In this document: positions 1-64,000 of the stretch, in pieces | Layout: each line of letters starts with the position of its first letter | Numbering within the stretch: position 1 is the stretch's first letter | Origin: Alphaproteobacteria bacterium | GTDB lineage: Bacteria > Pseudomonadota > Alphaproteobacteria > MPNO01 | Direction: 5' to 3' | Length of the DNA stretch: 64,000 bases | Assembly (NCBI GenBank): GCA_964291675.2 | Contig: OZ219865.1 | Span: forward strand, 256,001-320,000 | Notes under the pieces: model-generated | Told to the model about the DNA's origin: nothing | The model's input: only the letters and a program-made list of their open reading frames with translations | The model's database searches: none | Program-made: the position numbers and the translations under genes

Positions 1-1112
1 AGCCCCGTGTTGGCGACGGCCGCGCCGGTCCCGGTCGCCACCGCCTGGGGCTGGAACGCCTGCGAGACGCCCTGGCCCAAGCCGGAGACCACGCCGGCGA
101 GGAACGCCTTCTCGACCAGCGCGCCCTCGCGGCTCACCACCGGGCCGCGCACGCCGGTCTTGCCGGAACCGGCGACGAAGCCCGCCACGTCGGTCTCGAT
201 CACCGTGCCCGGCTCCGGCCCGGCGCAGGTCATGGTGCGGAAGCGGACGTAGACCTTCTCGGAGGAGAGATCGCCGTGCGCCGCCCCGGTCACGGTGCAG
301 CCGTCGACGTCGACCTGCAGGGCGGTTCCGTCTTCCGCCGCGGTCCATGCCGGACCCGTGATCCTCAGCAGCACCGGGCGGGGATCACCCTGCGACGACA
401 CCCCGGCCGAGGCGTCGACGCCGGCCAGCACCAAAGCCTCCGCGTGGGCGCCGGCCGGCAGCCAGACGGAGACCGGCTTCGCAACAGCATCGGCCACCAG
501 TTCCGCTCCGCTCCGGGGCCTGCCCCGGACCCCGTTCCGGGGATCGGTAACGGACGATCGCGGCGAGCCCTCCAGCTCGAAGGTCTCGATCATGCGGCCC
601 GGCAGCGCCGGTCCCGGCTGCGCCTGTCCGCCGGTCGGCCGCGCGTTGCCCCGCGCGCGGAAATAGTCCCCGGAACCCGGCATGGCGCTCGGCTCGGTCC
701 CCGGTTGCGCGGGCGGTTGCATGCCGCGCCGCAGCTCGTCGATCAGCGCCGCCTGGCGGTCGATGACGCGGCGCGCGTCGGCAGCGTCCTCTTCCAGCTT
801 CGCACGCAGCCGGTCGTTGTCGCCCCGGAGGCTGCGCGCCTCCCGCTCCATCTCGCGCAGCTTCGTCTCGATCCCGCCGAGCCTGGCCTCCGAGCGCCGC
901 GTCCAGACCTTCTCGGCCGCGTCCGGCCCGGCGATCTCGGCCTCGATGCCGCCCCGCGGCGCACCTTCCTTGCCGCCGCCCATGCCGAGCCACGCGGCGA
1001 CCACGAGCAGCAGCAGGGCCGCGACCGCCGAGAACAGCAGCAACTGGCGCCGGCGCACGGCTTGCGCCTCGCCCGGGTCGCGCACGGGCCGCCGGTCGTC
1101 GGGGGCGGTCAT
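1..1112 (-). CDS. traB: F-type conjugative pilus assembly protein TraB (VirB10-like); runs off the window start
   Basis: Read by hand from ATG 1112, which overlaps the traK stop: MTAPDDRR...LLLFSAVAALLLLVVAAWLG (TM), a coiled coil, then WLPAGAHAEALVLAGVDA...GDLSSEKVYVR...GVRGPVVSREGAL. Position after traK matches the F-type order. Confidence 0.85.
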   Translation of the reverse strand, partial: MTAPDDRRPVRDPGEAQAVRRRQLLLFSAVAALLLLVVAAWLGMGGGKEGAPRGGIEAEIAGPDAAEKVWTRRSEARLGGIETKLREMEREARSLRGDNDRLRAKLEEDAADARRVIDRQAALIDELRRGMQPPAQPGTEPSAMPGSGDYFRARGNARPTGGQAQPGPALPGRMIETFELEGSPRSSVTDPRNGVRGRPRSGAELVADAVAKPVSVWLPAGAHAEALVLAGVDASAGVSSQGDPRPVLLRITGPAWTAAEDGTALQVDVDGCTVTGAAHGDLSSEKVYVRFRTMTCAGPEPGTVIETDVAGFVAGSGKTGVRGPVVSREGALVEKAFLAGVVSGLGQGVSQAFQPQAVATGTGAAVANTG

Positions 1113-1924
1113 CGCGGCTCTCCCGCCGGGCCGCTTTCCACGACCGCCACGGCAAGCCGTCCGCCCGCGGGCCCGGTGCCGGCCGACGCCAGCCAGAGCG
1201 CGGCAACACGCCCGACGCCCGACAGCCCCTCGATGGTCCCGGCGAGGCCCCCGCTGCCGTCCGCACCGTCCCCTGCCCCGGACCGCGATCCGGGAGCCTG
1301 CCCCGGACCCGATCCGGGGGATGCCGGACCGGCGGCCTCGAAAACGAGCGCCGCGAAGCGCGGGCCCCGCCAGGTCTCGATGAGCGTCAGTCCGCCAACG
1401 GACGGACCATGGCCAGCCTCTATCCCGTAGCCGGGCAGCGGCTCGCGCCTTGCGACCGACCGCACCAGCCCCACCAGCGCCGCGATGTGCGCATCGCCCG
1501 CCAATGCCGGGGCGGACGGCGCCACGTCCGACAGCGCCGCCGCGTCGCGGATCAGGATCTGCGCCGAGTCCCGGTTCGAGGCCGTCAGCGTCAACCGATA
1601 GGTGAAACCCTTTTCCGTGCCGATGAACAGCGTGACCGCGACCCCGTCCGAGACATCCAGGCCGGAGGGCCGGAGGTAGAGGTCGCCGGAGGACGCGTCG
1701 TGCTCGACCGCGAACCCGTCGGGCGAGCGCACCACCTTCGCGATCCGGTCGCCGGCGAGCGCGATGCGGTTGACGTCCGTCGCGGAGATTTCGGCCGCGA
1801 GCTCGGCATGGTCGGCGGCATCGAGGATCTGCATCGCCAGCGCGGGCGCCACAAGCGCGCCCATATACACAAGGTGTGCCGCGAGCAGCAGTGCGAACGG
1901 CCACCGCCGGTGCATCGATGTCAT
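1109..1924 (-). CDS. traK: F-type conjugative transfer secretin TraK
   Basis: Signal peptide, then AEISATDVNRIALAGDRIAKV...LFIGTEKGFTYRLTL. ATG overlaps the traE stop (ATGA). Confidence 0.85.
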   Translation of the reverse strand: MTSMHRRWPFALLLAAHLVYMGALVAPALAMQILDAADHAELAAEISATDVNRIALAGDRIAKVVRSPDGFAVEHDASSGDLYLRPSGLDVSDGVAVTLFIGTEKGFTYRLTLTASNRDSAQILIRDAAALSDVAPSAPALAGDAHIAALVGLVRSVARREPLPGYGIEAGHGPSVGGLTLIETWRGPRFAALVFEAAGPASPGSGPGQAPGSRSGAGDGADGSGGLAGTIEGLSGVGRVAALWLASAGTGPAGGRLAVAVVESGPAGEPR

Positions 1925-2493
1925 TTGCCAGTCTCCATCTGTTCGAAGCGCAGCAGGCCGATCCGCCCGGCGTCGATGCGGAAGGCGAGCCGGTAGCGCC
2001 GGTTCTCGCGCGCCGCTTCCTCGCGGCCGATCCAGGTCACGAGCTCGCCCGCGACCTCGACGCTGAGCCGCGCCGGGTCGGCCTCGATCTCTCCGGGATA
2101 GAAGGCGCTCGCCAGGTCGCGCCCGGCCATGCGGGCCGCCTCGGCCTCGACCCAGGCGCCGATCGCGCCCCGCGCCGAGGCGTGGGACAGCCGCGCCGCG
2201 GCCCGCCGCACATGGCCCGCGTTCTCCGGTGTCAGCGTGAGCAGCGTCACCGCGACGGTGCGCGCCATGTCTTCCAGATACCGCGCCCCGGCGGGACCCG
2301 TGCCGGCCGCGCCGCCGCCGACCTCCCAGGCCGGACCCGAGACCGCCGGCACCAGCACGGTGACGGTCTCGCGCCCGGCGAAGCCGACGGTGAGCGCCAG
2401 GTTTGCCGTCATCGACAGCGCCAGCAGAACGCCCAGCGCGAGGCGGACGTCCCGCACCCGGCGCAAGGCGATGTCCATGTCGCCGCGCCGCAT
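1921..2493 (-). CDS. traE: F-type conjugative transfer protein TraE
   Basis: TM segment, then TVLVPA...YLEDMARTVAVTLLTLTPENA...GELVTWIG; lies between traL and traK. Confidence 0.85.
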   Translation of the reverse strand: MRRGDMDIALRRVRDVRLALGVLLALSMTANLALTVGFAGRETVTVLVPAVSGPAWEVGGGAAGTGPAGARYLEDMARTVAVTLLTLTPENAGHVRRAAARLSHASARGAIGAWVEAEAARMAGRDLASAFYPGEIEADPARLSVEVAGELVTWIGREEAARENRRYRLAFRIDAGRIGLLRFEQMETGK

Positions 2494-2786
2494 CAGCCGA
2501 CATACCGACGGAGATGGGAGGGCGGTGTCGCCTTCAGGCGCAGCACGAAGTCGGGCAGGAACCAGTAGAGGGCGTAACGCGCGATGTTGGCCCCGCCGCC
2601 GCGCTTGACGCGCCGGAGCAGGAGCCAGCCGCCGACGCCGGCAACGAGGCCAGGCACGAACTGGTTGGCGGCAAGCCCGAGCAGCGCCGGGCCCATCAGC
2701 GCGGCGGCCTCGTCGACGGTCCAGAACAGCCAGCGCTCCGGGTCGTCGAGCCGGCGGGGAATGGTGTGGCGGGCGGTGTCGTTCAC
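2493..2786 (-). CDS. traL: F-type conjugative transfer protein TraL
   Basis: 97 aa with IPRRLDDPERWLFWTVDE...LYWFLP...PPSHLRRYVG, the TraL signature. Confidence 0.9.
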   Translation of the reverse strand: MNDTARHTIPRRLDDPERWLFWTVDEAAALMGPALLGLAANQFVPGLVAGVGGWLLLRRVKRGGGANIARYALYWFLPDFVLRLKATPPSHLRRYVG

Positions 2787-2803
2787 GGCTGCCGACCTTC
2801 GGC

Positions 2804-3136
2804 TCAGACGATCGCGGTGCCGACCAGGCCGGTGACGATGCCGGTGCCGGCGCCCGCGGCGATGCCGACACCCACCGCGCCCATCAGCTGCATCGGGTTG
2901 AAGCGCAGCACCGAGCCCACCAGGGCGGCGCCGACGGCGAGCGCCGCGGCGAGCTGGCCGCCGGTGCCGCCGACGATCCCCTCCACCGTGCCGAGCGGCC
3001 CGCCGAAGGTGGTGTCGGTGGTCGCCAGCGCCATGTCCGGCCCCGCCAGCAGCGCCGCCAGGGCGATCCCCGCGGCCGCCGCGGTCCGGAGCGTTGCCAT
3101 GCCCGGAGCCGCCGCCCGGCCGGCCCCTGGTCTCAT
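2804..3136 (-). CDS. traA: Conjugative pilin TraA
   Basis: 110 aa with a leader and two Gly/Ala-rich hydrophobic helices; immediately upstream of traL; start overlaps the excisionase stop. Confidence 0.75.
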   Translation of the reverse strand: MRPGAGRAAAPGMATLRTAAAAGIALAALLAGPDMALATTDTTFGGPLGTVEGIVGGTGGQLAAALAVGAALVGSVLRFNPMQLMGAVGVGIAAGAGTGIVTGLVGTAIV

Positions 3137-3357
3137 CGGTCGTCCCCCTCGATCGCGCTGCCGTCGTCCGAGGTCGACTTGCGCCGCCGCGTCCTCACCC
3201 AGGCGTCGAGGTCCTCCATCAGATAGCGGACCCGGCCGCCGAACTTCAGGAACACCGGCCCGTCGCCCGACACCCGGTAGCGGTCCAGCGTGCGCGTCGA
3301 CAGGCCGAGATGCGCGGCCGCCTCGCGCGTGTTGAGATAGGCGCTCTTCCCGGTCAT
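3133..3357 (-). CDS. Excisionase / RdfS-AlpA-like helix-turn-helix protein
   Basis: YLNTREAAAHLGLSTRTLDRYRVSGDGPVFLKFGGRVRY...LDAW...STSD; GGAG-rich RBS upstream. Confidence 0.85.
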   Translation of the reverse strand: MTGKSAYLNTREAAAHLGLSTRTLDRYRVSGDGPVFLKFGGRVRYLMEDLDAWVRTRRRKSTSDDGSAIEGDDR

Positions 3358-3471
3358 TCCCTTCTCCTCCTGCTCTTGCCTGCCCCGGCCGGCGAGCCGG
3401 GGTGCGCCGCGTCCGGACGGACCCGGTCCCATGCGAGGGCCAAGCGAAGCGGAGAAGGGCGGTTCCGGGGA

Positions 3472-3535
3472 AGGTCGTTTTCGGCGGGGGAAAACGGTCC
3501 ACAGTCTCGACGCCAACCGACGCCAACCGACGCCA
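3472..3535. promoter_or_regulatory. Inverted repeat plus 10-bp direct repeats upstream of the rdfS-tra operon
   Basis: CGTTTTC-N7-GAAAACG at ~3476-3496; CGACGCCAAC x2.8 at 3508-3535. Confidence 0.5.
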
Positions 3536-3757
3536 CGCGGCGACAGCGCGACGGGAGCCCGGCGCCGGGGCCGCGACGGCGGCGCCGCGCCGGACGGGAG
3601 TCGGGTCGGCGGTCTTCGGCGGACGACGCCGCGCCCAAAACCGTCGCTCTTGTCTTGAGAAAGCGCGGGTGGCGTCCGGGAGAGACGGCGCGTGCGGGCG
3701 GCCGGCCCGGAAGCCGGTTCGGGAGCCCGGAGAGGGCAGACCCCCGGTCGGCGCGGG

Positions 3758-4542
3758 CTACGGGCCGGACGCGTCTCCGGCGCCGCGGGCCATCTCCCGG
3801 TACCGCATCGCGACCGCCCTGGCGTTCCTCAGCCGGCGCCCGATCCGCGAGTGCATCCAGCCGCCGACGTAATACTCATTCCCGGCCCGGTCCGGGCCCC
3901 AGATCGCCGCGGCGATCTCCGCGTACGTCCGGCCCTCCGCGCTCCCTTCCAGGGCGGCCAGCAACTCGCGATCCCCGTCCCCCGTACCCGCCCCGGCGGA
4001 GGGGCCGGGACGCCGGACCAAACATCCTCGATCCTGACGACCGCGCGCACCAGCTCCAGCCCGCCGTCCTCCGGGAACGCCGCGCCGCCGGGAAGGCGGA
4101 CCTGGACCGCCGCACCGGGCCGCTCGATCTTCAGCACCAGCGCGCCGTCCGCCAGCCGCAACCCCTCGATCGAGGCGCCGCCCGCCTCCGCCAGCGCGGC
4201 CAGCGGCGCCGCATCCCGCACCGCCCTGCCGTCCGCCATCGGACCCCGCGCCCAGAAGGGGGAGACGATACCGTTCTCTGCCCGGGGGTCTTCCCAGGCC
4301 AGCAGGCCCCAGTCGCGGGCGGCGAGGTCCGCCGCCGTCTGGAGCCTGACCGGAAAGGGTGCCGCCTCCGGCAGGCCGGGGGGCGGAAGGCGGCGCAGCC
4401 ACGCCCCGCGATAGCCCCAACTCGCCCGGATGAAGCTCCAGGCGCGGACCGGGTCCCAGACGGCCGGCAACCCGCGGCGCCGTCCGCCGCGGGCCGGGCC
4501 GGACCCGGCCGGCGGATCCCCGTCCGAGTCCTCCGGGGTCAC
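3758..4542 (-). CDS. FseA-like (DUF6499 + DUF2285) transcriptional activator split by a -1 frameshift
   Basis: Frame 4542..3829 has AWSFIRASWGYRGAW and WGL (DUF6499-like). Frame ending at 3758 has LAALEGSAEGRTYAEIAAAIWG...SRIGRRLRNAR...YR (DUF2285 HTH). Confidence 0.7.
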
Positions 4543-4594
4543 GGGCTTCGCTCCCGGCGTCGGGGCCGGGCCGCTCTTCGGCGCGGCCGCCGCG

Positions 4595-7500
4595 CTACCA
4601 CCGGATGCTGCTTCGGAGCATCACCCCATGCTCGGCCGGTTCGTCGGCGTTGGCGGCCTCGCGGCGGGTCGCGTCGAGATTGACCTCGAACCCGGGATCG
4701 CCCCGCACCGCCGAGGTCAGCCGCCAGCCCAGGCGATACTCGCGCGCCGTGTCCGACAGCCCGAACCCGACATGGGGCGTGCCGGTGAAGCGGTCGCCGA
4801 ACAACACCATGCCGTAGCCCATTTCCGCATCGAGCCGGCTCGACGGGTCCGTCTCGCCGTTCGCTGTCAGCCGCGACGACTCGGGAAGCGCCCACAGACG
4901 CTGCGAGCCGCCCGGATCGACGCCATAAGACGGCGTGAGCGACGCCGAGAGACCCCGCCCGGCGCCGCCCGGCACCAGCCGGACCTGCCCCGACACGCCC
5001 CATTCCTCGTAGCCCTGCTCGGCATGCATCGCCAGGCCGTGCACCCGAAGCGCCATGTCGAGACCCCGCGTCGGGTCCGCGTAGCCGAGACCGGCGCCGA
5101 ACTCCATGCCCGTCCCGGTCTCCGCGTCGCCCCCGTCCTGGCGCACACCGAGCTCGACGGAGGGGCTCAGTGTCGCCCCGCCCGCCAGCGCGAAGGTGCG
5201 CGAGCCGTCGAGCATCGCCCGCATCCGGCTCGCCTCGCCCTGCGCCGCCGCGAGGTTCCCCACGCCCGGCGCCGAGACCCGGTCCGACTCCGTGCGCACC
5301 CAGAACGCGTCCGCCTTCAGCGCCAGCGCGAAGCCGCCCGCCTCCGCCGGCGTCACCAGGTCGCCCCGCACGCCCGTCGCAGCAAGCGTCATCGTGAGAT
5401 CCGTGCGGTAGCGCTGCGCCACGCCGCCGTCGAGGTCGAGCGTCATCCGGCCCGTGCCGGTCCCCGCCATGCCCCACGCCGACACACGCTCGGTGAGCTT
5501 GAGCCGCGCATAGGGCAGCATCGTCGTCACCGTGCTCCCCATCGCGTAGCGCCACTCCCCGTCGCGCGCCGTGCCTTCGCCCACGCTGTGCATCATCGCG
5601 AACCCGGTCAGCAGACGGCCCCGCTCGTAGTCGAAGCCCATCGAGCCGGTCGCCGCCTCGCCGGTCAGCCCGAGGCCTTGCGCGCCGGCCGAGAACTGCG
5701 ACACAGACGCGCCCTGGCCCCAGCTCGTGAACTGCGACCCCGCGCCCGCCGGAAGCACCGCCCGGAACGACGTCCCCATCAACAGCTCGCGCTCCGTCAC
5801 CCGGCGTCCGCCTGCGGTCGTGGCCGGCTCGTTCCACATGCCGGACGTGCCGGGGCGCGCGAACGGGTCGCCTGCCTCGAACCCCGTTCCGGGGTCGTCC
5901 TGCGCCGCATTCGGCGCGCCGAACGCCTGCGCGAGACCCGTCAGCACGCCCGCCAGCACCTTCGCTCCGGCCTGCGATCCGTCGCCGGCCTGCGACAGGT
6001 TCACCCGCTCACCGAGCATCGTCAGGTGCGAGCCCGCCGCGCGCGGCGTCTCGAACCGCGCCGTCAGCGCCGCCACCGCGTCCGAGGCCACCGTGCGCCC
6101 GAAGCGCGACAGCCACATCGCCTGCAGCGGGTCCTCGTTGCGGATGACGCCCTTCGCCTTGCGGTGCATGTTGCGCAGGAACGCGCCCTGTGGATTGGAG
6201 AGCTTGAGGAGGAACGTCTCCTTCCCCTCGTCGATGGCGTCGTCGAGGATGGCGACGCTCACCGACTTCGCCGTCTCGCCCGGCGCGAAGGTCAGCGTGC
6301 CCGACGCGGCCGTGTAGTCCGCGCCCGCCTTCGCCGTGCCGTCGGCGGTCGTGTAGTCCACCGACACCGCTGCTGACGCCGCGCGGTTGAGCGTCACCGC
6401 GAAGTCCAGGGTCGCGTCCCGGCCCTCGCGCGCCGTGCCGCCCTTCAGCTGGATCTGCGCCGGGCCGCCGACAGTCGCGCTCGCCGCGTTCGACAGCACC
6501 TGCCCGCCGGACGCACACACCGCGCCCGTCTCGCCGCAGCCGCGACCGCCCGCCAGCGTCACCGTCACGTCTCTCCAAGAGGCGGGCTTCACCCGCACAC
6601 GCCAGAGGCCCGGCTCGACCCGCTGGACCCGTTTCACCTTGGCCTTGGACGCCCCGAACGACGCTACGGTCGGCGCCACGCCGTCGGCGCCCAGCGCCGT
6701 GCTGAACCGCACCAGGAACGAGAAGGCCGCCTTGCCGTCGTGCTGCGAAGGCATCCTCTCGAACGACGCCGTCAGCGGCGGCGGAGCCGGATCGTCGTTG
6801 TCCGTCACCGCCACCGTGGCTGCCCCTTGCGACGACGAGACCGTGTAGCCGCTGCCGGCCGTGACCGTCGCCGTCACCGACCCGTCCGGCTCGTCCGCAC
6901 CGTCATCGACGGTCGCCACCGTGAAGGTCGCCGTGCCGCCGGTCGGGACCGTCACCTGCCGCGTTCCCGCCGTCGCGTAACCGCCGGACTCCGTCACCGT
7001 CACATCGACCGTGAGCGCGGCCGCCGGAGCCGGACTCGCCGTGAGGGTGAAAGTCGCACTTCCGCCCTCGGTCACGCCCGCGCCCGCGGAAATGGAGACC
7101 TCCGGCGTGTCGGGCGTCACCTGTTCCTGGATGGTCACCGTATGTGTGCTGCTCTCGCCCACCGTGTATCCGGCGCTGTTGGTGGTGAGTTTCAGGACGA
7201 TGGTCTCACCGCTGTCGTCCACGTCGTCGTCGACGATCGTCACCGGGATGGTCGCGGTCGTCGCACCAGACGGTACCGATACTGAGCCGGACCCGAGACG
7301 ATAGTCAGCACCGTAGGTCGCAGTGCCGCTTCCTACCCCGCTGGACACGTTGGATACGTACACGTCAATGGGATAGGTGGGGGCCGCGGACAGGTTTATC
7401 GTCACGTTATGCGTGCCCGATTCCTCCTGCGCGCTCGATGCCTGCGATGCGAACGACGCCACAGGCGGGTCGTCATTGTCGAGGATTCTGGCAGTTACGT

Positions 7501-9826
7501 GTCTGTCAAAGCGACTGTTACTGGACCGCAACGTGCGAAACACGGCGTTCGTCGGATTCGACAGTTCCAGGTAGAGTTCCTCCGTGCCCTCGTACCCACT
7601 GTCATCCGTCGTCGACACGTTTACCGTCTTCTCGGTTTGGTGCGCCGCGAACGTCAGAGTTCCCGACGTCGCGACGTAGTCGACCCCGCTTGTCGCCGTA
7701 CCGCAGTTGTTACCGCTGAGGCATCGGATTCCTCGCGCTTGGTATTGGACCGTCACCGTCTGCTCAGTTGGGGCTGACAGGCGCACGGTAAACGTGACGG
7801 GTTTGCCTTCAACGGCGTCCGTTGATGCCTTCACCGCCACATACGGCGAGCCGTCGACATCGGTGTCGGCGTCAGTGATCGTGCCCGTCGCCGTCGCGTC
7901 GCCCAGCGTCGCGCGTATCGGGTTCGACAACGTCACCGTGAACGTTTTGTTCCCCTCATCCGAACGGTCGCGCCGCGTCGTCGGCACGTGCAGATACTTG
8001 AGTCTGTCACCCGGCTGAAATACCAGCGCACCAGCCCTGGGGGTAAAGTCCGCCCCACTCTGTGCGGTGCCGCTCGATGTCGTGTATTGGACCGAAACCT
8101 GCCGGTCGCTACGCTTCGACAGCGACACACGAAAGATCATCAAACCACCCGCGTCGACATTCGAATCCAGCTCCTGCCAGAATCCGACTGTCGGCAAGTC
8201 ACTCGGCGAAGGCGCCGGAGCTGTCCCGTCGTCGTCGTCAATGATGGTTCCCGTCCCCGTCGCGTCGCCCAGCGTCGCGTTTCTCGGGTTCGACAACCTC
8301 ATGGTAAATGTCTCATCCTCCTCGTCGATGTCGTCATCCGCTGTGACTACGCGCAAAGTGTACGAGGGGGGCCTCTGCTCAGTGCCGCCGCCGAAGGCCA
8401 ACTGCGTCGCCTCCGGTCTCTCGAAGTCGGAGAACGTCGCCGTGTCACCGGGTCCCACCTCCGGATTGAAATCAACGTATACCGTCCGGCCAGTGGGCGC
8501 CGACAGGGAAATTGTGAATTCGACCTTACCTCCCTCGGTCGCGCTCCCATCGGAAATGCTCACCGTCGGCGGAGGGTCGTCGTCGACGATTTTGCCTGTT
8601 CTCCTCAAATAGCCCCCCGACGAGTTTAGTCGCGCATTCGTCGGGTTCGACAGGCGCAGATAGAATAGCTCGTTCCATTCGTACGCCGAGTCGCTCGTTG
8701 TCGATACACGCACCGTCTTTCTTGTTTCGCCTGGGGCGAAACTCAGCGTTCCGGACGCCGCAGTGAAGTCTTTTCCGCTCTGCGCATTGCTTCTTACCCT
8801 GTCCGCGCCACTCTCGGTTGCGTATTGAACTGTCACCGGTCGATCGCTCGTTGCCGACAGAAATACCTCAAACGCAATCTCGTCTCCCTCCGCCACGTTG
8901 TTGCCGATCGCGTCCACCCTAGGGGTCTGAGCTGCCACCGCGTCGCTGTTGTTGGTGATCCGGCCCGTTGCTGTCGCGCTCCCGAGCGTCGGATGTGTCG
9001 AGCTCGACAATGTCAACGTGAACGTCTCGTCTCCCTCCTGCACGGTGTCGTGGGTCGTCGGTACGCGCACGACCTGCGAGTGCTCATGTGTGCGTTCCCC
9101 TCCATGCCAGAACACCAACGTGCCTGACGTCGCGAGGAAGTCCGTCCCGCTCGCGGCCGTCCCGCTCGAAGTCGCGTACTCGACCCTCACCGGTTGCCAC
9201 ACCGGTTGCGGGAACTGCCCTGATAGCGTGACGACGAAGTTCACTGCCTGGCCCTCCCGAGCCTCGGCGGGCGATACGCTCACCGTTAGCGGCGTGGCGG
9301 TGGTCCCCGAGTCCGCAACCGCCAGGGTAGGTGCAATCAGGAACGTTGCTGCGAGCAGCAACCCCGCGAGCCAAACAGGCCGTGGAATGAACATGCCGTT
9401 CGCTCCGCCGGTGCAGAAGAGTCGCAGCAGGCTGCACAGCGCGGATTGGCCGTGCTTCCGTCGCAGGGGGGACCGCGAACGAGCCTTTCGAGGATAGAAG
9501 AAGTCCGGTAGTGCAGGAGGCGACGACCGGCGGAACGGGCATAACGCGCCGAGCAGCAGTCCCAGGGCGGGGAGAAGGGAGAGACGGGCGCACCAGCGCC
9601 CGGGGCGTGGCTCAGGGCCGCACGGGGCGCCTGTCGAGGAAGCCGGCATTCGCGCGCCGGGCGGGCGCCGGACGCATGTCATGCCGCTGGGCCGCCGGGC
9701 AATTATACGCACGCGAGTCACGAGCTCGGCGAACAAGTCGGAGCCGCAGGTCGGCGCCTCCTTGGCAGGCAGTCCCGAACCCCTTCCCGAAGCGGTGGAC
9801 GACTTGCTTTCCAACACTCGCAACAT
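4595..9826 (-). CDS. Large Calx-beta repeat autotransporter adhesin (1743 aa; alternative start at 9394)
   Basis: Multiple V.Y.T.SGTA..G.DF...SGTL.F repeats; C-terminal beta-barrel region (WLSRFGRT...ending RSSIRW); AGGAGG RBS before ATG 9826. Confidence 0.85.
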   Translation of the reverse strand: MLRVLESKSSTASGRGSGLPAKEAPTCGSDLFAELVTRVRIIARRPSGMTCVRRPPGARMPASSTGAPCGPEPRPGRWCARLSLLPALGLLLGALCPFRRSSPPALPDFFYPRKARSRSPLRRKHGQSALCSLLRLFCTGGANGMFIPRPVWLAGLLLAATFLIAPTLAVADSGTTATPLTVSVSPAEAREGQAVNFVVTLSGQFPQPVWQPVRVEYATSSGTAASGTDFLATSGTLVFWHGGERTHEHSQVVRVPTTHDTVQEGDETFTLTLSSSTHPTLGSATATGRITNNSDAVAAQTPRVDAIGNNVAEGDEIAFEVFLSATSDRPVTVQYATESGADRVRSNAQSGKDFTAASGTLSFAPGETRKTVRVSTTSDSAYEWNELFYLRLSNPTNARLNSSGGYLRRTGKIVDDDPPPTVSISDGSATEGGKVEFTISLSAPTGRTVYVDFNPEVGPGDTATFSDFERPEATQLAFGGGTEQRPPSYTLRVVTADDDIDEEDETFTMRLSNPRNATLGDATGTGTIIDDDDGTAPAPSPSDLPTVGFWQELDSNVDAGGLMIFRVSLSKRSDRQVSVQYTTSSGTAQSGADFTPRAGALVFQPGDRLKYLHVPTTRRDRSDEGNKTFTVTLSNPIRATLGDATATGTITDADTDVDGSPYVAVKASTDAVEGKPVTFTVRLSAPTEQTVTVQYQARGIRCLSGNNCGTATSGVDYVATSGTLTFAAHQTEKTVNVSTTDDSGYEGTEELYLELSNPTNAVFRTLRSSNSRFDRHVTARILDNDDPPVASFASQASSAQEESGTHNVTINLSAAPTYPIDVYVSNVSSGVGSGTATYGADYRLGSGSVSVPSGATTATIPVTIVDDDVDDSGETIVLKLTTNSAGYTVGESSTHTVTIQEQVTPDTPEVSISAGAGVTEGGSATFTLTASPAPAAALTVDVTVTESGGYATAGTRQVTVPTGGTATFTVATVDDGADEPDGSVTATVTAGSGYTVSSSQGAATVAVTDNDDPAPPPLTASFERMPSQHDGKAAFSFLVRFSTALGADGVAPTVASFGASKAKVKRVQRVEPGLWRVRVKPASWRDVTVTLAGGRGCGETGAVCASGGQVLSNAASATVGGPAQIQLKGGTAREGRDATLDFAVTLNRAASAAVSVDYTTADGTAKAGADYTAASGTLTFAPGETAKSVSVAILDDAIDEGKETFLLKLSNPQGAFLRNMHRKAKGVIRNEDPLQAMWLSRFGRTVASDAVAALTARFETPRAAGSHLTMLGERVNLSQAGDGSQAGAKVLAGVLTGLAQAFGAPNAAQDDPGTGFEAGDPFARPGTSGMWNEPATTAGGRRVTERELLMGTSFRAVLPAGAGSQFTSWGQGASVSQFSAGAQGLGLTGEAATGSMGFDYERGRLLTGFAMMHSVGEGTARDGEWRYAMGSTVTTMLPYARLKLTERVSAWGMAGTGTGRMTLDLDGGVAQRYRTDLTMTLAATGVRGDLVTPAEAGGFALALKADAFWVRTESDRVSAPGVGNLAAAQGEASRMRAMLDGSRTFALAGGATLSPSVELGVRQDGGDAETGTGMEFGAGLGYADPTRGLDMALRVHGLAMHAEQGYEEWGVSGQVRLVPGGAGRGLSASLTPSYGVDPGGSQRLWALPESSRLTANGETDPSSRLDAEMGYGMVLFGDRFTGTPHVGFGLSDTAREYRLGWRLTSAVRGDPGFEVNLDATRREAANADEPAEHGVMLRSSIRW

Positions 9827-9841
9827 CGCTGGCTCCTCCTG

Positions 9842-9875
9842 ATTACGCGCGATAACTGTCGCTATCGCGCGTAAT
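9842..9875. other. lox-like recombination site 1 (13-8-13)
   Basis: ATTACGCGCGATA-ACTGTCGC-TATCGCGCGTAAT; perfect 13-bp inverted arms (14 with the flanking G/C). Confidence 0.85.
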
Positions 9876-9912
9876 CCGCCGGCTCGTGATTGGACGATCC
9901 GGAGGCCCGCGT

Positions 9913-10896
9913 ATGTATCTCGAACCCCCGTTCGACCCCTGCGAGGGGCCGGGTACGGAACGACAGGCAGTGCTCGCCGAGCAGCTCGGACAGTTCGTCC
10001 GGGCGGCGAGCGGCGCGTTCTCCAGCAACACCGAGCGGGCGCTGAAGTCCGATCTCGCCATCTACGCCGAGTGGTGCGCCGAGCAGGGGGAACGGGCGCT
10101 GCCGGCCATACCCGAGACCGTCGCCGCCTTCGTCGACGCCATGGCGGAGGTGAAGGCGCCGGCCACGGTGCGCCGCTACGTCACCAGCCTGGTCATCGCC
10201 CACAGGGCGCTCGGGCTGGAGAAGACGATCAAGAGCCCGCCCGTGCAGCTGGCGCTCAAGCGCATGCACCGCAGGAAGGGCCGCCGCCAGGACCAGGCGA
10301 CGGGGCTGACATGGCCGCTGCGCCAGCGCCTGCTGGAAGCGGCGGGCGACCGGCTGATCGACGACCGCAACCGGGCGCTGCTCGCCGTCGCCTACGACGC
10401 GATGTTGCGCCGGACCGAGCTGGTGTCCCTGCAAGTCGCTGATCTGCTTGAGGAAGTGCAGGGCGACGGCAGCCTGCTGGTGCGCCGCTCAAAGACCGAC
10501 GGCGAGGGCAGGGGCGAGATCGCCTGGGTCGGCCCGGACACCGTCCGGCTGGTCTGCGCGTGGCTCCACCGGGCCGGGATCGGGGACGGCCGGCTGTTCC
10601 GCTCGGTCGGCAAGAGCGGGCGCATCGGCGAGCGGCTCCATCCCTGCCAGGTGCCGCGCATCTTCAAGGCGATGGCGCGCGCGGCCGGCCTGCCGGAGGC
10701 GGTGGCCGGGGGCCTCTCGGGGCACTCGGCCCGGGTCGGCGCCGCCCAGGACATGGTCGCCGCCGGGATCGAGCTGCCGGCGATCCTCCACGCCGGGCGG
10801 TGGAAGTCCACCGCGATGGTCAACCGCTACGGCGAACGGCTGCTGGCACGGCGCAGCGGGGCGGCGCAGCTGGCCCGGATGCAGAAGCGGGCTTGA
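9913..10896 (+). CDS. Cre-family tyrosine recombinase (327 aa)
   Basis: RNRALLAVAYDAMLRRTE, RRSKTD, SGHSARVGAAQDM, AGRW and VNRY give the R-K-HxxR-W-Y set typical of Cre; GGAGG RBS at 9901. Confidence 0.92.
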   Translation: MYLEPPFDPCEGPGTERQAVLAEQLGQFVRAASGAFSSNTERALKSDLAIYAEWCAEQGERALPAIPETVAAFVDAMAEVKAPATVRRYVTSLVIAHRALGLEKTIKSPPVQLALKRMHRRKGRRQDQATGLTWPLRQRLLEAAGDRLIDDRNRALLAVAYDAMLRRTELVSLQVADLLEEVQGDGSLLVRRSKTDGEGRGEIAWVGPDTVRLVCAWLHRAGIGDGRLFRSVGKSGRIGERLHPCQVPRIFKAMARAAGLPEAVAGGLSGHSARVGAAQDMVAAGIELPAILHAGRWKSTAMVNRYGERLLARRSGAAQLARMQKRA

Positions 10897-10916
10897 GCGC
10901 GCCGGAGGGGGTGTAT

Positions 10917-10948
10917 GGATATGGCCGTCGGGTTATGATGCCATATCC
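10917..10948. terminator. Hairpin downstream of the recombinase
   Basis: GGATATGGC-N14-GCCATATCC; no U-tract. Confidence 0.35.
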
Positions 10949-11015
10949 GTTGCGGTGCGATGCGGAGGCCCGGAACCGGCCTGCGCGCCGATCGGGCGCC
11001 AAATTCAGAAAATGC

Positions 11016-11028
11016 TATCGAGCGTAAT
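11016..11028. other. Isolated lox half-site
   Basis: TATCGAGCGTAAT is the exact reverse complement of the left arm of site 2; a partial arm ATTACGCGC also occurs at 11283-11291. Confidence 0.65.
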
Positions 11029-11185
11029 AATTGGCGCGGTCGGCGGACCCGGCATCCGGCCGGCAGCCCCGCACGGTACCGGCCGATCCCGGAAAAGTCA
11101 CAGTAGTTCAACGGGTTGTCAGAGGTTCGACGCGCGATTCCGTACCCTGTCGCGGGTGCGGCGCGCCGCCGGCGCGAATATGGTA

Positions 11186-11214
11186 TTGACAATATTACGC
11201 TCGATAGCGACAGC
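11186..11214 (+). promoter_or_regulatory. Sigma70-like promoter overlapping lox site 2
   Basis: Perfect TTGACA at 11186-11191, 17-nt spacer, -10 position falls in the lox spacer (GACAGC). Confidence 0.55.
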
Positions 11215-11227
11215 TATCGCGCGTAAT
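11194..11227. other. lox-like recombination site 2, inverted relative to site 1
   Basis: ATTACGCTCGATA-GCGACAGC-TATCGCGCGTAAT; spacer reverse complement GCTGTCGC versus ACTGTCGC at site 1. Confidence 0.85.
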
Positions 11228-11924
11228 CTGGAACCGGAGCGACCGGCTCCGCGCTGCCCGGACAGCCGCGCAAGAGATTGATATTACGCGCATTTTTGAT
11301 GCCGCAGGGGCCTTCCCGCCCCCGGGGATCGGTTCCGCAGCCCGATATCCCTGATATCGTGCACCTGGGACGTTCATCGCCCGGTTCCCCGCGTCTCGAC
11401 AGGGGCGCATCCTCGAAGGATGCGATGCGGAATCAGGTGGGCACGCGGTCCCCCGGCGGCCATTTGCATTTTCCAATGGCGCCGATCGGCGACGCTTATC
11501 GGCGACCGCGGCCGCGAAGGAGACCGGACCCCGCCTTCTCCCTTCTACGCCTGTCCTCATTAGCGAACCGGGACCCGCAGTGATAATGCCGGTCGCCGGA
11601 ACATTCATGCGCCGGCGGCATGCCCCGAAGCCGGCGTGGATCGGCGAGCGCCATCGCCGGACGAGGACGATGGCGCCGGCATGTCGAGGGTCGTTCGCCG
11701 ATCGGGAGGCGAGACCCCGCGGCGCGTCCCGCCGGGGCTCTCCCGCATGGCTGTTCAACGTCCCGAGTTCCCGCACTGCGCACCCCCGAAGCCGCGCCCG
11801 CGCCGTCGACGCGAGACCGGACTGTATGGCGCCGCCGGCGATTGCGCGTCCCCAAGCTGGGGGAAATCGGGAGAAATCATGTTGCCTACCGGCGAATTGC
11901 ATGAAGACGAATGCCTTCAGTGCC

Positions 11925-12090
11925 GCGACGCCGTGGATGCAGGCCGTCGTCGCACCCGCCCTCCTCGAGGTCGAGCTCAGGCTTTGCACCGCGGACTGGC
12001 GCGAGAGCGTCCGCCTGCTCGCCGACGGCCGCAGCGATCTCCATTGCCGCGGCGTCGACACCGGCGAGGCCCTTCCGGCCCACCTCTCTT
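11925..12090 (+). pseudogene. LysR substrate-binding domain remnant
   Basis: PWMQAVVAPALLEVELRLCTADWRESVRLLADGRSDLHC resembles a LysR effector domain; no HTH. Confidence 0.45.
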
Positions 12091-12644
12091 CCTCGAAGCG
12101 ACCGGGCCCGTCAAGGATCACGCCGCTCGGCCCAACTCCGGGGCGCGTCAGACCGCGGGACCCGCAGTGGCGGGGTCAGTGGGTTTGGCGCAATTCGCTA
12201 TCGGCCGGATACCGCTCCACCGCTTTGCTGCCCGTGGCGGCCCGGCCATCATCTCCGCGCGCTGAAATGGCGTTCCAGCGCCATACGCCGCCCGCCCCGG
12301 TCCCAGTGTTGAAAATTTCTGGATTCGATTTGATGACCGCGCTCCGCGTTCATCCCTCCGGCGCCCGAGCCACCAAGGCAATCCGCAAACCATCGAGACA
12401 CCCAAAGATTCGGGAAAACCGTCAGCCCGCTGCGATCCGCCGCGAGACGGCACACGACAACCGCCCCGGCTTTGCGGCCGGGACACAAGGTGAGGGCCGA
12501 TCCGGGCGTCTTGGCAGGCCGTCGCCAGGCATGGAAGAGGGTACCTCGGAGAGGTTTACGGTGGCCAAGCGGGCATGCCGAACGGGCATCGGCGGTCTAC
12601 CGACACTGGTGCGGTGGTCTACTGGCTCGGCGGCGTCAGGGCGC

Positions 12645-12865
12645 CTGACCCTCGAAGACGGCATCTACGGGCGGACACTCGAAGTGCGCAACGCCATCGT
12701 GTCGGTGATGTCGGCGGCGGACGACTGCTCGCAGGTGACCAATGCGCATCTGGCAGCGGTCTCCGGGACGCTGGTGGTCAGCCACCTGACCTCGATCCGG
12801 GCCGGGGACTTCGCCGGACACTCGGGGAATACCGAGTTGACGCTGGGCGCAATCCCGGGTGGCGT
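12645..12865 (+). pseudogene. Remnant of a leucine-rich-repeat surface protein N-terminal cap
   Basis: GIYGRTLEVRNAIV...DCSQVTNAHLAAVSGTL...TSIRAGDFAG resembles the CxRT.QVRDAI...L..GDF.GL cap of bacterial LRR surface proteins. Confidence 0.5.
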
Positions 12866-13183
12866 TCTTGCTCAGCACCGGGTAAGAAAAAGAATACACT
12901 GGACGCCTTACCGGGAACTAGGCAACAGATCATCCTCTCCTCCCTACGAACCACTGGCCCCAGGCGCTACGTCCGCCAACCTTGGCGGTTTCCAGCCGCC
13001 TCAAACTTGCTTTCTCAACGTTACCGGTCGCTGGAACCACGAATTATGGCTTCAGGCATTGTGAAACTCTTGGGGCGCCTCTTCTGAGACTGTTGGGGGT
13101 CCCCCGATTCGAGGACCACGACCGTGACGTAGAAACAAAACCATCACCGGTTGGACATCCCTAAACAAATCGGACCATCCGTA

Positions 13184-13768
13184 ATGACAAACTCATCACC
13201 CAGACCGTCTCGGAACTCCAGCAATATTATTTCCTTTCTTGCCGCCATGATAGCGATTATTTTCGCCATTGTTGGTGCAGTCACCGGTTTTCTTGTAAAA
13301 GAGCAAGAATCTTCTCAAGTATTGACTATCGAAGAGTTCCAGGACCTGAGGTCAGCTATTGATGGCAATGAGAAAGGAATTCGTGCACTTGAAGAACAGT
13401 TCCGTGCAGCCATAGAGGCCTCACAGATACAGGAAGGTGAACCCAACATTTCCGTACTATCAAATGATGTGTCGCGACTCAGGGATAGAATGAAAAAGAT
13501 TGAAAGTTGGGTCGTCTTGGAACCTGAGCAAGCTGTTGCCATACCATTGCTGAAGAAAGAGATAGAAGAGATGAAGAGTTCCATGAATAGTCATCTCAAT
13601 AATACTAGCCGTGAAATTGATCGCATCTATACCATTGGCCAATGGTTTATCGGAACTCTCATAGCGGTGATAGTCGCATTAGTTGCTCCATTCATCGGCA
13701 ATTTAATAACATCAAGAAAACAACGAGCAGAGGAACCGAGAAATCAGACCCACCCCGACTCAAATTGA
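13184..13768 (+). CDS. Hypothetical 2-TM coiled-coil membrane protein, low GC
   Basis: N- and C-terminal hydrophobic helices flank a long heptad region; AT-rich relative to the host. Start uncertain. Confidence 0.7.
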   Translation: MTNSSPRPSRNSSNIISFLAAMIAIIFAIVGAVTGFLVKEQESSQVLTIEEFQDLRSAIDGNEKGIRALEEQFRAAIEASQIQEGEPNISVLSNDVSRLRDRMKKIESWVVLEPEQAVAIPLLKKEIEEMKSSMNSHLNNTSREIDRIYTIGQWFIGTLIAVIVALVAPFIGNLITSRKQRAEEPRNQTHPDSN

Positions 13769-14087
13769 ATAAAAAACATCAATCGTAAGAAGAAATGTCG
13801 TCTTCGTCGGATGTTGGGTCAACAGGTCCGAGACAATCCCAGGGTCGTTCTTCTAGCGACTGTATCTATTTGGCAATCGCCCGGTGATGTTACTTTTAGC
13901 GACTTCACTTTGAGAATACCTTACCCTCTGTTCGACTTGAAGCAGTAGATTGCTCCACGAATGAACTTAGTCCTCAACTCCTACTCGTCGCCAATACCAT
14001 CACAATCATCGTGATTATCCGGAGCTCGGCAACCATGTAGTCCTTATGGTGAGTGCCACGTGCATCACTCTTACCGTCGGAATCTGG

Positions 14088-14761
14088 GGTTGTGTCCCAG
14101 CGCGCGGTGTAGGAGTTCTGACGGCGATTGGTAGCTGTGGGTAAGTAGCCCGCCGCAGCGACCGGCGACGAGTCTGGCGGCGGCGGGCTACTTACCCATA
14201 GCGGAGGCCATCGCGGTACCGGTTTAGGGTTGGGGTGCACGTCCGCCCGACCAAAGGAGTACCACGATGCCGGCGGCCAGGGCCGGCGCGTCGTCTCCGC
14301 CTTCGTCGCCACCGCCTTCGCCCAGAACGACGCCGGAGCGGCGAGCGCCCAGTGGCGCCTGGTCGCCGACCAGCTCAGGACCAAGGCGCCCAGGCTCGCA
14401 GCCCTCATGGACGACGCCGAGCACGACGTCTTCGCCTACATGACCTTCCCCAAGGAGCACCGCAGCAAGCTCCACTCGACCAACCCGATCGAGCGGCTGC
14501 AAGCCGAGGTCAAGCGCCGCACCAATGTCGTCGGCATCTTCCCCAACGAGGATGCCATCACCCGACCGGTCGGCGCCATCCTGCTCGAGCAGAACGACGA
14601 ATGGGCCGTCTCGAGGAGATACATGACACTGGAACCGATCGCGCCCGTGAGCGACAATCTCACCGTCAAGCTGCCCACCGTGGCAGCCTGAGCGCCCCGG
14701 CTCCACCCGCCGGATACCGCGATCGACGCCTGGCTCTTACACCACGGGGCGGGACACGATC
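14088..14761 (+). mobile_element. Internally deleted IS256-family element with terminal IRs and 8-bp TSD
   Basis: Ends GGTTGTGTCCC / GGGACACGATC; GAATCTGG duplicated at 14080-14087 and 14762-14769; C-terminal transposase fragment (HSTNPIERL..EVKRRT.VVGIFPN) to 14691. Confidence 0.85.
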
Positions 14762-14959
14762 GAATCTGGCCACCGTGCCAACAGTTAGCTGCTGAACCGT
14801 TGAGTTTAACATTGTTGCGATGTAAGACCGTATGTCCTTGTGAGGCCAGCATTTGATGGGGCGGTTCGCCCTACACTGGCGGCATTGAACGAGGGTTGCT
14901 CTGCGAGCAGTGCCCCAAGCCAGGAGGACGAACCGTGGTGGGGTGTAGCGAACTATTTG

Positions 14960-15087
14960 TCGGCATGGACGCGTCGAAGGATCCCATGCCGTGACGGCTA
15001 TCCCAACAGCTGCATCGACGGGCTCATGCCCTGGAACTTCAAACCCTCGTCAAGCTAAGAGCCGGGTGGCTTGGCCGCAACGCTTAC
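14960..15087 (+). mobile_element. IS66 right-end remnant
   Basis: DGYPNSCIDGLMPWNF (TnpC C-terminus), then a terminal ...AACGCTTAC (GTAA end). Confidence 0.7.
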
Positions 15088-15298
15088 CATCCAATTGGCG
15101 TTTGCCAATTAGATGCGCGTCAACTCGAATCACCGAGGAATATTTCCGTGAAGTTAGAAGAGACTCTGTTGACGGAATATAGGTCAGGAAAAATGAAGAG
15201 GCCTTTTTTCATTGGTTGTATACGGTGCCCACAGCCATTTTACCAGATGAAACACTGAAATCACGTGTATATTGTCGACACCCTGTCTACATTTGCGG

Positions 15299-16303
15299 TC
15301 AATGACAATAAACGCTGTCACCTAAACAGACCGGCCTTTCTCCTATCACTCTTGCCACTCTGCACGCGTATTTCTCGGCTACAGCGTGTCTGTGACTAAA
15401 CTCGGCACCCCTTTCCTTCAGCCGTTCCAACATATCGACTCTGATTCTTCCGAAGACGGATTGGTGATATCCTGTGGACAGTAAACTATCATGAAATGAC
15501 CGCTCTATCTCACCAAGCTCCTCTTTGACAAATTCCCGATTCTCTTTTCTCACCGCCGAGACGACATCACAAGCCTTCCTCAACTCGCTCTGCAGTATGT
15601 TGAACCCTCTTCCTAATCCTTTTTTCTTAGGTTCAACGTACGACCCTCCTGCGCCGCATGCTCTTGCACTTATCGTAGGCAGGTAACGAAATCGTGGGAC
15701 CGCAACAACAGTTACGAACTCGCTTACGTTGTTGATGATTATCAGAGGAGGTAGACGACGACCCCTGTCATAGAGGGGCTTCAATTGCGTCGGCTTCTTG
15801 TCACCATTGTATGTTGGCAACACTCCATAAAGTTCTGCTAAACCTTTACCAACTTCCGAGTGGGTTTTAAGGACCTGCGCCACGCTTTGGCACAACCGCC
15901 CAGTTCTTTCCTCTGCACTCGCCACAACTTCTCCGGTCAACGCGAGTTCCCACATAGACTTGTGAAATTCATCGAATTGGAATATCTTTTCTGCCCAAAA
16001 TCTTTCGAACTCGTCCCAATACGCTTTATCTCTCGTCTGTCGAAGACGGCTAGGTAGCTCTTGCACTATTTCGTTGTAGACCTTGGTATACTGGTGTTCA
16101 TCCTCTATAAGCCTTTCCGCCTTTTCCGCAAAAATCTCCTGCTTTTGTCTCTTTAGCAATACAGGGTCGACAATGAATTGCCATATACCAATTGCCGTTC
16201 CTACAACTCCAAGCCCAGGGGCGATGAGCTTCCACGGGATCCGCCTAAAGGACCCCAATTTAGCGCCCATTCCTTGCTCTCGTCGTTGCTTTGTATTCGT
16301 CAT
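15299..16303 (-). CDS. Hypothetical protein with N-terminal TM, low GC
   Basis: 334-aa ORF with one TM and a helical soluble domain; family not recognised. Confidence 0.7.
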   Translation of the reverse strand: MTNTKQRREQGMGAKLGSFRRIPWKLIAPGLGVVGTAIGIWQFIVDPVLLKRQKQEIFAEKAERLIEDEHQYTKVYNEIVQELPSRLRQTRDKAYWDEFERFWAEKIFQFDEFHKSMWELALTGEVVASAEERTGRLCQSVAQVLKTHSEVGKGLAELYGVLPTYNGDKKPTQLKPLYDRGRRLPPLIIINNVSEFVTVVAVPRFRYLPTISARACGAGGSYVEPKKKGLGRGFNILQSELRKACDVVSAVRKENREFVKEELGEIERSFHDSLLSTGYHQSVFGRIRVDMLERLKERGAEFSHRHAVAEKYACRVARVIGERPVCLGDSVYCH

Positions 16304-16930
16304 CGGTTAACCCCAACTTTCCACTAGCGCTTTGCGTGACCCGAAGCCCTTCAACCCGCCTTCTCCGCCCTCATCTAGGCCACGGCATCCTAGCTACGTC
16401 GGCAGCAGCGGGTAGCACTCACCATGACCTCCTCTACATGTAAATTAATTTCCAATACCGCTTGGTTCGAACCGATGCGACCAACGATCTGCCCCTCCAA
16501 GACGAGAGGCGCCACAGAATCGTGTGAAGCGCCTTGATTCACCAGCCTGGAGACGTATCGCTTCATGTTCGCAGGTTACGCGCCGGCCATGGGGACGTTC
16601 TCCATCTCGACCGGTTCCTAGTCCATCGATCATACGGCAGTCGCATAAGGCGCGACAATCTGGATGAGGGTCTCATCTTGGTTGTCTCGCCGCAGTGCCT
16701 CAACCGGCATAGTCTGAGGTGGCCGCGCCTCTTCGGACAGTCTGGCAGCTTTGCTAAGGTGTATTCCGGTTGATGTTCAGACCGCCAAAGTCCCCTTGGA
16801 ATGGATCTTCCTGCTGCTGTCGCGCCTGTGGGGATGTGGGCAAGGCACGACTCGACTTGTCCACTATGTCCACAGGCGTGTCGCCCAGGTTGGTCTCGGC
16901 TGGCGTCTGACCAGGACCAGGGAGAGCCCC

Positions 16931-17050
16931 ATGCGAGATCGACACAGTGCGCATCGCAAGTACCGGAGAGGATCGGAGCAGTTCGAGCTGTTCCCCCGGG
17001 CGGAAAGCGACGCGCCGTTGGACACGCCCGCATGGCGCACGCTACAGCGC
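16931..17050 (+). pseudogene. Remnant of the small ORF preceding serine-recombinase mobile elements
   Basis: QFELFPRAESDAPLDTPAWRTL motif; truncated against cap15. Confidence 0.35.
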
Positions 17051-17093
17051 TTGATCGGATCGCCGTCGGGCTGGCTCTGCTCCTGCAAGACCT

Positions 17094-17675
17094 TTATCGA
17101 ATTCGTTCACCGTGGACCTCTCCCCTTGTGCCACGGTCGGTCCAATACTGACCGTGCAGCTCGCCCGGCAATGCAGGATCTCCGATCACATCGAGCACCA
17201 GTGCCCCCATGTGTGTCCGGCTTCGATCCTGAACCGAGATCCGTGGCTGGTTTCGGTACACTCCGAATACTTGGTAGGTCCCGTCATCCTTGGCGACGAT
17301 TCTGGAAGCCGCGAAGTCACCTGCGGACTCCGGCGTCTCCAGTCGTAGATGCAGCTTGGTGTAGGTCTGCCGGATTGTGACCTTCGCCTCTATCGGCTCG
17401 GGGCGAAGGTTGGTCTGCGGATCGGTCCAGAGCGACTTGATGACGAATGTCCAGTCCCCGGCCAGGATTGGACGCTTCACGAACCAGCCTTGCAGCAGCC
17501 GTTGCTTCCACGCCCATCGGTCGAAGAGAGCCAGGGCACCGACCGTCGCGCTCACGGCGCCGCCGAAAGACTTCAACCAGTTCCAGGACAGCGGCTCGCC
17601 GGCGAGCACAAGCGAAACCGCCACCGATGCCAGTGGCACGGCGATGAGCGCGCTGACCTGAACGCGGTCCATCAT
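17094..17675 (-). CDS. cap15: CBASS Cap15-type 2TM beta-barrel effector
   Basis: Two TMs, LFDRWAWK...P.LAGDW...IRQTYTKL..RLET.ES...YRNQP...H.G...GQYWTDRGTRG; coupled to the cyclase stop. Confidence 0.88.
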   Translation of the reverse strand: MMDRVQVSALIAVPLASVAVSLVLAGEPLSWNWLKSFGGAVSATVGALALFDRWAWKQRLLQGWFVKRPILAGDWTFVIKSLWTDPQTNLRPEPIEAKVTIRQTYTKLHLRLETPESAGDFAASRIVAKDDGTYQVFGVYRNQPRISVQDRSRTHMGALVLDVIGDPALPGELHGQYWTDRGTRGEVHGERIR

Positions 17676-18586
17676 CCGCTTTCTACGTAGTTCCAAGCGT
17701 CGTAGAGAAACTGATTTGCTTGAGCGCGGGTCCACGACTGGGAAGCGGGGAACAACAGCTTGATACCGTTCTCTTCGGTCCACGCGCCGCACACGGCGTC
17801 GGTGCGCGTGTGTTCCCAGAGGTGAGCGATGACGCCCTGCGTCATGTCACGCAGCGAAGGCCGGCCGAAGAGATGATCGGGGGCATTCCAGATCAGGCTC
17901 TCGATCAGGAAGGAGGCCATCGCCCTCGCCGACGCGACGCCTGCATCATCCATCTCGTGACTGAGCTTCTTCACAATGCGCACCGCCCTCTTGAAGCGCC
18001 GATCGGTGGCATTGTTCTTCGCTACGCCGTTGTCGTACTGCTGCTGAGGGAAGTTGGTGATCAAACGTCCCGTGTCATCGGCGATGAGAGCGGTGCCCTC
18101 ATGATATTGCCAAGCGTTGAGGTACAACCGATAAGCGAAGCAGGGCGCGGCGTCGGCGTCGACGCGCCCGGTGTTCTCGTTGACGTCGAACGCCTTGTTG
18201 CCGCGCCGAACGTTGGCCCGTCCGAACCTGTTCACCAGTGCCCGCTCGACGTCGTTCTTGTAGCTGCCGAACTTGTAGCTGGCAGGCGTGATTCCGACAC
18301 TGAGTGCCAACAGGCCGGGCGGAAGGTCGTAGTAAAACGTGTCCTCGCAGAGCACGCAGACATCGACATCGCTGTCCTGCCGAACATTGGTACGATTCCG
18401 ATAGCTGCCCTGCGGAAAGGTCCGCACGTTCCTGGTCGCGAGCGTCGCATCCGCCGCCACCGCCCCCTTGATGGCCTGCACGGCACGGTCGCACCGCTCC
18501 TGCTCCGTCTTGCCGGGCGGCTTGGACCACGCGGAGAACACTCTCTCCCAGTCCCGCCTGGTTCTTGTCTGTACGGACACCGTCAC
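17672..18586 (-). CDS. cdnE: CBASS CD-NTase, CdnE-like
   Basis: W.KPP..TE...QGSYRNRTNVRQDSDVDV...DADAAP...NFPQQ..DNG..KN..T...FK..VRI.K...SFLIESLIWN.P. Confidence 0.88.
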   Translation of the reverse strand: MTVSVQTRTRRDWERVFSAWSKPPGKTEQERCDRAVQAIKGAVAADATLATRNVRTFPQGSYRNRTNVRQDSDVDVCVLCEDTFYYDLPPGLLALSVGITPASYKFGSYKNDVERALVNRFGRANVRRGNKAFDVNENTGRVDADAAPCFAYRLYLNAWQYHEGTALIADDTGRLITNFPQQQYDNGVAKNNATDRRFKRAVRIVKKLSHEMDDAGVASARAMASFLIESLIWNAPDHLFGRPSLRDMTQGVIAHLWEHTRTDAVCGAWTEENGIKLLFPASQSWTRAQANQFLYDAWNYVESG

Positions 18587-18774
18587 CCCTCGCGAATTCG
18601 CGCTCGGCCAAGCGCTTGAATTGAACCTGCCGTCATATCAGCCCAAGAATTGCCAATGATCCCTCGGCGGAAAGGCATCGACCGGCCCCCATTTCGCAGT
18701 CACTTGCCTTGCCTCAACGACTTCAGCGCCCCATTCCGGTCCGAACCTCTCGCTGAACTGCCAGCTGCGAACTC

Positions 18775-19014
18775 TCAGCCCTTGATCTCGCGAGGGTCGT
18801 TCCCATGCGAATCCGATTGGCTGATGCGACCGTCGCGATTGTGGATCTTGAATTCCGTACCGGCGTTTCGGCTGATTTCGCGGCCGCGGTCGATCGCCTC
18901 CTGTTTCGTCCCGAAATGTCCGCTGGCGCGTTCGGCGCCCCCGCGACGGACATCCCAGCCCCCGCCGGAAGCGGGTACGACGTGATGTGTCCCGGATCCC
19001 TTGCCTCGTGCCAT
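18775..19014 (-). CDS. DUF2188 family protein
   Basis: HHVVP..GGGWDV...G.ERAS.HF.TKQEAI...IH.RDGRI...DSHGNDP. Confidence 0.88.
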   Translation of the reverse strand: MARGKGSGTHHVVPASGGGWDVRRGGAERASGHFGTKQEAIDRGREISRNAGTEFKIHNRDGRISQSDSHGNDPREIKG

Positions 19015-19049
19015 ATCGGCCTCCTGCAATCGTGTTTGCGCTAACCGAA

Positions 19050-19129
19050 GTTCGTAATCACGAACCTGGCGGCAACGTAGGTGTTGCGCATATCGCCTGT
19101 CAAGGACAAAGTGTATCGTTATCGCGAAC
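19050..19129. promoter_or_regulatory. Palindromic operators in the divergent CBASS/capH promoter
   Basis: GTTCGT-AATC-ACGAAC at 19050-19065 and a related TATCGTTATCGCGAAC at 19114-19129. Confidence 0.55.
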
Positions 19130-19147
19130 CTCGCCCGCAACTGGAGG

Positions 19148-19477
19148 ATGTCCGTGCCAACGCCCCTGGGAGAGCGCGTACGAGAGGTCAGGCTGAAACG
19201 CGGCCTGACCCTTGAAGCCCTGGCCGAACAGGTCGGATCGAGCAAGAGCTACATGTGGGAGATCGAAAACAAGGACGTCGCCCGCCCATCGGCCGAGAAG
19301 CTGCACCAGATCGCTGTTGCCCTCGGCACCACCGCGGAGTACCTGCTCTCGGCCGACGAAGTGACCGAAGCCGAGGCGGCCGATCTCGCCTTCTTCCGCA
19401 AGTATCGGAACATGAAGCCCAGAGGTAAGGAACAGCTTCGGGAGATGCTCAGGATCCTGGACGACGAGGACGAATGA
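19148..19477 (+). CDS. capH: XRE HTH repressor (CapH-like)
   Basis: LTLEALAEQVGSSKSYMWEIENK...PSAEKL; divergent from CBASS and coupled to the peptidase. Confidence 0.85.
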   Translation: MSVPTPLGERVREVRLKRGLTLEALAEQVGSSKSYMWEIENKDVARPSAEKLHQIAVALGTTAEYLLSADEVTEAEAADLAFFRKYRNMKPRGKEQLREMLRILDDEDE

Positions 19478-20406
19478 GCCCTCCTGAAAGAAAATCGCCT
19501 CGACGAGCGGCCAATGACCTGACGGTCCTCCTTCGCACCGTCCTCGGCGAGGACCGGTTCCCCGTCGATGTCGAAGCTCTGGCGCGCGAGGTGTCGCGCA
19601 ATCACGAAGATCCGATTGCCACGATCCGCGGCGTCGACATCCCCGGCTTCGAAGGCATGCTGCGCGCAAGGAAAAGGAAACCCGGCTGGCACATCCTCTA
19701 CAGCACTCAGCCACGCTATCGTGGACGCGAGCGCTTCACGCTTGCGCACGAGTTCGGCCACTACATGCTGCACCGCCGCCGACTGACCGCTGGCGACTAC
19801 AGTAACGGCGAACTCGCCGAGAACCTGGATTTTCGATGCCTGCCCTTGCAGGCCGACCGATGGGACCCTGCTGAGAAGCAGCGGGAGGAGGAAGCGGACA
19901 CGTTTGCCTCCTATCTCCTCATGCCGATCGATGACTATCGGAACCAGGTCGATGGCCATGACATGACCCGTGACCTGCTCAGCCACATCACCGATCGCTA
20001 TGGCGTCTCGCTCTTGGCCGCCGTTCGAAAGTGGATCGAGTTCACCAGCTCGCGGGCCGCGATGGTCGTGGCGCGCGACGGCTTCGCTCTGTGGGGCCGT
20101 GCCAGCGCTTCGGCATACAGGACCGGTATCTTTGTTCCGTCCGGCATGGCGATTCCTGATGGATCTGTGGCAGCCACGCCCCCCGCTTCTCGAAACGAAG
20201 AATCCGATGATCCTGTCGTTCTTCCCGTCGGCGTCTGGACCTTCAGCCGTGGATCCGAGCTCACGCGGGAACTGACGATTTTCTCTGCGCGCCTCGACAT
20301 TTCCGTCTCCATCCTTCAGTTCGACGACGTTGCTGGCGACGTCGTTCTCGAAGAGGAAGCCGACTGGGACAGCTACGACCAGCTCACATCATGGGAGCAA
20401 CGATGA
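19474..20406 (+). CDS. capP: ImmA/IrrE metallopeptidase (CapP-like)
   Basis: RFTLAHEFGHY (HExxH) and EEEADTFASYLLMP. Confidence 0.85.
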   Translation: MSPPERKSPRRAANDLTVLLRTVLGEDRFPVDVEALAREVSRNHEDPIATIRGVDIPGFEGMLRARKRKPGWHILYSTQPRYRGRERFTLAHEFGHYMLHRRRLTAGDYSNGELAENLDFRCLPLQADRWDPAEKQREEEADTFASYLLMPIDDYRNQVDGHDMTRDLLSHITDRYGVSLLAAVRKWIEFTSSRAAMVVARDGFALWGRASASAYRTGIFVPSGMAIPDGSVAATPPASRNEESDDPVVLPVGVWTFSRGSELTRELTIFSARLDISVSILQFDDVAGDVVLEEEADWDSYDQLTSWEQR

Positions 20407-20821
20407 TCGGCCCGTCGCCTGCAATGGACCCCATTGGCAAGCTCCTGAAGAAAGCGAGGCAAGCTCCAATCGACTATCACCGCCTGGCCGGAAAACCACT
20501 TGGCATTGTCGGTCCCGCGCGTTGCCCGAGCGCTCACCAAGGACTCGGCACGAAATTGGTCATCGGCCGACAGTCGTATCCTCCACAAGTCTCGGTATTG
20601 AAAAAATCTGCATTCGGTTTGATGACTGATTCCGGAATGAGGCTCCCACGCCATCGGACTAAGGGAATATTTTCTAATGATTTTCAATAGTTATGGGATT
20701 CCACCTCGGATTTCTCCGAACTTGATCCGGGGACCAGCCATGACGGGGTGGGATGGTAAGCAGGGAGTTCTCCGCTCTGCCTCCCATGGGTGAGCTCCGG
20801 TCGATATGAGGAGAGGGCGCG

Positions 20822-20895
20822 GCCGGGAATATGGTTTAAGCCTAAAACAAATTGCGCCCTGCCGGGAATTGGTTTAAGCATAAAACAATTTCGCG
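20822..20895 (+). promoter_or_regulatory. Duplicated AT-rich operator upstream of the aromatic-CoA monooxygenase
   Basis: GCCGGGAAT(A)TGGTTTAAGC(C/A)TAAAACAA repeated twice; the core is a quasi-palindrome. Confidence 0.6.
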
Positions 20896-20920
20896 TCAGG
20901 CCGGATCGGAGGACGGGACG

Positions 20921-23341
20921 ATGAAGATCGAGGTGATTGGCGGCGGCCCGGCCGGGCTCTACTTCGCGCTGCTGATGAAGGCGCGCGATCCGGGCCACGA
21001 GATCACGATCTACGAGCAGAACCGGCACGACGACACGTTCGGCTTCGGCGTGGTGTTCTCGGCCGAGACCCTCGGTCACTTCCGCGACTACGACGCCGCG
21101 AGCTATGACGCGATCCGCGCCGGGTTCGCCTATTGGGACGACATCGACATCTTCTACCGCGGCCGCAAGATCACCTCGGGCGGGCACGGGTTCTGCGGCA
21201 TGTCGCGCAAGGCGCTGCTGCTGCTGCTCCAAGAGCGCTGCCGCGAGCTCGGGATCGCGATGGAGTTCGAGCGCGAGATCCGCTCGCTCGACGAGCTCCC
21301 CGAGGCCGACCTCGTGATCGCCTGCAACGGCATCAACTCCTGGGTGCGCGAGGATTATGCCGACCATTTCCGCCCGAGCTACGACTGGCGGCCCAACAAG
21401 TTCGTCTGGCTCGGCAGCACCAGGCCGCTGCCCGCCTTCACCTTCGACTTCCGCGAGAACGACGCCGGCATCTGGAACCTGCACGCCTACCAGTACGACG
21501 CGGGGATGAGCACCTGGATCGTCGAGACCACGGCCGAGACCTTCGCCCGCGCCGGGCTGGAGGACGAGGACGAGGCGGGCACCGTCGCCTATGTGGCGGC
21601 GCTCTACGAGGATCTGCTCGACGGCCACCCGGCGATCACCAACCGTTCGTTCTGGCGCAACTTCCCGACCATCCGCTGCGAGACCTGGGTGCGCGACAAT
21701 CTGGTGATCATGGGCGATGCCGCGCATACCGCGCATTTCTCCATCGGCTCGGGCACCAAGCTCGCCATGGAGGACGCGATCGCGCTCTACGAGGAGTTCG
21801 GCGTCCATGACGACGTGGGGGAAGCGCTTGCCGCCTACGACGTCAACCGGCGCGACGAGGTCGGCCGGCTGCAGCACGCGGCCGACGTGTCGCTCGCCTG
21901 GTTCGAGCAGGTCGGGCGCTACTGGGGGATGCAGCCGAGCCAGTTCGCATTCAGCCTGCTGTCGCGCTCGAAGGCGATCACCTACGACAATTTGCGCACC
22001 CGGGACGCCGGGTTCATCGCCGCCATCGACCGCGATTTCGCCGCCGGGGTGGCCGCGCGGGAGGGCATTCCCGAGATCGCAGACGCCGCGCCGCCGCCGA
22101 TGTTCACCCCCTTCACGATCGGCGCCATGCGGCTGGAGAACCGGGTCGCCGTCGCCCCGATGTGCCAGTACTGCGCGGATGACGGGGTGCCGGGGGACTG
22201 GCACTACGTCCACCTCACCAGCCGGGCGCTGGGCGGGGCGGGGCTGGTCTATACCGAGATGAGCTGCATCGCCCCCGACGCGCGCATTACGCCCGGCTGC
22301 GCCGGCATCTGGAACGACGCGCAGGAGGCGGCGTGGCAGCGCATCGCCGAGTTCGTCCACCGATACACGCCGGCGAAGCTCTGCATGCAGATCGGCCATG
22401 CCGGGCGCAAGGGCGCGACCAGGCTCGCCTGGGAAGGCATCGACCAGCCGCTGGAAGACGGCGCGTGGGAGATAATCGCCCCGTCGCCGCTGCCCTATTT
22501 GCCCCATTCCGCGGTGCCGCGCGAGATGGACCGCGCCGACATGGACCGGGTGAAGGCGGAGTTCGTCGCGGCCTTCGAACGGGCGGCACGCGCGGGTTAC
22601 GACATGGCGGAGCTGCACTGCGCGCATGGCTACCTGCTGGGCGGCTTCCTGTCGCCCGCCACCAACAGGCGGACCGACGAGTACGGCGGCAGCCTGGAGA
22701 ACCGGCTGCGCTACCCGCTGGAGGTGTTCGATGCGGTCAGGGCGGCCTGGCCCGCCGGCCGGCCGATCTCGATCCGCATCTCGGCGCATGACTGGGTGCC
22801 GGGCGGCAACGAGGGGGACGACGCGGTGGCGATCTCCAGGGCCTTCGCCGCGCGCGGGGTCGACCTCATCAACGTCTCGACCGGCCAGACCGCATCGGAG
22901 GAGAAGCCGGTCTACGGCCGCATGTTCCAGACCCCGTTCTCCGAGCAGGTCCGCATCGAGGCCGGCGTGCCGACGCTGGTCGCCGGCAACATCTTTACCT
23001 GGGACCAGGTCAACACCATCGTCGCCGCCGGGCGCGCCGACCTGGTAGCGCTCGCGCGCACCCATCTCTACAACCCCAACTTCACCCAGCAGGCGGCGGC
23101 CCATTACGGCTGGGACCCGGTGCCCTGGCCGGACCAGTACCTGTCCGCCAAGTTCGCCGCCTTCCGCCAGTTCGCGCGCGACCGCCAGGCGGTCGAGGAG
23201 CTGCGCGAGGCGGCCCGCCCGGCCGAGCACGCCGCCCGGCGCCAGTTCCGCCGCGACGCCGGCGCCGAGGAGTGGGAGACCAAGGGCGCGGCCGTCGGCG
23301 CGGCCGCGGCGAGCAGGGAGGCGGCGGCGGGCGGCGGGTGA
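20921..23341 (+). CDS. Bifunctional salicylyl-CoA 5-hydroxylase / 2-aminobenzoyl-CoA monooxygenase-reductase
   Basis: GGGPAGLYF...DTFGFGVVFS, GDAAHTAHFSIGSGTKLAMED, and a C-terminal OYE domain (HCAHGYLL..FLSP). Confidence 0.92.
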   Translation: MKIEVIGGGPAGLYFALLMKARDPGHEITIYEQNRHDDTFGFGVVFSAETLGHFRDYDAASYDAIRAGFAYWDDIDIFYRGRKITSGGHGFCGMSRKALLLLLQERCRELGIAMEFEREIRSLDELPEADLVIACNGINSWVREDYADHFRPSYDWRPNKFVWLGSTRPLPAFTFDFRENDAGIWNLHAYQYDAGMSTWIVETTAETFARAGLEDEDEAGTVAYVAALYEDLLDGHPAITNRSFWRNFPTIRCETWVRDNLVIMGDAAHTAHFSIGSGTKLAMEDAIALYEEFGVHDDVGEALAAYDVNRRDEVGRLQHAADVSLAWFEQVGRYWGMQPSQFAFSLLSRSKAITYDNLRTRDAGFIAAIDRDFAAGVAAREGIPEIADAAPPPMFTPFTIGAMRLENRVAVAPMCQYCADDGVPGDWHYVHLTSRALGGAGLVYTEMSCIAPDARITPGCAGIWNDAQEAAWQRIAEFVHRYTPAKLCMQIGHAGRKGATRLAWEGIDQPLEDGAWEIIAPSPLPYLPHSAVPREMDRADMDRVKAEFVAAFERAARAGYDMAELHCAHGYLLGGFLSPATNRRTDEYGGSLENRLRYPLEVFDAVRAAWPAGRPISIRISAHDWVPGGNEGDDAVAISRAFAARGVDLINVSTGQTASEEKPVYGRMFQTPFSEQVRIEAGVPTLVAGNIFTWDQVNTIVAAGRADLVALARTHLYNPNFTQQAAAHYGWDPVPWPDQYLSAKFAAFRQFARDRQAVEELREAARPAEHAARRQFRRDAGAEEWETKGAAVGAAAASREAAAGGG

Positions 23342-23354
23342 GCTTTCTCGAGAA

Positions 23355-23517
23355 GCGCAGCCGACTGGCGAGGCGTCGCGCGCTCGGCGATCTCGCGCCC
23401 CGCGTCGACCTTCGCCCGGCGAAGCTCCCACGTCTTCTACAGGTTCAGCCAGAGCTGCGGCGTCGTCCCGAATTACCGCGCCAGCCTCAGCGCCGTGTCC
23501 GCGCTGACGCCGCGCTT
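23355..23517 (-). pseudogene. higA: HigA antitoxin remnant
   Basis: KRGVSADTALRLAR*FGTTPQLWLNL*KTWEL, with two in-frame stops and no N-terminus. Confidence 0.75.
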
Positions 23518-23576
23518 GGTGGCGGTCCTGCGCCGTGCTATGCAAAATGGACGGGGAACGACCGGGAGACGGGGGG

Positions 23577-24791
23577 ATGGCCGCGGTCACCGACGAGGCG
23601 CTGGGCGAGGACGCCCCGGGCGCCGTCGCCGAGCTCAGGCGGCGCGCCGAGGATGCCGCGGAGGACTTCAGGACCCGGGTCGCCGACGCCGAGCGGGATC
23701 GCCGCGTTCCGGCCGAGAACATGGCCCGCATCCGCGACTCGGGGCTGCTCCGGGTCATCCAGGCGCGCAGCTGCGGCGGCCACGAGCTGTCGATGCGCGC
23801 CCATCTCGACGTGATCTCGGCGATCGGCGAGGGGTGTTCGTCGACCGCCTGGGTGCTCGGCGTCATGCACGCCCATAGCTGGATGATGGCCCATTTCCCG
23901 GGCGCGGCGCGGGACGACGTCTACGCCGCCGATCCCGACACCATGATCTCCGCGGTGATCGGGCCGCGCGGCAAGGCGGTGCTGAACGGCGACGGGTCGG
24001 CGACGCTGAGCGGGTTCTGGCCGTTCGGCTCGGGCTGCGAGCACGCCGCCTGGCTGCTGCTCGGCGCCGGGCTGTACGACGCGGCGGGCGAGATGGTCGA
24101 CGAGGCGGATTTCCTGGTGCGGACGAGCGACGTCGACATCCAGGACGACTGGTTCGTCGCCGGGCTGTCGGGCACCGGGAGCTGCTCGATCAAGGTGGAC
24201 GGGCTCACCGTGCCGGCGCACCGGCGGCTCTCGATCCCGGCCCTGATCGAGGGCAGGACGCCCGGCATGGCGGAGGGCTATGACGGCTGGCTGCACAAGG
24301 CCGAGGCGGTCCCGGTTCTCGCGCTCTGCCTGTGCGGCGGCGCGCTCGGGCTCGGCCGGGCGGCGCTCGCCGAGTTCCGCCGCACGGTCCAGGCCAAGCC
24401 GGTCGCCTACACGCCGCACATCCACTCCGAATGGTCGGCCACCCATATCAAGCTCGGCGAGGCGGCCTCGCTGATCGACGCGGCGCATCTCATGCTCTAC
24501 CGGGTGGCCGACGACATCGATTCCCACGCCCGGTCGGAGACGCCGATGTCGATGGAGATGCGCGCCCGCATCCGCATGGACTGCTCGCAGGGGGTGCGGT
24601 TCGCGCTCGACGGCGCGGAGAAGCTGTTCCTGATGGCCGGCGGCTCCAGCCTCGCGCTCAGGAGCCCGCTGCAACGGGCCTCGCGCGACCTGCACGCGAT
24701 CAACATGCACGGGCTGCTGCTGCCCGAGGCGAGCGCCGAGCTGTACGGAAGGGTGCTGCTCGGGCTGGAGCCGAATACACCCATTATCTAA
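23577..24791 (+). CDS. Acyl-CoA dehydrogenase-like flavin monooxygenase (HsaA/IacA type)
   Basis: GCSSTAW, SGFWPFGSGCEHA.W, DDWFVAGL.GTGS, LQRA.RDL. Confidence 0.85.
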   Translation: MAAVTDEALGEDAPGAVAELRRRAEDAAEDFRTRVADAERDRRVPAENMARIRDSGLLRVIQARSCGGHELSMRAHLDVISAIGEGCSSTAWVLGVMHAHSWMMAHFPGAARDDVYAADPDTMISAVIGPRGKAVLNGDGSATLSGFWPFGSGCEHAAWLLLGAGLYDAAGEMVDEADFLVRTSDVDIQDDWFVAGLSGTGSCSIKVDGLTVPAHRRLSIPALIEGRTPGMAEGYDGWLHKAEAVPVLALCLCGGALGLGRAALAEFRRTVQAKPVAYTPHIHSEWSATHIKLGEAASLIDAAHLMLYRVADDIDSHARSETPMSMEMRARIRMDCSQGVRFALDGAEKLFLMAGGSSLALRSPLQRASRDLHAINMHGLLLPEASAELYGRVLLGLEPNTPII

Positions 24792-24847
24792 GAAAACTCA
24801 ATCGCTTGCATTCCTATTCTCGCAACGAACGTCAAGGGGAGGACACG

Positions 24848-26155
24848 ATGACCACGAGCAGGAAGGGAACCGTATCGCGCAGGCGCGCCCTCAAATACGG
24901 CGGCGGCGTGCTCGCCGCGGCCGCGGCGTCGGGCTTCCCGGCGCCCGCCATCCATGCCGCGAGGACGGTGAAGATCGGCTTCGTCAGCCCGCAATCGGGG
25001 CCGCTCGCGGCCTTCGGCGAGGCCGACCGGTTCGTGCTCGCCGACGCGCGCGCGGCGATCGGCGACGGGATCACGATCGGCAAGAAGAAGTACCCGGTCG
25101 AGATCATCTCGCGCGATTCGCAGTCCAACCCCAACCGCGCCGCCGAGGTCGCCGCCGAGCTGATCCTCAAGCACGAGGTCAATCTGATGATCGGCTCGTC
25201 GAGCGGCACCACGGTCAACCCGGTCTCCGACCAGGCCGAGGCCAACGAGGTGCCCTGCGTGACCGCCGACACGCCCTGGCAGATCGTCTATTTCGGCCGC
25301 GGCGCCACGCCCGACAAGCCCTTCAAGTGGACCTACCACTTCTTCTGGGGCTTCGAGGACATGTTCAGCATCTTCATGGACATGTGGGATGCGCTCGGCA
25401 CCAACAAGAAGATCGGCAGCCTGATCGAGAACAGCGAGGACGGGGTCAACGGGGGCGACCCCAAGCGCGGTTTCCGGCCGCCGATGGAAGCCCGCGGGTT
25501 CGAGTACAACCAGCCGCCGCTGTTCACCATGGGAAGCCCCGACTTCACCGCCCAGATCGCGGCGTTCAAGAAGGAAGGCGTGGAGATCCTGACCGGCATC
25601 GCGACACCGCCCGACTTCACGACCTTCTGGACCCAGGCGGCGCAGCAGGGCCTGATCAAGCAGCTCAAGGCGGGAACCATGGCCAAGGCGCTGCTGTTCC
25701 CGCCGGCGGTCGCGGCGCTCGGCGACCGCGGCCACGGGCTGACCACGGAGGTGTGGTGGTCGTCCTCGCACCCGTTCAAGTCGAACCTGACCGGCAAGTC
25801 GTCGCGCGAGTTCGCCGATGCCTACACCGCCAAGACCAAGCGGCAATGGACCCAGCCCCTCGGCTTCAAGCACGCCAATATCGAGGTGGCGATCGACGTC
25901 CTGAAGCGCTGCGGCGATCCCGGCGACCCGAATGCGATTCTGAACGCGATCGAGAACACCGACTACGAGTCGATCGTCGGGCCGGTCTCGTGGAAGTTCG
26001 GCGACGCCCGCAACCCGGTCAAGAACGCCTGCCGCACGCCGCTGGTCGGCGGCCAGTGGAAGCGCGGCAAGACGTTCAAGTACGAACTCGACCTGGTGCA
26101 CAACGCGCGGGCGCCGGAGATCCCGTTGACCGGCAAGCTCGAACCGCTGAGCTAG
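24848..26155 (+). CDS. Branched-chain-type ABC substrate-binding protein with Tat signal
   Basis: SRRRALK Tat motif; KIGFVSPQSGPLAAFGE. Confidence 0.88.
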   Translation: MTTSRKGTVSRRRALKYGGGVLAAAAASGFPAPAIHAARTVKIGFVSPQSGPLAAFGEADRFVLADARAAIGDGITIGKKKYPVEIISRDSQSNPNRAAEVAAELILKHEVNLMIGSSSGTTVNPVSDQAEANEVPCVTADTPWQIVYFGRGATPDKPFKWTYHFFWGFEDMFSIFMDMWDALGTNKKIGSLIENSEDGVNGGDPKRGFRPPMEARGFEYNQPPLFTMGSPDFTAQIAAFKKEGVEILTGIATPPDFTTFWTQAAQQGLIKQLKAGTMAKALLFPPAVAALGDRGHGLTTEVWWSSSHPFKSNLTGKSSREFADAYTAKTKRQWTQPLGFKHANIEVAIDVLKRCGDPGDPNAILNAIENTDYESIVGPVSWKFGDARNPVKNACRTPLVGGQWKRGKTFKYELDLVHNARAPEIPLTGKLEPLS

Positions 26156-26175
26156 GCGGGCTGCAAGGCGGTTGC

Positions 26176-26286
26176 CCGTCCTTCGATACGCCCCCTTCGG
26201 GGGCTGCCCAGGATGAGGGGAGGCCGGTGCGGCTCAAGCGAATGTCCTCATCCCGAGTAGGCCCGAAGGGCCGTATCGAGGGACGC
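26176..26286. repeat. Palindromic REP-like intergenic element
   Basis: CGTCCTTCGATACG...GGATGAGG / CCTCATCC...CGTATCGAGGGACG; partial copy near 54858. Confidence 0.7.
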
Positions 26287-26294
26287 CCCGCCCG

Positions 26295-27020
26295 ATGAGC
26301 GCGATCCTCTCCGTCGAGAACCTGTCCAGGAGCTTCGGATCGCTCCTGGTGGTCGATTCGTTCGACATGGCGCTCGCCGAGGGCGAGGGGCTCGGCATCA
26401 TCGGCCCCAACGGGGCGGGCAAGAGCACGCTGTTCAACCTGATCACCGGCAGCCTGCCGCCGGACGGCGGCAGGATCCTGTTCGCCGGCGAGGACATCAC
26501 CCGCCTGCCGGCCCATCTCCGCTGCCGCGCCGGCATCGGGCGCTCCTACCAGATCCCGCACCCGTTCGGCGGGATGACGGTGTTCGAGAACCTGCTGGTC
26601 GGCGGCGCGTTCGGCGCCGGGCAGTCGGAGGCCGCGTCATACGGCCACTGCGTCGAGGTGCTGGAACGCACCGGGCTCGCGGCCAAGGCGAACGCTCTGG
26701 CCGGCTCGCTCACCTTGCTGGAGCGCAAGCGGCTCGAGCTCGCCCGGGCGCTGGCCACCCGCCCGCGCGTCCTGCTGCTCGACGAGATCGCCGGCGGGCT
26801 GACCGAGCACGAGATCCGGGAGCTCGTCGCCACCATCGGCGAGATCCGCAGCCAGGGCGTCTCCATCGTCTGGGTCGAGCACATCGTGCATGCGCTGATG
26901 TCGGTGGTCGACCGGCTGGTGGTGATCGATTTCGGCCGCAAGCTGGACGAGGGCGACCCGCAGGCGGTGATCGACAACCCCGTGGTGCGCGAGGTCTATC
27001 TCGGGATCGCCGTCGAATGA
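26295..27020 (+). CDS. ABC ATP-binding protein (LivG-like)
   Basis: GPNGAGKS, LLLDE. Confidence 0.92.
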   Translation: MSAILSVENLSRSFGSLLVVDSFDMALAEGEGLGIIGPNGAGKSTLFNLITGSLPPDGGRILFAGEDITRLPAHLRCRAGIGRSYQIPHPFGGMTVFENLLVGGAFGAGQSEAASYGHCVEVLERTGLAAKANALAGSLTLLERKRLELARALATRPRVLLLDEIAGGLTEHEIRELVATIGEIRSQGVSIVWVEHIVHALMSVVDRLVVIDFGRKLDEGDPQAVIDNPVVREVYLGIAVE

Positions 27021-27715
27021 GCCTGCTGGCAATCCGCAACCTCGATGCGTTCTACGGCGATTTCCAGGCGCTGTTCGGCCTCGATTTCGACCTCGACGAG
27101 CACGAGACCGTGGCCGCGATCGGCGCCAACGGCGCCGGCAAGACGACGCTCCTGCGGGCGATCACCGGCATGGTCGAGGCGACCAGCGAGGCGCTCGACT
27201 ATCGCGGCGAGAGCATCCAGTCTCGCGAGGCCGCCGATATCGTGGCGCTGGGGATCGCCATGGTGCCCGAGGGGCGCCGGCTCTTCCCCAGCCTGAGCGT
27301 CGAGGAGAACCTGATCATCGGCGGCCATTCGGGCCGGCCGGGAAGCTGGTCGCTGGAGCGCGTCTACGAGCTGTTCCCGGCATTGCGCAACCGGCGCTCG
27401 GTTCCCGGAACCGCGCTCAGCGGCGGCGAGCAGCAGATGACTGCGATCGGCCGGGCGCTGATGTCCAACCCCGAGCTGATCCTGTTCGACGAGCTCTCGC
27501 TCGGCCTCGCCCCCGTGGTGGTCGGCGAGATCTACGAGGTCCTGCCCGCGATCAAGGCCGAGGGCACCGCCATGGTGGTGGTCGAGCAGGACATCAACCG
27601 CGCGCTCGAGGTGGCCGACCGGGTCTACTGCCTCCAGGAAGGCCGCCTCGCGCTGACCGGCGCGCCGGCGAGCCTGACACGCGACCGGATCGCGGCGGCC
27701 TATTTCGGGACCTGA
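27017..27715 (+). CDS. ABC ATP-binding protein (LivF-like)
   Basis: GANGAGKT, LSGGEQQM. Confidence 0.92.
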   Translation: MSLLAIRNLDAFYGDFQALFGLDFDLDEHETVAAIGANGAGKTTLLRAITGMVEATSEALDYRGESIQSREAADIVALGIAMVPEGRRLFPSLSVEENLIIGGHSGRPGSWSLERVYELFPALRNRRSVPGTALSGGEQQMTAIGRALMSNPELILFDELSLGLAPVVVGEIYEVLPAIKAEGTAMVVVEQDINRALEVADRVYCLQEGRLALTGAPASLTRDRIAAAYFGT

Positions 27716-27767
27716 CAGTCACTCCCGGTAGAATGACATCCAGGACGATTCTCCTTATACTTGCCGA

Positions 27768-28061
27768 ATGAGCGCCGAGATCGTCACCATGCTGGGCGGC
27801 TTCGCCACGCTGTTCGCCGCCGGCGGCACGTTCGCGATGTTCATGTTCCGGCTGTTCGTGCGGCTGGAGGGCAGGGTGGATGCCCTGGCCGCCGACGTCG
27901 CCGGTCTGCGTGGCGAGGTCGCCGATCTGCGCGGCGATCTGACCGCGCTGGCTCGCGAGGTCGCCGATCTGCGCGGCGATCTGACCGCACTGGCTCGCAA
28001 GGTCTCCGAGTTGCGCGGCGAATTCCGCGGCCGCTCCGGCACGCATCCGGCGGCGCAATGA
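27768..28061 (+). CDS. Small TM + coiled-coil protein with a 42-bp tandem repeat
   Basis: MSAEIVTMLG TM; EVADLRGDLTALAR x2. Confidence 0.65.
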   Translation: MSAEIVTMLGGFATLFAAGGTFAMFMFRLFVRLEGRVDALAADVAGLRGEVADLRGDLTALAREVADLRGDLTALARKVSELRGEFRGRSGTHPAAQ

Positions 28062-28276
28062 CGGTGAACGCCGAGATCGTCACCATGCTGGGTGTCGGCG
28101 TTGCGCTTGCATTGTTCATCTGGCGCGTATTCGCCTTGCTGGACAAACGGATGGACCGGCTGGAAGACAAGGTCGACGGTTTTGCCGAACGTCTGGCGCG
28201 GCTGGAAGGCGCCGTCGATCTGCTGACCAAATTCCTGATCGACCGGGAGCGCGGTCGACAGACCGCGGCGGAATGA
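28058..28276 (+). CDS. Small TM + coiled-coil protein, paralogue of the preceding ORF
   Basis: NAEIVTMLG TM; ERLARLEG; ATGA overlap with the upstream stop. Confidence 0.65.
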   Translation: MTVNAEIVTMLGVGVALALFIWRVFALLDKRMDRLEDKVDGFAERLARLEGAVDLLTKFLIDRERGRQTAAE

Positions 28277-28381
28277 CCGTGTGGCCGACGGCGGGCCCGC
28301 CACCGCCTGACATTCGTACCGACACATAGTCCCGGGAACGCGAAGCGCGCGCGGCCGGGCCTCCCTCGCTATGCTCTGCCC

Positions 28382-29254
28382 ATGATCGAGTGGATCAACA
28401 GCATCGTGCAGGGGGTGCTGACCGGCGGGCTCTATGCGCTGTTCGCCGCGGGGCTCGCCATCATCTTCGGGGTGATGCGGCTGGTGAACATCGCCCACGG
28501 CGACCTGATCGTGCTCGCCGCCTTCATCGCCATGGTGGTGATCGAGACCGCCGGGGTCGATCCCTTCGTCAGCATGATCGCCGTGCTGCCGTTCATGTTC
28601 TTCTTCGGCTACGTGCTGCAGCGCGCCGTCCTCAACTACACCCTCGGCGACGACCTCTTGCCGCCCTTGCTGGTGACCTTCGGCATCTCGATCGTCATCC
28701 AGAACCTGCTGCTGGAAATATTTTCCGCCGATTCGCAGCGCCTCAACGCCGGCGCCATCGAGACCGCCAGCATCAAGCTGGCCGAGGGCATCGAGATCGG
28801 CACCCTGCCGCTGATCGTCTTCGTCATCGCGGTGGCGCTGATCGCGGCGCTCCAGATCGGCTTCAGCCGCACCCGGCTCGGCCGGGCGTTCCGCGCCACC
28901 TCGGACGATCCCTCCACCGCGCGGCTGATGGGAATCAAGCAGAAGCACGTCTTCGGCCTCGCCATGGCGGTCTCGCTGGTGCTGGTGGCGATCGCCGGAA
29001 TCTTCATCGGCATCCGGACCAATTTCGATCCGGCGCTCGGGCCGTCGCGGCTGCTGTTCGCCTTCGAGGCGGTGATCATCGGCGGGCTCGGCTCGATGTG
29101 GGGCACGCTCGTCGGCGGCGTCATCCTCGGCGTGGCGCAGAATATCGGCGCCAAGATCGACCCCGGCTGGCAGATCCTCGCCGGCCATATCGCCTTCCTG
29201 GTTATCCTGGTGCTCAGGCCGAACGGCCTGTTCCCGAGGACCCGCGATGACTAG
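28382..29254 (+). CDS. ABC permease (LivH-like)
   Basis: GLAIIFGVMRLVNIAHG, IIGGLGS. Confidence 0.92.
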   Translation: MIEWINSIVQGVLTGGLYALFAAGLAIIFGVMRLVNIAHGDLIVLAAFIAMVVIETAGVDPFVSMIAVLPFMFFFGYVLQRAVLNYTLGDDLLPPLLVTFGISIVIQNLLLEIFSADSQRLNAGAIETASIKLAEGIEIGTLPLIVFVIAVALIAALQIGFSRTRLGRAFRATSDDPSTARLMGIKQKHVFGLAMAVSLVLVAIAGIFIGIRTNFDPALGPSRLLFAFEAVIIGGLGSMWGTLVGGVILGVAQNIGAKIDPGWQILAGHIAFLVILVLRPNGLFPRTRDD

Positions 29255-30263
29255 CCGGGTGATCCGCTCGACCCGGGCGAGCCGGATCGGCGTGGCGGCC
29301 GGCGCGGCGCTGATCGTGGTGCTGCTCACCGTGCCCTGGTGGGGCGACCGGGCGTCGATGCGCCTGCTGGTCGAGATCTTCTACATCCTGGCGCTGGCGC
29401 AGCTGTGGAACCTGCTGGCCGGCTATGGCGGGCTGGTCTCGGTCGGCCAGCAGGCCTTTGTCGGGCTCGGCGGCTACCTGCTGTTCATCCTTGTCATCTA
29501 TCTCGATATCGGGGCGATCTGGACGGTGCCGATGGCGGGCGTCCTCGGCGCGCTGATCTCGCTCCCCATCGCCTTCATCGTGTTCCGGCTGCGGGGCCAC
29601 TATTTCGCCATCGGCACCTGGGTGGTCGCCGAGGTGTTCCTGCTCGGCTTCGCCCAGGTGAAGGAGCTCGGCGGCGGGTCCGGCATGAGCCTGCCGATCG
29701 CCGCGATCAAGTCGATCGCCGCCTCCCGGGCGGACCGGGACGCCACGGTCTATTGGCTCGCGCTGGCGCTCGCGGTCGCGGTGATCGTCGGCATCTATCT
29801 GCTGCTGCGCTCGCGCTACGGGCTCGCGCTCACCGCGATCCGCGACTCGGAAGAGGCCTCGCGCAGCCTCGGCGTCGACAACTTCCGGGCCAAGCTGATG
29901 GTCTACATCCTCGCCGCGTTCGGCACCTCGGCGATCGGCGCGCTGATCTACATCACCAAGATCCGCATCACCCCGAGTGCTGCCTTCGACATCAACTGGA
30001 CCGTGACCATCATATTCATCGTGGTGATCGGCGGAATCGGGTCGATCGAGGGGCCGATCGTCGGCACGCTGATCTTCTTCCTGCTGCGCGAGCCGCTCGC
30101 CCCCTACGGCACCTGGTACCTGATCCTGCTCGGCCTGACCGCGGTGGTGGTCATGCTGAAGGCGCCCAAGGGCCTGTGGGGGCTGTTCTCGCAGCGTTTC
30201 GACATCGCCCTGTTCCCGGTGCAGCGGCGTCTGGTGCGGGCGGCGGACGACGGGCCGGGCTGA
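29247..30263 (+). CDS. ABC permease (LivM-like)
   Basis: WNLLAGYGGLVSVGQ, RLRGHYFAI.T. Confidence 0.92.
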   Translation: MTSRVIRSTRASRIGVAAGAALIVVLLTVPWWGDRASMRLLVEIFYILALAQLWNLLAGYGGLVSVGQQAFVGLGGYLLFILVIYLDIGAIWTVPMAGVLGALISLPIAFIVFRLRGHYFAIGTWVVAEVFLLGFAQVKELGGGSGMSLPIAAIKSIAASRADRDATVYWLALALAVAVIVGIYLLLRSRYGLALTAIRDSEEASRSLGVDNFRAKLMVYILAAFGTSAIGALIYITKIRITPSAAFDINWTVTIIFIVVIGGIGSIEGPIVGTLIFFLLREPLAPYGTWYLILLGLTAVVVMLKAPKGLWGLFSQRFDIALFPVQRRLVRAADDGPG

Positions 30264-30271
30264 GCGCCGGT

Positions 30272-31450
30272 TTGCGGATTCCCCGCTCCCATGCCGCGAT
30301 CTTCGCGCTGGGTTTCTTCGGCCTCGGCTTCGTGCCGATGATGACCGTGGCCGTGCCGCTCTGGGCGCTCGACATCGGGGCGACGCCGCTGATGATCGGC
30401 TTGGTGCTGGGCGCCCGCGCGGCGCTCTCCGTCGTGCTGTCGATCCCCGGCGGCGCGCTGATGGACCGGCTCGGCATCAACCGGATCGCCGCCGCCGCGG
30501 CGATCGCCACCGCGCTCCTGTTCCCGCTCTACCCGGCGCTGCCCTCGGTGGCGGTGCTGATCGCGCTCCAGCTCCTGACCGGCTTCGCCCAGGCGCTGGT
30601 GTGGATGGCCGCGCAGGCCCATGTCGGGCGGATCAACCGCGACGATCCCGGGCTGATGGGGCGGTTCAGCTTCGTCTCCACCTCGGGGAACCTGGTCGCG
30701 CCGGTGCTCTGCGGGACGGCGTGGGACGCGTTCGGCCCCGTCGGGGCGTTCTCCCTGATCGGCGCCTGGGGTCTCGCCACCCTGGTCGTGATCGGCTTCC
30801 TGCCGCGCGACGTGCGGCGGGGCGACACGCCGGGCGAGGGCAGGGCGCGCGGGTCCTGGCTCGGCGACTACCGGGACGCGCTCGCGATTATCGGGGCGCC
30901 CGCGGTCGCCTTCGTGGTCGCGTGCTCCTTCCTGATGACCTGCGTCCACGCGCTGCGCCACTCGTTCTACCCGGTCTATCTCGAATCGCTCGACTTCGGC
31001 GGGACCACCATCGGCGTGCTGGTCGCCGTCGGCTCGGTGGTGGCGGGGCTCTCCGGCCTCGCGGCGGGGCCGGTCTCGCGCAGGGTGCGTCCCAACATCT
31101 TGCTGGTCGCGACCGTCGGCACCGCCGCGGCGCTCTTGTCCAGCGTCGTGCTGTTTCGCGAGTTCTGGCAGCTTCTCGGCATCGCCGCGGGGTGGGGCGT
31201 GGCTTCCGGCATCGCGTTCCCGCTGATGCTCTACGTGCTGGCCCGCTCGGTGAACGCCGAGCGCCAGGGGATGAGCGTCGGCATCAGGTCCACGGTCAAC
31301 CGGCTCGCCGGCTTCGTGGTTCCTGTCGCCGTCGGGGCGGCAGTCGAGGGGTTCGGCCTCGAGATCGCGTTTTTCGTCTTCGGCGCGGTTATGCTCGCGG
31401 CGCTCGGCCTCATCGCGCTGCGCCTGATGCCGGAGGCCGGGCGCGGATAA
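30272..31450 (+). CDS. MFS transporter
   Basis: About 12 TMs and GALMDRLG motif A; TTG start uncertain. Confidence 0.8.
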   Translation: MRIPRSHAAIFALGFFGLGFVPMMTVAVPLWALDIGATPLMIGLVLGARAALSVVLSIPGGALMDRLGINRIAAAAAIATALLFPLYPALPSVAVLIALQLLTGFAQALVWMAAQAHVGRINRDDPGLMGRFSFVSTSGNLVAPVLCGTAWDAFGPVGAFSLIGAWGLATLVVIGFLPRDVRRGDTPGEGRARGSWLGDYRDALAIIGAPAVAFVVACSFLMTCVHALRHSFYPVYLESLDFGGTTIGVLVAVGSVVAGLSGLAAGPVSRRVRPNILLVATVGTAAALLSSVVLFREFWQLLGIAAGWGVASGIAFPLMLYVLARSVNAERQGMSVGIRSTVNRLAGFVVPVAVGAAVEGFGLEIAFFVFGAVMLAALGLIALRLMPEAGRG

Positions 31451-31467
31451 CGGATCGCGGGTACGCC

Positions 31468-32370
31468 ATGGAAATCGTCATCGGAACATCGGAGCCCGGC
31501 AGCACCTTCTACACCCAGGCCGAGGCCATCGCGGCGGTGGCGCGGGAGCGGGAGGCGTTCGACCGGGTCGACATCTTCGCCACGCCCACCGCCAGCGTGG
31601 GCAATGCCGAGCGCCTGGAATCGGGCGAGCTCGCGTTCGGCTTTCTCGCCGCCAACTGGATCGGCCGGGCGGCGCGCGGCGAGGCGCCGTTCGGGCGCGC
31701 GCTCGACATCCGCATGGCGGCGCCGGCGAATTCCGGGCCGATGTTCTTCATCGCGCGCGCCGGATCGGGGATCGAGACGGTCGACGATCTGCGCGGCAAG
31801 CGGGTCTCCATCGGCCCCGCCGGCAGCGGCATGGCGCAGCACGTGGCGACCGTGTTCGGCGTGCTCGGCATCGGCTTCGAGACCTTCGAGCCGGTGCATC
31901 TCAACTTCCTCGACGGCGCCAACGCGCTGGCGGCCGGCGAGATCGACGCCCAGTTCCAGTGCCCGATCCCCAACCGGGTGATGACCGGGCTCGCCGAACG
32001 GGCCGACATCCGGGTGCTGGACTACGGCCCCGGGCAGCTCGCCGCCCTGCTCGACCGGGTGGGGTTCTACCGCCCGGCGCGGGTCAGCGCGGGCGCGCTG
32101 CGCGGCCACGACCGCGACAGCCCGCAGATCGGCGTGCTGAACGTGATCGCCACCCATGCGAACACACCGGACGACACGGTGGGCCGGCTCGCCCGGCTGA
32201 TGGCGTCGGGGCACGCGCGCCTCGCCGAACTGAACCCGCTGTTCGACGGTCTGGGCGCCCTGTTCGATCCGCTGCGCGAGGCGGGCGAGGCGGGGCTCGC
32301 GATCGACGGCGTCCCCCTCCACCCCGGCGCCGCGGCTTCCTACCGCGCGCTCGGGCTGGTCGGGTCCTGA
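31468..32370 (+). CDS. TAXI family TRAP solute-binding protein
   Basis: IGTSEPGSTFY, T.ASVGN, DL.GKRVSIG..GSG, PLHPGA..Y. Confidence 0.85.
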   Translation: MEIVIGTSEPGSTFYTQAEAIAAVAREREAFDRVDIFATPTASVGNAERLESGELAFGFLAANWIGRAARGEAPFGRALDIRMAAPANSGPMFFIARAGSGIETVDDLRGKRVSIGPAGSGMAQHVATVFGVLGIGFETFEPVHLNFLDGANALAAGEIDAQFQCPIPNRVMTGLAERADIRVLDYGPGQLAALLDRVGFYRPARVSAGALRGHDRDSPQIGVLNVIATHANTPDDTVGRLARLMASGHARLAELNPLFDGLGALFDPLREAGEAGLAIDGVPLHPGAAASYRALGLVGS

Positions 32371-33359
32371 GCGCCGGCGAACTCGCGCACGAGGTCGAGC
32401 GCCAGCGCCTTGTTCTCCGGGGTGCCGCTGATCTGCAGAATCGGCTCCTCGATCCCGGCATCGAGATAGCGGGCGAGGGACCTGCGGCAGTCGGAAGGGG
32501 TGCCGCCGGCGCAGAACGCCTCGATCGCCTCGTCGGGGATCATCGCCGCCGCCTGGGCGAGGTCGCGGCGTCCGACCGCGTCCATGATCGCCGCGTGGTC
32601 GATGGGGAGCCCCGAACTCGCGATGTTGTCGGCGTGGCCGGCGCTGCGGAACAGATAGGCGAGCTTGGTCTTCAGGTCGTCCACCGCCGCCCGGCCGTCG
32701 GGCGATACCGAGAAGTAGATCAGGCTCGCCCGGCGGAGCGAGTGGCGGTCCCGTCCCGCCGCCGCCGCGCCCTCGTCGGCGAAGGCGAGGCAGCGCCGGG
32801 TCGATTCGAGGGTGAGCCCGCCCGACAGCAGCACCCCGTCGGCGATCCGCCCGGACAGGCGCAGCACCTGCGGGCCGGTCGAGGCGACGTAGATCGGCAG
32901 CGGCGCCGGCGGGGCGAAGTTCATGTAGGCGCCGTCGAGGCGGTAGGCCGGCCCGTCGCGCATCACCCGCTCGCCGGTCCAGAGCGCGCGGAGGTCGGCC
33001 ACCATGTCGCCGATGGCGGCGACCGGGCGCACCGGCTCGTGGCCCGATTCCTTGAGGTTGAGCAGATTGCCGACCGATACCGCGACGGCGACGCGCCCCG
33101 GCGCCAGCTCCGCCAGCGTCGCCAGCGCCATCGCGGTCGGCGTCGGGTGCCAGAGATAGGGGCTGATCGCGGTCGGCACCAGCCGCACCGTCTCCGTCGC
33201 CCCGGCGATCGCCGCGCAGGCGGTCACCGCCTCGCGCCAGCCCATGTGCTCGGCGACCCAGACGCTCGCGGCGCCCGCGGCCTCCGCGCCCCGGGCGAGG
33301 CGGATCATCTCGCGCGCGTCGTCGAATCCGTCGAAGACGACGCCCATCTCGACCGTCAT
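32340..33359 (-). CDS. LLM-class flavin/F420-dependent oxidoreductase
   Basis: AEAAG..SVWVAEH, PIYVA..GPQ.LRL.G.IADG. Confidence 0.88.
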   Translation of the reverse strand: MTVEMGVVFDGFDDAREMIRLARGAEAAGAASVWVAEHMGWREAVTACAAIAGATETVRLVPTAISPYLWHPTPTAMALATLAELAPGRVAVAVSVGNLLNLKESGHEPVRPVAAIGDMVADLRALWTGERVMRDGPAYRLDGAYMNFAPPAPLPIYVASTGPQVLRLSGRIADGVLLSGGLTLESTRRCLAFADEGAAAAGRDRHSLRRASLIYFSVSPDGRAAVDDLKTKLAYLFRSAGHADNIASSGLPIDHAAIMDAVGRRDLAQAAAMIPDEAIEAFCAGGTPSDCRRSLARYLDAGIEEPILQISGTPENKALALDLVREFAGAQDPTSPSAR

Positions 33360-33436
33360 TGCTGTCCTCCGGCGCTCCACGCTTGATGGCGGCCGCCCCG
33401 CCTGTGATCCTGCCGCCGTAACGGAAGGGCGGGGCC

Positions 33437-33751
33437 ATGCTCTACATCATCTACCAGATCGACAAGCCCGGTTCGGAAGACATCCGGGCGCGAACCCGGG
33501 AAGACCACTTCGCCTATCTCGACGCGCATGAGGATATCCTGGTGCTCGGCGGCGCGCTGCTCGGCGAGGACGGCAGGACCCGCACCGGCAGCGTGCTGAT
33601 CGTCAACGTGCCCTCGCGCGAGGCGGCCGAGGCGTTCTCCAACGACGAGCCCTTCCGCAAGGCCGGCCTGTTCGAGCGGGTCGAGATCAACCGCATGCGC
33701 CGGGGGCAGTGGAACCCGGAGGCGGCGCCCAAGACCGCCGAGGGGAACTGA
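33437..33751 (+). CDS. YciI family protein
   Basis: DKP....R...R..H..YL...GS.LI...EPF..AG. Confidence 0.85.
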   Translation: MLYIIYQIDKPGSEDIRARTREDHFAYLDAHEDILVLGGALLGEDGRTRTGSVLIVNVPSREAAEAFSNDEPFRKAGLFERVEINRMRRGQWNPEAAPKTAEGN

Positions 33752-33758
33752 GGCCGGG

Positions 33759-34517
33759 TCAGGCGGCGATCCCCTCGGGCAGCGGGTCGCGCTCGCCGAG
33801 CACCGCCGTGCGCCAGATCTCGTTCATGCAGGCCCAGCGCGTCTTGACCGCGACGGTGGCGATCTCGACCGCGCGGGCGGCCATCTCCTCGGTGCTGATC
33901 AGCCGCTCGACGAGCTGGATCTGGCGGCTCGAATGGTCGGCGTCGGCGATGTAGTGCTCGGCGAAGAACCCGATCGCCGGGTGGTCGATCTCCATCCCGT
34001 GGAACTTCCTGAAGGCGGGCAGGGTGCGTTCGCCGTTGATCGCCGGCTGCTGCCCCTCCTGGGTCGACTGCATGGCGACGATCACCGGAAACGCCTCGTC
34101 GCGCACCGTCGCGAGGTAGAAATAGGACCGCGCCCGCCAGGCCGGTAGCTGCTCGGTCGCGCGCACCTCGTCGTCGGTCATGCCGGCATGGCGGCAATAG
34201 CGGAAGATCAGCTCCATGTGGTCGTGCGGCGCGCGGTCCTCGCCCGGGCCGGCGACCAGCCCCTCCTCCTCGGCCAGGTTCTCCAGGATGAAGCGCCGCC
34301 CCTCGGGCGGCGCCTTGGCGTAGATCAGCCCGAAGCTCGGCAGGGCGCGGACGACATGCTGACAGTGCTGCGCCATCAGCTTTCCCATCGCCTCCAGCCC
34401 GACGCTCCCGTCGTGGAAGCCGAGATAGAACGGGTGGTCCTTGGTATGCCAGGTCTCGCGCAGGGCGACGATCTCGGCCGCCGTCCGCCTTCCGATCGGG
34501 TTCGCCGCGCCGTCCAT
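33759..34517 (-). CDS. CADD/PqqC/TenA-like heme-oxygenase-fold diiron redox enzyme
   Basis: HPFY, ENLAEEEG...H, E, FFAEH..AD..H ligand pattern. Confidence 0.75.
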   Translation of the reverse strand: MDGAANPIGRRTAAEIVALRETWHTKDHPFYLGFHDGSVGLEAMGKLMAQHCQHVVRALPSFGLIYAKAPPEGRRFILENLAEEEGLVAGPGEDRAPHDHMELIFRYCRHAGMTDDEVRATEQLPAWRARSYFYLATVRDEAFPVIVAMQSTQEGQQPAINGERTLPAFRKFHGMEIDHPAIGFFAEHYIADADHSSRQIQLVERLISTEEMAARAVEIATVAVKTRWACMNEIWRTAVLGERDPLPEGIAA

Positions 34518-34653
34518 ATTCTTCCTCCCGGGCCTCGTCCGCCGCCCAGCGTGATAGCCAACCGGGCGGGGCCGTTCAACCGGCCGCGGCTGGACAAAGC
34601 GGCCCCGATATGGGCGTCTAGCGCGCACCGGCAGCGACGGAGGCGGACAGGCG

Positions 34654-36105
34654 ATGAGCTATGACGGGCTGAGGCCCTATCTCCAGGTCCTGGAGCAGCG
34701 GGGCATGATGCGCTGGGTCGACAAGGAGGTCGACAAGGACTGGGAGATCTCGGCCGTGCTGCGGATGATCTTCCGCGCGATGTCGGAACAGAATCGCTAC
34801 GGCATCGGCTTCCGCAACATCAAGAACTATCCCGGCGGGCGCGTCGTCGCCGGCGTGGTGGCGTCCTCGCGCGAGATGATCGCCACCGCGATCGGCTGCG
34901 AGCCCGACTTCGCGGCCATCCACCGCAAGGTGATCGAGGGCATCGCCAACCCGATCGAGCCGGTGATCGTCGACGACGGACCGTGCAAGGAGGTCGTGGT
35001 GTCGGGCGGCGACGTGGATCTCAACGCGCTGCCCATCCCGGTATGGACGCCGGAGAAGGACGCGGGCCCCTATCTCACGCCCCTCTGGGTGACCAAGGAC
35101 CCGGACGACGGGCGGCGCAATATCGGCATCCGGCGCTGCCAGATAAAGGGCCGGGACAAGACCGGCATATTGTTCGGCGCGCCCGACCGCGGCGGCGCCA
35201 TCCACTGGGAGAAGTGGAAGGCCCGCGGCAGGAGCATGCCGGCGGCGATCTTCATCGGCGGCGACCCGGTGCAGTACGTGGTGGCGCCGGCGCGCTACGG
35301 CGCCGACGAGCTCGCGGTCGCCGGCGGCATCCGCGGCGAGGCGATCCCGATGGTGCGCTGCGAGACCGTCGATCTCGAAGTGCCGGCGCATGCCGAGATC
35401 GTCATCGAGGGCGAGGTGCTGACCGATTCGCTCGAACCCGAGGGCCCGTTCGGCGAGTTCACCGGCTACATGGCGGGCGGCCGCCACGCGCCGGTGTTCA
35501 AGGTCAACTGCATCACCCACCGCAAGGACCCCATCCTGCTCGGCATCATCAGCCAGCTCCCGCCGTCGGAGAGCAGCATGATCAAGCGCTCGCTGCTGGA
35601 GGCCGGGCTGAAGAAGCACCTCAGCGAGGATCTGCGCATCCCGGGCATCGCCGACGTGCACGCGCTGGAGGCCGGCGGCTGCACGGCGACGCTGTGGATC
35701 TCGCTGAAGAAGATGTATGCCGGGCATGTCGACCAGGCGGTGTTCGGCAGCTTCGGCCATATGGGGATGAGCTATTTCAAGTGGATCGTCGTCACCGACG
35801 ACGACATCGACATCGAGGACCCGTTCATGCGCGACTGGATCCTCGCCTGGCGGGTCCGCCCGGAGCATGACGTGCGGGTGATCGAGACCCCGGCGGCGGT
35901 CGAGCTCGACCCGTCCTCGTTCGGCCCCGACGCGCCCGAGGGCGGGCAGGCGCCGGGCGCCAAGGTGGTGATCGACGCCACCCGCAAATGGGACTATCCG
36001 GGGATCTCGCTGCCGCCGCTGGAGAAGCTGCGCGAGGTCGCGGCGGGCTGGGAGAGCTACGGCCTGCCGCCGCTCGAGGACCTCAAGCTGCCGCGCGGCG
36101 AGTAG
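34654..36105 (+). CDS. UbiD family (de)carboxylase
   Basis: D.GPY.T, N.G.RR, EGPFGEFTGY, K.VIDAT. Confidence 0.92.
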   Translation: MSYDGLRPYLQVLEQRGMMRWVDKEVDKDWEISAVLRMIFRAMSEQNRYGIGFRNIKNYPGGRVVAGVVASSREMIATAIGCEPDFAAIHRKVIEGIANPIEPVIVDDGPCKEVVVSGGDVDLNALPIPVWTPEKDAGPYLTPLWVTKDPDDGRRNIGIRRCQIKGRDKTGILFGAPDRGGAIHWEKWKARGRSMPAAIFIGGDPVQYVVAPARYGADELAVAGGIRGEAIPMVRCETVDLEVPAHAEIVIEGEVLTDSLEPEGPFGEFTGYMAGGRHAPVFKVNCITHRKDPILLGIISQLPPSESSMIKRSLLEAGLKKHLSEDLRIPGIADVHALEAGGCTATLWISLKKMYAGHVDQAVFGSFGHMGMSYFKWIVVTDDDIDIEDPFMRDWILAWRVRPEHDVRVIETPAAVELDPSSFGPDAPEGGQAPGAKVVIDATRKWDYPGISLPPLEKLREVAAGWESYGLPPLEDLKLPRGE

Positions 36106-36108
36106 CGG

Positions 36109-36888
36109 TCAGGGCGCCGGGTCGATCTCGCACCAGACGGGGGTGTGGTCGGACGCCTTGGGCCTGCCGCGCGGCTTGCGGTCGATGCCCGACGCGGACA
36201 GCCGGTCGGCGGCCTGCGGCGACAGCAGCAGGTGGTCGATCAAGAGGCCGAAATCCTTCTGCCAGGCGCCGCCCTGGTAGTCCCAGAAGCTGTAGGAATG
36301 CGGCGCGCGGTTGAAGGCGCGGAAGGCGTCGGTCAGCCCGAGATGGACCAACGCGCGGTAGCGCGAGCGCGACTCCGGCCGGCACAGCGCATCGCCGGCC
36401 CAGCCCTCGGGGTCGTAGCAGTCGCCGTCCGTCGGCACCACGTTGTAGTCGCCGCCCAGCACCAGCGCCTCCTCGTGGCGCAGCAGGTCGCCGACATGCG
36501 CCTTGAGCCGGTCCATCCAGCGCAGCTTGTAGTCGAACTTCTCGCCCGGCGCCGGATTGCCGTTGGGCAGGTAGATCGAAGCCACCCTGAGATCGCCGAC
36601 GAAGGCCTCGATATAGCGCGCCTGATCGTCCTCGGGGTCGCCCGGGAGGCCCGTGCGCACGTCCTCGATCGGCTGTCTGGCGAAGATGCCGACGCCGTTA
36701 AAATTCTTCTGCCCGCGGATCGCGACGTTGTAGCCCGCGTCCTCGATCGCCTCGCGCGGGAAGGTCTCGTCGGTCGCCTTGAGCTCCTGGGCGAGCACGA
36801 TGTCGGGCGAGAACTCGCCCAGCCATTCGAGCACGCGCGGCAGCCGGGCGCGGATCGAGTTGACGTTCCAGGTCGCGATCCGGGTCAT
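36109..36888 (-). CDS. xth: Exodeoxyribonuclease III
   Basis: ATWNVNSIRAR, QELK, GDYN, IDH.LLS, SDH.P. Confidence 0.95.
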   Translation of the reverse strand: MTRIATWNVNSIRARLPRVLEWLGEFSPDIVLAQELKATDETFPREAIEDAGYNVAIRGQKNFNGVGIFARQPIEDVRTGLPGDPEDDQARYIEAFVGDLRVASIYLPNGNPAPGEKFDYKLRWMDRLKAHVGDLLRHEEALVLGGDYNVVPTDGDCYDPEGWAGDALCRPESRSRYRALVHLGLTDAFRAFNRAPHSYSFWDYQGGAWQKDFGLLIDHLLLSPQAADRLSASGIDRKPRGRPKASDHTPVWCEIDPAP

Positions 36889-37235
36889 CCGACCGCGAAC
36901 GAGACCCCGCAGCCGCAGGTCGACGCCGCGTTCGGGTTGCGGACGGTGAAATAGGCGCCGACCAGCTCCTCGACATAGTGGATCTCGGCACCGGCCAGGA
37001 ATTCGAGCGAGATGTCGTCGATCACCACCCGCACGCCGTCGCGCGCGAACACGCTGTCGTCGCCGTTGCGGCAATCGTCGAAGTCGAAGCTGTACTGGAA
37101 GCCGGAGCAGCCGCCGCCGCCCACCGCCACCCGGAGCATCTGGCCGGAAGCCTCCCCGGCCGCTTCCAGCTCGCGGATCCGGCGCACCGCCGAATCGCTG
37201 ATCGTGACCGCCGCCGTTTCCGCGCCCTCCGTCAT
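36885..37235 (-). CDS. erpA: Fe-S cluster insertion protein (HesB/ErpA)
   Basis: GGGCSGFQY, NPNA..TCGCG.SF. Confidence 0.92.
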   Translation of the reverse strand: MTEGAETAAVTISDSAVRRIRELEAAGEASGQMLRVAVGGGGCSGFQYSFDFDDCRNGDDSVFARDGVRVVIDDISLEFLAGAEIHYVEELVGAYFTVRNPNAASTCGCGVSFAVG

Positions 37236-37309
37236 GGCTGAATATCTAGGCTTGGGACGACAGGCGGTCAAGTTGGATGCCCGGAACGCGTTCGCTGTCG
37301 TGCCCCCCC

Positions 37310-37526
37310 GTCATGCCCGGACTTGATCCGGGCACCCATGCGGCCTCTCGGCGCGCACGGCGATCGGCCGGGAGGGGCGGTGGCGCCAGTGGGTGCCCGG
37401 AACACCCCCGGACTTGATCCGGGGGCCGGGCATGACGAGAGAGGGGCGGAGATGTTGATGCTCATGGGCGCGCACCCCGGGTCGACAATCTAAACCGGAC
37501 AGCAGTGGAACAAGTCCGGACATGAC
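37310..37526. repeat. REP palindromes with a solo IS4-like terminal repeat
   Basis: CCCGGACTTGATCCGGG copies; TAAACCGGACAGCAGTG at 37491-37507; homologous to 61561-61757. Confidence 0.75.
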
Positions 37527-37585
37527 GAGAAGGCGTTGGCGGGCGCGGAGCGGGAACACGGGTGCGAAAGCGCGAATTCCCAAAA

Positions 37586-37972
37586 CAGGACGCCAAGAAT
37601 TGGCCATATTGGCCAATTTCCGCAACTATCAGGACGCTAGGAATTGGCCATATTGGCCACGACCGATGCGGCCTGGCGTCTCTCGGTACGGCCCACATGG
37701 GAGCGTATCGACGGACGCCCTGCGCCGCGTCGGCGGTTCCATCCGAAAGGGACGGGCTCCGACCCCGGGGTGGACATAACCGTTTTCCGCAACTATCAGG
37801 ACGCTAGGAATTGGCCATATTGGCCACGACCGATGCGGCCTGGCATCGTTAGGTCGGGCCCGCATCGGAGCGTAACGGCGGACGGCCTCCGCCGCGTCGG
37901 CGGTTCCATCCACAGCGGACAGGCGCCGGCCCCGGGGTGGAGATGAACGTTTACGGCAATATCAGGACGCTT
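37586..37972 (+). repeat. ~167-bp tandem repeat running into the argS start
   Basis: CAGGACGCT at 37630, 37797 and 37963; AATTGGCCATATTGGCCA occurs three times. Confidence 0.85.
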
Positions 37973-39691
37973 TTCAGGGGGGCGGTCGACGACATCGCCG
38001 CGGAACGCGGCATCTCCGCGCCCGACGCGGATTTCTCGGTCGAGCCGCCGCGCGATGCGCGCCACGGCGAAGTCTCGAGCAATGCCGCCCTGGTGTTCGC
38101 CGGCACGTTGGGCATGAAGCCGCGCGATCTCGCCGATCGCCTGGTCGCGCGGCTCGAAGAGAAGGACGAGATATTCGAGATTTCGGTGGCAGGGCCGGGT
38201 TTCGTCAATCTCGTGCTCGAAGGCGATGTCTGGCGCGATCGGCTGCGCGACATCCTGGCCGCCGGGATCTCCTACGGCGATTCGGAGCTCGGCGCCGGGC
38301 GGCGGGTCAATGTCGAATACGTCTCGGTGAACCCGACCGGGCCGATGCATGTCGGCCACGGACGGGGCGCGGTGGTCGGCGACGCGCTGGCCGCCCTGCT
38401 GGCGAAGGCGGGGTATTCGGTGACCCGCGAGTACTACGTCAACGACGCCGGGGTGCAGGTCGATTTGCTGGCGCGCTCGCTCCATCACCGCTACCGCGAG
38501 GCCGCGGGCGAGGCGCCGGGCGCCATGAGGGAGGATTTCTATCCCGGCGACTATCTCGCCGAGACCGGCGCGGCGCTGCTCGCGCAAGACGGAAAGAAAT
38601 GGCTGGGCGCGGCGGAATCAGACTGGCTGCCGCCGGTCCGCGACTTCGCCATCGAGGCGATGATGGCGCTGATCCGCGACGACCTCGCGGCGCTCGGCGT
38701 CGAGCACGACGTGTTCTCCTCGGAACGGGAGCTCGCGGCCTCCGGCGCGGTGGAACGCACGCTGTCCGAGCTCGACGGGCGCGGGCTGCTGCATGTCGGC
38801 GTGCTCGATCCGCCCAAGGGCAAGGCCGACGAGGACTGGGAGCCCAGGCCGCAGACCCTGTTCCGCTCGACCGCCTTCGGCGACGATTCGGACCGGGCGA
38901 TTCGCAAATCCGACGGCAGCTGGACCTATTTTGCTACCGACATGGCCTATCACCGCGACAAGCTCGAACGCGGCTTCCCGGTGCTGATCGACGTGTGGGG
39001 CGCCGACCACAAGGGCTACGTCAAGCGCATGGAGGCGGCCGTCGAGGCGCTGAGCGCGGGCGAGGCCCGGTTCTCGGTGCTGATCTGCAACCTGGTCAAC
39101 CTGTCCGAGGCGGGCCGGCCGGTAAAGATGTCCAAGCGCGCCGGAACCTATGTGACGCTGCGCGAGGTGGTCGACCGCGTGGGCAAGGACGTGGTCCGCT
39201 TCATCATGCTGACCCGGGGCAACGAGGCCTCGCTCGACTTCGACCTCGCCCGGGCGGTCGAGCAATCGAAGGACAACCCGGTCTTCTACGTGCAATACGC
39301 CCACGCCCGGGCCTGTTCGGCGCTCAGGAACGCGGCCGAGGCGTTCCCGGGCGAGGATTTTTCCGACGCGGCGCTCGGCCGCGCGGCGCTCGACCTGCTG
39401 GAGGACGAAGAGGAGCTTGCGCTGATCCGCAGGCTGGCGGGGTGGCCGCGCACGGTGGAAGCCGCGGCGGAGGCCGCCGAGCCGCACCGCATCGCCTATG
39501 CGCTGTCCGACATCGCCGCTGCGTTCCACGGGCTGTGGAATCTGGGCAATGTCGATGAGTCCCGCCGCTTCGTGGTCGCCGGCGACCCGGCGCTCAGCCG
39601 CGCGCGCCTCGCCTTGGTCCGCGCCACCGCAATCGTCATCGCCTCCGGCCTCGACATCATGGGGGTCGCGCCGGTCGAGGAGATGCGCTGA
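37943..39691 (+). CDS. argS: Arginine--tRNA ligase
   Basis: NPTGPMHVGH, WGADH.GY, KMSKR, YVQYAHAR. Confidence 0.97.
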   Translation: MNVYGNIRTLFRGAVDDIAAERGISAPDADFSVEPPRDARHGEVSSNAALVFAGTLGMKPRDLADRLVARLEEKDEIFEISVAGPGFVNLVLEGDVWRDRLRDILAAGISYGDSELGAGRRVNVEYVSVNPTGPMHVGHGRGAVVGDALAALLAKAGYSVTREYYVNDAGVQVDLLARSLHHRYREAAGEAPGAMREDFYPGDYLAETGAALLAQDGKKWLGAAESDWLPPVRDFAIEAMMALIRDDLAALGVEHDVFSSERELAASGAVERTLSELDGRGLLHVGVLDPPKGKADEDWEPRPQTLFRSTAFGDDSDRAIRKSDGSWTYFATDMAYHRDKLERGFPVLIDVWGADHKGYVKRMEAAVEALSAGEARFSVLICNLVNLSEAGRPVKMSKRAGTYVTLREVVDRVGKDVVRFIMLTRGNEASLDFDLARAVEQSKDNPVFYVQYAHARACSALRNAAEAFPGEDFSDAALGRAALDLLEDEEELALIRRLAGWPRTVEAAAEAAEPHRIAYALSDIAAAFHGLWNLGNVDESRRFVVAGDPALSRARLALVRATAIVIASGLDIMGVAPVEEMR

Positions 39692-40428
39692 TGGCGAAGG
39701 CCCCCGCATCGGTCGGCCGCGAGAAACCGGACGGCGGGAGCGGACGGCGGCGGCTGCGCGGGTTGGTTTCCGGCACGGTCGGAGTCGCGGCGCTCGTCGC
39801 CTCGGCCGGATTGCTGCTGCACGCCTACGGCGAGGCGCGGTCGTCGGCGGCCGGGCGGGCCGAATTGCTCATCAGGGCCGAGCCCGGCCCGTTCAAGGTC
39901 AAGCCCGAATCGCCGGGCGGGCGCACCGTTCCCGATCGCGACAAGAAGATCTACGACCGCATCGGGGCGGCGCCCGCCGGCGAGCCCGTCGAACGCCTGC
40001 TGCCCGAACCCGAGGTGCCGCTGCCGCCGGAGCAGGTCCTGGCGGCGAAGACGGACCCTCCGCCCGCGGAGGCGGTGCCGGAGGTCCCGACGCCGATTGC
40101 GCCGGCCGAGACGGCAGCGACGCCGGCACAGCCCAGGGCCGCACCGGCCGAGGCGCCGCCCGCGCCGGCGGTCGAACGGAAATATCGGCTCCAGCTCGCC
40201 GCGCTGCGCTCCAGAGCCGCCGCCGGCAAGGCCTGGAACCGGCTTCGCAGCCAGAACCGCAAGCTCCTCGGGCAACGCGAGCTGGAGATAGAGCGCAAGG
40301 ACCTCGGCCCGCCCAAGGGCGTCTATTACAGGCTTCTCGTCGGGCCGGCGACGGACCGGGAGACGGCGCGGCTGCTATGCGCGGCGCTCGCCAAGCGCAA
40401 GGTCGGCTGCCTTGTCGTGCAGCGCTGA
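39691..40428 (+). CDS. SPOR domain protein
   Basis: TM, P.K.KP..PGG, C-terminal QL.A.RS...YYRL..GP...C..L....C. Confidence 0.85.
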   Translation: MAKAPASVGREKPDGGSGRRRLRGLVSGTVGVAALVASAGLLLHAYGEARSSAAGRAELLIRAEPGPFKVKPESPGGRTVPDRDKKIYDRIGAAPAGEPVERLLPEPEVPLPPEQVLAAKTDPPPAEAVPEVPTPIAPAETAATPAQPRAAPAEAPPAPAVERKYRLQLAALRSRAAAGKAWNRLRSQNRKLLGQRELEIERKDLGPPKGVYYRLLVGPATDRETARLLCAALAKRKVGCLVVQR

Positions 40429-41419
40429 GCGGGCGCATCCCGCGGCGATCGTGTTCGGCTGCGCCGGCGAGGAGCTGGGGCGCGACGAGCGCGCGCTGTT
40501 CGCCGAGGCCGATCCTCTGGGCTTCATCCTGTTCGCGCGCAATTGCCGCGAGCCCGGGCAGGTGCGGGAGCTGGTCGCGGCGCTGCGCGACAGCGTCGGC
40601 CGGCGGGACGCGCCCGTCCTGATCGACCAGGAAGGCGGCAGGGTGCAGCGCCTCGCGCCGCCGCATTGGCGGCGCCGGCCGCCCTGGCGCGGCTTCGGCG
40701 AGATGGCGGCGGCGAAGGGAATCGGCCGCGCGGTCGCGGCCGCCCGGGCCGCCGCGCGGGAGATCGCCGGCGAGCTCGCCGAGCTCGGGATCGACGTGAA
40801 CTGCCTGCCGCTGCTGGACGTGCCGGCGCCCGGCGGGCACGCGGTGATCGGCGACCGCGCGTTCTCCTCGGATCCGGCGGCGGTCGCCGCGCTCGGGCGC
40901 GCGGTCTGCGAGGGTCTGCTCGCGGGCGGCGTCGTTCCGGTGGTCAAGCACATCCCGGGGCACGGGCGGGCGGCGGTCGACAGCCACCGCGCCCTTCCCG
41001 TGGTCGATGCCTCGGCGGAGGCGCTCGCGGTCGACTTCGCCCCGTTCCGGGCGCTGCGCGACATGCCCTGGGCGATGACCGCCCATGTCGTCTACACCGC
41101 CTTCGACGCGAGCGCGCCGGCGACCCAGTCCCGCGTCGTGGTGGCGCGGGCGGTCCGCGGCGCGATCGGCTTCGACGGTCTGCTGATCTCGGACGATCTC
41201 TGCATGGACGCCCTGTCGGGCGGCCCGGCGGGCCGGGCGCGGGCGGCGCTGGCGGCGGGCTGCGACGCGGTTCTCCACTGCAACGGCGAGCTTGCCGCGA
41301 TGCGCGAGGCGATGGAGGGGGTGGACGCCATGACCGGCCGCGCCATGGCGCGCTTCCGGCGCGGCCGCGCGATGGCAAGCGGCGAAATGCCGCAGGCGGC
41401 ACAAGGCGCGGGCGCATGA
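40412..41419 (+). CDS. nagZ: Beta-N-acetylhexosaminidase
   Basis: GFILFARN, IDQEGGRVQR, KHIPGHG...DSH; start approximate. Confidence 0.93.
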   Translation: MSCSAERAHPAAIVFGCAGEELGRDERALFAEADPLGFILFARNCREPGQVRELVAALRDSVGRRDAPVLIDQEGGRVQRLAPPHWRRRPPWRGFGEMAAAKGIGRAVAAARAAAREIAGELAELGIDVNCLPLLDVPAPGGHAVIGDRAFSSDPAAVAALGRAVCEGLLAGGVVPVVKHIPGHGRAAVDSHRALPVVDASAEALAVDFAPFRALRDMPWAMTAHVVYTAFDASAPATQSRVVVARAVRGAIGFDGLLISDDLCMDALSGGPAGRARAALAAGCDAVLHCNGELAAMREAMEGVDAMTGRAMARFRRGRAMASGEMPQAAQGAGA

Positions 41420-42096
41420 CGGAGCTGGTATACACCGCCTCGACCTGGGTCCTTCCGGTGCTGATCGCGATCACCCTGCACGAGGCCGCGCACGGCTATG
41501 TCGCCTGGAAGCTCGGCGACGACACCGCGAAGCGGCTGGGCCGGGTGACCTTCAACCCGCTGCGCCATGTCGATCCCTGGGGCACGATCGTCGTGCCGGG
41601 GCTGCTGCTGTCGTTCAGCAATTTCGTCTTCGGCTGGGCGAAGCCGGTACCGGTCGATTTCAGCCGGCTGGAAAGCCCCAGGCGGGACATGGTCTGGGTC
41701 GCCGCGGCGGGACCCGCGGTCAACATCGCGCTGGCGACGGCTTCGGCCGCGCTGCTGCATCTGGTCCCGCTGCTGCCCGGCGCGGTCCAGCTCTGGGTGC
41801 TGGAGAACTTGCAGCACTCGATCCTGATCAACCTGGTGCTCGCGGTGTTCAACCTGCTGCCGCTGCCGCCGCTCGACGGCGGGCGCATCGCGGTCGGGCT
41901 GCTGCCGCTCGGGCTCGCCCGGCCGCTCGCCCGGATGGAGCGATTCGGGCTGTTCGTGATAATAGGCGTCCTGTTCATCCTGCCTTACGCGGGGCGGGAG
42001 CTCGGGGTCGACCTCAACGTCTTCCCCTGGCTGATCGGGACGCCGGTTCGGTTCCTGATGGACGTGATCGCGGGATTCACGGGGCTGGCACCCTGA
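41416..42096 (+). CDS. Site-2 protease (M50)
   Basis: HEAAH, NLLPLPPLDGG. Confidence 0.92.
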   Translation: MTELVYTASTWVLPVLIAITLHEAAHGYVAWKLGDDTAKRLGRVTFNPLRHVDPWGTIVVPGLLLSFSNFVFGWAKPVPVDFSRLESPRRDMVWVAAAGPAVNIALATASAALLHLVPLLPGAVQLWVLENLQHSILINLVLAVFNLLPLPPLDGGRIAVGLLPLGLARPLARMERFGLFVIIGVLFILPYAGRELGVDLNVFPWLIGTPVRFLMDVIAGFTGLAP

Positions 42097-42134
42097 TCGA
42101 AGACGCAAATCGGGCGGAGGAGCGGTTTCAGCCG

Positions 42135-42899
42135 ATGCGGCGCGGCGAAACCCTCGTGCTCGATCTCGACGGCTACGAAGGGCCGATCGACGTGCTGCTG
42201 GCCCTGGCGCGTCAGCAGAAGGTGGACCTCGCCCGGATATCGATCCTCGATCTCGCCGAGCAGTATCTCGCCTTCATCGCCGCCGCGCGCCGGCTCGACC
42301 TGGAGATCGCCGCCGACTACCTGGTGATGGCGGCCTGGCTGGTCTACCTCAAGTCGCGGCTGCTGCTGCCCGAAGCGGAGGACGACGAGGCGCCGAGCGG
42401 ACCGGAGCTCGCCGAGGCGCTCGCCTTCCAGCTCCGCCGCCTCGAAGCCATGCAGGAGCGGGGCCGGCAGATGATGGCCCGGCCGCTGCTCGGGCGCGAC
42501 GTCTTCGCCCGCGGCGACCCGCAGGAGACCGAGGTGGTGCGCTGCCCGGTATACGAGGTTTCTCTGTTCGACCTGTTGTCCGCCTATGGCGAGAACCGCC
42601 GGCGGCGCGTCGACGCGGTGCTGGAGATCGAGCCGAGCGCGCTCCATTCGGTCGCCGATGCGATCGAGCGGCTGGGCGGGCTCGGCAGCGTCGACTGGCA
42701 GACGCTGTTCGAGTTCCTGCCGCCCGACGCCGGCGGCGGGATCCGGCTGCGCTCGGCGGTCGCCTCCACCTTCGTGGCCGGGCTGGAGCTTGCACGCATG
42801 GGGCGAATCGAGTTCCGGCAATTGAACCCGTTCGGCCCTATATACATACGGGGACGGAATGGCACCGCTCCCGTCCGGGAGGCCGGAAATGAAGCATGA
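42135..42899 (+). CDS. scpA: Segregation/condensation protein A
   Basis: EGP.D.LL.L...QK.D, ADYLVMAA.L..LKSR.LLP. Confidence 0.93.
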   Translation: MRRGETLVLDLDGYEGPIDVLLALARQQKVDLARISILDLAEQYLAFIAAARRLDLEIAADYLVMAAWLVYLKSRLLLPEAEDDEAPSGPELAEALAFQLRRLEAMQERGRQMMARPLLGRDVFARGDPQETEVVRCPVYEVSLFDLLSAYGENRRRRVDAVLEIEPSALHSVADAIERLGGLGSVDWQTLFEFLPPDAGGGIRLRSAVASTFVAGLELARMGRIEFRQLNPFGPIYIRGRNGTAPVREAGNEA

Positions 42900-43545
42900 T
42901 CTGCGCCTTATGGAAGCGATCCTGTTCGCCGCTTCCGAGCCGGTGGACGAGGCCGCGCTTGCCGGCCGGTTCGCCGAGGACACCGATATCGCGGCCCTGA
43001 TCGATGCGCTCGTGGCCGATTACGCGCCGCGCGGCGTCAACCTCGTGCGCGTCGGCGGCGGCTGGTGCTTCCGCACCGCGGAGGATCTCGCCGGGCACAT
43101 GCGGGTGGAACGCAAGGTGACCCGCAAGCCCTCGCGCGCCGCGGTGGAGACGCTCGCCGTCATCGCCTATCACCAGCCGGTGACGCGCAGCGAGGTCGAG
43201 CACATCCGCGGCGTCGCGGCGAGCCGCGGCACCTTCGACTTCCTGCTCGAAGCCGGCTGGATCCGCCCCGTCGGCAAGCGCCGCACCCCGGGGCGCCCGG
43301 TGACCTGGGGAACGACGGACGGGTTCCTGGTCCATTTCGGGCTGTCGGGCCTCGACGACCTGCCCGGGATGGACGAGCTCAAGGCGACCGGGCTGCTGGA
43401 TGTCCGCCCGGCGAGCACCGTCATCGGCGCCGCGCTGCCGCCCGGGGAAGACGCGCGCGACGACGGCGTCGTGCACCTGCCCATCGATCCCGTGGGCGAG
43501 TCCGACGAGATTCCGGCGTTCGCCCCGGCCGCCGCCGCCGAGTAG
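42889..43545 (+). CDS. scpB: Segregation/condensation protein B
   Basis: [25 protein letters not shown]. Confidence 0.95.
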
Positions 43546-43660
43546 ACCGGAACGGCCTGCCGCAAAGGCGAGTGCACGACCTCGCGGTTTCTTGTATATA
43601 CGCGGTCTGCCATCGCCGTCGGCGGCGGAAATGGCGGAACGGAAGGCAGGAGCACCCGCG

Positions 43661-43894
43661 ATGGGATCGTTTAGCATCTGGCACTGGCTCGTCGTCCTCG
43701 TAGTGGTTCTTGTCCTGTTCGGAGGCGGCGGGAAGCTGTCGCGCCTGATGGGCGATGCGGCGCGCGGCATCAACGCTTTCAAGAAGGGCCTGAAGGACAG
43801 CGATCCGGCGGGCACGGTGTCGGCGGAGGCGAAGGACCCGGCGAAGGAGATCCCGGCGGAAGCCAGGGAACGGGACGAGACCGCCAAGAGCTGA
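43661..43894 (+). CDS. tatA: Twin-arginine translocase TatA
   Basis: [10 protein letters not shown]...LFG. Confidence 0.95.
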
Positions 43895-43981
43895 GGAGCT
43901 GGACCGAGGGTGCGGCGGCGCGCGCGAGCGGAAGCCGGACGCCCCGCTTGAGCGGCAACCCAATGACGGATCGGCCGGCCG

Positions 43982-44461
43982 ATGCTTGACATCGGCAGTT
44001 GGGAATTCCTGATCGTTATCGTGATCGCGTTGATCGTGATCGGTCCCAAGGACCTGCCCGCGCTGGTCCGCACGGTGAGCTACTGGGTGCGCCGCGCGCG
44101 CGAGCTGGCGCGCGAGTTCCAGGGCGGGCTGGAGGACATGGCGCGCGAGGCCGAGCTCGACAAGGTCAAGGATTCGCTGACCGCCGAGATCGACCCCGAC
44201 GGCATGGTCAACACGATCAAGCGCGAGATCGAGGACGAGATCGAGGACGAGTGGCCCGACGAGGTGACGGCGCTCGACTATCTCGACCAGGAACCGGCCA
44301 AGCCCGAGGACGGGGCCGAACCGGAAGCCGCGGAAGCGGTCGAGGCCGCGCCAGCCGCCGAGGCCACGCAAGCCGCCGAGGCCACGCAAGCGGACGACGC
44401 CCCTCCCGAAGCGGTCGATGAGGAAGAGGCGGTCGCCGCCAAGGCGGGGTCGGGCACGTGA
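43982..44461 (+). CDS. tatB: Twin-arginine translocase TatB
   Basis: MLDIG..E...ALIVIGPKDLP. Confidence 0.95.
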   Translation: MLDIGSWEFLIVIVIALIVIGPKDLPALVRTVSYWVRRARELAREFQGGLEDMAREAELDKVKDSLTAEIDPDGMVNTIKREIEDEIEDEWPDEVTALDYLDQEPAKPEDGAEPEAAEAVEAAPAAEATQAAEATQADDAPPEAVDEEEAVAAKAGSGT

Positions 44462-45270
44462 ACGACACGGTGAACGAAACGGCCGACGAGAACCCGCGCG
44501 ACAAGGCGATGCCGCTGCTCGACCACCTGATCGAGCTGCGCACCCGGCTGATCTACTGCGCCATCGGCTTCATCGTCACCTTCTTCGCCTGTTTCTTCGT
44601 CGCCGAGGAGATCTTCTCCTTCCTGGTCCGGCCGCTGGCCGCCGCGCTCGACGAGCGCGAGGGCAGCCGGATGATCTTCACCGCCCTGCACGAGGCGTTC
44701 TTCACCTATGTCAAGGTGGCGTTCTGGACCGCCGCGCTGATCGCCTTCCCGCTGATCTCGATGCAGGTCTGGCTGTTCGTCGCCCCCGGCCTCTACAAGA
44801 ACGAGCGCCGGGCCTTCCTGCCCTTCCTGATGGCCACTCCGATCCTGTTCTGCATGGGCGCCGCGCTGGTCTATTACGGCGTGATGCCGGTGGCGTGGGA
44901 GTTCTTCCTCGACTTCCAGCGGCCCGCCGATCCCGGCGACCTGCCGATCGAGGTCGAGCCCAAGGTCGACCAGTATCTGTCGCTGGTGATGCGGCTGATC
45001 TTCGCCTTCGGGATCGGCTTCGAGCTGCCGGTCTTCCTGATGCTGCTGGCGCGCGCCGGGATCGTCACCGCCGACGGGCTCGCCGCCAAGCGGCGCTACG
45101 CCATCGTCGCGGTGTTCGTCGCCGCGGCGATCCTGACCCCGCCCGACGTTTTCAGCCAGATCGGGCTCGCATTGCCGATCATCCTGCTGTACGAAGCCTC
45201 GATTTTCGGGGCCCGCGTGATGGAGCGCAAACGCGCCGAGCGCGAAGCCGCCGAGGACGCGTCCGCATAG
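44458..45270 (+). CDS. tatC: Twin-arginine translocase TatC
   Basis: PLLDHLIELRTRL, FELP, TPPD. Confidence 0.96.
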   Translation: MNDTVNETADENPRDKAMPLLDHLIELRTRLIYCAIGFIVTFFACFFVAEEIFSFLVRPLAAALDEREGSRMIFTALHEAFFTYVKVAFWTAALIAFPLISMQVWLFVAPGLYKNERRAFLPFLMATPILFCMGAALVYYGVMPVAWEFFLDFQRPADPGDLPIEVEPKVDQYLSLVMRLIFAFGIGFELPVFLMLLARAGIVTADGLAAKRRYAIVAVFVAAAILTPPDVFSQIGLALPIILLYEASIFGARVMERKRAEREAAEDASA

Positions 45271-45297
45271 CCGGGCTTTTGCGACGGCGGAGTAGGC

Positions 45298-46581
45298 ATG
45301 CTCGATCTGCGTTGGATCAGGGAGAACCCCCGCGACCTCGATCGCGGGCTGGAACGGCGCGGCCTCGCGCCGATGAGCGAGGACGTCCTCGCGCTCGATT
45401 CCCGCCGCCGCGCGCGCCAGACCGAGCTCCAGACCCACCAGACAAGGCGCAACGAGGCTTCGCGCGAGATCGGCGCGGCGAAGAAGGAGGGGGCGGACGC
45501 GACCGCGCTGATCGACGAGGTCGCGGCGATCAAGACCCGCATGCAGGCGCTGGAGGACGAGTGCGCCGGCATCGACGCCGAGATCGAGGCGCTGCTGGCG
45601 GACGTCCCCAACCCGCCTGCCGGAGACGTTCCCGACGGTCCCGACGAGAGCGCCAATGTCGAGCTCCGCCGCGTCGGCGCGCCGGCCGAATTCGCGTTCG
45701 AGGCGAAGGACCACGTCGCGATCGGCGAGGCGCTCGGCATGATGGATTTCGCCGCCGCCTCCAAGCTCTCGGGCGCGCGCTTCGTGGTGCTCAACGATGC
45801 GCTCGCCCGGCTGGAGCGCGCGCTGGCGGCCTTCATGCTCGACCTGCACACGTCCGAGTTCGGCTACACCGAGACCAGCACGCCCTTCCTGGTGCGCGAT
45901 GCCGCGCTGTTCGGCACCGGGCAGCTTCCCAAGTTCGCCGAGGACCTGTTCCGCACCGACACCGACCACTGGCTGATCCCGACCGCCGAGGTGCCGTTGA
46001 CCAATCTGGTGGCGGGCGAGATCCTCGACGCCGCCGAGCTCCCGCTCCGCTTCGTCGCGCTCACGCCGTGCTTCCGGTCCGAGGCGGGCGCCGCCGGGCG
46101 CGATACCCGCGGCATGCTGCGCCAGCACCAATTCCACAAGGTGGAGCTGGTCAGCGTCACCCGGCCGGAGGACTCGCCCGGGGAGCACGAGCGCATGACC
46201 GCGGCCGCGGAAGAGGTGCTGAAGCGCCTCGAAATCCCCTACCGGGTGGTCGTGCTGTCGACCGGCGACATGGGCTTCGCGGCTGAGAAGACCTACGACA
46301 TCGAGGTCTGGCTGCCGGGGCAGAACGCCTATCGCGAGGTCTCCAGCTGCTCGAATTGCGGCGCCTTCCAGGCGCGGCGGATGCGCGCGCGCTACCGCCC
46401 GGAAGACCGCCGGGGAACCGCCTTCGTGCACACGCTCAACGGTTCCGGCGTCGCCGTCGGCCGGCTGCTGATCGCGGTGCTGGAGAACGGCCAGCAGGAA
46501 GACGGGTCGGTCGCCCTGCCGGCGGCGCTCGGCCCGTATATGGGCGGACTCGCGGCGATCCGGCCGGCGCGCCGGGGGTAG
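45298..46581 (+). CDS. serS: Serine--tRNA ligase
   Basis: [29 protein letters not shown]. Confidence 0.97.
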
Positions 46582-46604
46582 CCGGGCTGCGCGGGAGCTC
46601 TTCC

Positions 46605-47252
46605 GTGATCGAATACGAGTCGAGGATCCGGCTGATCGCGGAGCTCCGCAGCCACGGCATCACCGACCGCGACGTGCTGGCGGCGATCGAGCGGGTGCCG
46701 CGCGAGATGTTCGTGCCGCCGGCCTTTCGCGCCCGGGCGCACGACAACTCGGCGCTGCCCATCGGCCACGGCCAGACCATCTCCCAGCCCGCGGTGGTCG
46801 CCTACATGACGCGGGAGCTCGAGCTGGAGAAGCGCATGAAGGTGCTGGAGATCGGCACCGGGTCGGGCTACCAGGCGGCGGTGCTCGCCGGGCTGTGCCG
46901 CCGCGTCTATACCGTCGAGCGCCTGCGGCCCCTGCTGCGCGAGGCCGAGCGGCGCTTCGAGGCGTTGCGTCTCGCCAACGTCACCACCAGGTGGGACGAC
47001 GGCTCCCGGGGCTGGCCCGAGGTGGCGCCGTTCGAGCGGATCATCGTGACCGCCGCCGCGATCGACGTCCCGCCGGTCCTGCTCGACCAGCTCGCGCCGG
47101 ACGGCATCATGATCCTTCCGGTGGGCGGCGAGGAGGAGGATCAACAGCTCCTCAAGTGCCGTCGGCACGGCGATTCGGTGGACTACGAGACGCTGTGGCC
47201 GGTGCGTTTCGTCCCGCTGCTGCCCGACGCGGTGGACGAGTCCCCGCCCTGA
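46605..47252 (+). CDS. pcm: Protein-L-isoaspartate O-methyltransferase
   Basis: GQTISQP, VLEIGTGSGYQ. Confidence 0.95.
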   Translation: MIEYESRIRLIAELRSHGITDRDVLAAIERVPREMFVPPAFRARAHDNSALPIGHGQTISQPAVVAYMTRELELEKRMKVLEIGTGSGYQAAVLAGLCRRVYTVERLRPLLREAERRFEALRLANVTTRWDDGSRGWPEVAPFERIIVTAAAIDVPPVLLDQLAPDGIMILPVGGEEEDQQLLKCRRHGDSVDYETLWPVRFVPLLPDAVDESPP

Positions 47253-47334
47253 CTCCCGATTCGGTCTCGCGGATTGTATTCCGTATCGGTTGAGGTTAGG
47301 CTGGGAACAAGTTGATTTAACGGACTCTTTTGAA

Positions 47335-48291
47335 ATGCTTCGGAGCGTCGTCCTGGTCGTGGCGTTGCTTGCCGTCTCCGCCTGCGGCGGCGGCCGCGAC
47401 TATTCGGGCTACGGCACGGCCCGGAACCCCGGCCCGGCGGCGAGCGCGGGCGGGTCGGCGGCGGGCGTCGCGGTGGTGCGGCGCGGCGATACGCTCTACC
47501 GGATCGCGCGCCGCAACGGGGTCCCGCTGCGCGAGCTGATCACCCTCAACCGGCTCGGCCCGCCCTACCGCATCCATCCCGGCCAAAAGCTTCGGCTGCC
47601 CGGCGAGAAGCAGCACGTGGTGCGGCGCGGCGACACGCTGGAGCGCATCGCCCGGCGCCGCGGCGTGTCCGCCAGGCGTCTGGCCGCGGCCAACGGCATC
47701 CATCCGCCCTACCGCATCTATCCGGGCCAGGCGCTGCGCCTGCCCGGGTCCGGGCGGGTCGCGAAACGCCCGGCGCCGCCGCCCCGGCGGGCGAAGTCCG
47801 GATCGCCGCGGACGGTCTCGCTCGCTCCGCCGCCGCCGCGCGCCGGCAAGCGCTTCCTGTGGCCGGTCCAGGGGCCGGTCGCGGTCGGCTTCGGCAACCG
47901 CGGCAAGGGGGTGCGCAATGACGGGATCAACATCCTGGCGCGGCGCGGAACCGGCGTGCGGGCGGCGGAGAACGGGGTGGTCGCCTATTCCGGCAACGCG
48001 GTGCGCGGGTTCGGCAATCTGGTGCTGATCAAGCACGCCGGCGGCTGGATGAGCGCCTATGCCCATAACGAGGTGCTGCTGGTCCGCACCGGGCAGAAGG
48101 TACGCCGCGGCCAGACCATCTCGCGGGTCGGCTCGACCGGCAGCGTGAACCGGCCGCAGCTCCATTTCGAGCTGAGGCGGGGGCGCCGCGCGGTCGACCC
48201 GCTGCGCTATCTGGGGCCGCCGAGCCGGTCGATCAGCGCGCTTCCGGCCGATCCAGCCGCACCCCGGCCCGGCCGGCCAGGTCCTGTATGA
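47335..48291 (+). CDS. nlpD: LysM x2 / M23 peptidase lipoprotein
   Basis: Lipobox VSAC, two LysM repeats, N.GI.I, Y.HN, HFE.R. Confidence 0.88.
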   Translation: MLRSVVLVVALLAVSACGGGRDYSGYGTARNPGPAASAGGSAAGVAVVRRGDTLYRIARRNGVPLRELITLNRLGPPYRIHPGQKLRLPGEKQHVVRRGDTLERIARRRGVSARRLAAANGIHPPYRIYPGQALRLPGSGRVAKRPAPPPRRAKSGSPRTVSLAPPPPRAGKRFLWPVQGPVAVGFGNRGKGVRNDGINILARRGTGVRAAENGVVAYSGNAVRGFGNLVLIKHAGGWMSAYAHNEVLLVRTGQKVRRGQTISRVGSTGSVNRPQLHFELRRGRRAVDPLRYLGPPSRSISALPADPAAPRPGRPGPV

Positions 48292-49129
48292 ACTGCCAGG
48301 CGACCCGGCCCGACCGGGCGCCTCTGGTCACCGACCATTCCTTCGCCTCGCCGCGCAGCCGCTCGCGCGCAAGCGCGAGGCCGTAGCGGTCGGCATAGCC
48401 CTCGACGATTCGGAAATAGGTCTCCTGGTCGCAGTTGTGGAAGCCCAGCCAGAGGCCGAACCGGTCCGACAGCGAGACCTTCTCGTCGACCGTCTCGGCC
48501 GGGGCGATCGCGGTGGATTGCTCGTTCTCGATTATCTCGCGCGGCATCAGGTGGCGGCGGTTCGAGGTCGCGTAGAAGATCACGTTGGCGGGCCTGCCCT
48601 CTATGCCGCCTTCCAGCAGCGCCTTGAGCGACTTGAACGTGGTGTCCTCGGCCTCGAAGGAGAGGTCGTCGCAGAACAGGATGAAGCGGCGCGCGACCCC
48701 GCGCAGCGTCGCCAGCAGCACCGGCAGGCTGGAGAGGTCCTCGCGATGCACCTCGACCAGCCCGAGCCCGCCGCCGATCTCCGCGTTGACCGCCCCGTGC
48801 ACCGACTTGACCAGCGAGCTCTTGCCCATGCCCCTGGCGCCCCACAGGAGCGCGTTGTTGGCCGGCAGGCCCTGCGCGAAGCGCCGCGTGTTCTCCATCA
48901 GCGTCGCCGCCGGCCGGTCGATGCCCACCAGCAGCTCGAGATCGAGCCGGTTCACGTCGGGTACCGGGACCAGGCGGCTGTCCTCGGGATGCCAGACGAA
49001 GGCCTCGCCGTCGTGCAGATCCGCCGGCTCTGCCGGCAGCGGCGCCGCGCGCTCCAGCGCATCCGCGATTCGCGCCAGGAGGGCCCTGAGCGCCGCGCCG
49101 TCCGCCTCGCCGTTTCCGTCCCGCGCCAT
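48233..49129 (-). CDS. DUF815 AAA+ ATPase
   Basis: NNALLWGARGMGKSSLVK, FCDDLSF, ATSNRRHL, SLSDRFGL. Confidence 0.9.
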   Translation of the reverse strand: MARDGNGEADGAALRALLARIADALERAAPLPAEPADLHDGEAFVWHPEDSRLVPVPDVNRLDLELLVGIDRPAATLMENTRRFAQGLPANNALLWGARGMGKSSLVKSVHGAVNAEIGGGLGLVEVHREDLSSLPVLLATLRGVARRFILFCDDLSFEAEDTTFKSLKALLEGGIEGRPANVIFYATSNRRHLMPREIIENEQSTAIAPAETVDEKVSLSDRFGLWLGFHNCDQETYFRIVEGYADRYGLALARERLRGEAKEWSVTRGARSGRVAWQFIQDLAGRAGVRLDRPEAR

Positions 49130-49319
49130 TCGCTCTTCCTCTTTTCCCGGCCGGCGCGAGACCCTAATACAACGCGCTTGCCAGTCAAGGGCGCGGCCGG
49201 GGAACCGGTTGCATGTGCGAGGGCGGGCGCTATAGTCCGTGCGGTCGCGAAGCCCGGTGCCCGCGGTTTGTCGAGGCGGTCCCTCGCGCAGCCCAGCGAA
49301 TTGGACGGAGGGTCGCCCC

Positions 49320-49811
49320 ATGTTGATTGCACCGGCGTTCGCCCAGGATGGGGGAGGGGGGATGGGTGGTCTCGAACCGCTGATACCGCTGGTTCTGATT
49401 TTCGTGGTGTTCTACTTCCTGCTCATTCGCCCGCAGCAGAAGAAGGCCAAGGCGCATCGCGAGATGATCGCCGGGCTCAGGCGCGGCGACCGGGTGGTCA
49501 CGTCGGGCGGAATCATCGGCCAGGTCCAGCGCGTGCTCGGCGACAACGAGCTCAGCGTCCAGATCGCCGAGGGCGTGCGGGTCCGGGTGATGCGCACGAT
49601 GATCGCCGAGCTGGTCGCCAAGCCCGAGCCGAGCCGTGCCCGGGACGCCGATTACGACGACGATGACGACGAAGAATACGACGAGGATGACGAGGAAGAG
49701 GAGCGCCGCCCGCGGCGAAGCCGGGCGCGCAGGCGGCGCAGCGAGCGCGCCCGCGACGACGGCGACGATGGCGATGACGAGGCGGACGACCCGGATGAGG
49801 ACAGGCGTTAG
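49320..49811 (+). CDS. yajC: Preprotein translocase subunit YajC with an extended charged tail
   Basis: FYFLLIRPQQK, L.RGD.VVT.GG. Confidence 0.93.
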   Translation: MLIAPAFAQDGGGGMGGLEPLIPLVLIFVVFYFLLIRPQQKKAKAHREMIAGLRRGDRVVTSGGIIGQVQRVLGDNELSVQIAEGVRVRVMRTMIAELVAKPEPSRARDADYDDDDDEEYDEDDEEEERRPRRSRARRRRSERARDDGDDGDDEADDPDEDRR

Positions 49812-49868
49812 CCGCCGCGTTCGGGCTGTGGACGACAGGGGTAGGCGGAGCGTCGATCGGCCGGTCCG

Positions 49869-51443
49869 ATGATTTATTTCGCCAAGTGGAAGATCGTCCT
49901 CGTCGCGGTCGTTTGCGTGCTCGGCATCTTCTATGCCGCGCCCAACGTGGTCGACCGCAGCCTGCTCGAAGGCATCCCGGACGGGCTTCCGAACAAGCAG
50001 ATCAGCCTCGGCCTCGATCTCCAGGGCGGGTCCCACCTGCTGCTCGAGGTCGAGGTCGACGCGGTGATCCGCGAGCGGCTGATCGCCCTGGTCGATGCCG
50101 CGCGGACCGAGCTCAGACGGGCCCGGATCGGCTATCGCGGGCTCGGCATCCAGGGCCAGGCCATCTCATTCACGGTGCGCGAGCCCGGCAAGATCGACGA
50201 GGCGCACCGCATCGCCCAGCGCCTCGAGACCGGCACCGAGATCGACGAGAGCGGCGGGCGTTTCACCATCTCGCTGACCGAGCAGACGGTGCGCGACGTC
50301 AAGACCTCGGCGGTCAACCAGTCGATCGAGATCGTGCGCCGGCGGATCGACGAGACCGGGGTGCGCGAGCCGGCGATCCAGCGCCAGGGCGCCGACCGGA
50401 TCCTGGTCCAGCTGCCGGGCGTCAAGGACCCCGAGCGCATCAAGCGCCTGCTCGGCAAGACCGCGAAGATGAATTTCCGCCTGGTCGACCAGTCCATGTC
50501 GGCCGAGCAGGCGCGCCGCGGCCGCCCGCCGCCGGGCTCCGAGCTGGTGCCCGCCGACAACGAGATCGGCCCGGACGGCGAGCCGGTGCAGTACCTCGTC
50601 CGCAAGCGGGTGATGGTGGGCGGCGACACGCTGGTCGACGCCCAGCCGACGGTGCAGGACGCCCAGCCGGTCGTGAGCTTCCGCTTCGATGCGGTCGGCG
50701 CCAGGCGCTTCGGCGACACCACGCGGCGCAATGTCGGGCGGCCCTTCGCCATCGTGCTCGACGGCAAGGTGATCTCGGCGCCGGTGATCCGCGAGCCGAT
50801 CCTCGGCGGCTCCGGTATCATCTCCGGCAACTTCACCGTCCAGTCGGCGCGCGACCTCGCGCTGCTGCTGCGCGCGGGCGCGCTGCCGGCACCGCTCACC
50901 GTGCTGGAGGAGCGCACCGTCGGCCCCGGCATGGGCGCCGATTCGATCCGCGCCGGCAAGATCGCGAGCGTGCTCGCCATCGCCATCGTGATCGTCTTCA
51001 TGGCGGCGACCTACGGCATGTTCGGCGTCATGGCCGATATCGCGCTGACGCTCAACATGATCCTGATCGGCGCCGCGCTGTCGCTCTTGCAGGCGACGCT
51101 CACCCTGCCCGGGATCGCCGGGATCGTGCTCACCATCGGCATGGCGGTCGATGCGAACGTGCTGATCTTCGAGCGAATACGCGAGGAGCAGCGCAACGGT
51201 CGAACGCCGATCTCGGCGATCGATGCGGGCTATCAGCGCGCGCTGACCACGATCATCGACGCCAACCTGACCACCTTCATCGCCGCCGTGCTGCTGTTCC
51301 AGTTCGGCTCGGGGCCGATCAAGGGGTTCGCGGTGACGCTGGCGATCGGGCTGCTCACGTCTATGTTCACCGCGATCATGGTCACCCGGCTGATGGTCAT
51401 CACCTGGCTGCGGCGCCGTCGGCCGCAAGTCCTGCCCCTTTGA
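49869..51443 (+). CDS. secD: Protein translocase SecD
   Basis: LGLDLQGG, LLLRAGALPA, GMAVDANVLIFER. Confidence 0.97.
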   Translation: MIYFAKWKIVLVAVVCVLGIFYAAPNVVDRSLLEGIPDGLPNKQISLGLDLQGGSHLLLEVEVDAVIRERLIALVDAARTELRRARIGYRGLGIQGQAISFTVREPGKIDEAHRIAQRLETGTEIDESGGRFTISLTEQTVRDVKTSAVNQSIEIVRRRIDETGVREPAIQRQGADRILVQLPGVKDPERIKRLLGKTAKMNFRLVDQSMSAEQARRGRPPPGSELVPADNEIGPDGEPVQYLVRKRVMVGGDTLVDAQPTVQDAQPVVSFRFDAVGARRFGDTTRRNVGRPFAIVLDGKVISAPVIREPILGGSGIISGNFTVQSARDLALLLRAGALPAPLTVLEERTVGPGMGADSIRAGKIASVLAIAIVIVFMAATYGMFGVMADIALTLNMILIGAALSLLQATLTLPGIAGIVLTIGMAVDANVLIFERIREEQRNGRTPISAIDAGYQRALTTIIDANLTTFIAAVLLFQFGSGPIKGFAVTLAIGLLTSMFTAIMVTRLMVITWLRRRRPQVLPL

Positions 51444-51459
51444 ACGGCGGAACGGCGCG

Positions 51460-52395
51460 ATGCGACTCGTCAGCTTCATCCCGACCGGCACCAGGATCGA
51501 CTTCATGCGCTGGCGCCGGACCGCCGGCATGGCGTCGATCGCGCTCACGGTGCTGTCGGCGGCGCTGTTCCTCGCCGTCGGGCTCAACTACGGCATCGAT
51601 TTCCGCGGCGGAATCCTGGTCGAGATCCGCACCGAGGGGCCGGCGGATATCGGCGCGCTGCGCTCCCAGCTCTCCACTCTCGATCTCGGCGAGGTCGAGC
51701 TCCAGGAATTCGGCGAGCCGACCGACGTGCTGATCCGCATCGAGCGCCAGTCGGGCGCGGAGCGCGAGCAGCTCAAGGCGGTCGAGGTGGTCAAGCAGGC
51801 GCTCGGCCCCGGGGTCGACTATCGACGGGTGGAGTTCGTCGGCCCCAAGGTGGGGGCGGAGCTGATCGAGGCCGGGATCACCGCGGTGCTGCTCGCCCTC
51901 GGGGCGATGCTGATCTATATCTGGTTCCGCTTCGAATGGCAGTTCGGCGTCGGCGCGGTGGTCGCATTGATGCACGACGTGATCCTGACCATCGGCATCT
52001 TCTCGCTGCTCGGGCTCGAATTCAACCTGTCGACCGTGGCCGCGGTGCTGACCATCGCCGGCTACTCGATCAACGACACGGTGGTGATCTACGACCGCGT
52101 GCGCGAGAACCTGCGCAAGTACAAGACCCTGCCGATCGACGACCTGTTGAACCTCAGCGTCAACGACACCCTGTCGCGGACCATCCTGACCAGCGTGACC
52201 ACCCTGCTCGCGCTGTTCTGCCTGTTCTTCTTCGGCGGGCAGGTGATCAAGGGGTTCAGCTTCGCGATGATCTGGGGGGTGGTCGTCGGCACCTATTCCT
52301 CGATCTGGGTCGCGGTGCCGCTGCTGGTCTACATGAAGCTCAAGCGCGGCGGTCTCATCGTCGGCGAGGTCGACGACGAGGGCGCCGCGGGCTGA
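51460..52395 (+). CDS. secF: Protein translocase SecF
   Basis: GIDF.GG, GYS.NDTVVI.DRVRE. Confidence 0.97.
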   Translation: MRLVSFIPTGTRIDFMRWRRTAGMASIALTVLSAALFLAVGLNYGIDFRGGILVEIRTEGPADIGALRSQLSTLDLGEVELQEFGEPTDVLIRIERQSGAEREQLKAVEVVKQALGPGVDYRRVEFVGPKVGAELIEAGITAVLLALGAMLIYIWFRFEWQFGVGAVVALMHDVILTIGIFSLLGLEFNLSTVAAVLTIAGYSINDTVVIYDRVRENLRKYKTLPIDDLLNLSVNDTLSRTILTSVTTLLALFCLFFFGGQVIKGFSFAMIWGVVVGTYSSIWVAVPLLVYMKLKRGGLIVGEVDDEGAAG

Positions 52396-52399
52396 GCCG

Positions 52400-52780
52400 A
52401 TGACCGGGATCGCGCCGGTCGACCCGCGGGACCGGAGCGTCATCCAGTCCTACGGCGACGGCCGGTTCCGCATCTCCGGGACGACCTTCGAGGGCTCGGT
52501 GATCGTCCTCGTCGACGCGGTCCTGCCCTGGCCGGAGGGCGACGCGGGGGAGGTGTCGCCGGAGGGCCTCGCCCCGGTCGTCGACGCCGATCCCGCGGTG
52601 GAGATCCTGCTGATCGGCACCGGCGGCGCGATGCGGCCGCTCGACCGCGATCTGACGGCGGCGCTCAGGCGGTGCGGCATCGTCGCCGACGCGATGGATA
52701 CCGGCGCCGCCTGCCGCACCTTCAACGTGCTCGCCGGCGAGGAACGCCGGGTCGCCGCCGCGCTGTCGGCGGCGGGCTGA
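52400..52780 (+). CDS. Mth938-like (NDUFAF3-like) protein
   Basis: YG.G.F, L.GTG, MDTGAACRTFNVL..E.R.V. Confidence 0.9.
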   Translation: MTGIAPVDPRDRSVIQSYGDGRFRISGTTFEGSVIVLVDAVLPWPEGDAGEVSPEGLAPVVDADPAVEILLIGTGGAMRPLDRDLTAALRRCGIVADAMDTGAACRTFNVLAGEERRVAAALSAAG

Positions 52781-52791
52781 GCCGGAATCGA

Positions 52792-52816
52792 AACGGGGGC
52801 CGCCGCGGCCCCCGTT
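52792..52816. terminator. Hairpin between convergent genes
   Basis: AACGGGGGCCGC-C-GCGGCCCCCGTT. Confidence 0.55.
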
Positions 52817-52832
52817 CCAGCTATGGCTCGGC

Positions 52833-53438
52833 CTAGAACAGGTTCTGGGCCGATGTCATCGCGTACAGCATCGGGATCGACAGCATCGTGTTGGTCCGCG
52901 AGAACAGCATCGCGCGGCGTCCGGCCGCGGCCTTCGCGTCGTCCGCCGCATCGACCATGCCGAGCGCGATCTTCTGCGCCGGCCAGATGATGAACCAGAC
53001 GTTGAACCACATGATGGTGCCGAGCCACATGCCGATGCCGATCTGGGTGTGCTTGGCGACGCCGTCGGTCAGCCCGATCAGGACCGCCTCGACGAAATAG
53101 CCGTTCAGCAGCGCCAGGATCAGCCCGGTGACGATCGTCCACATCGCTCCCCAGCGGAACCAGAACAGCGCCGCGGGCGCGATCACGCCGGTGATCGCCG
53201 GCCGCTTGTCGGCGTCGATCTTGGGCATGTTCGGGATCTGGACGAAGTTGAAGTAGTACAGGATGCCGATCCACATGATCCCGCCCAGCACGTGCAGCCA
53301 GCGGAACAGGAACGACCACCAGGCCAGGTCGAGCGCCAGGCCTTCGCCGTGCCACCACAGCACGGCAATGACCAATACGACCGCGAGCACGAAACCCGCG
53401 ATGATCGTATTGTTGAGGTCCGTCAGGATCTTCGCCAT
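52833..53438 (-). CDS. PuuD/DUF989-like membrane protein (urate hydroxylase family, no cytochrome domain)
   Basis: RWLHV..GI.WIG.LYYFN, ALFWFRW.A, M.FNVW.IIWP.QK, SR.N. Confidence 0.8.
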   Translation of the reverse strand: MAKILTDLNNTIIAGFVLAVVLVIAVLWWHGEGLALDLAWWSFLFRWLHVLGGIMWIGILYYFNFVQIPNMPKIDADKRPAITGVIAPAALFWFRWGAMWTIVTGLILALLNGYFVEAVLIGLTDGVAKHTQIGIGMWLGTIMWFNVWFIIWPAQKIALGMVDAADDAKAAAGRRAMLFSRTNTMLSIPMLYAMTSAQNLF

Positions 53439-53528
53439 CTTTCCCCCCGGTTAACGAGGCTGCGCCGGACGCAGCCCGACTCCAAGTCGTTAGCGTAGCG
53501 GCAAGTTTCGGCGCCTACCCGAGTCGCG

Positions 53529-54806
53529 TCAAGCCGCGCGCGCTCCGTCGGGGATGCAACCGGCGACCTCGGCGGCGCGAAACCCGGACAGGATGCTGCC
53601 CTCGATGGTCGCCGGCAGCCCGGTCGCGGTCCAGTCGCCGGCCAGCAGGACGTTGCGGAAGGCGGTGCGGGTCGCCGGCCGGCGCGCGATCCCGTCCGGG
53701 GTCTGGGCGATGGTCGCGCGGTGCTCCTTGACGATCCGCGAGGGCGGCGGCGGGTCCGCTTGACGGCCGAGCACGGGCGCGATCTCCCGCCACAGCAGCT
53801 CGGCGAGCTCCTTGCCCGGCCGGTCGATCAGCCGGCCGGCGGCGCTCACCGTGACCGAGACCGCCTCGCGGCGGGCGAACAGCCATTGCGACTCGCTGCC
53901 CGTCAGGCCGAGAAAGGGCAGGCCGCCCGGCAGCTCCACCTCGCGGTCGGTGCGGAAATGCGCGTTCAGGATCGGGTTCGAGCGCCGCGGCGTCGGGATG
54001 TCCGGCAGCAGGGCGGCGCAGGCGTCCGGCGGGACCGCGAGCACCACGGCCTCGTCGTCCGCGACATCGACGCTGCGGTCCGCGAAGCCGAGCGCCGCGG
54101 CGCGGCCGCCGTCGAGCGCGATGGAGCGCAGCCGCGCGTGGAACCGAACGGCGGCGCCGTCTTCGGCCAGCCGGCGCAGCGCCGGATCGACCAGCGCCGC
54201 CGACAGCCCGTCGGGGAAGAAGAACGGGCGGCTCGCGCGCTCGCCGCGCAGGAAGCCGGCCCGCAGGGCGGACCAGAGCAGTAGCGCCGAGCCTTCGCTC
54301 GCGTCGGTGTTGAGCGCCGCCCGGCAGAGCGGCTGCCAGAAACGCGCGTACAACGCTCCCGTCTCGCCGACGCGGTCCCGCACGGTGTCGCCCGGCGCGG
54401 CGCGGGCGAGGCGGGCGATCCCGAGATACTCCGCGAGCCGCGAGCCGGCGACCCGGCGGCGCCGGTCGAGCAGCCAGAACGGGACCGGCCCCCTGCCGGG
54501 CGCGACCCGCCAGCTCTCGCCGCTCGCGACATCGACGAAGGGAAAGGCGGCGGGGGCGATCTCCTCGATCGCATCCGCCGCGCCGGCCTCCGCGAGATAG
54601 GCCAGCGTCGCCCGGTTGGCGCCGAGCACCATGTGGCTGCCGTTGTCGATGACGCAGCCGAGCGTGTCGTCGAAGAACGACCGGCAGCGCCCGCCGGCGT
54701 GGCCCGCGGCCTCGTAGACCGCCACCCGCGTCCCTTCCCGCGCGAGCCGGAGCGCGCAGGCGAGCCCGGAAAGCCCGGCGCCGACGACATGCACCCTAGC
54801 CGGCAT
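53529..54806 (-). CDS. hpnE: Hydroxysqualene dehydroxylase HpnE-like FAD oxidoreductase
   Basis: VVGAGLSGL, GGRCRSF.D, IDNG.H, LAGDWT.TGLPATIEG. Confidence 0.85.
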   Translation of the reverse strand: MPARVHVVGAGLSGLACALRLAREGTRVAVYEAAGHAGGRCRSFFDDTLGCVIDNGSHMVLGANRATLAYLAEAGAADAIEEIAPAAFPFVDVASGESWRVAPGRGPVPFWLLDRRRRVAGSRLAEYLGIARLARAAPGDTVRDRVGETGALYARFWQPLCRAALNTDASEGSALLLWSALRAGFLRGERASRPFFFPDGLSAALVDPALRRLAEDGAAVRFHARLRSIALDGGRAAALGFADRSVDVADDEAVVLAVPPDACAALLPDIPTPRRSNPILNAHFRTDREVELPGGLPFLGLTGSESQWLFARREAVSVTVSAAGRLIDRPGKELAELLWREIAPVLGRQADPPPPSRIVKEHRATIAQTPDGIARRPATRTAFRNVLLAGDWTATGLPATIEGSILSGFRAAEVAGCIPDGARAA

Positions 54807-54879
54807 TTCCCGCCAATGGCTGCCGGCGAGCCCACGCCGCCCGTGAGATACGCCGGCCCTCATCCCGAGTAGGCGCCGG

Positions 54880-55593
54880 TCACCCGCCTTGCTTTCGCCG
54901 GAAGCGGACCCGGAAGCGCACCGCCCAGCGGTCGAGCGCGGTGAGCCCGACCGGCCCGGCCAGCGGGTCGCGCCGCCGGAGCCGGCGGGCGAGCCGGCTG
55001 CGCCCGGCGATCTCCGTCATCGCCGCCTCGCGCAGGACCGGATCGGAGATCGAGGCCGCGGCGGCGAACCCGTCCGCCATCATCGGCTCGATGCGGTCGA
55101 GCAGCCGGACGAGCACCGAGCGCAGGCCGCGCCCGGTCCTGCGCCCGGCGAATTCCTCGGGCGCGACCTCGGCCGACCGCAGCCAGTCGCCCGGCAGGTA
55201 GATCCTGTCATGGGCGCGGAACGCCGCGCCGCAATCGAGCGCGAGGTCGAGCAGATGGGCCGCCACGCAGTAGCTCCCGAGCTTCTGCCGCCCGGCCTCG
55301 TCCAACCCGGACGCCGCGGCGAATCTTTCGGCGAACGGGGCGACCGCGAAGCCGGCATAGGAGACCAACTCGCTCCAGCTGCGGAAGCGCCGCGCGACGA
55401 GGGCCTTCTCCTGCGCCTGGCAGGCCCGTTTCATCGCCGCGTCCTCGGCGGCGCCGGCGAGGCTGGCGAGCGCGTCGCGGCGCTCGTCCACCGGCCGCGC
55501 CGAATCGTCGGCGAGCGCGCGCGCGTCTTCCAGCGCGGCGGCGCAGGCGACGATCTCCGGCCAGGCTTCCAGCCGCCGCGTATCCAATGGCAT
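54880..55593 (-). CDS. Divergent, short HpnC-like squalene/phytoene synthase family protein
   Basis: LADD, R..SW.EL..Y, D...DR.YLP.DW, L.RRDPLA..V.L; catalytic Asp motifs eroded. Confidence 0.6.
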   Translation of the reverse strand: MPLDTRRLEAWPEIVACAAALEDARALADDSARPVDERRDALASLAGAAEDAAMKRACQAQEKALVARRFRSWSELVSYAGFAVAPFAERFAAASGLDEAGRQKLGSYCVAAHLLDLALDCGAAFRAHDRIYLPGDWLRSAEVAPEEFAGRRTGRGLRSVLVRLLDRIEPMMADGFAAAASISDPVLREAAMTEIAGRSRLARRLRRRDPLAGPVGLTALDRWAVRFRVRFRRKQGG

Positions 55594-55638
55594 CGTCGGG
55601 CGCATGCGCCCAATATACGCGGGTTTGAGGACGGCGCG

Positions 55639-56544
55639 ATGTCGGCAAAGCCCCGATCCTACTGCGCGGCGGAGGTCCGCCGCCTCGACCGCGAGCGCTA
55701 CCTGGCGGCGCTGTTCGCCCCTTCCGGGCGGCGCGAGGCGCTGTTCGCGCTCTACGCCTTCAACCTGGAGGTGGCGAAGACCGCGGAGGTGGTCTCCGAG
55801 CCGATGCTGGGCCAGATCCGGCTGCAATGGTGGCGCGAGGCGCTCGACGGGATCTATGCCGGCGCGGTGCGCGAGCACCCCGTCGTCGCCGCGCTGGCCG
55901 AGGCGGTCGAGGCCCACGACCTCGACCGCGCCCGCTTCGAGACCATCGTCGACGGCCGCGCCGCCGACCTCGACCCCGCACCGCCGCCCGACCTGGACGC
56001 GCTGGAGGGCTATGCCGCCGCCACCGCCGTGCCGCTGGTCGAGCTTGCCTGCCAAATCCTCGGGGCGGGGGAGGGGGAGGCGATGGCGGCGGCCCGGGCG
56101 GCGGGGCTCGGGCTCGGCCTCGCCGGGGTGCTGCGCGCGGTGCCCTTCCACGCCCGCCAGCGCCGGCTCTACGTCCCGCTGGCGCTGCTGGACGATGCCG
56201 GGATCGCCGCCGCCACGCTGTTCGACCGGGCGCCGCCGGCGGCCTTCGCCGAGGCGGTCGCGCCGATCGCCGGGCGGGCGCGCGCCCATATCGCCGCCGC
56301 GCGCCGGGCGCGGCGCGGCGTTCCGCGGACGGCGCGTGCGGCGCTTCTGCCGCTTGCCGTCGCCGAGGCCTATCTCGATCGTCTGGCGCGCAACGGGCAC
56401 GATGTGTTCGATACGGGATTGGAATTTTCGCCGCTGGCAGCCCAGCTCCGCATCGCGCGCGCGGCGCTGGGCGGGCGCTACTCGGCGGCGTCCGCCGCGC
56501 CGCCGGACCAGGCTTCGAGATCGGCCAGCGCGCGGCTGCAATAG
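55639..56544 (+). CDS. Phytoene/squalene synthase family protein (NDUFAF6-like)
   Basis: [27 protein letters not shown]. Confidence 0.85.
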
Positions 56545-57820
56545 GCCCGCTTGCGCTCGCGCCCGCGCCGGCGTTCGGCGAGCGGCGGCAGCAGGCCGAA
56601 ATTGACGTTCATCGGCTGGAACAGCGCCTGCTCGGCGCCGCCGGTGATGTGGGCGAGCAGCGCGCCCAGCGCGGTGGTCGGCGGCGGCGGCGCGAAGCTC
56701 CGCCCGATTGCGTCGGCGGCGGCGAAGCGGCCCGCCAGCAGGCCGATGGCGGCGCTCTCGACATAGCCCTCGACCCCGGTGATCTGCCCGGCGAAGCGGA
56801 GCCTCGGCGCGGCGCGCAGCCGGAGCGAGGAGTCGAGCAGCCTGGGCGCGTTGATAAAGGTGTTGCGGTGGAGCCCGCCGAGCCGGGCGAACTCGGCGCG
56901 CTCCAGCCCGGGGATGGTGCGGAACACGCGGACCTGCTCGGCGTGGCGCAGCTTGGTCTGGAACCCGACCAGGTTGTAGAGCGTGCCGAGCGCGTTGTCC
57001 TGGCGGAGCTGGACCACCGCGTGCGGGCGCCGGCCGGTGCGCGGGTCGGTGAGCCCGACCGGCTTCATCGGGCCGAAGCGCAGCGTCTCGCGCCCGCGCC
57101 CGGCCATCACCTCGATCGGCAGGCAGCCCTCGAAATAGGGGGTGTCGCGCTCCCAGTCCTTGAATTCGGTCTTCTCGGCCGCCTCCAGCGCGTCGATGAA
57201 GGCTTCGTATTGCGCCTCGTCCATCGGGCAGTTGATGTAGTCCGACCCGGTGCCGGCGGGGCCGGTCTTGTCGTAGCGGCTCTGCAACCAGGCGGTGTCG
57301 AAATCGATGGTCTCGCGGTAGACGATCGGCGCGATGGCATCGAAGAAGGCGAGCGAGTCCTCGCCGGTCAGCGCGCGAATCGCCTCGGCCAGCGGCGGCG
57401 AGGTGAGCGGCCCGGTGGCGACGATGGCGCTTTGCCAGTCCTCGGGCGGCAGGCCGGCGATCTCGCCGCGCTCGACGGCGATCAGGGGCTCGGCCTCGAT
57501 CGCCGCCTCGACCGCTTGCGAGAAGCCGTCGCGGTCGACCGCCAGCGCGCCGCCGGCCGGCACCTTGCTGGCATCGGCGGCGGCGAGGATCAGCGAATCC
57601 AGGCGCCGCATCTCCTCGTGCAGCAGGCCGATCGCCGAGCTTTCGGCGTCGTCCGAGCGGAACGAATTCGAGCAGACCAGCTCGGCGAGCCCCGCGGTCA
57701 GGTGCACCTCCGTCGCGCGGACGGGGCGCATCTCGTGGAGGATCGCGCGGGCGCCGGCGCGGGCGACCTGCCACGCCGCCTCGCAGCCGGCGAGCCCGCC
57801 GCCGACGATGTGGACCGCAA

Positions 57821-57824
<4 letters not shown>
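56478..57824 (-). CDS. trmFO: tRNA m5U54 methyltransferase TrmFO
   Basis: [37 protein letters not shown]. Confidence 0.96.
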
Positions 57825-60682
<2,858 letters not shown>

Positions 60683-60815
60683 GCCGATTCGTGTCAGGGG
60701 CCGGGCCGCCCGGCCATAACTACATCCGCCTTGGCCGGGCCGCAATGGTGGTGTCCCCACCTGTCCCCAGCATGTCACGCCCCCCCTCGCCCTCCCGTCA
60801 TGCCCGGACTTGTTC

Positions 60816-61851
60816 CACTGCTGTCCAGTTTATGTGAGCTGGACCGGGCGCAAAGCCTTGTTCCGGGCGGGATATCGGCGCATCCGCCGGATCGGGACAC
60901 GGATCGCCGCACGCCCGCACTTGCCGTCCCTGCCCCTCCGTTGTCACCCCGGCCTCGTTCCGGGCACCCACGGGCGGGGCGGGCCGCACCCGGCTCCCGT
61001 ACTCCTCCACCGCCACCACCACCCCGTCATGGCCGGACTTGATCCGGCCACCCATGCGCGGACTTGATCCGCGCAACCACTGGCGCCACCGGTACAACGC
61101 CCCGTCGGGAGAGGCGGCGGCGCCAGTAGATGCCCGGATCGAGTCCACTGCTGTCCGGTTTATGTGAGCTGGACCGGGCGCAAAGCCTTGTTCCGGGCGG
61201 GATATCGGCGCGTCCGCCGGATCGGGACACGGATCGCCGCACGCCCGCACTTGCCGTCCGTGCCCCTCCGTTGTCACCCCGGCCTCGTTCCGGGCACCCA
61301 CGGGCGGGGCGGGCCGCACCCGGCTCCCGTGCTCCTCCACCGCCACCCCCACCCCGTCATGGCCGGACTTGATCCGGCCACCCATGCGCGGACTTGATCC
61401 GCGCAACCACTGGCACCACCGATACAACGCCCCGTCGGGAGAGGCGGCGGCGACAGTGGATGCCCGGATCAAGTCCGGGCATGACGATGGGGGGAGGCAT
61501 GGTGATGGGGCGGGAAACGCCGGGCGCGACGCGGGTCGAAGGCTAAACCGGACAGCAGTGGACTCGATCCGGGCATCCATGGGCGCCGCCGCCCCTCTCG
61601 TCGGACCGTCGTGCGGGCGGAGAGGCCGCGTGGATGGCCGGATCACCCCCGGACTTGATCCGGGGGCCGGCCATGACGTAGGGGTAACAGCGGGAGCGGA
61701 GATGCAGATGCTCACGGGCGCGGAGCCCGCGTCGAAAATCTAAACCGGACAGCAGTGGATCAAGTCCGGGCATGACGATGGGGGGAGGCATGGTGATGGG
61801 GCGGGAAACGCCGGGCGCGACCCGCGTCGAAGGCTAAACCGGACAGCAGTG
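60816..61851. mobile_element. Nested 415-bp MITEs with 17-bp TIRs inserted in REP palindromes
   Basis: Left TIR CACTGCTGTCC(A/G)GTTTA at 60816 and 61146; right TIR TAAACCGGACAGCAGTG ending at 61560, 61757 and 61851; 9-bp DR GACTTGTTC at 60807 and 61852. Confidence 0.8.
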
Positions 61852-61937
61852 GACTTGTTCCGGGCATCCACTGGCGCCACCATCGCGCCCGGCGGGCCGA
61901 TGTGCCGGCGGCGGGGACGGGACGAGCGGAGGGAGGC

Positions 61938-62891
61938 ATGAAACGCTGCGCGATCATCGACGACTACCAGGGCTGCGCGCTCGACATGGCGGACTGGGGG
62001 GCGCTCGCGCCGGACGTGGAGGTCGAGGCGTTCGGCGACCACATGGCCTGCGAGGAGGCGCTGGCCGGCCGTCTCGCCGGCTTCGAGATCGTCTGCGCGA
62101 TGCGCGAGCGCACCCCGTTCCCGCGCTCGCTGTTCGAGAAGCTGCCGAAGCTCGAGCTGCTGCTGACCAGCGGGATGCGCAACCTCTCGATCGACGGGGC
62201 GGCGGCCGCCGACCACGGCGTCACGGTGTGCGGCACGCCGTCGGTCGGCACGCCCACGGCCGAGCTCGCCTGGGGCCTCATCCTCGCGCTCGCGCGCAAC
62301 ATCCCGGCCGAGGACCGGGCGACCCGGGCGGGCGGCTGGCAGCATACGCTCGGCGTCGGGCTGGAGGGCAGGACGCTCGGCGTCATCGGGCTCGGGCGGC
62401 TCGGCGCCCGGGTGGCGCGGATCGGCAAGGCGTTCGGCATGGAGGTGATCGCCTGGAGCGAGAACCTGACCGCGGAGCGCTGCCGCGAAATCGGCGTCGC
62501 GCTGGCCGACAAGCAGACCCTGCTCGGGACCGCCGACGTGGTGACCGTCCACCTGTTGCTGAGCGCGCGCACGCGCGGGCTGCTCGGCGCCGCCGACCTG
62601 GCGCTGATGAAGCCCGGCGCCTTCCTGGTCAACACCTCGCGCGGGCCGATCGTCGACGAGGCGGCGCTGATCGACGCGCTCGAACGGCGCGCCATCGCGG
62701 GCGCCGGGCTCGACGTGTTCGACATCGAGCCGCTGCCCGCCGACCATCCGTTGCGCCGGCTCGACAACACCGTGATCACGCCGCATCTGGGCTACGTCTC
62801 GCTGGACAACTACCGCTGCTACTTCCCCGCCATGGTCGAGGACATCAGGGCCTGGCTCGCCGGCGCACCGGTCCGGGTGCTGGAGTTCTGA
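61938..62891 (+). CDS. D-2-hydroxyacid dehydrogenase family protein
   Basis: IDDYQ, MRERT, G.IGLGRLG, VNTSRG, DVFD.EP, TPHLGY. Confidence 0.92.
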   Translation: MKRCAIIDDYQGCALDMADWGALAPDVEVEAFGDHMACEEALAGRLAGFEIVCAMRERTPFPRSLFEKLPKLELLLTSGMRNLSIDGAAAADHGVTVCGTPSVGTPTAELAWGLILALARNIPAEDRATRAGGWQHTLGVGLEGRTLGVIGLGRLGARVARIGKAFGMEVIAWSENLTAERCREIGVALADKQTLLGTADVVTVHLLLSARTRGLLGAADLALMKPGAFLVNTSRGPIVDEAALIDALERRAIAGAGLDVFDIEPLPADHPLRRLDNTVITPHLGYVSLDNYRCYFPAMVEDIRAWLAGAPVRVLEF

Positions 62892-63156
62892 GGCGAGGCG
62901 GGGACCTCGATACGCCCGGCTACACGATCGCCCGCCCGTCGACGGCCCTTTGCGCCAACTCGCCCGCGACCGACCGGACGGCGCGTCGGCAAAGCGCGGG
63001 GCTCCCACCCGGGCATCCGCGCAGCATGGGCCGCTCGGTAACGGATCGGCTTTCCAGCGGGGGCAGGTCGTCAGGGTCGGACGTTCGGAGCCGAACGGCG
63101 GCGAGATTCGTTCACGACAAACGGCAGGAAATCGACGGCGCCGCGTGGGTTTCCGT

Positions 63157-63579
63157 TCAGCCCTCGCCGCCGCCGAAGCCACCGCCCATGTCGCCGCCTC
63201 CGAATCCGCCGCCCATCCCGTCATGGCTGCCGTCCATGCCCACGCCATGGTCCATCGGCACGGGATCGCTGGCCGCGGCCCCCAGGAAGAAGCCGCTCAT
63301 CAGGGTCATGTCGGAGGCATGCATCATGCGGCGCTCGCGCAAGACCCGTTCGGCGCGTTCGACCTCTTTCGGATCGTCGGACAGCTTCGCCGCCTCCGCC
63401 TCGGCCAGCTCGCGAAGCAGCCCCCGGTACTTTCGCCATAGCCGATGAATGCGCCAGACGGTCCAGACAATGACCGCCGCGATGGCCAGTCCGAGCACCG
63501 CCTGACCGGCGTCGAGCCGCGCGATCAAGAACCAGGCCAGAGCGATCAACACCGCTCCATCGATCAAACGACGCAGCAT
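63157..63579 (-). CDS. Hypothetical 2-TM protein with Gly/Asp/Met-rich tail
   Basis: Two N-terminal TMs; tail of GGGFGGG repeats. Confidence 0.6.
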   Translation of the reverse strand: MLRRLIDGAVLIALAWFLIARLDAGQAVLGLAIAAVIVWTVWRIHRLWRKYRGLLRELAEAEAAKLSDDPKEVERAERVLRERRMMHASDMTLMSGFFLGAAASDPVPMDHGVGMDGSHDGMGGGFGGGDMGGGFGGGEG

Positions 63580-63793
63580 GCATTCCTCCCGACTTCGGCC
63601 GCTCTTGTCGATACTTCCCGGACAGCTTCCGACTCGCAAACAATCGTATGCAAATCCTTCCACCGGCGGAAGGATTTTTCTCTTCCGGGACCGGCCCACC
63701 GACTGGCCCAAAATCCAGCCGCCGTCGACAAATGCCCGGAAGACGACGGCGCGGGCACTTCCGGGCGAACCGGAAAGTCTCTAGTCTCGCGCC

Positions 63794-64000
63794 ATGGCGA
63801 GCGAGCCCGTCGTGCTCTACGAGAACCTGCGCAGCTGCGGCTACACGCCGTTCTACCTGGCACAGCGGGCCGGTCTGTTCGAGGCCCAGGGTCTGGAGGT
63901 GGATTTCCGGCTGTCCCCCGCCCCGCCGGAGACCGCGCAGGGGCTGATCGACGGGCGCGCCGATGTCTCCTTCGGCGGGCCGATGCGGGTGATGATGCAC
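63794..64000 (+). CDS. NMT1/THI5-like ABC substrate-binding protein (partial)
   Basis: ENLR...YTPFY.A...G.F...GL.V...DVSFGGPMRVM. Confidence 0.75.
   Translation, partial: MASEPVVLYENLRSCGYTPFYLAQRAGLFEAQGLEVDFRLSPAPPETAQGLIDGRADVSFGGPMRVMMH

Follow-up and report, generated by a model that had tools for sequence, protein, structure and literature searches.

The 64-kb stretch of DNA analyzed here (the window) carries a cassette in which the gene of a Cre-type tyrosine recombinase lies between two inverted lox-like sites, next to the start of a gene encoding a giant adhesin (Table 1). Judging from its sequence, we consider it reasonably likely that this cassette is a self-contained invertible promoter switch for the adhesin. 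We infer that the segment flips in living populations, that a TTGACA element at its edge is active as a promoter, and that expression of the adhesin depends on the orientation of the cassette. The segment is bounded by inverted repeats and the recombinase is encoded between them, which are two of the features expected of an inverton.

Table 1. Positions of the cassette, its components, and the adjoining features in the window
Feature	Position	Strand	Description
Putative invertible cassette	9842–11227		1.39 kb, both sites included
Site 1, lox-like 13-8-13	9842–9875		Arms perfect; spacer ACTGTCGC
Site 2, lox-like 13-8-13	11194–11227		Spacer GCGACAGC, inverted relative to site 1
Cre-family tyrosine recombinase gene	9913–10896	+	327 aa; PDB Cre match, Pfam Phage_integrase
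TTGACA, candidate −35 element	11186–11191	+	Reads outward through site 2, 2 nt before the site
Lone fifth recombinase arm, accessory half-site	11016–11028	−	Shares a perfect 16-nt inverted repeat with the site 2 inner arm
Conserved internal motif TTCAACGGGTTG	11107–11118	+	Near-invariant columns, alignment A2
Conserved non-coding right flank	11228–11530		Alignments A1 and A3; flank BLAST
Giant surface protein gene, presumed switch target	4595–9826	−	1743 aa; ORF list, Pfam
Adhesin leader	9827–9841	−	Shine–Dalgarno AGGAGG (9840–9835), 8 nt before the ATG

When the sequence was reread, the two 34-bp sites with loxP geometry were found around the recombinase gene at exactly the coordinates of the original prediction. 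The inner arm of site 2 carries one change (ATTACGCTCGATA). The two spacers are inverted and have the central 6 bp (CTGTCG) in common, with one outermost base as their sole difference, just as had been described. The full 34-bp pattern matched two places in the 4.8-Mb genome, namely site 1 and site 2, and a reversed control of the pattern matched none. With up to two mismatches allowed, five copies of the 13-nt arm were present in the 64-kb window, compared with 1.22 expected, and this count was reached in 1 of 100 shuffles.

The assignment of the enzyme to the Cre type was upheld. In a phmmer search against the PDB, the recombinase matched 17 Cre or Tre chains (best E-value, 5.4e−25), with residues 30–312 aligning to residues 32–330 of the Cre chain, which is nearly the full length, and it also matched Pfam Phage_integrase (E-value, 2.9e−12). 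Its catalytic set is complete (R166, K194, H271, R274, W297, and Y306) and aligns with the residues reported for Cre (R173, K201, H289, R292, W315, and Y324; PMC10250229). The R-K-H-R-W-Y set is invariant in 21 of 21 recombinase relatives, all of which are intact (326–327 aa), and the median dN/dS of 0.28 (209 of 210 pairs) indicates that the recombinase is under purifying selection. An RBS (GGAGG) is located at 9901–9905, and a search for the gene's own promoter identified none. In plasmid records, the best homologues of the recombinase were approximately 50% identical (Methylobacterium, Methylorubrum, and Lichenicola) and carried no annotation beyond recombinase/integrase; paired lox-like sites with up to two arm mismatches were found neither in the plasmid records L081 and L082 nor in the Azospirillum locus L044.

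The gene presumed to be controlled by the switch encodes seven Calx-beta stretches (Pfam E-value, 2.3e−99) and a weak match to a LapA domain, and its GC3 is 0.83. On the minus strand, the sequence reads C-AGGAGG-AGCCAGCG-ATG directly after site 1, consistent with the claim that this site abuts the RBS and start of the adhesin gene. The start codon (9826–9824) is located 15 nt from site 1, so the space between them is too small for a promoter, and in the window as well as in the relatives L010 and L012, the RBS begins within 5 nt of the site. In the N-terminal translation, a signal-peptide-like stretch occurs approximately 85–100 aa past the annotated ATG. In several relatives, site 1 and the likely start codon are separated by at least 130–170 nt, and the signal peptide occurs 70–95 aa further downstream; this long leader means that an external promoter outside the cassette is possible there. 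The position of a giant adhesin gene just outside site 1, noted originally for the window, recurred at no fewer than 23 of the 42 loci, in which the giant ORFs ranged from 857 to more than 1900 aa and contained Calx-beta, cadherin-like, fn3, SWM, and He_PIG domains. In genome G001, a giant gene was present beside all eight full cassettes. F-type transfer genes adjoin the cassette and adhesin region of the window, in agreement with the proposed conjugative-element setting, and a TrwC relaxase and T4SS genes occur near the cassette in several loci.

The TTGACA element was located just inside site 2, pointing away from the adhesin, as the original prediction had stated. The hexamer 17 nt to its 3′ side consists of spacer positions 3–8, which read GACAGC at present and would read GACAGT after a flip. 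An in-silico flip yielded TTGACA, 17 nt, GACAGT, and then 28 nt to the adhesin ATG, thereby reproducing the predicted arrangement, and as presently oriented, the cassette has GCCGGC at the −35 position facing the adhesin. The spacer hexamer matches TATAAT at three of six positions and is thus weak; its position 2 is A in all cassettes. A sigma-70 consensus scanner did not call the TTGACA element as a promoter in the window or in L012. Of the 35 cassettes, 30 have kept the exact outward TTGACA at 1–2 nt inside site 2, with variable adjoining bases; the cassettes without it include L029 and two gammaproteobacterial cassettes (L036 and L038).

In the proposed mechanism, the two inverted 13-8-13 sites would be bound at all four arms by the Cre-type recombinase, strand exchange would take place within the central 6 bp that both spacers share, and the reaction could do nothing but invert the segment, including the recombinase gene. 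Because the two inverted sites surround this gene, inversion of the enzyme's own gene would be the sole product. The outward promoter would be composed of the TTGACA 2 nt inside site 2 and the site spacer as its second hexamer. In the assembled orientation, it would read into the conserved non-coding flank, and the adhesin would be off because the promoter faces this flank and GCCGGC stands at the adhesin's −35 position. Inversion would bring the promoter to within 28 nt of the adhesin ATG, on its upstream side, and the outermost spacer base, which would not be exchanged, would remain on the adhesin side and convert GACAGC to GACAGT. As for the plain ON/OFF switch that had been envisaged, the TTGACA does point away from the adhesin in the assembly, but since the promoter in the usual orientation faces a conserved flank, the device may be a toggle instead.

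The idea of a self-contained, Hin-like switch held with respect to the Cre-type enzyme, the paired inverted sites, and the adhesin, but not with respect to its singularity: the window contains one copy of a module that is widespread and horizontally shared. Thirty-five cassettes with both sites were found in sponge-type MAGs, with up to 10 per genome. The genome of the window itself holds a second cassette, at approximately 3.6285–3.6299 Mb of contig 2. Within the order, 4 of 78 genomes were carriers, and these belonged to a single genus; outside the order, cassettes were present in further alphaproteobacterial orders as well as in Gammaproteobacteria. The DNA homology to a congener began and stopped at the two sites (query positions 1039–2427). 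In all 35 cassettes, the central 6 bp of the paired spacers agreed without mismatch in inverted orientation, while 11 different central sequences were represented, and this co-variation argues for a functional partnership between the two inverted sites of a pair. For example, the flanks of the recent paralogues L010 and L012 are 97% identical, and their two sites have changed together. The recombinases of the cassette copies in G001 shared 75–97% amino acid identity, and copies of the module often have differing arms and spacers. Along with the right flank and the 5′ portion of the giant gene, the module has probably spread horizontally and multiplied in sponge-associated bacteria. Empty sites were not found in G001, in which every right-flank copy and every strong match to a giant-gene N-terminus adjoined a cassette.

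The opposite orientation, which was sought around homologous recombinase genes, was found in one relative (L019) among 35 cassettes; in other words, the orientation is strongly biased (approximately 34:1). The L019 cassette is flipped relative to homologous flanks. On its recombinase-5′ side, approximately 250 nt of flanking sequence are collinear with the right flank seen in the window, L062, and L042, and on its TTGACA side, there is a 40-nt block that otherwise lies to the left of L007, L008, L009, and L039. Furthermore, the outer spacer bases of L019 (G...C / G...T) are those predicted for an inverted A...C / G...C cassette when the outer bases are left behind. All 10 copies in G001 were the same way round, and a metagenome pattern scan returned seven contigs, representing approximately four distinct cassettes, all in the usual orientation. 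In Logan contigs from four runs, which drop minority forms, neither a strand-change joint nor a piece across the sites was detected, and RNA run X4 covered only recombinase relatives at 90–95% likeness. No orthologous adhesin locus that would have allowed a comparison of orientation was found at the DNA level in 61 genomes or at the protein level in 78 genomes.

The conserved lone half-site, an addition to the original prediction, belongs to the module, as its retention across the aligned sequences indicates. Its motif, TATCG.G...AA, was kept in 22 of 22 aligned cassettes, and its distance from site 2 was 177–180 bp (start to start) in 26 of 28 alphaproteobacterial-type cassettes. In the window, it overlaps the promoter-like sequence TTCAGA-16-AATAAT (11004–11031).

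The right flank, whose conservation among relatives extends over approximately 480 nt (230–700 nt), contains a hairpin, a GCGCAAG...ATTG motif, an invariant GATATC, and further blocks, and the hairpin with an ATTGTCT-like motif may resemble a relaxase nick region. It lies on the TTGACA side in all relatives but L019, and 10 of 10 right-flank copies in G001 adjoin a cassette. A reading of the flank as coding was rejected, since its indels are not multiples of three and GC3 lends no support. A search of the cassette and right flank of the window and four relatives against Rfam yielded no family, with sub-threshold chance matches alone, and a terminator scanner called none in the right flank of the window. 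No gene was found after the right flank in the window, and when 90 right-hand neighbor proteins of relatives were compared by tblastn with the part of the window to the right of site 2, only an IS256 transposase fragment was recovered. At some loci, envelope-protein genes follow 690–1300 nt downstream on the same strand, encoding an autotransporter in L011 and OMP beta-barrel-like proteins in L004, L006, and L016, and downstream SH3 proteins are encoded in L010, L012, and L046. A short conserved ORF (M-A-x-I-G...) was also observed near the end of the right flank.

A different, unlikely reading of these data is that the cassette inverts but the TTGACA does not control the adhesin. Orientation would then govern expression of the recombinase, a transcript of the right flank, or the smaller envelope-protein gene further to the right, and the giant gene would be transcribed either from a promoter in its own leader or by read-through of the cassette from the right flank. 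The conserved right flank that always accompanies the cassette, the same-strand envelope-protein genes 690–1300 nt downstream at some loci, the leaders of 130–330 nt before the signal-peptide-coding part in many relatives, and the weak second hexamer are consistent with this reading. It fits poorly, however, with the window, L010, and L012, where an RBS no more than 5 nt from site 1 leaves no room for an external promoter, with the fixed spacing of 1–2 nt between the TTGACA and the site in 30 of 35 cassettes, and with a right flank that has no following gene in the window.

It is quite unlikely that the cassette is instead mobile, whether as an IS-like transposon of the tyrosine-recombinase type or as an integrative mobilizable module, with the 34-bp sites as its terminal repeats and its position near adhesins resulting from target preference or hitchhiking rather than regulation. 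Such an element could account for the copy number of up to 10 per genome, the patchy spread (4 of 78 genomes of the order, in one genus, plus other alphaproteobacterial orders and Gammaproteobacteria), the congener DNA homology bounded by the two sites, the IS-like size with a single ORF, and the TrwC relaxase and T4SS genes near several loci, but the copies within a genome are diverged (75–97% at the amino acid level) rather than near-identical, and their flanks are non-random, with a giant-gene 5′ end to one side and the same non-coding flank to the other in 8–10 of the 10 G001 copies. An insertion sequence or transposon, with near-identical copies in unrelated flanks, was rejected as a classification given the diverged copies and shared flanks of G001. 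The lack of empty sites in G001 and the conservation of the outward TTGACA and the lone half-site also argue against mobility, and inverted sites with non-palindromic spacers cannot yield excision through a Cre-type reaction. Finally, plasmid homologues of approximately 50% identity, two of which were examined and had no paired sites, and the almost uniform cassette orientation would suit a non-functional or structural relic of a Cre-type dimer-resolution system of a plasmid or ICE, in which the site was duplicated in inverted orientation and inversion is absent or irrelevant today. We regard this as highly improbable in view of the co-variation of the spacers, which is perfect in all 35 cassettes across 11 variants, the purifying selection on the recombinase, the conserved accessory features, and the one flipped relative.

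Taking an invertible promoter switch as the preferred reading, we compared it with known systems. The recombinase shares its protein family and catalytic set with Cre/loxP of phage P1, Vika/vox, Nigri/nox, Panto/pox, and the eight systems described in PMC10250229. The Cre-type target is described as 13-bp inverted arms around an 8-bp spacer (PMC11260471), and the excision assays presented in PMC10250229 concerned single predicted palindromes, not natural inverted pairs. As in the window, the target in Cre-type systems adjoins the recombinase gene. The window cassette differs from them in that two inverted sites bracket the gene, so that inversion would be the sole product, and in having a lone fifth arm approximately 178 bp from one site and a candidate outward promoter element beside one site. 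The module also differs in its chromosomal or conjugative location before giant adhesins and in its many diverged copies per genome.

The layout is similar to that of the Hin/hix H-segment of Salmonella, in which the recombinase gene and an outward promoter lie inside the segment and a surface-protein gene is driven in one orientation. Hin is a serine invertase that requires an enhancer and Fis, whereas the window encodes a tyrosine recombinase of the Cre type between lox-like sites. In the R64 shufflon, the tyrosine recombinase Rci varies an adhesin on a conjugative plasmid by rearranging coding segments through many sites. In Tn4430, the Cre-like TnpI resolves cointegrates at IRS, where additional copies of the arm beside the core site direct the reaction; these accessory arms are a possible analogue of the lone half-site. 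Unlike the proposed switch, neither the shufflon nor TnpI inverts its own gene along with a promoter. The fimS, hyxS, and ipuS elements of E. coli (FimB/FimE, FimX, and IpuA/IpuB, respectively) resemble the present proposal in that tyrosine recombinases invert a promoter-bearing element controlling an adhesin. For example, the autotransporter UpaE is under the control of ipuS, whose mapped promoter agrees with the consensus at four of six positions in each hexamer (PMC6083910). These elements differ from the window cassette in their length (260–314 bp), in their repeats (7–16 bp), in recombinase genes that lie outside the element or merely overlap it, and in their enzymes, which are not Cre-like and act without 13-8-13 sites.

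Our literature searches found no description of a natural Cre-type gene switch that carries its own gene. If the flipping is real, this would be the first such switch, to our knowledge, and it would mean that giant eukaryote-like adhesins undergo per-gene phase variation in sponge symbionts, which bears on host attachment or escape from being eaten. The use of one spacer as both crossover region and promoter hexamer would then also constitute a compact design principle. A broader and more doubtful possibility is that several sponge-associated orders share horizontally spreading, self-contained Cre-type toggles, the many copies of which, each with its own arm and spacer specificity, would form a partly orthogonal natural library. 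Each copy would stochastically phase-vary one giant adhesin-type gene, the spacer would serve as a promoter hexamer whose unexchanged outer base sets the strength in each orientation, and the lone half-site, approximately 17 helical turns from site 2, would bias the device to OFF together with the right flank. Real flipping would likewise supply genome engineering with dozens of Cre/lox-like pairs that have diverged in nature. Among them are 11 spacer cores as well as several variants of the arms, and the genome of the window alone has two distinct pairs.

The original prediction of a Cre-type recombinase gene lying between two sites of lox geometry with inverted spacers was borne out, to the base in the case of the sites. 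The encoded enzyme matched Cre over nearly its full length, and its residues R166, K194, H271, R274, W297, and Y306 align with R173, K201, H289, R292, W315, and Y324 of Cre, as numbered in PMC10250229. The six catalytic residues (R, K, H, R, W, and Y) were invariant in 21 of 21 recombinase relatives, all of which were intact (326–327 aa), with a median pairwise dN/dS of 0.28 (range 0.13–0.45; 209 of 210 pairs). This conservation, the intact reading frames, and the low dN/dS argue that the gene is under purifying selection. The conserved 37 nt preceding the gene showed no promoter that could drive the recombinase. The spacers of the two sites, ACTGTCGC and GCGACAGC, are mutually inverted, with the central 6 bp in common and one outermost base different. 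Within the window, the arm motif (≤2 mismatches) was counted five times where 1.22 would be expected; 1 of 100 shuffles reached that count of five, and the full site pattern was found at these two positions only in the 4.8-Mb genome.

Features of the cassette and of the second cassette in the same genome (G000)
Feature	Position	Strand	Structure or content	Basis
Site 1, lox-like 13-8-13	9842-9875		13-nt arms, 8-nt spacer	sequence read
Cre-type recombinase ORF	9913-10896			matches PDB Cre chains over nearly full length, E 5e-25
Lone half-site (fifth arm copy)	11016-11028	minus		arm-motif search
TTGACA	11186-11191			sequence read
Site 2, lox-like 13-8-13	11194-11227		13-nt arms, 8-nt spacer	sequence read
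Right flank	11228-11530; also right flanks of related loci L003-L018, L024, L035, L046		~480 nt, TTGACA side	
Second cassette of the window's genome	G000 contig 2, about 3628500-3629900 (L075: 6504-7864)		arms TCGGCTCGCGATA, spacers ACTATTGT / ACAATAGT	

The lone half-site forms a 16-nt perfect inverted repeat with the inner arm of site 2 and was kept in 22 of 22 aligned cassettes. In 26 of the 28 cassettes of alphaproteobacterial type, its start lies 177–180 bp (~17 helical turns) from that of site 2, in constant orientation, and it differs less from the arms of its own cassette (mean of 1.2 mismatches) than from those of other cassettes (2.1). The sole promoter-like site called by the scanner in the window, TTCAGA-16-AATAAT (11004-11031), overlaps this half-site. 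Inside the cassette, recombinase codons 4–8 (GAACCCCCGTTCGAC, 9923-9937) and a conserved internal motif (TTCAACGGGTTG, 11107-11118) resemble a second, imperfect inverted pair; this resemblance may be due to chance.

The window cassette is a member of a family, not a singleton. A related-locus search yielded 53 loci encoding recombinase relatives, with 45–89% identity in the best segment. Most come from MAGs that carry the label Alphaproteobacteria, Rhodospirillales, or Rhodobacterales, and a few from Gammaproteobacteria; one 5.4-Mb genome (G001) carried 10 copies, including 8 full-length ones. Within the window's order, the recombinase (E ≤ 1e−80) was present in 4 of 78 genomes, all of one genus, a patchy distribution that looks horizontal. 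On metagenome contigs, the summed depth was 200–940 over the recombinase versus about 15 on the flanks, as would be expected if those communities harbor many related copies. Plasmid homologues from cultured bacteria reached only about 50% recombinase identity, and paired sites were absent from the two plasmid homologue records examined. The second cassette of the window's genome, with a 1199-aa ORF on its recombinase-5′ side, differs from the first in both arms and spacer, making the two a natural candidate pair for orthogonality testing. In three cassettes of one genome (L020, L028, and L030), homology stops around 7280–7300, shortly ahead of where TTGACA and site 2 would be expected, and an IS256-family transposase gene comes next; these may be switches locked by IS insertion.

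Both sites could be defined in 35 cassettes, three of which (L056, L057, and L060) represent nearly identical copies in separate assemblies; the 35 cassettes gave 36 rows in the site comparison because one locus (L023) has two candidate left sites. In inverted orientation, the central 6 bp of the paired spacers showed 0 mismatches in all 35, across 11 central sequences (CTGTCG, CTGTTG, CTTTCA, CTGTTA, CTATTA, CTATCG, CTGTCA, CGGTAT, CTGTAT, CTGTAA, and CTATTG). Between the paralogues L010 and L012, which share 97% identity over 2.9 kb of right flank, the spacer core has changed at both sites in concert. Cre-type recombination requires identical spacers, and a concerted change at sites 1.35 kb apart is difficult to account for if the sites neither recombine nor are selected for the ability to do so.

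An all-against-all BLAST of the flanks gave no match between a left and a right flank. A more sensitive search gave one exception, L019, whose left flank matches the window's right flank at an equal distance from the site and lines up with those of the window, L062, and L042 in collinear blocks that span about 250 nt; a 40-nt block of its right flank corresponds to the left flanks of L007, L008, L009, and L039. Cre-type enzymes cleave at positions 6 bp apart, and inverted sites lead to inversion. Because the outermost spacer bases stay behind in the flanks during such an inversion, the commonest cassette form, to which the window belongs (A-core-C at site 1, G-core-C at site 2), is predicted to become G-core-C and G-core-T when flipped. 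L019 has exactly these outer bases, which form an independent signature, and its hexamer toward the left-type flank is GACAGT. The flank swap and the outer-base signature together show that an inversion has taken place at least once in the history of the family. Orientation is almost uniform, L019 being the one flipped cassette in 35, and the assembled contigs, in which minority forms are dropped, contained no strand-change joint. Flipping, if real, would be rare or strongly biased.

The TTGACA noted just inside site 2 is present, and an exact copy lies 2 nt from the site in 28 cassettes and 1 nt from it in 2; partial matches occur in L033 (5/6), the second cassette of the window's genome (4/6), and L029 (3/6), and two gammaproteobacterial cassettes are without it. 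The hexamer 17 nt downstream coincides with spacer positions 3–8 and has A as its second base in all cassettes. When the window was flipped in silico, the order TTGACA, 17 nt, GACAGT, 28 nt, ATG was obtained, reproducing the predicted arrangement before the adhesin, where the −35 position is GCCGGC in the present orientation; this comparison indicates that the window is in the state with the candidate promoter facing away from the adhesin. In the proposed mechanism, the recombinase would invert the cassette and thereby set this element upstream of the adhesin start codon. The claim of an invertible switch is partly supported: the site pairing and the flipped relative favor it, whereas the weak second hexamer, the lack of a scanner call on this element, and the rarity of flipped cassettes count against it. 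On balance, we lean toward the cassette being such a switch.

The cassette agrees with Cre-type systems in its Cre match, catalytic residues, and 13-8-13 sites, and Hin would be a functional parallel of its arrangement. It would likewise resemble fimS and ipuS, in which a tyrosine recombinase flips an adhesin promoter; in ipuS, the promoter before the adhesin UpaE is inverted (PMC6083910). It is set apart from all of these by its lox-like sites, the recombinase gene inside the segment, the lone accessory arm, and the many diverged copies. The literature search, covering full texts and part of PMC10250229, found no description of this module.

As predicted, site 1 abuts the ribosome-binding site and start of the adhesin gene: on the minus strand it is followed by AGGAGG, 8 nt, and the ATG that opens a 1743-aa ORF containing seven Calx-beta stretches. 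A ribosome-binding site and start codon lie outside site 1, with giant ORFs in at least 23 of the 42 loci with a called recombinase ORF; by Pfam, these ORFs are mosaics of Calx-beta, cadherin-like, fn3, SWM_repeat, Big_5, and He_PIG domains. All 8 full cassettes of G001 adjoin a gene with a shared N-terminal region. In some relatives, site 1 is 130–170 nt or more from the likely start and a signal-peptide-like stretch first appears at 70–95 aa, so other promoters are possible there. Tetranucleotide repeats in the 5′ regions of giant genes adjoining two cassettes (L013, 5770-5837, 17 units; L024, 3951-4006, 14 units) hint that phase variation may have a second layer, of the slipped-strand kind.

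The non-coding stretch outside site 2 is conserved over 230–700 nt in 15 loci and recognizable in the window, L062, and L042. It contains an invariant GATATC, a GCGCAAG...ATTG motif, and hairpins, matched no Rfam family, and adjoined a cassette in all 10 copies in G001. In every relative other than L019, it is on the TTGACA side of the cassette. A possible short ORF beginning M-A-x-I-G was also seen in it. In some loci, genes for envelope proteins occur farther to the right on the same strand: L011 has an autotransporter, three loci have OMP-barrel-like genes, and another set of three has SH3 proteins. The device may thus be a toggle with two outputs. The clearest candidate two-way toggle is L011, with outward surface-protein genes on both sides (8013-10592, plus; 2899-5877, minus): a giant He_PIG gene to the left and, some 690 nt to the right, the autotransporter. 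The window has nothing convincing beyond its right flank, which is followed by an IS256 transposase fragment (14230-14691) and low-GC islands (13050-13950, 15000-16300, and 17094-18586; GC 0.41–0.49 versus 0.69 overall).

To the left, directly downstream of the adhesin gene (3-3516), are F-type transfer genes with TraE, TraK_N, and TrbI domains and a gene for an HTH_17 protein. Since TrwC relaxase genes also occur near several relatives, the suggested location on a conjugative element is reasonable; the transfer genes show a weak codon-position GC signal and hence could be in decay. On the right side of the window, a gene for a protein with a Cap15 cyclic-dinucleotide-receptor domain adjoins a 304-aa ORF without a Pfam match, which suggests a CBASS-type defence island.
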